DNA of 56,798 bases, filler included, from Stramenopiles sp. TOSAG23-3 (GCA_900128585.1; 6 parts of 6 records of this genome joined end to end with filler, not necessarily neighbours in it), one strand, 5' to 3'. Counted from the whole stretch's first letter, positions 1 through 56,798 are shown. Program-made: numbers and translations. The notes: a model not told the origin generated them from the letters alone.

Positions 1-2
1 GA

Positions 3-45
<43 letters not shown>
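1..45. repeat. (GAAA)n microsatellite at window/contig start
   Basis: Directly visible GAAA tandem run. Confidence 0.95.
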
Positions 46-46
<1 letters not shown>

Positions 47-420
47 GAAGATAGTATGAAATCTAAAAAAAAGAAAGAAAACAACATTAAGATCCAGTTT
101 TAAAGCTCTGATGATCAACTCCATCCAGAACAAATTTTTCTCAGCAGCAACAGAGCAGCTAATGATGAAAAAAGGAGGTGCTGAAACCATATCCATAATA
201 TACACTAACTAACTAGCGCTTTCTTCTTTCCCGTAAAAGAGTATATATGTAGACCAATTACTGTTCTTGCATAAAAGGTTTTAATAAATTGCAAAAGGAA
301 AAGGAACGCCGGCATTGAATAGTTGTAGTGACAGGTTTTAAAAAAAGGAGTGTCTTAAATTACCATTTTATTTTCCATTTACTCTCTTTAAGAAACGCAG
401 AACAAAAAAAACGCAGAACA

Positions 421-1953
421 ATGGCAAAAAACTTTCAGGTCATGGGCCAGTCCCCAGGGTCTATAAACTCGTGGGCGTCGCCGACCGCAGAACACGGGCC
501 CCGGAAGTCGTTGCCAGGGGACGAAATCGAGGAAGAGGAAGAAGAGAAGCATTGCTGCGCTACGTTTTGTTGCTGCCTCGTGGACCGTCTGCCACAGAAC
601 GCCCGGAACACTCTGACGCAGAAAATCCCCAACGTGGGGTGGATCGTCATTTGCGCGGTCCTGGGGATAATCGTAGGCGTATGTTTTGGGGGACAGATTA
701 CAGATATCGAGACGAGGTACCTGAAGCTGCTTGGGGGCTTGTGGATGAATGGCCTAAAATGCGTCGTCCTGCCCTTCGTTTTCACAAACATGATTACGTC
801 CATCGCGGACGTCCGAGCGTTGAAAGGGTCGAAGAACTCGGCCAAAATGACCTTCCTGTGGTATTTCTTGACGACCCTTCTCGCAGTGTCCGTGGGGGTC
901 GTCTTCAGTACGGTGATGTTGCTCCCCAACCAGACACAAATCACGGACGGGAATCGGACCGAGCTGTACAAGCAGTTGGAGAAAAAATCCGATCTCGTGG
1001 AAAAGCACAAGTTTAATACCGCCGAGCAACCGGCCAAGATTGCAGAAATGTTCGTCACAGACAATATCGTGAAATCCATGCTCAGTTTCGATTTGATCGC
1101 AATCATCTCTGTCGGCATCATCATCGGCTTGTTCATTGAGACGCCAGAGCTGAACGGCGGGGAGGGGCGGGCGGGCGCCCCGAAGAAGTCATTCGTCTTC
1201 ATTGCGTTCATGCGGGAAATCAACAAGCTCTGCTTTAAGCTGATCGCCATCCTCGTTGCGTTCACCCCCATCGGTGTCTTCTCCCTGGTCGCTGCCGCGG
1301 TGGCGCAATCGAACTTGGGGTCCCTGATGAAGGACATTGGCCTGTTCCTCGCCACCGTGCTGAGTGGGCTGGCCTTCCACGCGCTGATTGTTTACCCATG
1401 CCTCTTCTTCCTCTTCACGCGCTCCAACCCGTTCCGCGTGATGAGGAACGTCATGCCGGCGTTCTTAACCGCTATGTCGACGGCCAGCTCGGCTGCCACG
1501 TTCCCAGTCACCTACCGAAACGCGGTGGACAACAACAAAGTCCGCCCGTCGACCGCAAAGTTCGTCCTGAGCCTTGGGATGACCATGAACATGGACGGCA
1601 CTGCCATTGGCTTCCCGTGCGCCGTCATATTCATGGCCAATGCCAGCGGGATGACCCTCACCTTTGGCCAAATCGTTGGTATGGCCTTTACGTCAGCCAT
1701 GGCATCCATGGGCGCTGGACCCATTCCCTCCGCCGGGCTTGTCATGTTGGTCTCTATCTTGAGCTCGGTAGGTATAGACGCCGCCACCAACCCCATATTT
1801 GGCCTCATCATCGCCGTCGATTGGGTTTACGATAGGCCAGAAACGGCGCTCAACATTTTCGGCGACAGCCTGGGAGCCGTTGTGGTGGACCGGTACACTG
1901 CAAAGTCGAACGAGGACGGCCTCGCAGGGACGGAAATGACGAATACTGCTTAA
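421..1953 (+). CDS. Dicarboxylate/amino acid:cation (Na+/H+) symporter, DAACS/SLC1 (GltP-like) family
   Basis: Multiple TM helices; LKCVVLP, Ser-rich STASSAATFP (HP1), MNMDG (TM7 NMDG motif), GAGPIPSAG, and AVDWVYDRPETALNIFGD (TM8). ATG 421 chosen over the GTG at 328. Confidence 0.93.
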   Translation: MAKNFQVMGQSPGSINSWASPTAEHGPRKSLPGDEIEEEEEEKHCCATFCCCLVDRLPQNARNTLTQKIPNVGWIVICAVLGIIVGVCFGGQITDIETRYLKLLGGLWMNGLKCVVLPFVFTNMITSIADVRALKGSKNSAKMTFLWYFLTTLLAVSVGVVFSTVMLLPNQTQITDGNRTELYKQLEKKSDLVEKHKFNTAEQPAKIAEMFVTDNIVKSMLSFDLIAIISVGIIIGLFIETPELNGGEGRAGAPKKSFVFIAFMREINKLCFKLIAILVAFTPIGVFSLVAAAVAQSNLGSLMKDIGLFLATVLSGLAFHALIVYPCLFFLFTRSNPFRVMRNVMPAFLTAMSTASSAATFPVTYRNAVDNNKVRPSTAKFVLSLGMTMNMDGTAIGFPCAVIFMANASGMTLTFGQIVGMAFTSAMASMGAGPIPSAGLVMLVSILSSVGIDAATNPIFGLIIAVDWVYDRPETALNIFGDSLGAVVVDRYTAKSNEDGLAGTEMTNTA

Positions 1954-2146
1954 ACAGCAAGTGGTTTGGAAAAAACCTGGCGTCGTAATAAAAATTGTTT
2001 TTTCCCTTTCAAAATAAGAATTATAAGAAGAGGAAGGTCGGCGAGTTCCTTCGGGGTTCATATGATATTTTCAATTCTTTGCGTTTTTAACTGTAACTGA
2101 AGACACCCTTCTGACATAATAATATTGGATAAAAAAATTAATAATT

Positions 2147-2276
2147 CAACTACCGATCATTATTTCATTGTGAGAAGTACCACAGACAGCGAGCCCATTT
2201 AAACATTTATGCCGCTGTGTACTTTTAAGACCAATCAATTGGAATCTTGACCAGAACTTGGGGAGGATCTGCAATA
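2147..2276 (-). repeat. Dispersed ~130+ nt element, copy 1 (related copy at 40893-41158)
   Basis: Its reverse complement shares TATTGCRGATCCTCCCCAAGTTCTGGTCAAGATTCCA and GCTCGYTGTCTGT.GTACT...ATGAAATAATGATCGGTA with the second copy. Both copies abut N gaps. Confidence 0.8.
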
Positions 2277-2972
2277 NNNNNNNNNNNNNNNNNNNNNNNN
2301 NNNNNNNNNNNNNNNNNAATAAATAATAATAATAATTTAAAATGATGAAATATTTTTTGTTGACGAAGTTAACTTTTAACATTGAATAGCATTGAGATTG
2401 CTGAAATTGTTCCGCAGAAAATTCTTTCTATTATTATTATTATTATCTTTCTTTCTTTTTTTTTTTTTTTTTAATTTTGTGAGCACAATATAGGGGAATA
2501 ATATATAATAATTTAAAGGATTTATTAATAATAAAAAGAAAGAATTTTATAATTAATAAATTATAAAGATTTTCGCTCTGACTCTTCTTCTTCTTCTCAT
2601 CATCATCTGTGATGAAGATTAAAGTAATAATAATATTATTAGGAGGAAAAAAGACCACAACTGTGGAGATCAAATAATATAATTATTAATATCAACACAG
2701 CACACACTTTGAACTTTTTTGATGGCTTCTTCTTTTTTTTTTTTGTGCGTGCGCGCAGTGAGAATGAAGAAGAAGGAATGTAGAAGATTATTGGAATCCA
2801 CATACATATACGTATTAGATATATACCATGCAAACAACGAGACATGGTCTCATTTAAAGCTTTGAATTCAAAAAGTACGTACGTACAGTTTTAACTTTTA
2901 TCACGTGTATACATTTATCTTGAACAACGAACAGCGTCGTTATAAACATTGTACATAAATATATATAGTGAA

Positions 2973-5480
2973 ATGTATGTTTGGGGGAACAATGATAGCG
3001 GTCAAGTACACGGTGGAAAACAGGGGCTGGTGAAAACGCCAAAGCGGTTGCCAGCAGGAAACGTCGGTTCGGTGGCGTTTGGGAGTAATCATACGGTTTA
3101 CGTAGACGAGTACGGATACGTTTGGTCTGCGGGCCGAAACCAGGAAGGCCAGCTCGGTCGAGGAAACACGCAAGCGTCTCCCCTGTCCCAAGAGGTCCAC
3201 GGAGAGCTATTGCAACACCGTGTCGTAAAAGTTGCAGCCGGGGCGAACGCCACCTACGCCGTCACGGCCAGTGGAAAACTATTCAATTGGGGCTGGGTTC
3301 CTGCAGAAGTGGACAAGGACGGAAAGGTTATTGTGGACGGCAAAGAGCCAGATCACACAAGTGGAAAGCTTCTGACTGCGCCTGAGGAGAGCGACGAGGC
3401 GTCCCGTCCCACGTATTTGCAGCGCGTTCTCAAACGGAGCGCCCAGGCCTACTTGATGAACGACCCGGAGCTGTTCGTCGACGACGAGAAGGCGTCAGCA
3501 AACACTGGAATCCTTGCTGTGCAGATAAAAGGGGTAAAAGTGCTGCTTCCCAAAGAGGTTCCCTTCCCCGGACGACGAATCTCAAAAGTGTGCTGCGGCC
3601 AGTCCCACGTGCTGGTCCTGGATCACACCGGGGCATGCTATTCGCGCGGGTACAACGATCGGGGGCAGCTTGGTAATGGCCAGCGGGCTCACTCAGCGAA
3701 ATTCGTAAAGGTAAAATTTCCAGCCGACGAAGCAAAGCGCATCGTAGACGTGGCTGTCGGCTCTCAGCACAACCTCTTCCTGCGGGAAGATGGGGTAGTT
3801 CTTTCCAATGGATCGGGGGCACTAGGGCAGTTGGGCTTGGGGCCGACCGTGTCGGACAAGTTGGTGCCGACCGTCCTACCGTGTTTCTTCAATGGTGGCA
3901 TTGACATCATCGTCGCGGGGCAGTACCACGGTTTAGCAATCGCGCGGAAGCGCAGGATTGTGTACTCTTGGGGTTTGAGCGAGTACGACATACACAACAC
4001 CACCGGGAGAAAGCCAAGGTTTGTGGAACACTTTTCCCCGAAGCCGCTGCTGTTTCCACGGGCGTTGAACCTCGACGACTGCACAATACTAGATGCGAAA
4101 GCGACCTCCCATAGCACGATCCTGCTGATGTCTGACTCCACCGTTGTCACTTGGGGGTGGCACGCAAGCTATGGGCTGCTGGGGTGCGGGCAAACGATCC
4201 AAATCGGTGCACAGAAAATCCTGGGCATTTCAAGCGTCAAAAACATTTTTTGCGGCGAGTACAACGTCGCCTGCGTAACCGAACAGTCCACTCACACCTA
4301 TGGTATGCATTTCGAACAGATGCCTTACACTTCCGAATTCGAAGACGTTCGCTTGGTGGTAACATCGGGGAAGGACGCGGCGGCCATCGGGGGTGGGAGC
4401 AAGGCCGAGTTCTTTCTTCACCAATTTATTATACGCCAGAGGGCGCCAAAATTGTTCGACCAGCACCGTTTTGCCGATGGCCGGGGCGTCAGGGGTGTCC
4501 GAACTTTGCCTATCAAATGCTCGTCGGCTAGGGAAGCCATGGCTTTCAAAGCCCTGGTCGATTACATTTACACGGATCACTGCCGCTTGCCAAACCACTT
4601 GATACCACACTTGGCCTCCTTGGCCTTGCGGTACGGACTTGCCGCTCTCTACGAACAGTGCACGGGCTCTTCCATTTCGGCAACGAACGTGACCAACGAG
4701 GAGAAAGGTGAATCGGTGCTTGCAGGAAACCGTGGGGCTCTCTTGGGTGCCATCAAGAGCTTTAAGTGGAAGGGTAGTCTTCGTGACAGGTCTAGTCGTC
4801 AAAGAGGTTCCGATGACGAACTTCGGACGATTGTCCCTGCTGCCCCAACGCCGTCCCGGGCGCGGCACGTGATGCCGGGCCAGAGCAGAGACGATACGAA
4901 GTTTCGAGGTCCTAATAATGCGTCACCCAAGACGTCTGGAAAGCATAACACCGCCAGTCTTCCTTCTACGTTTATCTCGGACTTTCAAAAGATGCTCGTC
5001 CCGCGCACGGCCGATGGCGACCAGGAAAGCTTTGACATCACGTTCGCCTGCGTTGACCCAAACGATGGGTCCCAAACGTTGTGCGGTGCCCACCGATCGA
5101 TCCTGGCATTTCGAGTTCCCTACTTTCGCTCCCTCCTGTTCGGTGGGTTTGCCGAAACCTGCAAAAGTGTTTTGCCGATCGATTGCGCCTTTTCTGTGTT
5201 TACTCAAATTTTAAAATGGATCTACAGTGGAGACAAGAGTGTAGTCAACGAGTCGAACGTATTAGAAATATTGAAGTACGCCAAAGAGAAGGGCATAGAT
5301 GATTTAATGAAATTTTCGGAAGTCTTTGTAGCCGAACATTTGGACAGTGACAACGCGGCCCACATCCAGGAATTCGCCGCTGTCTACGGATTTCCTCGCC
5401 TGGAACTGGAGGCATCTTTGCAACTGAGGGCATCCTTAAAGTCTGAAAACAGCGACGACAAGCAGACTTGCCAAAAATAA
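2973..5480 (+). CDS. RCC1-repeat beta-propeller protein with two BTB/POZ (plus BACK-like) domains; probable Cullin3 adaptor
   Basis: Repeated WGxNxxGQLG / VAxGxxH RCC1 motifs; BTB signatures (EFFLHQFIIRQRAP; AHRSILAFRVPYFRSLLFGGFAE...ILKWIYSG). A short upstream exon is possible (ATG 2844, GTACGT..TAG intron 2879-2968 keeps frame). Confidence 0.88.
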   Translation: MYVWGNNDSGQVHGGKQGLVKTPKRLPAGNVGSVAFGSNHTVYVDEYGYVWSAGRNQEGQLGRGNTQASPLSQEVHGELLQHRVVKVAAGANATYAVTASGKLFNWGWVPAEVDKDGKVIVDGKEPDHTSGKLLTAPEESDEASRPTYLQRVLKRSAQAYLMNDPELFVDDEKASANTGILAVQIKGVKVLLPKEVPFPGRRISKVCCGQSHVLVLDHTGACYSRGYNDRGQLGNGQRAHSAKFVKVKFPADEAKRIVDVAVGSQHNLFLREDGVVLSNGSGALGQLGLGPTVSDKLVPTVLPCFFNGGIDIIVAGQYHGLAIARKRRIVYSWGLSEYDIHNTTGRKPRFVEHFSPKPLLFPRALNLDDCTILDAKATSHSTILLMSDSTVVTWGWHASYGLLGCGQTIQIGAQKILGISSVKNIFCGEYNVACVTEQSTHTYGMHFEQMPYTSEFEDVRLVVTSGKDAAAIGGGSKAEFFLHQFIIRQRAPKLFDQHRFADGRGVRGVRTLPIKCSSAREAMAFKALVDYIYTDHCRLPNHLIPHLASLALRYGLAALYEQCTGSSISATNVTNEEKGESVLAGNRGALLGAIKSFKWKGSLRDRSSRQRGSDDELRTIVPAAPTPSRARHVMPGQSRDDTKFRGPNNASPKTSGKHNTASLPSTFISDFQKMLVPRTADGDQESFDITFACVDPNDGSQTLCGAHRSILAFRVPYFRSLLFGGFAETCKSVLPIDCAFSVFTQILKWIYSGDKSVVNESNVLEILKYAKEKGIDDLMKFSEVFVAEHLDSDNAAHIQEFAAVYGFPRLELEASLQLRASLKSENSDDKQTCQK

Positions 5481-5599
5481 GAGAAGATTAAAGCGTCCGC
5501 ATTACATTAATTTGTTTTTTTTTAATAAGCTTTTGCTTTTTACTTTTAAAAATGTACTTCAAGATTCTCACTTTTTACTCTAAAGTATATAATTTTTTT

Positions 5600-6565
5600 T
5601 TACTCTAAAGCAGAAAAATTATCCATCTGTCCTTTCTGCTGCTCCTCGTGTAATTTTATTTTTTTTGTCTCTACTCTTGCCGTGCTCTCGGGCCCGCGCT
5701 TCTTCGGTAGACCCCCTCTGGTCTCGGCACTTTCAACGCCTGGGGGGGGCTGATTCTGACCGGAGCAGGCTTTGAACATCTTTATCAATTCCTTCCGTTG
5801 GTAATGCTTTGCAAGATCAAAGGGCGTTCGCCCGTGAACGTTCTTGACCCTAGTAACTTCAATTGGGCATTCGGTCAAAAAAAAATTCAGCGCTTCCCTG
5901 TTGTCGTTCACGACTGCGTAATGCAACGGGCTATTTTCAAAATCTTTGTCCTGCTTAAAAATACTCTCCTTGCTCGCAAAATACAGCTGCTTCAACACGG
6001 ACAGCTTACAATCGCACATAAGCGCCACATGTATCGGAACTTGCCCCTCCCTGTCTTTTACAAGGAGCAGCCCTGGGTAATTCTCTATGACAAAAGGGAG
6101 GCACTCGGTCCCTGTGTACGCCGCATAGTGCAGGACCGTCTTTCCATCTTTGGCGCCCACCGCAGGGTTCCGTGTGCACTTGATCAATTTCGCCAGCGCA
6201 GAAAGTGGACCGCTGTTCATTATTAAGCAGTGGATAGGCAAACGACCGTTGTTGTTAAAAATGTTTGCTGCTTGCGGCGCTACTGACAGCAAATATGGGA
6301 CGCTCTGAAAGCTGTTGTAGCAGGCATAGTGCAGCGGCGTTTGACCGTTTTCGTTTTGCACCATCAATGCACTTTTGTTTAATTCGCACAGCGCCTTTAT
6401 TGTAAGCAGCGGCGCGTCGAAAGCCACAGCATAATGCAATGCTAATGATCTGTTTTTATTTGGTTTCAAAATCGGACTGCTGTCGATGTCAAAAAGTTCC
6501 CGCACACGTTCCGGGGTAGTCCGTTTCCACTGGTCCTCCAGAACACTTTGCAGGTCACCACTCAT
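5600..6565 (-). CDS. Ankyrin-repeat protein (about 7 repeats)
   Basis: GQTPLHYAC, GRLPIHC, GKTVLHYAA, GQVPIHVA, NSPLHYAV and GRTPFDLA motifs. Confidence 0.9.
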   Translation of the reverse strand: MSGDLQSVLEDQWKRTTPERVRELFDIDSSPILKPNKNRSLALHYAVAFDAPLLTIKALCELNKSALMVQNENGQTPLHYACYNSFQSVPYLLSVAPQAANIFNNNGRLPIHCLIMNSGPLSALAKLIKCTRNPAVGAKDGKTVLHYAAYTGTECLPFVIENYPGLLLVKDREGQVPIHVALMCDCKLSVLKQLYFASKESIFKQDKDFENSPLHYAVVNDNREALNFFLTECPIEVTRVKNVHGRTPFDLAKHYQRKELIKMFKACSGQNQPPPGVESAETRGGLPKKRGPESTARVETKKIKLHEEQQKGQMDNFSALE

Positions 6566-6871
6566 TCCCCCAGCTTCGAATCTTGCCTAGCCTGAGTGAG
6601 GCTGAAACGTCTTATATAGCACGAGCAGAAATACGTTCGTCAAAAATGCTGACTGCACCTTAGCGTCGAATGATTTACGTTTTGAACCGTCCTATTCATA
6701 ATTCTTCGTGCAGAAGGGGTATGATATAAAATGGTCGACGATTGCGAGAAGAAGAAGAAAGAAGAAAAAGAAAAAAAAAACAATATAATAAAGATTATCA
6801 GTAATGTAAATAGGTGTTTAACATTATAAGTACATATTTATAGTAGTCTAAGAAGTACCTCGCTGGCGCCG

Positions 6872-9800
6872 TCACGAAAACCCAAGGGCCGTCCCCCAGC
6901 TTTTGTCTGCTGCCGCGGGGGAATCAGAGCCTTGCAAAGCATCGCTAAAAGCAGAATTCTCGACTGCCGCAGACGAGGCATTGTAGAGTCTTTCCTCTCT
7001 TGCCTTTAGGGCTTCTAGATCGTTCGCTAGGCAAAGCGCTTCTTCATCCAAACTTTGTTGTTGACGCTTTAAAGTTGCTGCCCATTTCTCCAAGTCCTTG
7101 TGCCGAGCTCCTCCGGTCCCTTCTTCGCGATTTTCATCCCCATGAGTCTCTTTGCCTGTGCTGCTCTGCGGTCTACCGTTTTGTTCTATTTCAACGATGC
7201 GGCCTTGCAACTTTGCAATCCTTGCCATTAGTTCTAACCGACGCTGGCGTTCGCCCTCTTTCGAGCGTCGAAGCTCTCCACCGTCCGCGCCGTTGCTGTT
7301 GTCCTTGTTTGCCCCATACAGCATGGAGGCCTCCCATTGCTGCAATTCCCGCTCCCGCTCCATCATGCTCTTTTCTCGCTCGTTCAACGCGTCGATTGTT
7401 CTCTGTATGCTTTGCATTGCCTTCTGCCTGCTACGCTCTTCAGCGTGTTGTTCCCGAAGGGTCAATTCTCTCTCTCGCTTTTCCAATTTAGACCGAGTCT
7501 CTTCCATCATGATGCGCTGCTTCGCCATAGCGGCGCGCTGCAAGATCCTATCTTCGCCGTGGGATAGCTTCGTGTCCTCTTCTGCCTTTTTCAAATTTTC
7601 TTCAGCTCGCGCCTGCAACTTTTTAAACTCTGCTCTAACATTTTCAGACTCTTGGCGCACGGCAGCATTCTCCTTCTCAAAATGTGCTATCTTTTCCCTC
7701 GTTTCTTTCAATTCTGCACGCAGCGTTTCTCTCTCGTATTGCTGTCCTTGGCTCTCCATGGCGTTGGATTCAATTGTTGACAGCCTTTTCTTCAGCTCCT
7801 CTGTCTTCTTCGCGCAGTCCGCTTCAAATCGTTTGCGCTTGGCGTCCAGCGCCGCTTGGCGAACTTTAAGGCCTTCCTCTAATTTCTCTAACTCTTCGGT
7901 AGAGTTCATAATTCGACGTTTCTTGTTCAGTAAGTCCTCTTTTGCTCTGGTGAACGAGGTATCCCGTTTCTCCATTTGAGCAAGCTTTTCGTTCAGTGAC
8001 TGCTCCCACTGGCTCAACGTCTGCTCTTTTCGATCCAGCTGAGCTTCCTGCGCCTGGAGCTTAGTCTTCAAAGACTCCATGTCCCCGGCGAGCGATTCTT
8101 TGGACTTTCGGACTTCGTCTTCTTTGTCCTTCAACACTCTCTCTTTTGCGTCGAGTTCTGTGCGTGTGCCCTCCGCCTCTTTGATGGTGCTGCTGCGAAG
8201 CAAGGAAATTTCTTCCTCCCTGGATGTCAACGCCTTCTCCTTGTCTCGCAGCTCTTTGTGGGCTTCTTCCAATTCTTTCAACATAGCCATCTTCGAGTCA
8301 ACGATTTCTCCTTCCTTGGCCTTTAATGCCTTTCTCTCGCTTTCCAGCTCCAAACGACTAGTCTTTGTCTGTTTCTGAAAAGCTGCATTCGAGCGCTCCA
8401 ATTCATCCTCCCTCTCTTTCACATTCTCTTCGTGTGCGCTCAGCTTGGAGCGGCTTATCTCCATTTCCTTAAGAAACGAGGCTTTCAAGTTTTTTATGAC
8501 CTCCTCTTTCTGGTTCAACGATTCTTCTCGCGTTGTCAAGTCGTTGTGGGAGGCTTCCATGTCCTTCGAAAATATAACGTTGGTGGTATCTATTTGAAGC
8601 TCTTTGGCCTTTACTTTTGCCTCTCGTTCGTCCAGCTGAACGTGGGAAATTTCCATTTCCTTCAAAAAACCCGTCTTGGACGCCGAGATCTCTTCTATTT
8701 TTTCCGATATTTCGCGTTCCTGCTCCTTTAAAAGCATTTCAGTCTTCTTCAAAGCAGACAGTTGGGAATTTCTTTCTTGAACGAACGATGCATTCTTAGC
8801 AATTAACTCCTCTTCAAGTTTTCCTAACTTGCGCTCTCGGTCGCGCAACTCCTCCCGAGTAGTTTCGATCTTTCTGGAAAATGAAATCATTTCTTCTTCT
8901 ATTTCAGCTTCTTTTTCCTTCATCACTCTCGTGAGTTCTGCATCCTTTCTTTCCAAGTTGTTTTCTTTTTCAACAAGCTTCTTTCTCTCCTCTTCGATTT
9001 TTTTCGACATGGACTCCTTTTGAGTCTTGAAGCTTTTGAGGCGCTGCGTAGCGCTCCTTAACGTTGTCTCCAGAGCATTTATTTTGTCTTCTTTTTCTTT
9101 CACCTGGCGCTTTAAAGCATCGGCCCTGTTTGCGGCTATCATTCCAGCAGACGTCTGTGACTTGGACTTTGTGGCAGCCAACTCCGACAACTCTTTTTTG
9201 GTGGCCAAATTTGCCTCTTCTATTTTTTTCAGTGCTTCACGGAGTTCGGTGATTGTCTCGTCTCGTTCGAGAACCTTCTTTTCTTCGAGAAATAACGCTG
9301 CAGCTCTTTCAGAAACAATCTCCTTGCGCTCCCCATCATATTTCTCCTGTATTTTCGTTATTTCTTCGCTCTTCTTCTCCAGCTTACCCCATGCTTCTTC
9401 GACTTTGTTCCTTGTTTCTTCAAGAGCAGNNNNNNNNNNNNNNNNNNNNNNNNNNNNNNNNNNNNNNNNNNNTCTTTTTCCTCAATGATGGAAACGTTGT
9501 TTGCCGAGGATTTTTTTCTTTCATTCTCAAATTCGCTTTGCAGTTTAACCAGCGCGGCAGATTTTTTCTCTAATTTTATCCACGTTTGCTCCAGGTTTTC
9601 CCGAGCAGAAGACAAATTTATCTGGAGACGCTCGATGGTATCGTCCTTCTCGCGTACGCTTCTCGTAGTTTCTTCGAAAATCCCAGTTTTCGCTGCCACC
9701 TTCCTTTTCTCAGATTCTAGCTGTGCTTGCAATTTGACAGTAGCAGTCGCTTTCTTTTCCAACTTTACCGAAGCTTCGTCGAGCTTCTCCCGGATGACAA

Positions 9801-12800
9801 TTACAGAATTTTGAAGCTTAGAGATGAGCTCATCTTTTTCTTCTAGAGTTCTTGATTTTTCGTCGACAGTCTGCTCCCTGAAAGTTAAGCGAGCGCGTTC
9901 CTGCGCGAACATGTTAGTCTGCGTTTCAATTTCGATTGACCTTTCGCGTAGTTTTCTCACCAGAGACTCGTTTTTCTCCTTCAGGGCAGCCATGGATAAT
10001 TCCATTTGCTTGACTACTTCGTCCTTCTCATTGATGTCCTTCTTGTTGGCTTCGCTTAATTGTTTTTCCCTCTGGGAAAACCTTTGCCTCTCTACGCTGT
10101 ATTTTTCTTGGATTTTCGTTATTTCTTCGCTCTTCTTCTCCAGCTTACCCCATGCTTCTTCGACTTTGTTCCTTGTTTCTTCAAGAGCAGNNNNNNNNNN
10201 NNNNNNNNNNNNNNNNNNNNNNNNNNNNNNNNNNNNNNNNNNTCTTTTTCCTCAATGATGGAAACGTTGTTTGCCGAGGATTTTTTTCTTTCATTCTCAA
10301 ATTCGCTTTGCAGTTTAACCAACGCGACCGACTTTTTTTCTATTTTCTGCCACGCTTCCTCGAGTTTTTCCCGTGTCGCAATAAGTGTGGTCTGCATACG
10401 TCTCATAACACTATCTTTTTCTTCTAATGTCTTTTCGTGCTCTGCTGTCAGTCGCTCGCTTTGCTCATTTAACGCGTTCTTTTCCCTTTCAAGTCTGGCT
10501 TGAATTTCATTCAGCGCAACTTTTCGTTGGTTGTTGAAGTCCTCTTCCATTTTTGCCACCAGCGCCGCTTTTCTTTGTAAATCTGCTTCCCAGCTAGAAA
10601 ATTGCAGTTCTTTTTCTCTCAAATGTGACTGCTTTTCGACATTTTCCAACTCGTACTCCTCCACCTCTGCTTTTCTGCTTTGTAGCTGCGTTTCAAGTTG
10701 TTGCAAGGCAATGGCTCTCTCCGACGTCTGCTGGGTAATGTGCTGGGCAGCGTCGTTGGTGGCCACCATGTCTTGCTGGAGTTTCTCGATTACTTTCTTT
10801 ACATCTTGGTCCATAGCGTGTCGCTGCCTCTTTAAATTTCTTTCTTTTTTCTTCAACGCCTCGGAACGCTTGGAAAGATCTTTTTGCACTGATGCTTTGT
10901 ACTCCCCAAAGATCTTCTTTTCCCTTGAGAAGTTAGACTTTTCTTCGATTACCTCTGACTGCTCCTGCTTCACACGAATCTCGCGCTCCAAAATTTGGTC
11001 CTTGAGTGCTAGATCGTTTTTGACCTTGGCTTTATCCTCCGCGAGTTTCGCTTTTTCTTCTTGCAACTCCTTCTCTTTGACAACAAGCGCCTCATCTCGC
11101 TCCTGGAGAGCAGAAGTCTTTTGTGCTAAGCTGCTCTCTTGCTGCTTCAGTGCTTCCTGCCTCTGTTGAGCGAGTAAAACAGAGTCGTTCAGACGCTTTG
11201 TCTCGCTTGCAATTTTCTCAGATAGTTGGCGCTCTTCGGCAGATCGGTCGGCCAGACGTTTAGAAACCTCTTCATTCTGTTTTTCAAGCTTTTTTGCTTT
11301 TCTCTCGACTTCCGATTGCTTCACGAGCAAATCTGCTTGGAGTTCGTCGCATTGTTCTTCCTTCGTTTTTACCGTTATCAGCCGGCGTTCAATATCAGCA
11401 GAAAATTCTTTTTTTTCTCCTTCGAAATCTTTTCTCAATTTCATTAATTCTTCGTTGGCTTTCTCTACGGAGATTTTCATCAAGTGCACCGAGGATTCTT
11501 TCTCTTTCACCGCTCCTTCAAATGCCTTCTGTTTTTCTTTTCTCAACTCGTCAAAATGCACTTTTTGGTTTTGCATATCTTTGACGAAAAGTTCATTGGT
11601 GCCTCGGAGACGGTTATATCGATCGGTCTCCTCTTTCAAGAGCCGGCTCACTTCGTTCTTGCGATGGTGCAGTGCGTCCGTTTCATCGACAATCGCCCGT
11701 CGCTGTGAGCGAAGGTTGGTTTCCAAGGCCTTTGCATGCGATGCGACATTTTCTTCTCTTTCTCGGAGCGCCCGTCGTTCTTCCAAAAGTGCAGCCTCGG
11801 CTTTTCTCCGGGCATCCTCCAGCCGTGCTTCTTGTTCTGCAAGCTGCTGTTGCTGGGCATCACGCTCCATGTCCCAATTACTTTTCGCGAGTCTGTACGC
11901 TTTTTCCCACGCCTTTATCGATTCTGCTCGCCCATGAATTTTCGCAGCTGCTTCGGCTTTCTTTTCGGCGTCTGCAGACGCCTTGATTGCTTTCATACGA
12001 ATGTTTTCAACCTCCCGTTCCCGCTGCCTCAATCTTGTGGTCTCTTCTTGTAGACTTTCTTTAACCTTCTTGGCTTCTTCCTCTAGCATCAGTATGTTCT
12101 GTTCTTTGGCGGCTATTCTTTCCTCTGATATTTTTTTTAATTCATCAATGCCTTCTCTTTCTGCGATCAGTATTGAACGGTCCTGTTGGAGCTTTATTCG
12201 CGTGCGCTCGGCAAGCTCTAGGTTCTTCCTTCTCTGATTCTCGACGTTCCTCAGTTCTAGCTGCAATTGTTCGACCTCGGCAAGGCGCTTCGAAGTTTTC
12301 ATTGCTTCTTCATTGTGTGATTCGAGCAGCATTTGTCGTTCTTGAATCAAGCTGGTCTCTATCGATTCAATCTTTGTTTTCGATTCCATCTCGTTCATTC
12401 GCATGGTGTCTCCCAAATTTGTAATTTCTGCTTCGCGCAAATCCAACTGCTTCTCTCGCTCTTGGACAGACAATTCCATTGCTTCCAGAGTTTTGGTCCG
12501 CTGAAGTTCCCTCGCGCAAAATTCCTCTTCCTTCGTGGTCAGAGCCTCTTCTTTCTCCTTCAAGGACTGCTCGTCCTTGCTCATTGTCTTGCTCCGGATA
12601 TCGATTTGCGATTTTAATTCCGTCAGATCGGACCGTTTTTCAGCAATTGCCAACCACTCTTCTTCCAAGCTCTTGACTTGCTCCTGTTCGCTCTGTTGGG
12701 CAGTCTCTTCGTGTTTAAGAACCGCTTCTTCACGGGCCAGCAGCTCCTCTTTGAGACGATCAAGTGCCTCCGCTCTATCCGCCAGGGCTTTTTCCCAATC

Positions 12801-15800
12801 ATCTTTCTGCTTTCTAATATTAGTTGATGCAGCATCCAGGCTATTGGTTTTAGACTGCAATGCGCTCACGTCTTCCTGGACCTTCTTTTCCTGCTCATTT
12901 AACGCCACCTTTTTAGCTTGGAACGCACTTTCGTCTTCCGCCAACTTGGTGGCTCTCAACTGGCGCTCCTCTTCAATCTTCTTCCTCGCCCTTGTGAGAA
13001 CCTCTGCGGCCTCCTTCCTCGCGTCCTCTTCGATTTTTGATGCCTTTTTTCGGGTCCTTTCTTCCAGCTCCCTCATCTCCCTGTTCATGCGCTTGCTTTC
13101 TTCGTAGAACTCGTTCTGTTGTCGTTTCAACTGCTCCTTCGATGCGGTCAAATCAGCCCGAATGTTTGCGCCGGCCTCTTGAGATTTAATTTGAAGGGTA
13201 GTCAATTCAAACTGAACCCTCTTTCTCGTTTCCTCTTCCAATGCAACAAGTGCCGCCTTTCGGTTGCGTATCTCCTCCTCTGCTTCTCCCACAATCTTTG
13301 CAGCTTTCGTCTTTGCGTCTGCAACAATACCAAACGAACTCTCTGAAGCATCCTTCATTTCAGCAGCCTTGTAATTGTCTGCATCAGTTCGCACTTTTAT
13401 GGCAAACTTCTCTGCTTCTTGCTTTGTTATAGTCGATGCTGAAGCGGCATCAGCTCTCATTTTTATAACCTCTTTTTCCGCAATTTCACGTGCTTTAATC
13501 ATTGCGTCTCTCGCTTTTTGCAGCTCGCTGTGTACAATGTGCTGCTGTTTCTTCAGCTCTGTCTTGGAGGCACTGAACTCCTCCTCCATCTTGCTTTTCA
13601 TTGCCTTCACCTCTTTCTGGGCTATTTCTTGATCTTGCGCAATTTTTTTCTGGACTTCGGCCTCCTGCATGGCCAGTTCTTCTTTCCTCCGGTTCGCGTC
13701 TTCTTCTATTTTTTCCATTAACTTCCGGCCATTGGCCCTGTTCAGGGCGTCCTCTTCCTTCATCTTCGTAGCAGCGCCTTCAACGATCTCCTTTGCAGAA
13801 TTTTCCGCGGAAGATATTATCTTTTGGGCCTCCTTTTCGGCGGCAAGCTTTGAGTTCATAATAGCAATTGTTGTCTTTTCTAAGTTTTCACGGGCATCGC
13901 GCTGCTGTGCTTTGAGTTTTTCCTGCGCTTCTATTGCCTGATCGCGAATATTTTTTGCTTTCGCTTCCGCAGCGAAGAGTTTCTTCTGGATTTCTTGGCT
14001 TTTCTTGCTTACGTCTTCGTCCAGCAACTTCTGCCTTTTCGTACTCTCGAGCTGAAATTCTTCTCGCTTCTTGCTAATTTCATTCTGAATTTCAAGCATG
14101 GCGTTTCTTTTCTGCTCTTCTAATTTTGTCTTCGTATTGCTTTCGTCTTGAGCAAGCAGTTTCTTAGACTTATCTTCTCGCTCTTTAAGTGCAAGAAATT
14201 TCGCAGCGATGCTTTCATCGATCTCTTTTTGGTGGGCTTCGGCTTGCTCCGTGGCTTGAGAACGGATCCTCTCAGCGTCTTCGGACGCTTCTTTCTTCAA
14301 TTTGGAGTTCTCCCTTTGTGCTTGCTCGAACGCCAGTTCCATCATTCGTTTACCTTCGTTCAGCTGACTCTGGGCTGCATCTTGCTGGGCTTTCACATCC
14401 TCCCGGATCCTCAATGATTCGTTTTTTGCGCGGTCTAGTATGCGTACTGCGTCGGCTTTGGCTTTCGCAATTTCTGACTTTGAATTTTCTGAAAAAATCC
14501 TTTTCTCGTTCTCAAGCCTCTCTTCCGCATGGCGAATGCCAACCTCTCGCCTATTCAATTCTAAATTTAAATTTTCCAGTTCGACACGTTGGTTTTCAAA
14601 GCTCGCTAGCTTTTCCCCTGCAATCGCCTCAAACTCATCGACCCGGGCTTTCAAAGATTTTTCGCGCTGCTGGCAAGCATCAAGGCTAATTTTTTCTGTA
14701 TGCTCGGCCATGGTAAGCCTCGCGTTGATGTCAGCATCTTTGCGGATAACGTCCGCTTCCATCTCTTTGCAGAGCTTTCCCTTCCGTTCCAATTCTAAAA
14801 ACTTTTCGGCAATCAGGTTTTTTTCCTTCTGCAGCTCCGCGGAGGCCTGCTTTTCTTTTTCCTGGAATTGAGAAAATTGTTTGTCGATCTCCTCTTTCCT
14901 CGTTTGGTACAATCGTTGACTGTCGCGTTCTGCACGATCCAAAATGTCCTGAGCATTCTGGTAACCTTTTTGTCGCTGTTCCGATATTTCTTTCCGCAAT
15001 TCTTTTTCCCGTGCCCTAAGATCGTTTTCCGACGCTTTTCTTTGCTGCTCTAGTTGCCGCCGATTTTCCAATTTCTTTTCCTCGATTTCTTGCTTCGCCC
15101 TCTTCAGAAGCGCTTCCTTATCTTTCTCGAATTTCGAGTACATGTCGGCCTCTTTTTTTCGGACCCCTTCCAGCATCGACTCGCGGTCATAACTGAGCTT
15201 CAGCCTTTCCTGCTCAGTATCGTTCTGAAATGATTGGCGTTTGCTGTCCATTTCACGACGAAATTTCTCTTCTTCCTGCTTGCATTCACGGTCAAACTTC
15301 GCCTTCGCCGCTTCCATCAATCGCCTGTTCTCTATTTCACTGCCCAAAATTTTCGATTCCGCGTCCATTTTTACCTTTGCGGACGATTCTGCCAATGCTT
15401 TTACCTCTTTTGTGCGTTCTACTAATTTCGTTTCGGCGTCTGAAATCTTTTGTTCGCGGTCTTGCAAGGAACTTGCGATCCTACTTAATTCACCCTCACG
15501 GGCCTCGACCATAATTTTTTGTTCTCTAATATCGCTCAACTCCACGTTCATTTGATCGCGAGATTCCCTAATGGTGTCTGCTGCAATCTTGTTCCGCTCT
15601 TCCTTTCGCTGGCACTCCATGGCCCTTGCGTTGAGTTTTTCTTCCCTTTCTCTTTGTTCCTGACCCAAGGCGGTTAACGATTCCCGATGCTTTTCTAGTT
15701 GTTTTTCCCGCCTCTCTAAGTTCTCTTCCTGCTTTTCAAAGCCCTTTTCTTTCTCGGCGAACACTGCCTCTTGCTGTTTCAGTGCGCTGGTGCGTTCCGC

Positions 15801-16853
15801 GACCACGGTATGTTGCTCCTCTGCTGTCAGCTTTTCTTTTTGTAGAGACGCTTTGCTAGCCCTCAATTGTTCCTTTAATTCTTCGTACTTTGCATTCAAC
15901 GCTTCCAGTTCTTTTCGCGCCGATGCAGCCTCGTCGGTGTTCGATCGCACCGCAACCTCAAATTCGCTTCGCTCCTTGGACAGGTTCTTCTCGATTTGAC
16001 CAAGAGAAAGGGCCTTCTGCTGCAGCTTTGTTTCTTCCCGATGCAGTTGGTCGAATTTTTCCTTGTATTTCTTTTTCAACTTGCTTTCCCTCACTTTCAA
16101 GTCTGCCTCCTTGGCTTCCACCGTTGCGTTGAAAGCAGAATCCATTTTCTTTCGCTGTGCCTCCAACGCCGCTTCCTTGGCCTTTGATTTTGATTCCAGC
16201 GCTGCCCTTTCTCGCTGAACGATGGCTTCGACGGATTTTGCTTCAGACTTCATCTTTTCGTCGAACTCTTCGGCCTTCCGCTTCATTTCCGCTTGAAAGG
16301 TTTTTCTTTCGTTGTCCAAACTGCGAGTGAAGGCCTCCCGCTCTTTCTTCAAGGCCAGCCCTTCTTTCTTTATCCGGGACTGTTCTTTTTCAGCAGCAAC
16401 TTTCATTTGCGCCTCTTTTTTCTTTGTCGACGCCAACAGTTCTTTTTCTAATTTTTTTGTCTTCTTTTCCAACTCCATTTGTAGCTTTTTGGCTCGTTTT
16501 AATTCTAGGTCCGCGGCCGCTTTCTCTTTCTTTATGATGACGCCTTGCTGAGAGGACAGGTTGGTGATTTGGTTCGCCCTTTCGATCAAGTCTTTCTCCC
16601 TCTTGTGAAGGGCCTCGCTCAACTTCTTCAGCTCGGTTTCCTCCTTTTCTATTTTCCGCTGGCGCGAGAGGAGCGACACCGTTTGAGTCTTGAGTGACTT
16701 TTGCTGTACAGTGAGCTCTTCCTCTTTGGCGCGCGCCGTTGCCATAAATTGTCCCGCCTCCTGCGTGTGCGTCGCTGTCATCTGTGCCAATTTTTTCTCT
16801 CGGAGAAGCAGCTTGTTCTCTCGACTTTTGTACTTCTGCTCTTGCTTCGAGCT
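6872..16853 (-). CDS. Giant (>3300 aa) coiled-coil protein, 5' truncated, split in the ORF track by two N gaps
   Basis: ORFs 10119-16910, 9358-10005 and 6872-9208 are E/K/R/Q/A-rich heptad sequence. The frame resumes after each gap (ALEETRNKVEEAWGKLEKK), so the breaks come from estimated gap lengths. Confidence 0.8.
9340..10325. repeat. Internal direct duplication (period about 760-770 nt) in the coiled-coil gene, each copy containing an N gap
   Basis: 9358-9429 matches 10119-10190, and 9472-9550 matches 10242-10320. Confidence 0.9.
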
Positions 16854-16922
16854 GATGACAGCGACGCACACGCAGGAGGCGGGACAATTTATGGCAACGG
16901 CGCGCGCCAAAGAGGAAGAGCT
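16714..16922. other. Fold-back inverted duplication at contig end (probable MDA/assembly chimera)
   Basis: 16854-16922 is the exact reverse complement of 16714-16782. Confidence 0.85.
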
Positions 16923-17022
16923 NNNNNNNNNNNNNNNNNNNNNNNNNNNNNNNNNNNNNNNNNNNNTTAATTAATTAANNNNNNNNNNNNNNNNNNNNNN
17001 NNNNNNNNNNNNNNNNNNNNNN
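16923..17022. other. Artificial contig linker (N-TTAATTAATTAA-N)
   Basis: Six-frame stop linker at 16967-16978 flanked by Ns. Confidence 0.97.
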
Positions 17023-20000
17023 TTCGAAGAGCTTCTAACGACGTCATCGGACGGGAAATCCTTGCATGGCGTTGCCGCCCTGCAGGCTTGTCTGCCTCGC
17101 AACGCAAGATCCAGCTCCAGCAGCAACGTTTTCCAGGCAGAGTACCGGTCCGACACTGCTCCTGGGACTGTCCCAAAGGTCACCACGAAGACTGTCGTGG
17201 TTGACGCGGCGCCCGGAGGCAACAGAAGGAGTTTGGTGGTTTCTGAATCGAGGAATGTCAACAAGGAGCTGGAGAGCACACTTTTTAATACTGTGAAATT
17301 TATCGAGGGTAGCGCGAGGGTTCGCATTAAGAATTTGACGGGAAACTTTATAGCGGACAAAAATGGCATGCTGTGGCTCTCAAACTTTCACCAAATAGCG
17401 CTCGAACCAACAAAGCACGATAGCGAGAAAACCGACCACGACGAGCAGCCGCTTCCACCCAGTAGTCTTTCAGGAGGTGGCTCCAACGGCACGTCGGTAA
17501 GGTTGTTGGCCATGAAGAGGGAGAGGGAGCGACGTTCAGAGGGGCAGGGAAACAACGATGGGGGTGGATCAGGGGCCGCAGGAAGCAAGTCTTCTAAAGC
17601 CCACATTTTGAACTATGAAGAGGCCGAAGCACCGGACAGCAGAGAAGGTGTGCCAGGGCAATTTTCCCTCAGGAATTCGGAATTGGAACGGCCAAGCTTC
17701 CCTGGGTCACGCGGGGGGAAAGGAAAGAATAAGATATCCAGGCTGAAAACGTTAGAAAAAAGCAAACTCAAGGACCAGCAAGACAGAAACAGCCAGTCGA
17801 CACCGAACGATGACTCAACCGAAGGATCACTGCCTTCATCCAGCAAAGGCGGGAAGTTATCAAAACAGGCCAACGCAGAGATTGAAGAAAGCCGTTTTCG
17901 GAGCGAGGCACTGGTCGTTGAGCTTTCAGAGGCAACAGAGAAAATAGAAAAAATGGAAGCAAGACTTCGCGCCGAATCGACTGTGAACGCTCGCCTGACA
18001 GAGAGATTGCAGGCGCTTCGAAAGCAAGCCCACAAGGACATGACAATGGAAAAAGAGCACGAATCTGAAATTACAGGACGGCTTCGAAGGAACCTTGAAG
18101 CCGCGGTAGCTAAATGTCAAGAATCGGAAGATCGATGCACAGCGTTGACGATCAATATTTCGGAGCTTCAGTCCTCCGTATCTCAATTGCAAATCCGGTT
18201 AGATTCGGAGACAAAAGCTGCGGACAGGGAGTCAAACCGGTCCAAAGAGCTGTCGAAGAAATTGGCCAACACCCAGCGTGAGTTTGCAAGAGCGATGCGT
18301 GAGAAAGACGAGCATGTGCGACGCGAAGTCTTGGCAACGGAAGAGCGGATGAACCGCGAAATGTCACAGCGGCCGGGAACGAGCGAGAATGGCCAGGGGT
18401 CCCCCACCGCCAAACACCTGATTAGAACAGTTGACGAATTGAACAAAAAATTGTCATTGCAGCAAACTGAGCATGCATCGTTGCAAGCAGAATTGGTCAC
18501 CAGGAACCGTCTAGAGCTTCTCGAACGAGAAGAAGAATTTCAAAAACAAAGCAATTCCGATAGGCAGAACATTCAACAGATGGAAGATCGTATTCAAGAA
18601 TTGCAGTCCCAGATGTGCATCATGGTAAAAGATGTTTCCATTTCCAAAAAGCGGGAAGAAGAGCTTAACAGAAGGCTATCAGCTGCCGATGCGGAAAAGA
18701 GCCGTGTACAAGACGAGCTCATGGTGGCCCAGCAAAGTATAAAAGCTGTTCAGAGCATGGGTGACGGATCAGTGGGAAGTGCAGACCTTCAGCAAGCATC
18801 GCAAGTGTCTGCCATGAAAGCAACTTCCGAGGCAAAAATTCGACAACTGAACAACGAAGTAGATTTTTTGAGAGCACAATTAACTTCAGAGATAAAGTGC
18901 AGGTCAGATTTAGAAACTGGCCTTCAGAACACAAACGAAAAGTATTTGTCATCCAAGGAAAGGTGGGAAACGGCTCTAGGCGACTTGGAGAATTCCAAAA
19001 GGGAAAGTATGCGCGAGTTAGAAGATCGTTTCCGGCAGGAGCTGCTAATTCCTCAAGAAGAAGTCCACCGCTTGGAAGACAAAGTGCAGGCTCTGCAAAA
19101 AAACCTGGGCGAAATGGTGAAGGATTTGTCATTAGCCCGCAAGCAGACAGAAAGTTTAAGCCGAGCAAAGCAGGCCCTGACTCATGAACGCGACGGCCTT
19201 CAAGACAGGGTTGCTCATTATGTGAACGAAATTCAAGGCATGAAAAGTAAAGCGAAAGAGTCCCTCACCAAAAACTCGGCGGAAGCAGCTTTTCGCACAA
19301 CCGTAGAAACAGACATGCGAAAGCTTCAACATGAACTCGAGTATGTACGAAGTCAGTTGGCGTCTGAAATTCGCTGCAAAGAAGATTTAGAAACAGCATT
19401 ATCGCAAGCTGAGCATCAGATGGATTCCCAGCAAAGGATGTATTCAAAAGAGTTAGAGGATCAGGTGTTAAAATATAGGGAAGAAAATTCAAAGACAATT
19501 CAAAGAGAATCTGGGTTGAGAGATGCAAAAATCGCGCTGGACGGAGAAGTTTTGAATCTATCCAAGCAGTTGGCTGATTTAAAGAAGTCGTACGCAAAAC
19601 TGAGGGATCAGCATCGGGTTGATGTTGGACAGTTAGATGCAACAAAACAGAGTGCATCCCGTCTTGAGGTAGCGTTGCAAAACGCAAGGGGAACGTTGAA
19701 GCGAGAGAAAAATGCCGCCGACTCTGCCCAGAAACGGCACGAGAGAGCCATGGCAGCCATACAGCAAACAGTAAAGGAAATGAGCGACGCAAAAAATGCA
19801 GCTATTTCCGCGGCAGATGAACAAATTAAGTCTAACATGGCAAAAGTTAGTGCAACGCAAAGAGAGATGTTGACCTTAAAAGACCACATGAAGTACGAGA
19901 AAGGCCAGCATCAAAAGTTGATAGCTACGGAGCGAATGGGAAATGCTCTACAAGGCTGGCTGTTACGAAGAAGCAAAGAAAAGTTTGACCACTGGAGAGT

Positions 20001-22569
20001 CCAAACAAACATAGAGAAGGTCTCTGAAATTAAGGAGAACTCATTCCAAACTCGACTGGAGGAAGAAAAGAGGAGAGCTAAGTTGGATAAAGATAGGACA
20101 TGCGCACTTCTCCTGGAAGAGTACCGCCACAACAAAGACTCTGCAATCGGAGCCCTGAAGCGAATGGAGGATAAGCGTAGGGAGGAAAACGCGCTAATGG
20201 CGGCGGAAGATGTAAAAGCTAACCGAATGAGAGAAGACGAACGACTCCAGGGAGCATTGCGCCACGCAGAAAAGATGCACGCAGACAATGTTGAAAACAT
20301 AAACAATCAGCACAGTGATATGGTAGATTCGATGAACTTAGACTTCTCTCATAAATCAAAAGAAGCATTTGAATTGTCCGAAAAAGTGAAATTGGAAGCT
20401 ATTCAGGCCACCGAGCGAGAAGCAGGAAGACAGCAAGAAGCAGCGCTTGAATTAGCAGCAAAAATAGCAGAAGAAGCCCGACGAAAGCAGTCGGAGGAGG
20501 CAGCAGCGAATTTAAGAGAAGCAGTAGCTGTAGCCGAATCTGCGCTGAAAGCCATCCACGACGATCAAACCAATCGTATGAAGCTCGAGCAGGCAAAAGA
20601 GTTGCAACGCGCTAGTGATAGACTTCGGGAAACGCAAGAGGAAATGCGCAAGCACGAAAGGGAGTCTTTGGGACTTGCCGCTGACCAAGCATCCAAAGCT
20701 CAGAAACACGCACTGGAAGTTTTGGCTTTGCAGAAGCAAAAAGAATTGGAGATTGCTATTGCACAGCAGGTGTCTGCACGCCATGCTGAAATAAATGACT
20801 TGAAAAAAGTCTTTGAAAAGGAAAAAACGCATTACTTGAAAGAAGCCGCTGAGCAATTTGAGGAGCAACTGGCAGGACAGAGACATAAAGCTAGAGAAAA
20901 CTTGCAATCGGAGCTGGCAAAGGCTGCCGCTGAGCGTGAGTCGATGCTAGAGAGTCTGCGCGATAAAGCCGACAAGATGAAGACTGCGGCTCTTCAATAC
21001 CAAACGTCGAAGTGGCAAGCCACATTAAAAGAATGCATGGCCGAAGCAGAAAAGGAAAAGGCGAAGCTTCAAGCATACATGGAAGACGCAAAAGTCAAGG
21101 CTGTGGCGGCAGAGAATGAAGCTGGAAATAGTCGTCTTGAAGATGAACAAAAGCTGGCAGAACGGAAGTTGAAAGATGAGTTGGAGAAGGCTCAAAAAGA
21201 AGCATACAATATCAAGGAAGCAGCCCTTAAAGATCTTGACGCAAGAAAGCAAGCAGCCCTAGAGGGTGCACTGGAGAGAGCGCGGGTTCACACAGAAAAT
21301 CAGCTAAAACAGAAGCAGCTAGATCACGAAGAAATTCTACGCCAAAAAGACTCCGCAAACGATGCGGCAGCCGAAGTAGCATTAAAGCTTGCGCACACAA
21401 AGCAAAAAAATGCTGTTGCACAAGCAGAGGCAAAAGCGGCAGCAGAGCGTGACTCTGCGCTGCGAAGAGCTGTTGCAGAGTCAAAACGACGTGCTGACAC
21501 TGTCCGAAGCGAGTGCTTAAAAGAGCAAGAGCGTGTAGTTGCCGATTTAATGAATAAACACAACGAAGCCATGTCCAACGCTCTTGAGGCTGCTCGAACG
21601 GAAAGAGAGAAGGCTCTTCAAGATTTGGCAGAGCGAGCTCGAAGAGAGTTAGATCACGCTGTCCAAATGTTAGAAAAGCAAAGGGAAAAGCAGGTAGGCC
21701 GATTAACAGACGCATTGCAAAAGTCAGAGAGAGAGAAGGCTGAAGCAAAAGAAGATTTGGACAATCTCCGAGACCAGCTAGAAGAGTCTGAGGATCAAAA
21801 TTACGATTTGAAGAATCAGTTGTCTGGAGTACGCCGTGTAGGGGTAATGCAACGACTCTATTTGATTTCCTCCAAAATTCGAGAAGCCAAGAACGAGAAG
21901 AAATTACTTGCTGACGCTCGGCTTGAGAGTGACGCTCGAATCAAGCAATTATCGAAACAAAAGGATCGCCAAATAGATACGCTGCGGGACAAAAATAGCA
22001 TACTTGACGCAGAGGTACGTCTTCACGAAGAAACACGGGCAGCCATGCACGACACGTTAGTGAACCACAAACGTGCCATGCTTATGGAACATAAAGTTCA
22101 AAGCACGGTTTTACAAAAGGATTTAGCCGCACTCATCGAGCAGAAGGATGAAGTTGACAAGCAAAGAAATGCTCTAGTCAAAGAAAACGCAAGACTGGAA
22201 GGTACAGTCAAAGAAATTGAAAGACAGATTCACGAGATGAGCAAGCAGAGTGCTATTCAAGACGGTCGAATTAATGTCGCACACGCCAAGAAGAAGAGAC
22301 GTTTAGATCAAGAGTTTGAACGGGTTCTTGAGAGAGTGCAAGAGAAACGAGACCATCTATCCAGAGTCGAAAAGAAGTTGCAGCAGCTAGACGATGCAAG
22401 ACAAGACAAAGAAGATGAAATGAAAGAACTTGAAAGGAATCTAGTTCAACTATTAGTGGAACAACAGAAGAAATTATTGTCAGTCTTGCAGACAAGTAAA
22501 TCAAACTCAAAAGCTGCCAAGAAAAAAGCAAGCATGGACGAGAGCCAGAGAAAAATGTTGACTGACTAA
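17023..22569 (+). CDS. Large coiled-coil protein (>=1835 aa), 5' truncated by the contig start; possibly centrosomal/ciliary
   Basis: Uninterrupted ORF with a low-complexity N-terminal part followed by long heptad-rich sequence. Internal repeat LRAQLTSEIKCRSDLE / VRSQLASEIRCKEDLE. Localisation is a guess. Confidence 0.8.
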   Translation, partial: FEELLTTSSDGKSLHGVAALQACLPRNARSSSSSNVFQAEYRSDTAPGTVPKVTTKTVVVDAAPGGNRRSLVVSESRNVNKELESTLFNTVKFIEGSARVRIKNLTGNFIADKNGMLWLSNFHQIALEPTKHDSEKTDHDEQPLPPSSLSGGGSNGTSVRLLAMKRERERRSEGQGNNDGGGSGAAGSKSSKAHILNYEEAEAPDSREGVPGQFSLRNSELERPSFPGSRGGKGKNKISRLKTLEKSKLKDQQDRNSQSTPNDDSTEGSLPSSSKGGKLSKQANAEIEESRFRSEALVVELSEATEKIEKMEARLRAESTVNARLTERLQALRKQAHKDMTMEKEHESEITGRLRRNLEAAVAKCQESEDRCTALTINISELQSSVSQLQIRLDSETKAADRESNRSKELSKKLANTQREFARAMREKDEHVRREVLATEERMNREMSQRPGTSENGQGSPTAKHLIRTVDELNKKLSLQQTEHASLQAELVTRNRLELLEREEEFQKQSNSDRQNIQQMEDRIQELQSQMCIMVKDVSISKKREEELNRRLSAADAEKSRVQDELMVAQQSIKAVQSMGDGSVGSADLQQASQVSAMKATSEAKIRQLNNEVDFLRAQLTSEIKCRSDLETGLQNTNEKYLSSKERWETALGDLENSKRESMRELEDRFRQELLIPQEEVHRLEDKVQALQKNLGEMVKDLSLARKQTESLSRAKQALTHERDGLQDRVAHYVNEIQGMKSKAKESLTKNSAEAAFRTTVETDMRKLQHELEYVRSQLASEIRCKEDLETALSQAEHQMDSQQRMYSKELEDQVLKYREENSKTIQRESGLRDAKIALDGEVLNLSKQLADLKKSYAKLRDQHRVDVGQLDATKQSASRLEVALQNARGTLKREKNAADSAQKRHERAMAAIQQTVKEMSDAKNAAISAADEQIKSNMAKVSATQREMLTLKDHMKYEKGQHQKLIATERMGNALQGWLLRRSKEKFDHWRVQTNIEKVSEIKENSFQTRLEEEKRRAKLDKDRTCALLLEEYRHNKDSAIGALKRMEDKRREENALMAAEDVKANRMREDERLQGALRHAEKMHADNVENINNQHSDMVDSMNLDFSHKSKEAFELSEKVKLEAIQATEREAGRQQEAALELAAKIAEEARRKQSEEAAANLREAVAVAESALKAIHDDQTNRMKLEQAKELQRASDRLRETQEEMRKHERESLGLAADQASKAQKHALEVLALQKQKELEIAIAQQVSARHAEINDLKKVFEKEKTHYLKEAAEQFEEQLAGQRHKARENLQSELAKAAAERESMLESLRDKADKMKTAALQYQTSKWQATLKECMAEAEKEKAKLQAYMEDAKVKAVAAENEAGNSRLEDEQKLAERKLKDELEKAQKEAYNIKEAALKDLDARKQAALEGALERARVHTENQLKQKQLDHEEILRQKDSANDAAAEVALKLAHTKQKNAVAQAEAKAAAERDSALRRAVAESKRRADTVRSECLKEQERVVADLMNKHNEAMSNALEAARTEREKALQDLAERARRELDHAVQMLEKQREKQVGRLTDALQKSEREKAEAKEDLDNLRDQLEESEDQNYDLKNQLSGVRRVGVMQRLYLISSKIREAKNEKKLLADARLESDARIKQLSKQKDRQIDTLRDKNSILDAEVRLHEETRAAMHDTLVNHKRAMLMEHKVQSTVLQKDLAALIEQKDEVDKQRNALVKENARLEGTVKEIERQIHEMSKQSAIQDGRINVAHAKKKRRLDQEFERVLERVQEKRDHLSRVEKKLQQLDDARQDKEDEMKELERNLVQLLVEQQKKLLSVLQTSKSNSKAAKKKASMDESQRKMLTD

Positions 22570-22664
22570 AGTTTTGTGCGAGAGTAGAGAAAAAGAGGAG
22601 ACGAGAAACTCTCGAAATTAAAAAAAAATTCTTTTTTTTTGTGTTACATGTATACTTATGATGG

Positions 22665-23420
22665 TAACAAAACAAAAAATTGGCTGTTATTTATGATACT
22701 TAATAATATGATAGTAACATGTAAACTGAAGTAACAGCAAATTTTTTGTTTTTAAGTTACGAAGAGATATCTTACGCTTATATATCATGTAATTCGTAAA
22801 TTTTACTATGATATTTATCTTTTAAAACATTTATCATATGAGTGAGATATCGGATGAGGAAGTTGATTTATGGGTCTTATGGCGTTAACACGTTTTCACC
22901 GACCGATTCGGATCATGCATGGAGTACATATGAAAATGATAGTCAAGACTAAGTGACAAGGGTATATTGATTACTAAAATCACACCAGTAGAGTTCAGTT
23001 CGCAGTACACATTAATTTTAATTAGAGTTCAGTTCGCAGTACATTTTAATTTTAATTATGATACTTCAAAATAACAGCCAATTTAAAAAAAAAAAAAAGT
23101 AATTAAAAATACTAAAATTACAACAGTAGAGATCAGTTCGCAGTACATGAAGGAATGTAAACCTTTAACGGACAAAAGGCGAGTAGATTCATTTTCGCGG
23201 TATATGAGCAACAGCCAATTTTCTTGTTTTTAGTATGAGGAAGCAAAATTTTAATTACTCTAAATAAAAGCCAATTTTTTGTTTTTGAAAATTAATTAAT
23301 TAATGTACTGCGAACTGTTTATCTTTTTAAAAACAAGAAAATTGGCTGTTATTTTTTACTATTATCTTACTGTGTTTATCTTTAAATATCTAATTCGTAA
23401 GAGTAAATTAGCTGTTAAAG
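22665..23420. repeat. Cluster of mosaic intergenic repeat modules (AAAACAAGAAAATTGGCTGTTATTT; AGAGTTCAGTTCGCAGTACA)
   Basis: Several copies in both orientations between convergent genes, e.g. 22671, 22990, 23024, 23068, 23128, 23209, 23262, 23300, 23329. Confidence 0.85.
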
Positions 23421-23463
23421 AATTTCTTATCATAACTTAGCTTGTAAGGACAACGTAATTTGA

Positions 23464-25395
23464 TCACCGTTTTGTTGTGTATAGATCTTTCAACAACACG
23501 TCTATGGAACCATTTTGTACGCTGGACGCCAACGCTTCGGCCCGTGCATCAGCTCTATTTAACGGTTCACACAGGAAATCTTTGACCACGTGATTTTCGG
23601 CCAATGATTTAATGGTCTGCATTAACTTTTCAACCCACTTTTCGCGGTCTGAAGGAAACAACGCTAAAAATGTTTCCATCAAATGGGTATTCTTGTCCTT
23701 CAAAATAAAACCTTTTCTGACTCTTTGAGAGTTTGCTTCTAATTCATCATGCCGCAAAAACGTGGATGCAGACAGTTTATACTCCCCTATAGCACTAGAT
23801 ACCCCTTGGTTTACCAGCTCCATCTGGTTGTCAAACCACCGAAGCAACGCCTTGCCTTGAAAAGATGTCAGGAGTACGTATACGTTTTTACCATTCCATT
23901 CTAACAAACCATGGTGTTCAATAGCTTCTCCAATGTACGATTTTGCAATACTGTCATATGTTACGGTGAATAAAGCATTGCACTCATTCCGGTGACATTT
24001 AATCAGCGTTTTCCCTTGAACAATTTTCATTCTTGACTTGCACTGTGGGCATTGCATTATGAAAGCTTGGCCAGGAGACAGACCGGGTTCGTCCACCGAA
24101 CTTTTCGATTTCCTATTCGCAGAGTGTAGGTTTTTAGGCTGCACTAAAGTATTTGATAAGCGCTCCGTTCGGGAGTTTCTCTTTCGTGATGACTCTTGCC
24201 TAGAGACGATTGATTTGGTATAACTTTGAATGTTTTCTTGGATAATGCCTACTAATTCTTTCTTGACAGTCGATGAACCTACATCAAGGCACCACGAGTC
24301 GCCTGCTAAATTTTGGAAAATTAATGTAGAATCTGGAGACAGGCCTTTTGTTTTTATGCTCGGATGAGCAATGCCTGACACCCGCGCGTCTCGCAAGGAG
24401 ACCATTTCTGCTATATGAAATCTGGTTTTCTCTTGTCGCCTGAACATTGTTTTGGGCTTAACAACCCTTCTAGTAAATATCAGCAAGTCCGTTAGCAAAA
24501 TTACGTGGATTTTTTCTCCAGCATCACCGGACACAGGAACCAAGCCATTGGAGCTGTCTTTTTTCTTATTATTCTCCACCACGCTGGTTTGGCCAGAACC
24601 CCTGGGTTGTATCATACGAACCACGTTTGCATCAAACCGCCTGCTTAACCGGCGGTTTGTGCGAATTACATTAAAAAATAGGTTGATGAACTTTGCTGGG
24701 CGGAGGCATTCCTGAATCGTTATTAGCTCGTCCGTTGCTTCCCGAGCATGCGAGCTTGCATTGACGGCATCCACTGCTAAATTGACAATGTCTATGGCCT
24801 TTTCTAGCTTTCTAATATCTATACGTGCATTTTTTTGAGAGTTCTTTTTCAACTCCCTCAACAACAGAGGGTACTTACAAACTCGTTGAATGGGCTTTAT
24901 TAAAAACGATTGAATGGATAGCCCTTGCGCTTCTGCACTTGTTTGGAAGTTAGTAATAAGGCTCTCAAACAACGGTGAGCTTTGCCTTTCTTTCTTGATT
25001 ACTTCTAGCACAACGGGGTGAAGCCGACAGTACTCTGCATATGCTTTTAAAAAAGGGGCTCGTTTGATGAGTGCCTCCAAAAGCAGCACTCCAGAATTTG
25101 GTAACAACTCTCGGTTGCCAGAGCCCCGAAAGCATTTTGCATTTAGTTCTGCGTCCAAGTCCTCGTGCAGCCGTAGTAAAGCTTTCCACCAATCCATCAT
25201 TTCCGAGAACAGAGATACCAAGGCAGGAGAAAGCTTCGCCTTCGTTTTGAAAGTAACACCCGCATGTGTGTTAAAAGATGAAACGAAGCTCGAAGAAGCA
25301 AAAACACGCAAGTACTTTGTATACGCTGTTTCCGTATCAATAAATTCTAACACCGTGAGGCGGTGTTTCTTGTCGTCGGCAGCGACGGACGCCAT
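23464..25395 (-). CDS. Dbl-family RhoGEF: DH-PH, Cys zinc ribbon, second PH domain
   Basis: EFIDTETAYTKYL, FLKAYAEYC and SFLIKPIQRVCKYPLLLREL are DH signatures. HVILLTDLLIFT..WCL is PH-like; CPQC..CHRNEC; C-terminal PH ending REKWVEKL. Confidence 0.88.
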   Translation of the reverse strand: MASVAADDKKHRLTVLEFIDTETAYTKYLRVFASSSFVSSFNTHAGVTFKTKAKLSPALVSLFSEMMDWWKALLRLHEDLDAELNAKCFRGSGNRELLPNSGVLLLEALIKRAPFLKAYAEYCRLHPVVLEVIKKERQSSPLFESLITNFQTSAEAQGLSIQSFLIKPIQRVCKYPLLLRELKKNSQKNARIDIRKLEKAIDIVNLAVDAVNASSHAREATDELITIQECLRPAKFINLFFNVIRTNRRLSRRFDANVVRMIQPRGSGQTSVVENNKKKDSSNGLVPVSGDAGEKIHVILLTDLLIFTRRVVKPKTMFRRQEKTRFHIAEMVSLRDARVSGIAHPSIKTKGLSPDSTLIFQNLAGDSWCLDVGSSTVKKELVGIIQENIQSYTKSIVSRQESSRKRNSRTERLSNTLVQPKNLHSANRKSKSSVDEPGLSPGQAFIMQCPQCKSRMKIVQGKTLIKCHRNECNALFTVTYDSIAKSYIGEAIEHHGLLEWNGKNVYVLLTSFQGKALLRWFDNQMELVNQGVSSAIGEYKLSASTFLRHDELEANSQRVRKGFILKDKNTHLMETFLALFPSDREKWVEKLMQTIKSLAENHVVKDFLCEPLNRADARAEALASSVQNGSIDVLLKDLYTTKR

Positions 25396-25910
25396 GCGGT
25401 TTGTTCACGGAGAAACGGTTTTCGCTCTAAGTTTTCAGCCGATTCAAATACACCCCAGGCAAAGCAATTGCGTTTTGAGTCGAGCACCCGATATACAATC
25501 TCCATAAGAGTTAATTGAAGAAAGGATTGAATCAAACGGGAAGAATTTTAAGAAATGAACCCACCAAGAAATTTACATTATATAATATTTCTTCTTCTTG
25601 CTTTTTGCAGGTTTTTGTGTGAACGGAGGAGGAGAGGAGGAGGAGAGGAGCGGGTCCATGAATACAATGCTGTGCGGTACAACTGTGTACCAGGTACCCG
25701 TACCCTTTTTTGCAGAAGCTCAGCAGCAGCTGCGTTAAAAAAAATTCAAGTACCTTGGTACAGTACGGTAAAAAAAGAATAAAAAACAGAAGAAATACGT
25801 TGTTGTTGAATTGTTTTGTTGAATTGTTTGCTTTGTTGGAACTGACGACTAAACAAAAATCTATAGGCCAACGATGGGTTTGCTATTTATTGGTCAAAAG
25901 GCGACGATTA

Positions 25911-26672
25911 CTAGAGAACAACACAATGGCCTCTCCAGTAGCAACCCGCTGGTTTTGATGTGTCTACAGGACCATCAAACAGCTGGCTCTTCCAGGTTTG
26001 CCGTGCTGCGCCTGCTAAAATTAAAGTATTGTTGAGCTCTTTGGTCAACTCCTCGTCATTTTCGTGACAAATTATAACATTTTTAACGGTTGACACTCCT
26101 CCCGCTTTCAGAAAAATGTCTTTGTTTTCTAGGGATTTTATCATGTGTTGGCAAGCCCACGTAGCCCTCCACACTACAAATTTGTTTGCTCTGTGCTTTA
26201 CCAAAGCCTGTAACACGCACGTCAAGGCGCCCATTTTCCCCAAACTAACGTTCATGTTTGCAACGGGAGCAACTTCCGTCCCACGATTAAAGGTGAACAT
26301 CCCTTCGTGCCGGGCGTGCCTCTCTCGCATCGAAAAAGCAGCTAATTCGGCGAGCGCGGCGCACCCACGAGCTTGTACGAAAGGGTTTCTTGTGTTCGCC
26401 TGCATAACACGTATCAAGTCCCTCGGGCCATTAAGCTTTGCATCTTCTATTAAATCTTTTGCCTCTTCTTGCTTGTCTTTATCCGTCCCACTTTTGCCTC
26501 CAGCACCCTGCAACTCTTTCACCGTTTGTTGAGCTGCCCCCTCGTCGCCACTGAGCACTTCTTGCTGGATGTGATACAATAATGCCTGATCGTGCTTGTG
26601 CTTGTTGTCAACACGACGTTTCTGTCTACCAATAATATCATCCTGTAGCTTATAATTTATTGTCGTCTTCAT
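25911..26672 (-). CDS. Armadillo-repeat protein with C-terminal CaaX (CVVL) motif
   Basis: LIRVMQANTRNPFVQARGCAALAELA, GALTCVLQALVKH..VVWRATWAC and AGGVSTV are ARM-like; the protein ends HCVVL-stop. Confidence 0.75.
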   Translation of the reverse strand: MKTTINYKLQDDIIGRQKRRVDNKHKHDQALLYHIQQEVLSGDEGAAQQTVKELQGAGGKSGTDKDKQEEAKDLIEDAKLNGPRDLIRVMQANTRNPFVQARGCAALAELAAFSMRERHARHEGMFTFNRGTEVAPVANMNVSLGKMGALTCVLQALVKHRANKFVVWRATWACQHMIKSLENKDIFLKAGGVSTVKNVIICHENDEELTKELNNTLILAGAARQTWKSQLFDGPVDTSKPAGCYWRGHCVVL

Positions 26673-27695
26673 TTTACATAGTATATCCTTTGACGCCTCC
26701 GGCTGTCCAAATAGCGGACTGAAAGTTATTTCCTGGAACTAGTGTCCGATTCAACAACCCACGCGTGCTTCAGGTGTAGCGAGAACAGGAAAATTACCTA
26801 CCTACTGAACGGCTCTTGCGCAAACGTTGTTCGTGTTAAACAATTGATCCGAATAAAATGGGTATTATTTTTATTAATAATAAAAAACCACCCACCAACA
26901 AGTATAAAATACTACGGTATTACCGAAGGAGTATAAAAGTACGAGAAGTAGAACAGAAAAACAACCACACCCCCGTGTTCGTTCGTTCTTTTTTGTTGTT
27001 GTTGTTTTTGATTGTTGTTGTTACCTTGGTATTTATAGACTAATTAATACCACAGGTATTAATAATAAAATATAAATTGTTGTTATATTTAGAAGGAGGA
27101 AAAGTACCTTCTTGGTATTACAACAACAAAACAATAAAAAACGACAAGGAGGCAAGGAGGAGGAGTGGAGGAGTGTTTGTTGCACCTTCTTCTTTGATCT
27201 TTGATGATGATTTATCCGGTAGGTAAGGACCTTGTTCAGGTAATAGACTATTATATTCATACCGGTACGGTAGGAGGGTACTGCAAGGTCCTGACTCCCT
27301 GCTGTGTTGTTGTTGTTGTTGGTTATAGCAATTCTTTAATCTTCCATCCAAACAACTACGAGGACGGTACGCACGTTCGTACGGTACCATGGTATTAAAC
27401 CAGGAATGGAACCGTGCCTTTCTTGGTTCCGTACTTGGTATAATACCGTACTTGGTACCAAACTTGTTGGGATGGGACGTCTTCCTCCTTCCTCCTCCTT
27501 CCTCCTCCCTCCTCCTCCTCCGCCCCCCCGGCTCGCAAAAAAAAAAAACAGTGAGAAGTGACGCAAGCACTCTCTCTCCCTTTCTCTTTTGGTTTCACGG
27601 CACCGCTTGCACTAAGGGTTAACAAACTGACAATTCATTTTTGAAACGTAGTCAGTTTGATGATCGAATGATACTGCTGTATTATTGGCACAGAC

Positions 27696-29657
27696 ATGGA
27701 GGTAACTTCTGGCACGACAAGCGTTACGCCAGGTCTGAATGGTTCGGTCATACCAGTAAAGTTAGCTGCCAAAGCTCGGTGGGCAGACTTAAAGAGCAAA
27801 GTAAACAAAACTGTTGATACGAAAGGAAAAGTAAAGAATATTAAAGTAAAATATAGGGTGAGTGATGTGTGGCAGCAAATTATGGACAACGAGGAACTTT
27901 CTGATGTTGCTGGAAAAAGTGCTGCTGGGCACGGTTCAGCAGCGGGAATGAAGTTAACAATTAGTATGTACGACACTAACTTTCCACCGACAGTCAGCGA
28001 CAACGTGACGAAGTGGACCCGCCCCCCGGAAAAAATATTCTCTCAAAATGTAGGCGACGGGGTTCAGGATTTTCGTTGGCTGTCCATGATAGCGACAAAA
28101 CGCTACACAGCTGGTTACAAACCGAATGGTAGGCTCAGGCAGAGGGAGCTTGCAGTAGGCAGCAGGGCGAACATGATGCCACAGAAAATCTATCTTGAAA
28201 AAGTTGGCGAATCGATGGGGTTCGATAAGAAAAGCACTAAAGTTATTACTGAAAGCACGAAACTCAAAGCGGCTTTGCGGGATGGGGACACAGTCTATGT
28301 ACATTTTCGGAAAGGGGTTCCCCTTGGACTATTTGCAGGGAGGGAGGATTCAAAAATTCAGGTGCCGCTCTTCATGAACTGTACCGCATCCGACCGAGAT
28401 CTTAAGGCGAAGCAGAAGGCGAAGAAGTACCACGCGTTTCTGAAAACCAAGAGGGACAAGGTTAGGAAGCTTCAACCGTTCAAAGTCCATTCGATATACA
28501 CCAGAAAAGAGGAAAAGGCGGGGCCAGAGCTAGTGCAGGAACCAGGACCAGCACAGCCAGCACAAAAAGACAAAAAGGTGGTTGAAAAGCCTTTGGACCT
28601 TCCAACATCCGTATTTTCCGAACGCGCCGAACTTGCAGATTCACGGGGTTTTTACGACACCGACGATTTTTACGAAAGGGTTTGTGAGGCGGACTTTCAT
28701 TACTGCCCGCGGATCCGCCGCATGGTAGAGGAGGACCCAGGAGACTATGAAAAGATAAAAGACATTGTTGCAGAGAACTATAGGTACATCCGCGAAGCAT
28801 TTCGCTATCATGTCGCGGAGTCTGCGAGTGACTCTTTTGAAATGTCTTGGATGGACTTTACGGCGTTCGCAAAATTTTCAAAAATAGTTGACCCCCACGA
28901 AGAAGAAAGTGGCGGTTTCAGTTTCAATGACCTCGACAGTATTTGGATTTTAGTCAATTGCCACGAGCACAACGATGCAGTTAAGAGCCACCACATTCGG
29001 TACCTTAGCCGGTTTGAATTTTTGGAAGCTCTTGTGCGCATTGCAGTTTCCAAGTATGGCTTGAATGACGCCGGCCACCCGCGAAAGGTGTCCAGCGCGG
29101 TGGAGACTTTGCTGGAGGCCAACATCAAGCAGATTTACAAACGCATGGACGCAAACGTGTTTCGCCGAACCAGGCTATACTTGAACTCAACAAACAAGGT
29201 GTTTGGCGAGCATGAAAAAAGCTTAAGGTTACTCTTTCGAACCTACGCAAAGTTTCAAAGCCGTAAAGACAAGTACACCAGGAAACATACGATAAAAAAT
29301 GGTGGAATTGCGTTTGCCGACGATCCGAATTGTCTGACAAAAGTTCAATTTATAGAGCTTTTGCAAGCTGCCGGAGTGTTTGGGGACAAGAGGCGACTGA
29401 AAAAGGACGCATGCAGAGTTTTCATTTATGCGCAAAATACGACTTTAGACGAGTTTCAAAGATCAAAAGAAGCAGCATTACGAGATGACTCCAAGACGCT
29501 CTGCTACCCTGAGTTCCTTGAAGCAATTGCCAGGCTGGCCGAAGTTGATCACGTCGCAGCAAAAATGCGCGAGAGAACCGAAGAGTTGCCTGGAAATGAT
29601 TTTACCTTGCAACTTTCGAATTTCCTATCTTCTGTGACATCGAAAATGAATCTTTAA
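27696..29657 (+). CDS. Uncharacterised 653-aa protein with degenerate EF-hand-like helical pairs
   Basis: Long ORF; repeated motif RFEFLEALVRIA / YPEFLEAIARLA, plus MSWMDFTAFAK and LTKVQFIELL. Confidence 0.7.
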   Translation: MEVTSGTTSVTPGLNGSVIPVKLAAKARWADLKSKVNKTVDTKGKVKNIKVKYRVSDVWQQIMDNEELSDVAGKSAAGHGSAAGMKLTISMYDTNFPPTVSDNVTKWTRPPEKIFSQNVGDGVQDFRWLSMIATKRYTAGYKPNGRLRQRELAVGSRANMMPQKIYLEKVGESMGFDKKSTKVITESTKLKAALRDGDTVYVHFRKGVPLGLFAGREDSKIQVPLFMNCTASDRDLKAKQKAKKYHAFLKTKRDKVRKLQPFKVHSIYTRKEEKAGPELVQEPGPAQPAQKDKKVVEKPLDLPTSVFSERAELADSRGFYDTDDFYERVCEADFHYCPRIRRMVEEDPGDYEKIKDIVAENYRYIREAFRYHVAESASDSFEMSWMDFTAFAKFSKIVDPHEEESGGFSFNDLDSIWILVNCHEHNDAVKSHHIRYLSRFEFLEALVRIAVSKYGLNDAGHPRKVSSAVETLLEANIKQIYKRMDANVFRRTRLYLNSTNKVFGEHEKSLRLLFRTYAKFQSRKDKYTRKHTIKNGGIAFADDPNCLTKVQFIELLQAAGVFGDKRRLKKDACRVFIYAQNTTLDEFQRSKEAALRDDSKTLCYPEFLEAIARLAEVDHVAAKMRERTEELPGNDFTLQLSNFLSSVTSKMNL

Positions 29658-29923
29658 AGCGCAAGAAGGACGCATTACGAGTGCACTTACTCAGTTGTAA
29701 TTAAAAGGAGGTTCATACGTGCGTCATACGAGTGTCGAGCATCTTTCTGGTCACAAATACATATGATAGAGGAAGATAAACCTTTAATGACTTAAAAAAT
29801 AGCCAATTTTTTGTTTTTGCTTAATAACAAAACTCTCTAAGATTTATAAACATTTCCTAACTTTTGAAGTTACAAAAAAAAAGTAGATGCCTTTTTTTAA
29901 TACATATTTAAGTTTAAAAATAT

Positions 29924-30649
29924 TTAAGCAAACAACGAAGATACCCCACTGTGTGCACGCAACTTTCTTTTCTGCGACAGCACTTTCTCCAGTGCATTCA
30001 AGTCTTCACGCAAACAGAGCGCCTTCATCCCGGGCGGTTCGACCGGGTTACTTTCCATCATGCAATCATCAAAGTCAGCGTCATCCGTGAACTTGTCGCA
30101 ATGGTTACAGAACAGTTTGAACGTCATTTGCTGGCATTTTGGTTGGAACGCTTCCAATTCGTTCAGTCGTTTCCTGTAGAACACTCGTTTTGCCACAGGA
30201 TGCATCCTTGCAAACCATCCTTCCATGGTCGCCCGTCGATTGCCGCATCTCGTACGACGACGATGCGCGCTTAGCCTTCGTGTTTGGGGCAATGTTCCTC
30301 CCTTCCCCAGGGCTTCCAAGAGCTCACGCACACAGAGCGCCCTCATCGCGGGCGTTTCAACCGGGTTACTACTCTCTGTCATGCAGTGATCAAAGTCAGC
30401 GTCATCCGTGAACTTGTCGCAATGGTTACAGAACAGTTTGAACGTCATTTGCTGGCATTTTGGCTGGAACGCTTCCAACTCGTTTATTCGTTTCCTGTAG
30501 AACACTCGTTTTGCCACAGGATGCATCCTTGCAAAAATTCCTTCCATGGTGACCTCCCGGTCGCTGCACCTGCCGGAGAGCGCAGAGGCGGTTCGGGCCC
30601 CCATTGTGGCAAACGCTAACAATACCAGTAGAGCGGTAAAGAATTTCAT
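29924..30649 (-). CDS. Secreted protein with two near-identical ~105-aa six-cysteine modules
   Basis: Signal peptide MKFFTALLVLLAFATMGA; duplicated FARMHPVAKRVFYRKR.NELEAFQPKCQQMTFKLFCNHCDKFTDDADFD.C; basic linker RRLSAHRRRTR. Confidence 0.85.
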   Translation of the reverse strand: MKFFTALLVLLAFATMGARTASALSGRCSDREVTMEGIFARMHPVAKRVFYRKRINELEAFQPKCQQMTFKLFCNHCDKFTDDADFDHCMTESSNPVETPAMRALCVRELLEALGKGGTLPQTRRLSAHRRRTRCGNRRATMEGWFARMHPVAKRVFYRKRLNELEAFQPKCQQMTFKLFCNHCDKFTDDADFDDCMMESNPVEPPGMKALCLREDLNALEKVLSQKRKLRAHSGVSSLFA

Positions 30650-31067
30650 CTGTTGCTCTTTTGTTGTGATTTGTGAATGTTTGATGTGTTAAAAAAAAAA
30701 GAAACTCTAAAATTCATCTGGCCGTAAAGAACTGTTTCTACTGTATGTATATAACTATATTTCAAATTTTTACATGCGAACGATCCATTAATTTTTTCTT
30801 ACTTATTAATTACAGCTTGTATTTTTGTGTGTGTTGTTTGTGTGTCCACAAAGGGTGTGCTGGTATTAATACTGGTACGTACACAGAAAAAAAAGTGCTG
30901 AAAAGAAAAAAAAAATGGAATTTTATTAAAGAATAATAATTAATAAAATATAGGTAAAAACAAGTACATTTATTAAGTATAAATAATATACTGTAATTAA
31001 TTACAGATAACGTTTGAAATCGGAACCAATGCGTTGGAGTGGTTTGTAAAATTTAATTCTCAATAGA

Positions 31068-31352
31068 TAAAAACAAGAAAAATTGGCTGTTATTTTATAG
31101 TAATTTTAAAAAACAAGAAAATTGGCTGTTGTTTAGGTAATTAAAATTAATGTACTGCGAACTGAACTCTAAATTTCGAACTTATCTTTGCTCTTGTAGT
31201 AATTAAAATTAAAAGAAAAAAGAAGGTGTCAGTTCAAGAACAATATCGATAAAAGCAAGAAAATTGGCTGTTATTTAAGTAAATATAATTTAGCTTCCTC
31301 ATACCCTACCAAGTAATAGATAACTTTTTAAAACAAGAAAATTGGATAACTT
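31068..31352. repeat. Second cluster of the same mosaic intergenic repeat modules
   Basis: AAAACAAGAAAATTGGCTGTT-type module four times; TGTACTGCGAACTGAACTCT; GAAGGTGTCAGTTCAAGAACAAT (also at 40861). Confidence 0.85.
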
Positions 31353-31525
31353 TTTTTTGCAAAGAAAGTGTTGGGTGTGGGCCTAAACCACCAATCATAC
31401 CTCTTTCTTATTAAACGTGCGTTTGGGTAATTTTATACGGGTTTAAGAAGCTGTAAATCTGTTTAAAAATTAAATGATCGTTCTGGGAAAATGTTCTGCT
31501 GCTGCTGTACTCTGATGTGAAGGAT

Positions 31526-33337
31526 TTACGATGAAAATTTCTGTTTCCATAGATTTCGTAGCCCCTTTGACCACTGCTGGTAATCCGGGTCCTCATGCTT
31601 CGTCAGTAGCGTAATAGTCTTGGCAATACCCGAATTCTTGATATCTTTGAGTGTGATGTCGTCTTTCTTCATGATCTCTTTCAGAATTTTTTTTACTTTC
31701 TTTTTTGGCCCATCCGGCGTGGCAGTGTATTTCAAGAGCCTTTTGTTGCATTCAGCGAAGAAGCTACTCTGACCGGCGGGCTTTGATTTATGTTTCTTCT
31801 TTTTCTTTTCCTTTTTCGACGCAGAATTTGAGCGGCGACGTTTCGACCCTTTCGAGGCATTCCCAGAGCCCGAAGGCTTCCTTTTCCTCGGAACGACAGA
31901 CAGTGGAGCCCATTCAGCCTCATCTTCGAGTTGCTGCCGGCTTTTCTTTACGGGTTTCTGTTCTTCCTCCATGTCTTCATCATCCTCATCGTCATCTTCG
32001 TCTTCTGATTCGACTTCCAACTTGTCGACTCGCTTCAACCCTTCGTCCACCACTGCTTCAGCCCGCGGCTCGTTTCCTTCTCCCGCTTCCTGATCGTTCT
32101 TAGCCAGGCCTTCCTGCTTTTGCAGCAATCGCTTTTGTCGTGCCTCTTTGACCAGTAATTTTCTCTCGTTGCGCCGGCGTCTTTCAGCCCTACGTTCCTC
32201 TGTGGTCAGGCCTGCGTACTTCTTTTTTGTCTTCTTTTTCTTCTTCTTCTTCTTTTTCTTCTTGGTCGCTGCAGCCTTCCTTTTCTTTGGCTCCCGATCC
32301 ATCGCATATTCTGGAAAAATACCTTTCTCTGCGAACTGTTTCTTGAAGAACGCGCTCGTCATACCGTACGCCCGCAGTTTTTTAACGCCCCGCTCTTCGC
32401 TGTTGGAGGACTTGTTCGCCGTAGCTTGGGGCTCGTCCTCCCCGCTACTGCTGCCCTCGCTTTCCGAATCGTTAGCCGAGGAACTCTCGGAATCGCTCTC
32501 GTCACTGCTGCTTTCGCTGGGAGGTTCGACGACTTTTTTCTTCGTAACTGCAGGCTTTTTGGGGGATTTACTCTTCTTCTCTTTCTTCGCTGGTGCCCAA
32601 TCGAACGATTCTAACCCCAGGTCCAACTCGCTATCGGTCTCCCCGTCGTCGTACAAAATTCGCACGATGGTGACGTTCTCCGCCGCGTCTTTCGAAGTGC
32701 CCGTTTTCGCGCCCGTGATTTCCCCAAGGAAACCTTCGCCGTCCTCGTCTTTAATATTCAAGCGTCGGCCGACAAGCTTGTCAACGGGCGGCAAACGCCG
32801 CCTCTTCTTCGTTTGTTTGGTAAGGTCTATGTGGAGTTGACGCAGCCGTTCTGTTTTCGGTTTGGCCCGCTCCCCACTCGCTTCTTCAATAGCGCGTTGA
32901 AAAAATCCCTGCTCTTTCGTGGACAACTTTTTCTTCCCCCCGTTCGTTTTCTCGAACTCGTCCTTGTTGGCGTCCCAGTCCACAATATTCTTCTTCGACA
33001 CACAGCTGTAGGACAGGGTGTTGCCGTACCCGAACCACATGCATATGTAAAAGTTTTCTCGTTTTGCCCCTTTCTTGCTCCAGGCGTTCAGGGATTTATT
33101 CTTCGGTGGCGCAAGCAACGGGTGGTACACGATGCACGGCCAATAAGGGTCCCTTGCCCCCAATTTGGCCCATTTGATCTCATCGAACCAGCTCATGTAC
33201 TCCTCGCTGAGACCTGCCAACAAACCATTTCCCTCAGGCTCGGCCCTCCCCTTCTTCTCCACGGCGGGAACGCTGGTGGCGTTCACAGGCGCCGCCCCCT
33301 CGTCCTGCCCGTCCGCTTTCGCCGCTTCTTCAGACAT
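31526..33337 (-). CDS. Chromatin reader: PWWP domain, Tudor-like domain, acidic/basic linkers, C-terminal TFIIS-N (LEDGF/IWS1-like) helical bundle
   Basis: WAKLGARDPYWPC (PWWP); LVGRRLNI..GEI..VRILYDDGE (Tudor); ITLKDIKNSGIAKTITLLTKH..LRNLWK (TFIIS-N). Confidence 0.82.
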   Translation of the reverse strand: MSEEAAKADGQDEGAAPVNATSVPAVEKKGRAEPEGNGLLAGLSEEYMSWFDEIKWAKLGARDPYWPCIVYHPLLAPPKNKSLNAWSKKGAKRENFYICMWFGYGNTLSYSCVSKKNIVDWDANKDEFEKTNGGKKKLSTKEQGFFQRAIEEASGERAKPKTERLRQLHIDLTKQTKKRRRLPPVDKLVGRRLNIKDEDGEGFLGEITGAKTGTSKDAAENVTIVRILYDDGETDSELDLGLESFDWAPAKKEKKSKSPKKPAVTKKKVVEPPSESSSDESDSESSSANDSESEGSSSGEDEPQATANKSSNSEERGVKKLRAYGMTSAFFKKQFAEKGIFPEYAMDREPKKRKAAATKKKKKKKKKKKTKKKYAGLTTEERRAERRRRNERKLLVKEARQKRLLQKQEGLAKNDQEAGEGNEPRAEAVVDEGLKRVDKLEVESEDEDDDEDDEDMEEEQKPVKKSRQQLEDEAEWAPLSVVPRKRKPSGSGNASKGSKRRRSNSASKKEKKKKKHKSKPAGQSSFFAECNKRLLKYTATPDGPKKKVKKILKEIMKKDDITLKDIKNSGIAKTITLLTKHEDPDYQQWSKGLRNLWKQKFSS

Positions 33338-33836
33338 TGTCGCAATGGTGTGTATGTAGTAGTAAACGGATAGTCGTACAACGTGTTTATTTTAACAAAC
33401 GTTAATTAAACAAACAGTTCCAAGTTCGCTTTTTGTTCCCGCGTTTGCTGTTGATGTTAGCTAATTATTGTAATGATGCAATAATGGAAATAAGGCCAAA
33501 GAGGCAATGGAGACATGATGATAAATAATGCAATTAATTATTTACCAAGTAGTAATTTCATCATCATTATTATTATTATTAATATTAATTATTTATTAAT
33601 AAATAATAATAAAAATAAAATAACAAACGAACATTGGATTCATTCTTCTTCCTATTCCATCGACGACGACCTTGATGTGATGATCTTGTTTAAAAAATAC
33701 TAAAATAATTACGAGGTAGAATACTACGTATACATTACAATAATAATGGACATAATAGTGTGTGTACAGTATGAAAAAAAAGAAAAAAGATATCTTTTGA
33801 TCTTTTCATCAGAATTTGCCACCACCACCACCAAAC

Positions 33837-33840
33837 TTCT

Positions 33841-33872
<32 letters not shown>

Positions 33873-33877
33873 TCGAC

Positions 33878-33913
<36 letters not shown>

Positions 33914-33915
33914 TC
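33837..33915. repeat. (CTTT)n microsatellite at contig end
   Basis: Directly visible. Confidence 0.93.
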
Positions 33916-33918
33916 GAC

Positions 33919-34018
33919 NNNNNNNNNNNNNNNNNNNNNNNNNNNNNNNNNNNNNNNNNNNNTTAATTAATTAANNNNNNNNNNNNNNNNNNNNNNNNNN
34001 NNNNNNNNNNNNNNNNNN
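33919..34018. other. Artificial contig linker
   Basis: TTAATTAATTAA at 33963-33974 within Ns. Confidence 0.97.
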
Positions 34019-35380
34019 CCGAAAGTGGAAGCAAACGTTGCGGGCAATAGAAACGAGGCTGGGGTGCCACCCACAGCAGCGGAAGAGGAGAAGGAGAAAA
34101 TCGTTGAAGAGACCCTTGAAGCAGTTGACAAAATGCTCGAGGAAGCAAAGCGTAAAACCTCTGATCGGAAGCAATCGGGCAAAGCGTCCTACTCCAACCA
34201 AATGTACTTGCCGACCTTCTCGTTGACCCCATCAAAACCTAAACGGGTGCTCCTTCCCGATGGCAGAAAGTACAGATCCCGGAACGAGTTGTCTCCCCAG
34301 AAACAGCGAGAAAAGTCCAGAAAGCAGGAACGACGGCGAGTCTACAGTCCCCAAAAGGTGCAAGAGAAAATTACGTGGAACCGTGCTCCCGATGTAGCCC
34401 CCGTCCACGCCCCGATATCGTTGCATCTGAAGGATAACGCAATGCTAGAGGCAATTGAGGCCGACAATTCCAGGTACGCGTTTACAAAAATGCAGAAAAA
34501 TAGAGCAAACAAGGTCACTGGGTTGTACCGCAACTCGAAGAATCGGAGCGTTGCGTCAAAGGGAAGCAGGGCGTTTGCCAAAGGTGACGGCGGTTCCCCA
34601 ATACCGCCCTTGTTGGCGGGAGCCAACCGACACTATGGCGTAAAGCCCTCGAGACCAAAGAGGGGCGGGCGGCCTAAAAAGTTTAAAAATGGGAGCAGGC
34701 AGCTGAAGGAGATGGACGAGTTTGACCAGCTGGTGAGGGAGGCCTCGGAACGGCCCGTGGCCTCTGCGCCGCTGTCCCCGCAGCAATGGAACGCTCTTCA
34801 AATAGAAATGAAGGCTCGACGGATGGAAATCGAAGCCGAAATGAAAGGTATGCGGGCAAAGGCCGTCATTGAACAGGCAAAATTGAAGCGCCTCTTTGAG
34901 ACTGGTAGTAACATTATGCCACGCAACAGCAAACTGGACCAAGAGATCTTTAAGACCGTACAAATGTACGAAGTAAAGGCGAAAGAAGCGGAACGAAAGC
35001 AACAGAAGGCCCGACGAGCAGCGCGCAAGGCGCACTTCGAATGGCTGCTGTCTATTAACGACAACGCGCAAACCGGGATAGATAACACATTGAGCGAAGA
35101 AGTAGAAGAGGCCCTCGTAGAAGCGAGTTCGGTAGAAAGGAAGCAGTTCTTGGCGGAGAAACGTCGAAGGGAAAGGAATCAGCGGCATGATTTGATAGCG
35201 CAGTATCGAGAACGAGAGCAGGTTTTGTTCAAATCGAACAAGGGCCGCCCGCGTCGACCCAGTGCACGGGAAGAGTACGAGGCGGAGCTGGCCAAGCGCA
35301 AACGATTGCTTCAGAATAAACTGAAGAAGGCCCGGGAAAAGCGGGAAAATTCCGGAGAGCCCATATTAGTAAACATTTAA
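34019..35380 (+). CDS. Uncharacterised basic protein with coiled-coil C-terminal half, 5' truncated
   Basis: 451-codon open frame from the contig start, with coding-like GC content; no recognisable domain. Confidence 0.7.
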   Translation, partial: PKVEANVAGNRNEAGVPPTAAEEEKEKIVEETLEAVDKMLEEAKRKTSDRKQSGKASYSNQMYLPTFSLTPSKPKRVLLPDGRKYRSRNELSPQKQREKSRKQERRRVYSPQKVQEKITWNRAPDVAPVHAPISLHLKDNAMLEAIEADNSRYAFTKMQKNRANKVTGLYRNSKNRSVASKGSRAFAKGDGGSPIPPLLAGANRHYGVKPSRPKRGGRPKKFKNGSRQLKEMDEFDQLVREASERPVASAPLSPQQWNALQIEMKARRMEIEAEMKGMRAKAVIEQAKLKRLFETGSNIMPRNSKLDQEIFKTVQMYEVKAKEAERKQQKARRAARKAHFEWLLSINDNAQTGIDNTLSEEVEEALVEASSVERKQFLAEKRRRERNQRHDLIAQYREREQVLFKSNKGRPRRPSAREEYEAELAKRKRLLQNKLKKAREKRENSGEPILVNI

Positions 35381-35636
35381 AATTATTACTTAAATAACAG
35401 CCAATTTTCTTGATTTTATAATTTATTTTTTTTTACATAACACTATATTTTTGAAATATCGGACTTAAAAAAACAAACACAGCTAAAATTTGGAATTTTT
35501 TACTTAAAAATAACAGCCAGTTTTTATTTTTCAAAAACACACTCTCAGTGTTAATATATATAAATACTTTTTTTGTCTGAACTAAGTAGGGGCATTCATT
35601 TAAATGTGTCCAGCAGATTTCCTCTCTTTTCCTTTT

Positions 35637-36905
35637 TTACTTTCTTCTGCCGAATAACCGTTGTGCGGCAGATTCGTACTTTTTGCACTCTTTAAAATCA
35701 GTGTAATGTTCTTTCAGGTACAATGCAGTGCCTTTGGCTTTCTGGTATCGCTCTTTGCTGATGGGGTGGGAAGCAAACAAGGCAGCAGTTTCGCCTTCCT
35801 CATGCCCTACCGATTTATAGAACGCGTACATATTTTTAAACATGTTTATTGATTGAGGAAGGTCGCAGCAGGCTTCTGCGCAAATAGTGAGTCCCATGTG
35901 GTCTGCCTCCAACTCCCTCTCCCTAGAGCCTGACATGATCAGTGCCTCACCAATATAGGGGCTTATAATTTCAAACAAGAAGCCACCCAACCCACCCGTC
36001 GGATCCAGCATGGCGACAAGAAGCACAAACGCTCCCTTAATTATTGCATCGTTTATAAAACCATCACGGGTATGTCCGAGCAAGTAATGCGACAGCTCGT
36101 GTCCCATTACAAGGGACAGTTCGTCTTCGGTGTGCGTGCAGTGGCGCAAGAGGCCTTGGGTGATAAAAACATGGCGAGGCAGGTTTCCGGTTACAAACGC
36201 ATTTACTTGTGGGCTTTGTAAGAGAGTGAGAGTCCACGGCCGTTTCAACTCATCCCTCTTATGCAGAGCGTCGCGATACTTCATTAAAGCCTCTTCCAGC
36301 TGTCCCTGTGTTGGCCCTTCCCCGCCGGGACTCTTTAAGGCTTTCACAATGCTGGCATAATTCTTCTCCGCCTCCACCAATCTCTTTTCCATTAGAAGCA
36401 GTGCACCGTGCTTAACGCGATTAAACACCCGCTGTGTTTTCATAGCCCCATTCCACAAGTCTTGGTCCTGGTTCGTTTTTAGGCGGCGGCTGCGCCACGG
36501 CTGAAGCGTGGTGGCCGTTGGTTCGATATCGTACACAAACCCCCTCGGGCTGTTTTGTGCAATGGAGAGGTTTATGAGGTTGTCGTTGTCGTGGAACGAA
36601 AGAAACGTCCTCGTGTCGGCCAGAAGACTTCGAAACGTAGTTTCTACGTACAACTGGTAATCGTCCAGGAGTTTGGCCTGCCCGTAGCCGAAGCAACAGG
36701 CCCCAAAGCCAGCGAGCAAAAACCCTGTCCTGGCAAACCGAAACACGAACCTCGCCCCTTTAAAAGTTTTTCTATCCTTTAACTTTGGTTTTGCGACGGT
36801 CGTAAACCGAGGAAAGGCCAACCGGGAATTCAAGCGTGACGCGCCCAGGCGAGCCTGTGGCATGCACAGGCACACGCTGCTGCGGCCGACCAAAGTGGAA
36901 AACAT
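35637..36905 (-). CDS. Peptidase M48 family metalloprotease (OMA1-like), probably mitochondrial
   Basis: VNAFV, GHELSH (HExxH), ELEADHMG and FASHP motifs; Arg/Ser-rich N-terminus from ATG 36905 resembling a transit peptide. Confidence 0.88.
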   Translation of the reverse strand: MFSTLVGRSSVCLCMPQARLGASRLNSRLAFPRFTTVAKPKLKDRKTFKGARFVFRFARTGFLLAGFGACCFGYGQAKLLDDYQLYVETTFRSLLADTRTFLSFHDNDNLINLSIAQNSPRGFVYDIEPTATTLQPWRSRRLKTNQDQDLWNGAMKTQRVFNRVKHGALLLMEKRLVEAEKNYASIVKALKSPGGEGPTQGQLEEALMKYRDALHKRDELKRPWTLTLLQSPQVNAFVTGNLPRHVFITQGLLRHCTHTEDELSLVMGHELSHYLLGHTRDGFINDAIIKGAFVLLVAMLDPTGGLGGFLFEIISPYIGEALIMSGSRERELEADHMGLTICAEACCDLPQSINMFKNMYAFYKSVGHEEGETAALFASHPISKERYQKAKGTALYLKEHYTDFKECKKYESAAQRLFGRRK

Positions 36906-37303
36906 GTTTGGTATGGTTAGGAATATCAGCAGCGACCGGCGTTGGGGGGTATGTGACCAGTGAAAATGATTAATTATACACTTGTCCCTCGTTCGACTTG
37001 GACTTTTCTTCCTTTTCTTGTATACTTCAATCAACGAATAACTTTTTGGTTATTTCTTGTAGATACCAATCAGGACAACAACACAACAACAACTTCAATC
37101 ACTTGGACAACTACTATTTATTACCACTTGGATGATTACAATAATCCATTCCACGTATAATGTAATACGAGGACTAGTAGTTATATTATACATGTAGATA
37201 GTAGGTAATAATCTAAACTATTTGCCAATTAATTTTAATTAATTTTTTATCCGAATACTCGTACTTCTTCTTATTTCTTCTTCTTCGGCTCTTCCTTCTC
37301 TTT

Positions 37304-37423
37304 CTCTTCTTGTTCTTTCAAGTTGCCTGTTGCCTCTTACTTTCTTCCTTCTCTTTCTCTTCTTCTTCTTTCAAGTTGCCTGTTGCCTCTTACTTTCTTC
37401 CTTCTTTTCTCTTCTCTTCTTTC
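37304..37423. repeat. Short pyrimidine-rich tandem duplication (about 55 nt x2)
   Basis: TCTTTCAAGTTGCCTGTTGCCTCTTACTTTCTTCCTTC occurs twice. Confidence 0.85.
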
Positions 37424-38273
37424 AAAATGGACTGTACTGTATTCGCTATAGTGTCTACTCGTATCATATTTTTTGTTTTTTTTCGATTTATTTATTATTA
37501 GAAGACTGTAGCCAGCCTCGTATTAATTAATATCGACACACTTCGTATTTAGACTAATCTCCTCCTGTGAAGCGATTGAGAGAAATTTTAAAATAGACTA
37601 ATAATAATAAAAAAAAAGAAGAAAAAGAAATTTCTGTTTTCTTTTCCTGCTGCTTTCTTCACCGGTTTGGTTTGGGATAAAAATAAAAAGAAGAAGAAGA
37701 AAAAAGAAAGAAAAAAAAAAGAAAAAGAAAAAAAAAGGAAGAAGAATTTCTTCTTCTTTTTCTATAAAAATAAAATATATATAATTTTTTTTTTGTGGTG
37801 GTTGTAATTTGATAGTATAATTAACAAAATAAAAGTACGATATATAATTTAAAGTATAATTATTGTTTTACACAATGAATGCTGTATCCTGTATTTATCG
37901 CCCACAGCATAGAATAATAATAATAATTCAGGAAGAAGAAGAAGAGGGAGGATGATAAAATTAAAATAATTTAACACCACACAAAGCACACCACCGCGCG
38001 ATGGAAACAGATGATTTCTTCGGGAAAATAACAGAACGAATTTTGAATATAATCATCCAAAGTATGAAGATTAAGTTTAAATTGAAATGCAATGGACAGC
38101 CATTCGATCGCTTTTTACAAGATTGTTGTGTTCTAGAAAGAAAGAAAAACATTTTTCTTTACTCTATTTAGTGTGTATTCGTTTGCATTAATAATTGTTG
38201 TTCAGTTCCCGCCGCTCTTCTGGTTTGCATTCTGAGTTTCAAGTAGATCCGACCACCCGCCCGTCACTTACCA

Positions 38274-39678
38274 ATGCATCTCTCTGCCGAACAAGAGGCG
38301 GCGCTGGCCCCTTGGGTGTACGAAACCGTGCAACGTTACAGCGAAGACCCGGAAACGCTGAGGGATTTCATCGTCAGTACGATAAAGGGCGCAGAAGTCG
38401 ACGACATAAATGCGTTCTTGAAGCTGGAGTTGGCGGATTTTATTGACGACGAAACCCCAAAGTTTGTGGACGACTTGTGCCGACTATTTTTGACCAAACG
38501 CTCGGTCGAGGAAAAGAAAAGCAAGACCGTCATCAGCTTTGACGCCAGCAGCTCCGACGAGGAGAGGGGTGCTGGTGCCGCCAGCGGCGGAAACGATGGC
38601 TTCAGGCCCCAGCCTCCTAGCACCCAAAACCAAGAAAGCACCCAGCCTGCGAGCTCCAACCCGTTCCAAACGGCCACGCCGGCAAACCCGTTCGTGTCAA
38701 ACAACAACGCTTCTTCGGGGGGGGCAAGCGCCGAAGCGATGGGTCGACGATGTCCCGGACCGCTCGTCACGGCACCACGAAAGCAACAAGCGGTCGCGCA
38801 ACCGGTGGGAGGAAGAAGATGGGGGCGAAGGGGGAAACGGGAGGAACGTTCGCCCTCGAAACGACAGGGGTGACCGTAAACGGCAGCACCAAGACAGGGA
38901 CATCATCAAAGACGTGCGCGGCGTCGTCACCGTTGCGAAGCGAAAGGAGAAAGGAGCCGCTCATGGCCCCTTCGCGTGGACGAGCACGTTTCTGTCAACA
39001 TCACGCGCAAGCCTGTGAAAAAGGGGCGACACAATGCCGTGTACGTAGAAGTCGTCCAGGGGCCGTCGAACGACCGGAACGGCCCGGGTGGTCGCGACCA
39101 AGCAGAGGGCGGGAACGCAGCGTTTGGGCGCCAGCACCCTGCGTTCAACGTGGCCAGGCGGGGTCGTGGGGGGCGTGGACGGGGCCGTGGGGGGCGTGGG
39201 CGAGGGCAAGGGTTCTCTTCCGGTAGTTTTCGAGGCGGGCGGGGAAATTTTGGGCAGCACCGAGCCGACGCACAGAGAAGCGGAAACCGGTCCCTCGTGG
39301 CGGGCCAGCAAGACGGCACGCCGGAGGGCGGCGTTGAAGGCCCTGCTGCCGGCGAGAACGGGACGGCCAAGGGGGAGGATGGACAGGGTGGCGAGGCCAA
39401 AGAAGACGTTTGCAGTTACGGACACAGCGAAGTTGCTAGAAGAACGCAAAAAGCAAAGGCGCGCCTTGCTGCAGAAGCAAAGGGAGATTTACTCCCAGAA
39501 AACGGCGATGCTGAAGAAACAGATGACTCAATACCGAGCAATGCTGAAGACTGTGCAGGCGAAAGAGAACGGGGGCGGGGCGATGGAGATAACTTTGATG
39601 ACGAAAATCACAAAGCTAGCGTCCGACGTGAAAGACGCAGAGGCGAAAATTGGGGAAGCTGAGAAGGGGCTGAATTGA
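38274..39678 (+). CDS. PWI-domain RNA-processing protein (RBM26/27-like) with RGG box and C-terminal coiled coil; three apparent frameshifts
   Basis: PWI (LAPWV..DPETLRDFI..LADFIDDETPKFVDDL) in 38274-38873. Protein-like sequence continues in ORFs 38539-39018, 38976-39662 (RGG repeats) and 39088-39678 (coiled coil). Confidence 0.65.
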
Positions 39679-39859
39679 GGGAGTACATGGTGCTTACTGG
39701 CCGAGTTCTTACCAAGCATCTCCTGCGCTGGTATACGCTCACACTGCGCACTGATGTTAAAATTTATGTTTCCTTCATAAAAATTACTGTGCATAAAAGA
39801 AATTGCCTCTCTCCACAATCTTATATATATACGCGTTGGTCTCTCTCTCATGGCCGGTT

Positions 39860-40393
39860 TTACACCTCTCTCCAATGCTTGTCCACTTCGCCAGTGCCCT
39901 CGTCCGCGCCATGACTGGAGTGGCTCTCGCTTTCCCCTGCATCTTCCCCTGCCTTGTTATCGTCTTCCCCGTCTTCCCCCACTGGCTTGCTATCGCCTTC
40001 CAGCCCATCCTTACTGCCGTCTTCCCCCGCCTTGCTGGCCTTCTTTCGCTTCTTGACCTTGCCGACAAAACACGCGTCCAACAAACTTAGACTGACGTAT
40101 TTGTGGTACCTATCGTAAAGCTTGGTGGCGTCTTTCCCCAGCACTGGCATCATGATTTCGTCTCCCCCTGGGTGGTACGGTAAGTACGGTGTCACATTAT
40201 ATACATTTTCACGAACGATGATCCAGCCATCAAACCTAGTGTTGTGCGTTTTAATCTCTGCCTTTGTCCAACCATCCTCCGGTATCGGCTTGCCTTGCAA
40301 TCCGTTCAGTTTGGTCGCTTTGCTGCACAACAAAGACCAGTCCTGAAGGGCAAACCCAGGCTTCAACTTAATTTTCTTCGTCCGAAGCGCCAT
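39860..40393 (-). CDS. Cytochrome b5-like heme/steroid-binding domain protein (CYB5R4 N-terminal/Irc21-like)
   Basis: KPGFALQDW, EIKTHNTRFDGWI, VYNVTPYLPYHPGG and GKDATKLYDRYH motifs. Confidence 0.9.
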   Translation of the reverse strand: MALRTKKIKLKPGFALQDWSLLCSKATKLNGLQGKPIPEDGWTKAEIKTHNTRFDGWIIVRENVYNVTPYLPYHPGGDEIMMPVLGKDATKLYDRYHKYVSLSLLDACFVGKVKKRKKASKAGEDGSKDGLEGDSKPVGEDGEDDNKAGEDAGESESHSSHGADEGTGEVDKHWREV

Positions 40394-40892
40394 TTCTTAA
40401 ACTCTACAAATGGGACCAGAAAATAACCAGAAACAAACGTCTTCCTTTTCTTGTGTGTCAATTTATAGATAATGGACCATTCAAATTATAAAGTCGTGCA
40501 TTCGTCATAGCACATTTCCTTTTAATTCCCACTTTTTTTTATTTGTTTTGAATTAAATTTAATTCAAGTCTTGTTGTTCTTGTGATAAAACATGATGAAG
40601 ATGATCGATAATGGATGATTTAGAAGAAGAAGAAAGAAGAAGAAGAAGAAGAATGAAGAATGAATGAATGGAATGATAAAAAAATAGTCTTTTTTTCTTC
40701 CTGATGAAGAAGAAGAAGAATTTTTTTTCTTCTTCTCGCTGTTCTCCTCCCCATAGGCCATAGGCTCCTCCCGATTCATTCTCTTCTTTGTTGATGACAT
40801 CAAAAACAAGAAAAATGTGGCTGTTGTTATTTTTTATAGTAATTAAAATTAAGAAAAAAAGAAGGTGTCAGTTCAAGAACAATGTCTCCTCC

Positions 40893-41158
40893 TATTGCGG
40901 ATCCTCCCCAAGTTCTGGTCAAGATTCCANNNNNNNNNNNNNNNNNNNNNNNNNNNNNNNNNNNNNNNNNNNNNNNNNNNNNNNNNNNNNNNNNNNNNNN
41001 NNNNNNNNNNNNNNNNNNNNNNNNNNNNNNNNNNNNNNNNNNNNNNNNNNNNNNNNNNNNNNNNNNNNNNNNNNNNNNNNNNNNNNNNNNNNNNNNNNNN
41101 NNNTTTTTGAGGTGCTCGTTGTCTGTTGTACTGCTCTATGAAATAATGATCGGTATTG
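40893..41158 (+). repeat. Dispersed element, copy 2 (gap inside)
   Basis: Both flanks of the N gap match the reverse complement of 2147-2276. Confidence 0.78.
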
Positions 41159-41465
41159 AGTTTGATCGTTTCGGGTTCGTATCATCTTCTCATTTTATTT
41201 GAATTCGATGAACATATTTTATTATAATTAATACAACTATAATAAAGCTAATAACAAAAACAACAAAAGACTACTCGGTTCTGTTCCTTCTTCTTCTTTC
41301 TCTAATGCTCCAATCGTCAGCATCGTCCCCCCCGCCTTCAAACGCGTCGAAAGCGTCGAACAGGCCAAATGGTAAGGTCGTCTTTAAGATGCGAGGAGCA
41401 GCGTCCCTCAAGGCTCTTCTTTCCGGCTGATAGGTTACAGCATCACATAACCGGAGGCAACTCAC

Positions 41466-44400
41466 TCAAATTTCAAAATTTCCTATTTCGGCGTATGAAT
41501 CGAATGGACATGAATCACCTGAAGTATTTGAAAAAGTCACGCAATACGGTAGTGGGGTTTCTGACATTATTCTTTTCACCTCACTCAATTGACAAGGTTG
41601 TTCAATATCGCGATCCCCAATTTTCTTTAACATTAAGCCATTTGGAGTGGCTACTCCTCCTGGATCTATACGTTCAAATTGAAGGGCCAACGGGAAGGTA
41701 GGCTGCATGGAGGGCAGGGTTTTGGTCGTCATTCCACGCTCAAAGATAAAGCCAGTTTCACCCTCTCTGGGGACATTAAATACAATTGAAGTTGTAGGTT
41801 TTGGTATAAATACATTTGAAGTTGTAATCCCCCTACAGAATTGCACTTTATATGGTCGTGTTTTTTGTTCGAGAAGGTTCTCCACAACTACCCATGGATA
41901 ATCAAAAACCCAATCTTCTCCAATCTTCGCTAATGTCATTCCAATTGGAGAGCCTTCGCCACGAAGTCTTTCTTGTACTCCTGGAGACAGTTTTTGTAAT
42001 TTGTGAGTGTTGGAAATGGAGGGTTTATACACAAAACCAGGTAGACCATCTGTTGCAACATTAAATACTACTGTGCGACGCATTTCTCGTGCGACGTATG
42101 TCTCCGGCGTCTCCGGCACGTGAGCGAACGTTACTATATACGGTCGTTGGGTTTTTAAAAACAGATTTTCCACCTCTTTTTGCTGACAATTACTAACGGG
42201 TTTATCTCCAATCTTCGCCAAACGCAATCCAATCGGAGAACCACATTCTGGAGGACTTTTTCTGTTAGCAGTTCCATCCTTTTTTACCAGCAATAAATAT
42301 AATCTGGAAACCTGCCAATTTCTGTGAATGTGGAGACGAAAACCAAGTGGAACATCCCCACTAATATGAAATAAAACTTCTTTATTTATAATTGGCCCTC
42401 TGACAGACGGTTCACATGACAACAATTCGATATTGCTACTTTTTCTTTTAACGTTGCACCATTCAAGTGCTTGCCGAAAGGCGTATTCTGTGGGGAAATT
42501 AGTATAAGAAAAGTCTAAGTGAACTAACGAAGTCTGAAAATAAACGTCATGGTAAATTGCGCGTGTAAATTGATCCGATGCTGACCCCTGTTGATCTTGG
42601 ATAGACCAGAGATGTTCATTATGTGAAATATTCAAGGTCTTTAATACACAGCTTTCTTTTTTAATATAGACGGCAATATCTTTGGCACCGTCTGGCCCAA
42701 TACGATTTCGAGAAAGATCCAACCAGGTGCATGAATTACATGCCCTAATCGCCTGAAAAAGATCACGACAATAGAAAGAATTTAAGTCGTTTCCAGATAA
42801 ATTAATTTTCTGCACATTTATCATTGTGTTTAGAGGAAGAGCAGGGGGAGGTTGGCCGAACCCCTGGTCGTTTGAAAAATCAATCGATGTAATATTCTTG
42901 TGTTCACACAATTCCAATATTATCATAATGTCAATTGCGTCTGAATAATGGAGTGTGGGTGTCATTCTTAGTTCAGACAAGGAAAGTACACAGCAACTCA
43001 TATTAACATATTCTATTGATTTCTGAACTTTTAAAGCATTAACAATTGCTGTTTTAGTTGGCTCAGTAATACGCTTAACAAAGCGACTATCCCTGTGTCT
43101 TGGGGGAATTGGCATACTTATTCTTTCTTCCCTGAAGAAATCACTCTCTATTCTTTCTTCCCTGAAGAATCTGTTGTTTGAAATGTTCAGAAACAGCAAG
43201 TTTTGAAATTGAATATTTTCAAGTTTAGAAAAAAGGTTGGTAATACCTGTTGCACCAATTTGATTGTCTTGAAGATGTAGTGCTTTTAAATTGGGCATTT
43301 TTTTAATTGCATCTGCAACGCTGTTCATGCTGTACCCATACAAGGATCTAATGCTGTTTCCTGAAAAATCAAGAAATTTTATAGACCCACAGTTTTCATT
43401 CTCCTTCAAGCAGCACATTAGTGTAATAATTATAGCGTCGGTTAGGCGTGCGTTTTGAATATTCTGTGTCATTACAGTAAGCCCAATCTTTTCCCAAGTA
43501 TCTTTCCCGCCAAATCTTTCGCCATTATAGTCTTTCACAACTGGCAGCCTTATTCTGAATCTGTGGTTTCTGAAATTAAGAAACAGATCTTGGAATTTGG
43601 CATTTTGTAAAAAACCTCGAACAATATACGGTAGTAATCTTAGGAACTGCCCAGGGGTCTCCCACATCCGATCTGTGCAGTCGATACTGTATGACTGACA
43701 GGTAAAACATTTTGCAGCATATTCGACATCTTCAAATTCTGCATAATAATCCTTGAAATATTGGAGAGCCTGATCTAATCCACCGGTAAAGTTCTGTGGT
43801 TGACCCTGAGTTCCCCTGGTTCTTCCGGTAAGACGGCGGATGTACCGTTGTTGTACAGCTTTCAGTAACTTTCTTGCTTTTAGGAAGGCTTGTAATTCGG
43901 TCAGCGGCTTATCATCAGAAGATGCAACATCATTAACATTATCATTATCATTATCAAGTTGACCATTCGTTTTTCCTTCCTCCCCCGTGCTAGGTTCTTG
44001 CTGGATTTCGCCAATAATTTTGGAAAGGTCCGTTTCCAGCTCCAATTCTTTCAAAATATCAATTAAAACTGCCATATTCGGCATACTTTTTTTCTTGAAA
44101 CCATCCCGCCGTCTTGTAGGAGAGCGACTCCTGGAGCGGCGAGCACTTGAGTTTCCACCCCGGGATTGTTGTCCATGATTGCTTCGTTTGCGCTTTTTTG
44201 TGGTATTCTTTTCAGGCAAAACAGTGTTTATAATTATTGATGCCCGTTTACCAAAGGGGTTATTTGTATTTTTTGAAGCATGCAATCGCAAACAACGACC
44301 AACATTTTGAGTTATCTTAATGCTAGACTTTGATGGATCTGCAAAAATCACTCCATTGCAAGTCTTAAAATCTACACCCTCGCCAAGAACCCCAACATTA

Positions 44401-46023
44401 CACAACAATGAATACTTTCTTTCGCGAAATTTAGTAATTTTGTTGTTGAAAGAATTGTTCTTCTTCGAGTTTTGTCCCCGATTCTTCTTAGACTCATAGC
44501 CCTGACTGCGATCACTAGCGTTAACTTCGTCGACGTAAAAATTTTCCAAAAAATGCTTTTGGTCTTCAGTGGGAAATTTTTGCAGCAGAATTTTTGCAAA
44601 GTTTTTGACAAGAAGTTTAAAACTTTTTGATCTCGCAATTAGAGAATGGAATGAAATCATTCGAAATGGCATTGTTTGGAAATCGGTTTCATTCGCAATT
44701 TTATGCGTTTCAAGTGTATGGAATACAATTGGATTCCGTTTAACAATTTCCTTATGCTTTTCATTTTCATTCCATCTTCCCATACGTTCTTTCCGGACAT
44801 CAACTCCTTGGTCTGCCCATTCTTTGTCCCACATTTTTTTTAATGTGGTGTAATCCGCGTAAGTATTTACCATACTCTCTGCAACTACGTAAGCTAATTG
44901 CACAACGTCCATGGAGACATTACAGGGGTCAATATCTTCTGCAAATAGGCTAAAATTGATTTCAAATCGGTTCTTCCCGTCAAAAATGATTTCGTCGATT
45001 TTCGTTAGACGGGCAGTTTTTATGCTGTAAGAATAATTCGATAAAACGTTGTCTGCAATAGCATGTTGAATGGTGTAGCGAGCAACATCTTGTCTTTGGT
45101 CATAGTCGTGATTGGGATGTAGACTCAAGATATTCTCTCCAAATGCTTCTGCGTTGTTAATGTCAAACGTCTTGTGTTGGTCGTTTTGAAGGGAATAGAC
45201 TTTTGGTGTAGCCGTTAAAAACAATCGGTACTTAACCTTACTGTCATCAACATGCATCATCCATGTTCGTTTTTTTTCATCCATAATATGGTGTGCTTCG
45301 TCATAAATAGCAAGGTTGATCTGAAAAGTGAGTTCAAGCTCGTTGATTTTGTCAAAGAAGAAGGTTTGACTTTGATATGTAACAATTATCATGTTTTTTC
45401 CAGCGCGTCAATTTTTGTTCTATTTGATTCGTTTTTTCACTAGAATTTTTATCATAGACACAAAGAAAGTTTTCTCTATCCACCCGGTCTCCTCCGATCA
45501 ATGATATCCCTGATTTTTCTTCAAACTTTCTCATCTGAGAAAATTCATTTTGCCATTGTTCCGCTAAGTAAATGGACGGCACAGTGACCATGATAATTTG
45601 AGACAGTGCTTTGTCTTCCCTTTGCCCAAAAAGGTAGTTTGTAATGAGTTGTGAAGTAACCGTCTTACCAGTACCAGGTGCCATAACAAGGTACCCTCTC
45701 CTGCGCTCTGAGTGAAAAAACGGCCGCAATCCCTCCTCCCCCCTCATGATATTTAGTACATCTTGTTGGACTTTGCGCAAAGTAATTATACCAGGAGCAT
45801 TCTCGTCACTTGATTCGGGCGATATGGAACCCAAACCAGCAGACATTATTGAATCTGAACCTGATTCTCGAGCCCCCGCACCGGATTCTCCAGCCCCCGA
45901 ACCGGATCCTCGAGTCCCCGAACCGGATGCTCGAGCCCCTGAACCAGATTCTTGAGCCCCTGAACCGGATTCTCGAGCCCCTGAACCGGATTCTCGAGAC
46001 CCTGAACCGGATTCTCGAGACAT
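41466..46023 (-). CDS. SF2 DEAH helicase (type III Res/type ISP/giant-virus-like) fused to RI-like LRRs and three PDZ-like repeats; one frameshift near 45395
   Basis: Q-motif LRKVQQD, Walker A MAPGTGKT and Ia VPSIYLAEQW (ORF 45352-46023). TYQS, DEAHH, LTATPK, V VLGEGVD and VI QNVGRCLR (ORF 41466-45392). About 9 LxxLxLSxN LRRs; three PIG(L/M)xLxKIG..RPYxVxF units. Confidence 0.8.
45855..46022. repeat. 21-nt minisatellite x8 (CTGAACCGGATTCTCGAGCCC) encoding (RESGSGA)n
   Basis: Eight tandem units counted directly. Confidence 0.95.
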
Positions 46024-47051
46024 TATGTTTGCTTTGAATCTCTTATATGAGTACTTTGCCTTTCTCTTCGTTTCGTTGGGAACTTATGAACTTCAATTTT
46101 AATATACTCAGAATAATGTTCTTGACACAAATCACGGACGCTGCGGATTAATTTAGCTGGATTCATATTGAAAACTATTTCATTATGCCCGCGAAAATTA
46201 GGAGTCTTTTTCCTAAGTTTCATATGTCCTTTGAACCTTAGTCCATATGGCTCGCCGTCAAATAGTCTCGTTTCAATTCGCTTGGCAAACCATTCAAGAT
46301 CAATGTACTCAGTTCCAATTGAATCATTTGTCGTAAAAAACTCTTTGTCAATGGGGAAATATTCGCCAAACATTTTTTTAAAACCTTCAATTTCGTCATC
46401 TGTTTGGTTCATAGCAGATTTGAATTGTGTTTTGAGATAGCAACACAAAGCTTGGTGCGAAAACGTTTCTTTATCAGAACTATGTTTTATAACATCTGAG
46501 TACAACGTTTCCAGATAAGCCTTCGTTGGAAAGAGTTGCGCTTCCATGTATATTTGCCACATCAAGCGCACATTTCCTGTCGGTGTGACCAGACCTTCAA
46601 TTATCGATTTAACTTGTATGGTAAAACTATATTTCTTCGGATCGCCGCTGTGAGCAGCAAAACTGTCGGAGCGATTATACCTTTTTAACCGATGAAAGAA
46701 ACTGCCTGTTGTGCCACATTTGAAAGGTTTGGTTTTCAATACATAATTCTTCAATTTCTCTTTTTCTAAATTGAGTGCAACACCTTCATTTCGAATCTTA
46801 TATTGATAATTTGCTATGTCTGATTGACTTTGGACAAAATTAATCCTTTTTTTTTCCTCGTCTCCCTCGTAGAACTCGGGAACATGGAAGGGGCTATAAA
46901 CAATGTAAAGTCCGCTGTCATGTGTGTTAAATTTTTCTCTGGTGCTGTCACACTCAATTCCTTCGTCTTCGTCCTCATAATCGTCGCCTTCATCTTCGTG
47001 CGTTTCGTTTTCTTCGTCGGACGTATATACACTTCCTTGGGAATCGTTCAT
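46023..47051 (-). CDS. Probable T5orf172/GIY-YIG-like nuclease-domain protein (342 aa)
   Basis: SGLYIVY...PFKCGTTGSFFHRLKRYN resembles the GxxY..(F/Y)KIGxT....RLxxYN pattern; acidic N-terminus. Assignment is by eye only. Confidence 0.5.
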   Translation of the reverse strand: MNDSQGSVYTSDEENETHEDEGDDYEDEDEGIECDSTREKFNTHDSGLYIVYSPFHVPEFYEGDEEKKRINFVQSQSDIANYQYKIRNEGVALNLEKEKLKNYVLKTKPFKCGTTGSFFHRLKRYNRSDSFAAHSGDPKKYSFTIQVKSIIEGLVTPTGNVRLMWQIYMEAQLFPTKAYLETLYSDVIKHSSDKETFSHQALCCYLKTQFKSAMNQTDDEIEGFKKMFGEYFPIDKEFFTTNDSIGTEYIDLEWFAKRIETRLFDGEPYGLRFKGHMKLRKKTPNFRGHNEIVFNMNPAKLIRSVRDLCQEHYSEYIKIEVHKFPTKRRERQSTHIRDSKQT

Positions 47052-47717
47052 CTGGTATCACTTGGTAAAATCACGTTAGTTGGCTGTGTAGATTCTGTAA
47101 AGTAGTACAGCTAAAAGCTCTAAAACTAATTTCTTCTCTCAATACTTTACAGAAATATAAAAAAGTCTGTCTATGAAAAATATCTCATTCCCAAGGATAA
47201 TTTGGTTTATTTCTAATTCAATTTTAAGAAACTCTATTCAAATGAATCGTTTCATTTATTCATTAAAATATAATTAAATCATTCTTGTCAATAATATTAT
47301 TGGCACTAATGGTAAGCAGGAACGATCCCAAATTAGATCCGAAAATCGGTGAAGTGGTGCCCTGCTATTGCCTGTACTTACCAACACAGTTTTTTAAAAT
47401 TAGAAGAAATCTTGATGATCTGTGTCAGAATTGCCTTTCTTCACCCCTGCTTCCTGCTTCCTGCTTCCCTCCTTATTGTACTGTATTATTATTAGGACTA
47501 TATATTATATAATATTATTATTATTATTTTTATTATTATTATTTGCATTTCCTTCTTCCCCAAGTACACAATGCATTTCAAGGAGAAGAAACATTGCAAT
47601 AATTAGTTATTACTCCATTGATGAATCTAATTAACAGACAAACAACGGTCCATTTAGAAAATTTTAGTCGAGCTAAGGATTTTGGGTTGTTTAGAAGCAC
47701 AATTCTGACTCGGAAAA

Positions 47718-48761
47718 ATGGAGAGCTTGGTCGAAGAGACCAGACAGTTTGCAGAAAAGCATTTGGCTGCTAACCCGACGGATATTGTTCCGGTCCGAAA
47801 CAGATTCGAAGAGGCTCTTCGTGCGGGCACTGAGGAGCTGAATCGGCACCTGGCGGATAAGACGCGTTTGCGGTGGCTGCTGCAACTGTACCAGAACTAT
47901 GTTGACGTGGAAGTCAGTAAGAGGCAATTTAAAGCTGCCAAAGCAATTTTTGAGAGAGCGACTGCGGTACCGAGCCTCCGTGCTGACACCGCCGTCTGGT
48001 TGGCGTATGCAACTTTTTTTATAACTAGAAACAAGTCTGGGAGCACGAGAAAGGTGTTTTTAAACGGCATCAAGTCTGTTTCAACAGAAGATGCAAGGAA
48101 TACGCTCTGGGATGCATTTTTAAAGTTCGAAAACAAGGGGCGGTTCATCCCGCTGACGATGCTTCAGCTGGAAAAACTGCTCGAAGAGTCCGGGTCTATG
48201 ATTGCGAAGGGGCTCAGTTCCCCAAGGGCTGCCGCCGATACTAAAAAGACGGCGCCGTCCGGTGCCAGCACCTCCGGCGGCAACGATGGCAGAAAAGGGC
48301 CCTCTCTTGTTGATCCGTCTTTGTTTGTTGTGCCGGAAGAAGAGGTCTTCTTCCTGAGCGAAAATGCTGAGCGGAAGAAAAGTTTGCCTCCATTGCGTCA
48401 GGACACAATGATGAACCTTGCGGCAATGTTCAAGTTCAACCCGGATTGCTTGTTTGAAATAGTATTGAAAATGAAAGAGTTGCAGGGTCTGATAGTAAAA
48501 GACCTGAGAGTACAAGGGAAAATTTTTCAGGAGGAAATAAAGATCGGAAAACGGAAAGTTGAAGACTTGGACTTTCGCGCGGCGGCCTCAAAAGAGTTGC
48601 GAAGAACTCGGCGGCACATGCAATCGCTTTTGCACGAGGCGGGAGTGCCCGGGGTATTTCTCACGGAGGATGGCAGCCAAATAATTTACCAGCAAAAAAT
48701 TCTTTCCGTAGTGATTGACGCGGCTGTCTTGCAAGCGTCTCGAAAGCGGAAACGGTCGTAG
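47718..48761 (+). CDS. HAT (half-a-TPR) repeat protein, probably nuclear RNA processing
   Basis: LYQNYVDVE..AAKAIFERA, VWLAYATF..RKVFLNGI and LWDAFLKFE motifs; C-terminal basic RKRKRS. Confidence 0.75.
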   Translation: MESLVEETRQFAEKHLAANPTDIVPVRNRFEEALRAGTEELNRHLADKTRLRWLLQLYQNYVDVEVSKRQFKAAKAIFERATAVPSLRADTAVWLAYATFFITRNKSGSTRKVFLNGIKSVSTEDARNTLWDAFLKFENKGRFIPLTMLQLEKLLEESGSMIAKGLSSPRAAADTKKTAPSGASTSGGNDGRKGPSLVDPSLFVVPEEEVFFLSENAERKKSLPPLRQDTMMNLAAMFKFNPDCLFEIVLKMKELQGLIVKDLRVQGKIFQEEIKIGKRKVEDLDFRAAASKELRRTRRHMQSLLHEAGVPGVFLTEDGSQIIYQQKILSVVIDAAVLQASRKRKRS

Positions 48762-48894
48762 AATTATCGGTGGGCCACCAAAGGAGGTTGTAGCCGTGAC
48801 CGTACACAATAGTACCAGTTAATATTATTTTTTAAATTGTCTTTTTATATTTAATCTTTTTTAAGTTTTTAGAATAGAGAGAGAAACAATCCTG

Positions 48895-50100
48895 TTACAC
48901 CACACTTTTGACAACGCCAACGACTGCCCCTGCAGCCTCACCGACTGCCCCTGCCACGCTTCCAACTACATTCACCACCCCGCCGGCAGCCTCAGCAACT
49001 GCTTCCAATGCACCGCCCCCAACGTTTTCTATTGCGTGGATTGCACCCTCGAAGAATCCCTCCGAATGTTCTGCCATGGCGCCGGCGCCACTCGCTAGGG
49101 CGGTGCCTGTCCCTGCCATTGCCCCAGCAACGAGGGAAGCTGTTTTTCCCGTGTTGTCGACCATCGCCCCCCCGGCACTGGATACTCCAGCGACCATGCT
49201 GGAATCCATCACTCCGTTTGCCCCCTGTACGACCATTCCAGTGCCGGCATCAAACCCATTCGATACGGTCGAGCCAACGACTGACGCGCCAACGGCAGCA
49301 CCGGCGTACACGTCTGAATTCATCGCCCCGTTTGCCCCTTGAACGACCATTCCGGTGCCGGCACCAAACCCATTCGACACGGTCGAACCAACGACTGACG
49401 CTCCAGCGGCAGCACCGGCGTACACGTCTGAATTCATCACCCCGTTTGCCCCTTGAACAACCATTCCGGTGCCGGCATCAAACCCATTCGATATAGTCGA
49501 GCCCACGATGGCCGCCCCAGACCCAATGCTGCTCAGCGCTCCGGAATTTGAAACCATGCCAGCAGTGTTGGCTGCAAATCCACCCATAGCACTGGCTGCG
49601 GCCCCACCCGTTACAAGGGCCCCGTTGACTACGGTGGCCGCAGCGCCGGCCGGCAAAGAAGTGACAACCATCGCTCCAATAACCACGCCGTCTACGGGAG
49701 AGAGAGCCCCAGACGCTGCTTGCGCGGGCCGGGTTGCGTCCTGCCCGCTCTGCGCAGTCTGGGTGACTGCTGCAGTACGCGCAACAGAGGAAAAGAAATA
49801 GTTACCGTTCTGGATGACCAGTATCGTGTCAATAAACCCGTCGCCTGTCGTGTCGAAAGAATCAACTTGGCCGTTTCCCGTCGTGTCGTAGCCGATAGCG
49901 TTCGGGCGCCCGTCGCCAGTGGTGTCGCAAGCGTACCTCGGTAGGCTTAAATTACGATAATAATGCGCCTGTTGCCGAGCGTACGCAATTTCCTGGCGTG
50001 CAGTGTACAAATTATTTACATCACTGGCGTCAAGGGGCTTGGCCGATTGATGGTTTAAGGCCGTCATGGCGTTCTGGTCAACACTTGCTCCGGCTCCCAT
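48895..50100 (-). CDS. N-myristoylated Gly/Ala/Val-rich protein with DTTGDG (DxDxDG-like) repeats and three ~38-aa tandem repeats
   Basis: MGAGAS start; DTTGDG/DTTGNG/DTTGDG; GASVVGSTVSNGFDAGTGMVVQGANG(V/A)M repeated. Confidence 0.75.
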   Translation of the reverse strand: MGAGASVDQNAMTALNHQSAKPLDASDVNNLYTARQEIAYARQQAHYYRNLSLPRYACDTTGDGRPNAIGYDTTGNGQVDSFDTTGDGFIDTILVIQNGNYFFSSVARTAAVTQTAQSGQDATRPAQAASGALSPVDGVVIGAMVVTSLPAGAAATVVNGALVTGGAAASAMGGFAANTAGMVSNSGALSSIGSGAAIVGSTISNGFDAGTGMVVQGANGVMNSDVYAGAAAGASVVGSTVSNGFGAGTGMVVQGANGAMNSDVYAGAAVGASVVGSTVSNGFDAGTGMVVQGANGVMDSSMVAGVSSAGGAMVDNTGKTASLVAGAMAGTGTALASGAGAMAEHSEGFFEGAIHAIENVGGGALEAVAEAAGGVVNVVGSVAGAVGEAAGAVVGVVKSVV

Positions 50101-50902
50101 AACAGCTCGCGTGGTTCTCTGTGGGAACTTATCTTACCAAAGCGAACGAACTTCTCCCGCCGGAAAAAGACACGGTGTGGAAACGAGATGATGGCAGTGG
50201 TTTTCTTTTGTTGTTATATATTGTATTGATGGGACGTAACATGTCTAACTGCCTACAAATTAAAATGCCTTCTCTTCTTGCAGCGTATTAGTCAGTTCTA
50301 GTATTCCTCGTAGTCGTCTCAGTTGTTGTGTTTTTTCAGTTGCTTGCATGCAGTTCTTTCGTTCTTTCGTCGTCTAATAATACTACAAAAAAATAAAGGG
50401 AGTTTTTTTAGCATCAAAATCCTTCTATCAAACCTTTAATATTTATACTTCAATACAAATTGTAAATACCAATATAAAAATTCAATTTCTAACCCTAACC
50501 CTAAAATAAAAAAACAAATAAAAGAATGAATTCTTATGCTCTGTGTATATAGTAATATATAAATATTATTCATTATATATAGGCTACGAGGATACATCAT
50601 GCATTCCTTCCAACAACAAAAGAACGTTGGTCCCTCATTGTCACGGCTGCTATCTTTATGCTATTTTTTTATTTTTAATAATTTACTGTGCTGATCCTAT
50701 ATAGATTTTTTTATAATTATTTTTTTTCCTCACTTCTTCTTCTTTGTTGCTCTGTGATTATATATTTATTTATTAGTACTAATATTCTTCCCTCACAATG
50801 CATCAGACCGTTTATCAAAAATAAATTTTAACTTCCTTTATAATATACGGTACCTGGTAGTGTGTAGCTGTTACAAAAATTCACTTTTTTTTTCTTCCTC
50901 CT

Positions 50903-51002
50903 NNNNNNNNNNNNNNNNNNNNNNNNNNNNNNNNNNNNNNNNNNNNTTAATTAATTAANNNNNNNNNNNNNNNNNNNNNNNNNNNNNNNNNNNNNNNNNN
51001 NN
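50903..51002. other. Artificial contig linker
   Basis: TTAATTAATTAA at 50947-50958 within Ns. Confidence 0.97.
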
Positions 51003-51081
51003 CAATATCCAATGCAACATCTTTTAGACGGGAACGAAGGATTGAAAGGGAATTGAGATAGTCACTGTGTGTATTTTTGCT

Positions 51082-52868
51082 AATTTCCCTAGGTGAACAA
51101 AATACTCCTTTTTCGAAAACATTTGATAGCATTTACGATGACCACTCTTCTGTCAGTATGACCACTGATGCTTTTATCGAGCGCATCAAAGCGCAAGTGC
51201 AACAAACAGAACCGTTAAGTCCATCAAATATATCTGAAGAAACACTGTCAGTGACAAAATGTATCAGTAATAATTTGCAAACATTATCGATGGACATACT
51301 GCAATTACTGCACCTCAAGAAAAATCGGTACGCATTAGAGTTCGAGATGTATAAACAAGGCCTCGTTGATAAGGCCCCAATGTACGATATTTGGCAATCT
51401 AGTGTAGGCCCAGCTGTGTATCTTACATGCGGTTTGGTTTCTATTTTGAATGAGCAAGAGCAGATGGGGTCCTTGGTATTGGAGGAGAACTCAAATCATC
51501 TCCCGTCGCGCATTTTTACGGTACAGGATTGCTGTGATTTCTTCTGGGCATTCGTTGTCGTGACGCCTTTGCCAGCGCCTCACAACAATGAATTAATTTT
51601 GCTCTTAAGGCGCACCATTCATTATGCTTCAAAACATCCCGGTGTTGATGGACAACAGGCTGCTCGATTTTCTGTTGGTATGCTTCAGCGTGCACTTGTT
51701 GAAGGAGAATCGCCGGCTTGCTGTAAAAACGATGTATTTCATGCGATACTAAAGATAGCAACGCCGTTGCTTAATACGCCCCTCGCCGGTTACAGTATTG
51801 CCCCACTCGTGGGTGTCTTGTCTAATGTCGCTGCAAGCAAACGTCCTTCTTTATGTATTATATGGAATTTGTACATGATGTCTAAGCTGTTACAGTTCAA
51901 CCATAATCAGAGCAGCACGCAAAGGCATGTTGTACATGCTAAAGAACGGTGTTCTATAACAGGGCAGTTTCCAATTATTGGTCCTCTTTACCTTTGTATT
52001 TCTAGGCCTTTTAGCATTTGCGAAGCTGCATGGAAGGATTCTTCCAACGCGGAAAGGTTTTGGGATGATATATTCTTAAAAATTAAGCTTCCAATGACAA
52101 GTGAACTTCCGCATGCCGGGCTGGTGTTTAACCTATACGACAATGCTGCGTCGGCATTTTCGACAGTACAAGATTCTCCAAAGCGTTGGGATCCAAAACT
52201 TTGCCATGAAGGTGTTAAATGTAGCAACTCTTTGTGCGTAAACAATGGTGTCATTAGGGGTACTCGATACATGTCAATTGTTGAAGACTGCTACAATTTA
52301 TGCGAAACATGCGAGGCGATTGGTTTTGCGGACTTCCGAACTCCCCGACCCATATTTGCAGCGATACGGCGACCACTTCGAAACGAATGCATCGTAGCAA
52401 TTGCAAAAAATACTGTACTTATCGATACCGTTTTGAACAACCAAAATAATGCGGCGGAGAGCTCAACCGGTAGCCTTGATGCCGGTAATAATCCAATTGA
52501 AACTTCCGCGAGTCCACGCGATGCAGAAGTAGTGACTAGCTCACAAATGTTCAACACTTTATTTGATCTTCTTACAAACATAACATTTGTGAAACCGTTT
52601 CAAATCAAATTATTTTTATTGGCGAACAGAGTGTTATGCCAAGTTTCCGCTTATGCACTGCCATACACAATAATACAAATGGTGCAAACAGAAATGTTTT
52701 CGTCGTACGTTTGGGCATTGTCATGTTCCGAGCAGCCATTTGCTTTCAGTGCCGCCTCAAGGTTGATTAATGTTTTCCTCCAGGTAATCAGCAAAAATAC
52801 ACACAGTGACTATCTCAATTCCCTTTCAATCCTTCGTTCCCGTCTAAAAGATGTTGCATTGGATATTG
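51082..52868 (+). CDS. Internal fragment of a large helical protein with two ZZ-type zinc-finger-like domains
   Basis: HAKERCSITGQFPIIGPLYLC..ICE and HEGVKCSNSLC..IRGTRY..YNLCETCE. The ORF is open to the contig end. Confidence 0.7.
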
Positions 52869-52968
52869 NNNNNNNNNNNNNNNNNNNNNNNNNNNNNNNN
52901 NNNNNNNNNNNNTTAATTAATTAANNNNNNNNNNNNNNNNNNNNNNNNNNNNNNNNNNNNNNNNNNNN
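52869..52968. other. Artificial contig linker
   Basis: TTAATTAATTAA at 52913-52924 within Ns. Confidence 0.97.
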
Positions 52969-52989
52969 CTGAAAGCGGAGCGGGAAGTA

Positions 52990-53313
52990 TTAACATTTAT
53001 AAACAACTATTCCCACCGTGTTAAAGACTAAATAGAGCATAAACTTTGCTTCGTAGGTAACTTCGTATCCAAAGCCTTCCCCAATCACACAGTGCCAAGA
53101 GGGGCCGTATTTATGGTCCAAACTCTCCTTAATGTTTCGAGCAGCAGTCTCATATTGACCCACGGAGCAATACTTTTCAACAGCCATAGTAACGATTTCT
53201 GTAGTTTCTACACGCAAGTCTTGGTTCATATCCGTCATTTTTGTAATAACTTTACTGGTTTTTAACTTCTGCAGAGCTTTCCTTTTTTCCTCGTCCCAGA
53301 CACCCTCGTTCAT
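52990..53313 (-). CDS. DNAL4: Dynein light chain type 1 (LC8 family), axonemal light chain 4-like
   Basis: TDMNQDLRVETTEIVTMAVEKY..AARNIKESLDHKYGPSWHCVIGEGFGYEVTYE..VYKC. Confidence 0.8.
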   Translation of the reverse strand: MNEGVWDEEKRKALQKLKTSKVITKMTDMNQDLRVETTEIVTMAVEKYCSVGQYETAARNIKESLDHKYGPSWHCVIGEGFGYEVTYEAKFMLYLVFNTVGIVVYKC

Positions 53314-54334
53314 TCTTCTTCTTTTGGCAGGTGGGCTTTGCTACGTTTTATCCTAAACAAATAAATATTCAACGTAATTGAATAGAGAAATCTCTGAGAT
53401 TAGACAATCGATGTAAGTTTTGTTGAAAATAAATTTGACTGTTTGTGTAGTTTCGGTGAAGGCTCCGGCAGCATTTGCATTATTTTGGATTCAAGTTTCA
53501 TTTAAATCAAAATGTGTGTGTGCGGGTGCCCTTCATTATTGTGTTGGTACCGGTTGTTCGTTGACCTGTTATTCACCTCCTCTGTTGTTGTTTCCGTTTA
53601 ACAACTCTCCTCCTCTCCTCAGTAATGCTCTGCAGCGGTATTTATAAATTATTGTAGTATTATAGTGTTTTCAGTAATAATATTATAGCAGGTCCACCAG
53701 GAGCTAGAAGAAGTGTATAAATACCAGTAAACACGCTTGAAATAGCAGCGGCAATAAAAACAACTGAATAAAATGGCACTCAAACCACATGCAGTTCGTT
53801 GACAAGCATCTATAAAATCCAATAAAGCTTTTAAAAACTGGACTGCCGTGCACAATAGATTGCAGAGACGACTACGAGTCCTCGTAGTTGTTTACTGTTG
53901 AATATAATGAATACGATTTACCAAAGGATAAAATATTTTGAATTTCTAGCATTGTTTTACTGTACCACCCCTGCTTATAGTTTAAATTATCGATCAGTAG
54001 TTTAAATTATTGGTTTGCTCCTCAATATGCTGCATTTTTAGATTGCTATCGCAATGGACTTCGTACTCCTCATCTACTAGTCCACTAGGTATTCTAGATT
54101 ATTTACGACTAGGGCTCCTACGGTAAATATTACCAGTATAATTAAATAAAAAAGGACTTTTCTCGTTCGTAATTCAAAGAATCAGAGTCTTCGTATTAAT
54201 AGTACGGTCTCATAATACCCGTACCGGTACCAGGTACCTGCAAATAAAAAAACCGCGCTTACGGACAGGGTCTTCTTTTGGGATTATTTTCACTTTTTTT
54301 AACATAAAATAGCATAGACTATTATCATTAGCAT

Positions 54335-54833
54335 ATGCATACGATAGAATTTAGAGTTAAGGGAGGAAAAAACCGTCCAAGGAAAATTGATGCCGGAACT
54401 GTTCAACAAAGGGAAATGTTTGAGTACTATTTTGTACATGGAGGTTATACCATTAGTGGCATTGCCGATGGGAGGAATTGTGCGCCCCACAAAGTTAAAC
54501 GGCGAACACCCTCGCGCTGGATTCAGTGGTCCCCCACGTAGGACTGCCCACCGGCCCACAATCAAAAACTTGTGAATTTGAATAACGGGGCAACGTATTT
54601 GACAACAGAACAGCTGGAAGCATTGAGGCGGTTTGTTCTGGGCAACCCGATGTTTTACCTAGACGAAATCCGACATCGTCTACCCGAATTGGAGCTTCCG
54701 ATTGTTTCTGTTACAATCCGGATGAGACCCAAAAACAGGTTGGAACCTCAAAGCGACAGAGAGGGTGGGCAATTTGTGGATCTGACGCGAAGGTACTGGA
54801 ATTTTTCCTTGGGAAAACCGATTTTACGTTCTC
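54335..54833 (+). pseudogene. Decayed Tc1/IS630-like transposase, N-terminal HTH region
   Basis: LEALRRFVLGNPMFYLDEIRHRL..VSVTI resembles the Tc1/IS630 second HTH. The upstream part (54335-54541) is broken by a stop; no DDE domain before the contig end. Confidence 0.5.
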
Positions 54834-54933
54834 NNNNNNNNNNNNNNNNNNNNNNNNNNNNNNNNNNNNNNNNNNNNTTAATTAATTAANNNNNNNNNNN
54901 NNNNNNNNNNNNNNNNNNNNNNNNNNNNNNNNN
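54834..54933. other. Artificial contig linker
   Basis: TTAATTAATTAA at 54878-54889 within Ns. Confidence 0.97.
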
Positions 54934-56798
54934 GCCAAATATGTGCGAAAGGGACATACCAAGACGCAACGGGCCAAACAACGTGTGAAAACTGCACTGC
55001 TGGGCGATACCTCAGTGATGATCGAACGGAGTTGATTCTTCATGATAACATAACGGACTGTATTGATTGCGATGCAGGTCAGTACAGCAATGTCGTGGGC
55101 GCTTCTAGCGAATGCGCGTGCCAAAATTGTGCCGTGGTAAGTATATAAAAATGTTTCATTACAAGACAAAATTTGATTTTCGACTAACAAGTATCGATTT
55201 ACAAAGGGTCAATATTCTGATCGAGTTGGCGAACCTGTCTGCAAGAAGTGCGACAGTGGAAAATTTCAAGGAGTACAAGGACAAGTGCAGTGTGACAATT
55301 GCGAGCCACTTAAATCATCCAACCAAGGGGAATCAAAATGTTCCCCGCTTGAACTGTTTACGTTGAAAAACGCAAAAGATGAAGACATCGTTACAGACAT
55401 CTTGGAACAAGAGCTGGTGGAGTACAAAATTTCTACGACCTACACGATACCGACCCAGGTAAAGATCCTTGTGCGATTGAATGGGTCAGGGTGCAACTTG
55501 GTTGATAGTAACAATAAAGAAATGGTCGTGCTGTTCAAAGATGGCGAGAGAGAAACAAAAATTATCGTATTGGAGAGTCTATCGGATCCATTGGGTGCAA
55601 CTGCGAAAAACGAAAAATTACATACTTGCAGCGTAACCCACACCCTTGGAACATCCTTCACAGCCACAGATACAGAACAGAACAGAACAGATACGTTTAC
55701 AAAGGGCTACAAAGGCGGAAACCTTGTCATCAACGTGCGTTCAAAGGGCTGCGGGATTGGCGAGTCGTTTTTTAAAGATGTTAACGGCACCATTCGCGAA
55801 AGTCCCCGGCACTGCATATGCAACCCCCTGTTCTTTAAACCGCCGAAAGAAGATTGCCAAAGGTGCCCGTCCCAAGGGTTGGTCTGCGAAACTGTCGGTA
55901 CTGGGATACCAAACATCGCCCCTGGGTTCTGGCGAGCCGATCCAAAAAGCGCAAACTTCAAAGAGTACCCTCTGTACATTTGCGAACTGGATTCGTGTGT
56001 TGGTGGAAATGACACCGAAAGCATTTGCGCAGAGGGTTACACCGGGCCAATTTGCGGTATGTGCGCGCCCGAATTTGTGTTTCAGATGGGGCAGTGTGTG
56101 CATTGCCCCGGTTATGTATCCGAGGGAGGGGCGACGACGCCGCCGCCACAAATGCTGTTAGCGGCAATGTTCTGCCTTGCGCTACTTGTCATTTCGTTGT
56201 ATCTGTTTCTTACCCTCCCCGCTCTTAGCACAGGAGAATTGAGGGATTTAAGAACGAAACTCAGCCAATTGGATATAAACCGTATTTTTCCGAGACCCGG
56301 TAGCAAGTTGTCTGCGCTAGAATTTAGTGTTTTAGAGCATGAGGTATACGGCGGCTTGACAGACAATGAGATTCACTACATTTTTCACGTCATTGACACG
56401 GACCAGAACGATTTTATTACCAAAGAGGAGCTGGTCGTACGTACAGTTTCAAATAATACACCCCTCCGCTCCCACTAACACACGTTTTTGCTCAACAGGA
56501 ATTCATAACCGATGGAGGGAAGCTTGACATGGACAAACTTTCGGAGACGCAGGAAGATCTTGCTGAACGCCAGGAACACGCCGCAGAGAGCCTCCAAACC
56601 ATTGGGGTAGCGACGACAAAGTTCAAGATAATGTTAACGTACACGCAGTGCATGACGTTTCTGCCCGTCGTCTTTGTAAGTCTTAGCTTGTTTCAACACC
56701 AATTTTACTCAAAAAGACCCAAAACCTAACCACCCCGCTTTTCATGTTATGTGCACAACGCAGGAAGTGCCTTGGCCAAAGACGATGGTAAAAATGAT
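54934..56798 (+). CDS. Partial membrane protein: Cys-rich ephrin-receptor-like/GCC2-GCC3 repeats, TM helix, EF-hand, start of a multi-TM region; exons 54934-55136, 55207-56436, 56499-56675, 56764-end
   Basis: CxxCxxGxY repeats; CAEGYTGPICGMC; EF loop DTDQNDFITKEE; KFKIMLTYTQ..VPWP. Removing three GT-AG introns gives one continuous frame. Confidence 0.85.
55137..55206 (+). other. Spliceosomal intron (70 nt)
   Basis: GTAAGT donor, GACTAAC branch, AAG acceptor; phase 0, restores the frame. Confidence 0.85.
56437..56498 (+). other. Spliceosomal intron (62 nt)
   Basis: GTACGT donor, CACTAAC branch, CAG acceptor; completes the EF-hand helix (KEELV-EFI). Confidence 0.88.
56676..56763 (+). other. 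Spliceosomal intron (88 nt)
   Basis: GTAAGT donor, CCTAAC branch, CAG acceptor; joins PVVF to EVPWP. Confidence 0.85.

What the first reader, a model, noticed from the sequence alone, without database searches (positions are those of the whole stretch)
41271..47051. Candidate nuclease-helicase-LRR-PDZ defence/sensor system in a protist
Seen: in order on the minus strand are a nuclease-like ORF, a Gly/Ser linker, a full set of SF2 helicase motifs (APGTGKT, TYQS, DEAHH, TATPK, GEGVD, QNVGRCLR), about 9 RI-like LRRs and three PDZ-like units. Known: this helicase flavour is that of type III Res/type ISP restriction enzymes and related giant-virus helicases, while RI-like LRRs are the sensor part of NLR receptors. 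Inference: the layout is effector-NTPase-LRR, like an NLR, but with a DNA translocase in place of NACHT/NB-ARC and a nuclease as effector. It could be a virus- or bacteria-derived enzyme domesticated for antiviral defence. I do not recognise this architecture as described.
Basis: partly seen in the sequence, partly recalled or inferred. Interest (0 to 1): 0.88.

Follow-up and report, generated by a model that had tools for sequence, protein, structure and literature searches.

The report
Virus-type helicase fused to LRR and PDZ-like domains
An intron-poor eukaryote carries one large, strain-variable gene that joins a DNA-motor enzyme of the kind found in giant viruses and bacterial restriction enzymes to protein-binding LRR and PDZ-like modules; the arrangement was not found elsewhere, but its proposed nuclease part and its defence role are unproven.

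Summary
The helicase-LRR-repeat fusion is real. One 1,308-codon ORF (41466-45392, minus) holds helicase motifs II-VI, RI-type LRRs and three ~100-aa repeats. A language-model search points to PDZ for the repeats; Pfam does not.

The window's two frame breaks are not in the organism's read-derived contigs. These carry 37, 23 and 27 extra bases that, by my hand reading, fuse all three ORFs into about 1,890 codons. Contigs from two other samples join across a 3,667-base deletion that truncates the gene.

The helicase resembles type ISP restriction enzymes and a family common on giant-virus contigs. That family is usually Mrr nuclease + helicase + HA repeats. None of 47 complete relatives carries LRR or PDZ.

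The window's helicase is very divergent: at most 28% identity, and unplaced in the tree. Its GC3 of 0.35-0.36 is the lowest in the window.

The "nuclease" is unsupported: no family, PDB or profile match, and both structure predictions failed.

Verdict: a new domain arrangement built on a known helicase family. Defence is plausible, not shown.

The parts
46077..47051 (-). N-terminal region, residues 1-325: an acidic head, then about 280 aa of unknown fold.
   Evidence: ORF. No hit in Pfam, PHROGs, PADLOC, NCBIfam or PDB. No homologue in the word-index search. The exhaustive phmmer search gave only 2 hits, both to internally repetitive proteins. Atlas recognition was 2350, which is protein-like, with a best hit of 0.85. 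GC3 is 0.36, as in the rest of the gene.
46074..46077 (-). Site where the window lacks 37 bases that are present in contigs of all four runs. Two variants differ in the last six inserted bases between sample S1 and samples S2/S3.
   Evidence: tables 5c and 8. By my hand reading, 37 bases move the ORF1 frame into the ORF2 frame without a stop. The window stretch 46021-46074 is open in the ORF2 frame.
45855..46019 (-). Tandem repeat of 21 nt, 7.9 copies, encoding Ser/Gly-rich heptads (the linker).
   Evidence: translation.
45394..45795 (-). Helicase lobe 1 (Walker A APGTGKT and motif Ia region), ORF2 residues 77-210.
   Evidence: ResIII at E 3.7e-13. phrog_16 DNA helicase at 8.1e-10. PADLOC PbeA at 2.8e-11. 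LlaBIII and LlaGI at 5e-3 and 9e-3.
45391..45392 (-). Site where the window lacks 23 bases that are present in contigs of all four runs. This is the apparent frameshift inside the helicase.
   Evidence: table 4. By my hand reading, the 23 bases add 8 codons without a stop and carry the ORF2 frame into the ORF3 frame.
44190..45392 (-). Rest of the helicase: TYQS, DEAHH (motif II), TATPK (III), a long insert, GEGVD (V) and QNVGRCLR (VI). ORF3 residues 1-401.
   Evidence: Helicase_C at 8.9e-08. phrog_16 at 7.1e-22. 26 relatives at E<=1e-3. The invariant family columns are kept. LlaGI and LlaBIII at about 5e-4.
43446..44189 (-). Lys/Arg/Ser-rich stretch and linker of unknown fold, ORF3 residues 402-649. 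I read the basic stretch as NLS-like by eye only.
   Evidence: Translation. Only a sub-threshold Pfam hit on residues 437-649 (Nro1, E 0.1). The NLS reading is an inference.
42417..43445 (-). About 9-10 RI-type leucine-rich repeats, ORF3 residues 650-992. They include a 30-nt tandem duplication (two identical 21-nt copies spaced 30 nt apart at 43119-43169).
   Evidence: LRR_6 at 1.7e-09. Ribonuclease inhibitor, NLRP1, NLRP3 and RanGAP in PDB. NACHT-LRR proteins were the only whole-protein hits.
41469..42416 (-). Three PDZ-like repeats of about 95-110 aa, ORF3 residues 993-1308.
   Evidence: Repeat alignment. DNA repeat families D2 and D3 at 285-303-nt spacing. Atlas scores of 0.91-0.92 to clusters carrying PDZ families. 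No Pfam or PDB sequence hit. The AF2 model was unusable.
41647..41648 (-). Site where the window lacks 27 bases (in frame) that are present in contigs of runs X1 and X2.
   Evidence: table 4. By my hand reading, the extra 9 codons make repeat 3 match the conserved Cys-Gly-Ser-Pro stretch of repeat 1.
41646..45312 (-). A 3,667-base segment absent from contigs of runs X3 and X4 (samples S2 and S3). It covers helicase motif II onward, all the LRRs and most of the PDZ-like units.
   Evidence: Joint 41645 to 45313 with 2 shared bases, one contig in each run (tables 5 and 8). The frame after the joint stops after 3 codons.

Best explanation
SHOWN. In sample S1 this is one intact, intronless gene of about 1,890 codons in an intron-poor eukaryote. 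It encodes a chimeric protein, in this order:
- an N-terminal region of about 325 aa with unknown fold;
- a Ser/Gly heptad linker;
- a complete SF2 ATPase of the ResIII / type ISP / giant-virus 'nuclease-helicase-HA' lineage;
- a basic linker;
- about 9-10 RI-type LRRs;
- three PDZ-like units.
The frame breaks in the window are short losses in the assembly. The gene is a compositional outlier and is truncated by a 3.7-kb deletion in two other samples of the same organism, so it is accessory.

INFERRED.
- The motor came from a giant-virus-like or bacterial mobile source. In that family the N-terminus is usually a nuclease and the C-terminus is usually HA repeats.
- Here the C-terminal module has been replaced by protein-binding LRR and PDZ-like modules.
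- Most likely mechanism: an ATP-driven double-stranded-DNA translocase whose recruitment or activation is set by a protein ligand bound at the LRR/PDZ end. The N-terminal region, sitting in the family's nuclease slot, would act as the output domain.
- The most probable biological role is conflict with viruses or other foreign DNA.
For: ONE GENE.
- ORF3 alone joins helicase motifs II-VI, the LRRs and the repeats.
- Contigs of four runs carry 37 and 23 extra bases at the two frame breaks. Contigs of X1 and X2 carry 27 more in frame.
- Frame arithmetic and hand translation give one open frame. The window stretch 46021-46074 is open in the ORF2 frame.
- All three pieces share GC3 of 0.35-0.36, against 0.40-0.73 for the 20 other ORFs examined.

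HELICASE LINEAGE.
- ResIII and Helicase_C in Pfam.
- LlaGI and LlaBIII are the best PDB hits for both lobes.
- Hits to PADLOC PbeA and to the NCBIfam Dnd restriction enzyme model.
- 26 protein relatives, most with Mrr_cat or Mrr_cat_2 plus HA, one with T5orf172, and one named Hyperionvirus.
- 186 relatives on viral contigs; 4 of the 5 best-ranked loci carry GVMAG names.
- Of 47 complete relatives: Helicase_C 46, ResIII 44, HA 23, Mrr_cat_2 22, Mrr_cat 5.

ATPASE LIKELY ACTIVE. All family-invariant columns are kept despite 22-31% identity.

LRR TYPE..

PDZ-LIKE..

ACCESSORY. Deletion joint in X3 and X4, with a stop 3 codons after the joint.
Against: - No evidence of any kind identifies the N-terminal region. 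There were no Pfam, PDB or PHROG hits. hmmsearch against the relatives' Mrr-like N-termini gave 2.3 bits. hhalign probability was 0.1-0.4%. BLASTP against a T5orf172-helicase gave E>=1.8. AF2 gave pLDDT 31.6.
- PDZ identity rests on a language-model lead only. Pfam gave nothing at E<=10, the repeat profile found no PDZ in PDB, and AF2 gave pLDDT 32.2.
- The helicase is on a 2.8 end branch against a median of 0.4 and is not placed in any clade, so a viral origin is not demonstrated. Low GC3 could also reflect low expression.
- No RNA data, no paralogue in the window, and no orthologue anywhere. There is therefore no evolutionary evidence of conserved function.
- The four runs belong to one study, and X1/X2 may be the window's own source, so the intact form has no fully independent confirmation.
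- The deletion in two samples could equally mean that the gene is decaying.
Confidence: 0.4

Rival explanations
1. A remnant of integrated giant-virus or other mobile DNA with no host function. On this reading a single viral gene, possibly already carrying LRR/PDZ-like modules, landed between host genes and is now decaying.
For: - GC3 is the lowest in the window.
- The helicase family is abundant on giant-virus contigs and also occurs on records classed as proviruses.
- Two of three samples carry a truncating 3.7-kb deletion.
- No orthologue was found in any collection searched.
Against: - The S1 allele keeps about 1,890 open codons and every invariant helicase residue.
- No other viral gene, terminal repeat or target-site duplication was seen around it.
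- A host-type HAT-repeat gene starts about 670 bases upstream of its start codon.
- 0 of 47 relatives, viral ones included, carry LRR or PDZ.
Confidence: 0.25
2. A non-immune nuclear DNA-remodelling or repair factor. The LRR and PDZ-like modules would simply tether the motor to a scaffold, as LRR-and-PDZ scaffold proteins do.
For: - Lys/Arg/Ser-rich stretches that look like nuclear localisation signals (inference).
- LRR plus PDZ is a scaffold combination in the animal LAP proteins. I saw this only in the abstract of PMC11387733 as listed.
- Weak NCBIfam hits to Hef and RadD.
Against: - The gene is deleted in two samples, so it is dispensable.
- It has no orthologues.
- The helicase's nearest families are restriction, defence and viral enzymes, not eukaryotic repair helicases.
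Confidence: 0.2
3. An artefact: a chimeric assembly or a dead pseudogene, as the two frame breaks in the window suggest.
For: - The window is a chain of contigs joined by N-TTAATTAATTAA-N linkers. I read one; four more have the same 44+12+44 spacing.
- The window differs from the read contigs at three places in this gene.
- The X3/X4 allele is truncated.
Against: - Contigs made from the reads by another assembler, in two runs, span 41200-47300 with 0 base differences apart from the three extra stretches. Those stretches restore one frame.
- The helicase-LRR-repeat part is one 1,308-codon ORF even in the window.
Confidence: 0.05

Closest known systems
Uncharacterised 'Mrr-like nuclease + ResIII/Helicase_C + HA repeats' helicases of giant viruses, proviruses and environmental contigs (for example the Hyperionvirus superfamily II helicase, P0009)
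   Same: The helicase core shares 22-31% identity and all invariant motif columns. It also shares the family-typical stretch after motif III and the three-part layout: N-terminal module, motor, C-terminal module.
   Different: - There is no detectable Mrr_cat_2 or T5orf172 domain at the N-terminus.
- There are no HA repeats. The C-terminus is RI-type LRR plus three PDZ-like units, seen in 0 of 47 relatives.
- The branch is very long.
- It sits in a eukaryotic chromosome context.
Type ISP restriction-modification enzymes LlaGI and LlaBIII (PDB 5ffj, 4xqk)
   Same: They are the best solved matches to both helicase lobes. From recalled knowledge of these enzymes, the concept is the same: a nuclease slot, then an SF2 double-stranded-DNA translocase, then a targeting module.
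   Different: The E-values are only 5e-4 to 9e-3. No Mrr nuclease, methyltransferase or target-recognition domain was found by Pfam. Targeting would be through protein-binding modules, not DNA sequence.
NLR / STAND immune receptors (for example NLRP1, NLRP3, NLRC3-like)
   Same: The LRRs are of the same RI type. The only whole-protein hits in 5.8 billion proteins were NACHT-LRR proteins, matched through their LRRs. The layout is N-terminal module, NTPase, LRR.
   Different: The NTPase is an SF2 helicase, not NACHT or NB-ARC. Extra PDZ-like units follow the LRRs. The N-terminal module is unidentified.
LAP (LRR and PDZ) scaffold proteins such as Densin-180, Scribble and Erbin
   Same: LRRs are followed by PDZ-type modules in one chain. 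The family description comes only from the abstract of PMC11387733 as listed, plus recall.
   Different: LAP proteins have no helicase. Their LRRs are, from recall, of another subtype and N-terminal. The units here do not reach any Pfam PDZ model.

Membership tests
SF2 helicase, ResIII type (PF04851 + PF00271) | Both RecA-like lobes, with Walker A, DEAH, motif III, motif V and motif VI | tested here: met
   ResIII at E 3.7e-13 and Helicase_C at 8.9e-08, both above the curated cut-offs. Motif strings located. Invariant family columns kept.
Mrr-nuclease + helicase + HA family (giant-virus / environmental) | Helicase core related to the family | tested here: met
   26 protein relatives at E 7.7e-11 to 1e-3, 186 viral loci and 273 metagenome loci. 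However, the end branch is 2.8 and the sequence is unplaced.
Mrr-nuclease + helicase + HA family (giant-virus / environmental) | N-terminal Mrr_cat or Mrr_cat_2 PD-(D/E)xK nuclease | tested here: not met
   No Pfam hit at E<=10. hmmsearch with the relatives' N-termini gave 2.3 bits. hhalign probability was 0.1-0.4%.
Mrr-nuclease + helicase + HA family (giant-virus / environmental) | C-terminal HA (PF03457) repeats | tested here: not met
   No HA hit on ORF3. 23 of 47 relatives have it.
T5orf172 / GIY-YIG nuclease | Match to PF10544, PF13455 or PF01541, or to a protein that carries them | tested here: not met
   No Pfam hit at E<=10. BLASTP against the T5orf172-helicase P0019 gave E>=1.8. In the Atlas a GIY-YIG cluster appears only at rank 16 with score 0.82, below the lead threshold.
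T5orf172 / GIY-YIG nuclease | GIY-YIG alpha/beta fold with the catalytic Tyr, Arg and Glu | tested here: inconclusive
   AF2 on a single sequence gave pLDDT 31.6, so no fold search was possible. A motif resemblance seen by eye is not a test.
PDZ domain | Match to a PDZ profile (PF00595, PF13180 or PF17820) | tested here: not met
   0 Pfam hits at E<=10 for each of the three units. The profile built from the three repeats found no PDZ in PDB.
PDZ domain | PDZ fold | tested here: inconclusive
   Atlas features scored 0.91-0.92 to clusters carrying PDZ families, and 10 of the 10 best family-bearing hits shared that family or clan. The tool warns that a third of shuffled proteins also reach 10 of 10. 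The AF2 model had pLDDT 32.2.
NLR / STAND receptors | STAND P-loop NTPase (NACHT or NB-ARC) | tested here: not met
   No NACHT or NB-ARC hit. The NTPase is SF2.
NLR / STAND receptors | C-terminal RI-type LRR sensor | tested here: met
   LRR_6 at 1.7e-09. Ribonuclease inhibitor, NLRP1 and NLRP3 LRR matches.
Type ISP restriction-modification enzymes | Methyltransferase and target-recognition domains after the motor | tested here: not met
   No methyltransferase family in Pfam, PADLOC or NCBIfam. The only hits are to the ATPase part of such models.
Anti-viral defence system (functional class) | Protects against infection; induced or variable in populations | not testable with these tools
   Only the presence/absence variation between samples was seen. 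No RNA holder was listed.

The most novel reading that the evidence does not exclude
A eukaryotic single-chain immune receptor-effector built on a different engine. An SF2 double-stranded-DNA translocase captured from a giant virus or restriction system takes the place of the STAND NTPase of NLRs. RI-type LRRs, helped by PDZ-like units that may hold the protein's own hydrophobic C-terminal tail until a ligand arrives, sense a viral protein. The motor then drives an unrecognised N-terminal effector along foreign DNA. The presence/absence variation between isolates would then be an immunity polymorphism.
Probability: 0.15. Interest if true: 0.85.

Novelty: new variant of a known kind. Interest (0 to 1): 0.55.

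Why it matters
If it is functional, this would be a case of a eukaryote re-using a viral or restriction-type DNA motor with eukaryotic protein-sensing modules. That would be a second route to the 'effector-NTPase-LRR' logic of innate immunity, and a possible handle on protist-giant virus conflict.

There is also a practical lesson. The gene looks broken in the assembly but is intact in the reads, so annotation of this assembly would probably miss or split it. The assembly may carry similar short losses elsewhere.

The weight of the finding is limited. There is one gene in one organism, with no expression data, an unidentified N-terminal domain and no orthologues.

Tried and rejected
- Own-genome search: no genome is held.
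No paper supplements were consulted.
- ORF1: the word-index search found none of 537 candidates. The exhaustive phmmer search over 1.84 billion representatives gave 2 hits (E 2.5e-06 and 9e-04). Both are internally repetitive proteins matched in 11 and 7 stretches, which I take as spurious.
- AF2 without an alignment failed for the C-terminal repeats (pLDDT 32.2) and for ORF1 residues 40-325 (pLDDT 31.6).
- The profile of the three repeats against PDB gave one non-PDZ hit at E 0.93.
- Close-relative scans of viral contigs and metagenome contigs found none.
A smaller alignment, A3, worked for metagenomes. I did not re-send to genome contigs, so prokaryotic genomes were not scanned for relatives.
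- I tried to fetch PDZ sequences through the genome search for a profile-profile test. The first record was not held. The second search found 0 of 5 records with PDZ and gave no loci from the control genomes. I dropped the idea.
- No RNA holder was listed for the stretch, so expression is untested.
- No flanking terminal repeats or target-site duplications were seen around the gene.
- There is no paralogue in the window.
- I considered tiny introns, programmed frameshifting (the A-run at 45394-45399) and overlapping stop/start reinitiation at 46021-46025 as explanations for the frame breaks. I rejected them because DNA contigs carry extra bases exactly there.
- Organism identity was not pursued beyond 'intron-poor eukaryote'.


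Full report
WHAT IS IN THE WINDOW

On the minus strand, three ORFs abut one another:
- ORF1, 46023-47051, 342 aa;
- ORF2, 45352-46023, 223 aa;
- ORF3, 41466-45392, 1,308 aa.

ORF1 and ORF3 are in the same frame and ORF2 is in another. The context is eukaryotic and intron-poor. Neighbouring long single ORFs carry cytochrome b5, HAT repeats, RhoGEF, PWWP/TFIIS-N, peptidase M48, RCC1-BTB and ankyrin domains. No whole genome is held for the window.

The window itself is a chain of contigs. At 16923-17022 two runs of 44 N flank the letters TTAATTAATTAA. Four more N-run pairs have the same 44+12+44 spacing; I read only the first.

DOMAINS THAT HOLD UP

- ORF2 carries a 21-nt unit repeated 7.9 times, encoding Ser/Gly heptads. 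It then carries helicase lobe 1: ResIII at E 3.7e-13.
- ORF3 starts with the end of ResIII, followed by Helicase_C at 8.9e-08.
- ORF3 residues 650-992 are RI-type LRRs. LRR_6 scores 1.7e-09. PDB matches are ribonuclease inhibitor at 1.1e-11, NLRP1 and NLRP3 LRRs at about 1e-7, and RanGAP at 1.5e-6.
- A search with the whole of ORF3 in 5.8 billion proteins returned only two proteins, both NACHT-LRR proteins matched through their LRRs.
- The last 316 residues are three repeats with 16 invariant columns.

DOMAINS THAT DO NOT HOLD UP, OR ONLY PARTLY

The three C-terminal repeats have no Pfam hit even at E<=10. A profile built from them finds no PDZ in PDB. AF2 on a single sequence gave pLDDT 32.2.

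The one positive is the language-model search. Scores of 0.91-0.92 went to clusters carrying PDZ, PDZ_2 or PDZ_6, and 10 of the 10 best family-bearing hits shared that family or clan. The tool warns that a third of shuffled proteins also reach 10 of 10. I call the repeats PDZ-like: probable, not proven.

ORF1, the 'nuclease', has nothing behind it:
- 0 hits in Pfam (E<=10), PHROGs, PADLOC, NCBIfam and PDB;
- none of 537 candidates in the word-index search;
- two spurious repeat-protein hits in the exhaustive search;
- BLASTP E>=1.8 against a relative that does carry T5orf172;
- 2.3 bits against a profile of 19 relatives' N-terminal regions, mostly Mrr-like;
- hhalign probability of 0.1-0.4% against 46 such N-termini;
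- AF2 pLDDT of 31.6.

The Atlas calls ORF1 protein-like (recognition 2350), but its best hit is 0.85 and a GIY-YIG cluster appears only at rank 16 with 0.82. By eye there are strings that recall the GIY-YIG/T5orf172 and Mrr motifs. That is a resemblance, not a test.

THE FRAME BREAKS ARE NOT IN THE READS

This is the main new result. Four public runs hold the stretch. All four belong to one study, cover three samples, and carry a coded organism name. X1 and X2 come from sample S1, which may be the window's own source.

Their independently built contigs were laid on 41200-47300. The X1 and X2 contigs show 0 base differences from the window but carry three extra stretches:
- 37 bases at about 46075 (34 letters plus a 3-base overlap);
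- 23 bases behind 45391;
- 27 bases behind 41647.

X3 and X4 carry the first two as well.

The frame arithmetic works. 37 bases moves the ORF1 frame to the ORF2 frame, and 23 bases moves the ORF2 frame to the ORF3 frame. By my hand translation neither stretch holds a stop. The window stretch 46021-46074 is open in the ORF2 frame. The 27 bases are in frame, and by my hand reading they give repeat 3 the conserved Cys-Gly-Ser-Pro stretch that repeat 1 has.

The real gene in S1 is therefore one ORF of about 1,890 codons by my count: 355 + 210 + 8 + 1,317.

Two of the three losses sit where the samples differ from one another. The 37-base stretch has two variants. The 27-base site coincides, within 2 bases, with one end of a deletion described below. 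I suspect co-assembly errors at polymorphic branch points. That is an inference and I could not test it.

STRAIN VARIATION

Contigs of X3 and X4 (samples S2 and S3) join 41645 directly to 45313, skipping 3,667 bases, with 2 shared bases at the joint. This removes helicase motif II onward, all the LRRs and most of the repeats. The frame after the joint stops after 3 codons.

The flanks are otherwise nearly identical to the window. The same organism therefore holds an intact allele and a truncated one, and the gene is dispensable.

RELATIVES OF THE HELICASE

- The best solved matches for both lobes are the type ISP enzymes LlaGI and LlaBIII, with E 5e-4 to 9e-3.
- PADLOC gives PbeA at 2.8e-11.
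- NCBIfam gives the Dnd restriction enzyme model at 1.5e-08, far below its cut-off.
- Among longer proteins, 26 relatives reach E 7.7e-11 to 1e-3. Most combine Mrr_cat or Mrr_cat_2, ResIII, Helicase_C and HA repeats. One has T5orf172 at its N-terminus, and one is named a Hyperionvirus helicase.
- Viral contigs hold 186 relatives. Four of the five best-ranked loci carry giant-virus bin (GVMAG) names, at 29-31% identity. Two others lie on records classed as proviruses.
- Metagenome contigs hold at least 273 relatives, none of them close.
- I scanned 47 complete ORFs in Pfam, chosen from the 160 loci as summed score >=85, both ends closed, >=600 aa and not duplicated. The counts were Helicase_C 46, ResIII 44, HA 23, Mrr_cat_2 22, Mrr_cat 5, LRR 0 and PDZ 0.
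- In a quick maximum-likelihood tree of 66 helicase cores, the window's sequence has an end branch of 2.8 against a median of 0.4. Its best identity is 28%, and no supported clade holds it. Rows without both motif I and motif VI were left out of that tree.

The family is clear. A donor is not.

COMPOSITION

The three pieces have GC3 of 0.35, 0.36 and 0.36. The 20 other ORFs examined range from 0.40 to 0.73. This links ORF1 to the rest of the gene. It fits a foreign origin, though low expression could also explain it.

HOW IT MOST LIKELY WORKS

Shown:
- a complete SF2 ATPase with all family-invariant residues;
- the ATPase is fused in one ORF to RI-type LRRs and three PDZ-like units.

Inferred:
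- By analogy with type ISP enzymes, whose behaviour I take from recalled knowledge, the motor translocates on double-stranded DNA.
- In the relatives the N-terminal slot is a nuclease and the C-terminal slot is HA repeats. Here the C-terminal slot holds protein-binding modules, so targeting or activation is probably by a protein ligand rather than a DNA sequence.
- The basic Lys/Arg/Ser stretch after the helicase suggests a nuclear site of action.
- The protein ends in a hydrophobic-X-hydrophobic tail. From recall, this fits a class II PDZ ligand and could allow self-inhibition. This is an idea only.
- A role in conflict with viruses is the best guess. The supports are the RI/NLR-type LRRs, helicase kin among restriction and defence enzymes, presence/absence variation, and the gene's orphan status.

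I put the whole reading at 0.4. The purely structural statements I put near 0.9.

COMPARISON WITH KNOWN SYSTEMS AND NOVELTY

It is not a type ISP enzyme: no Mrr nuclease, methyltransferase or target-recognition domain was found. It is not an NLR: there is no STAND NTPase. It is not a LAP protein. It is not a regular member of the Mrr-helicase-HA family, because both flanking modules differ.

It is a new domain arrangement built on a known helicase family. Three literature searches found nothing on it. They covered helicase/LRR/PDZ/T5orf172, Mrr_cat/ResIII/giant virus, and helicase-LRR/NLR-like/protist, and I read only the result listings and abstracts. These searches cover only the held library.

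LIMITS

- All read evidence comes from one study, and contigs hide minority variants.
- There are no RNA data.
- There is no usable structure model.
- Prokaryotic genomes were not scanned.
- The organism's own genome could not be searched for paralogues.

Noticed in passing
window 16923-17022; also 33919-34018, 50903-51002, 52869-52968, 54834-54933: The window is a chain of contigs joined by 44 N + TTAATTAATTAA + 44 N linkers. I read one; the others have the same spacing. Gene neighbourhood across these points is therefore not evidence of real linkage. The gene studied lies on the piece 41104-50902.
   Followed up: partly
window 46075, 45391, 41647: The assembly lacks 37, 23 and 27 bases that the read-derived contigs hold. 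Two of the three sites coincide with differences between samples. Other genes of this assembly may be broken in the same way. Only 41200-47300 could be checked, because one read-laying run is allowed.
   Followed up: partly
window 47120-47300: The intergenic stretch upstream of the gene is variable between samples. There are about 11 base differences within 66 bases, and several X3/X4 contigs end or diverge here (tables 3 and 7).
   Followed up: no
window 10119-16910 (-) and 17062-22569 (+): Two divergently oriented giant ORFs of 2,263 and 1,835 aa have no Pfam hit at E<=1e-4 and show strong AT and GC skew on the coding strand. A linker separates them, so their adjacency may be artificial.
   Followed up: no
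window 5600-16910 (-): Four consecutive minus-strand ORFs (321, 778, 215 and 2,263 aa) lie here. Two of the three boundaries between them hold short N runs (9430-9472 and 10191-10242). The first ORF carries ankyrin repeats. They may be pieces of one very large gene.
   Followed up: no
window 51077-52924 (+): A 615-aa ORF without a Pfam hit has the second-lowest GC3 in the window (0.40). It may be another compositional outlier.
   Followed up: no
window 40930-41103: A 174-base N run lies about 360 bases downstream of the gene's stop. It is a different length from the linkers. What it hides is unknown.
   Followed up: no
window 43119-43169: A perfect 21-nt direct repeat at 30-nt spacing duplicates ten codons inside the LRR region. 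This is a recent in-frame tandem duplication.
   Followed up: no
L001-L160 (relatives of the helicase): The C-terminal module of this helicase family is variable. Besides HA repeats, some members carry INT_rpt (5 of 47), PMBR (3 of 47) or Bro-N (1 of 47). One protein relative, P0019, has T5orf172 in the N-terminal slot.
   Followed up: partly
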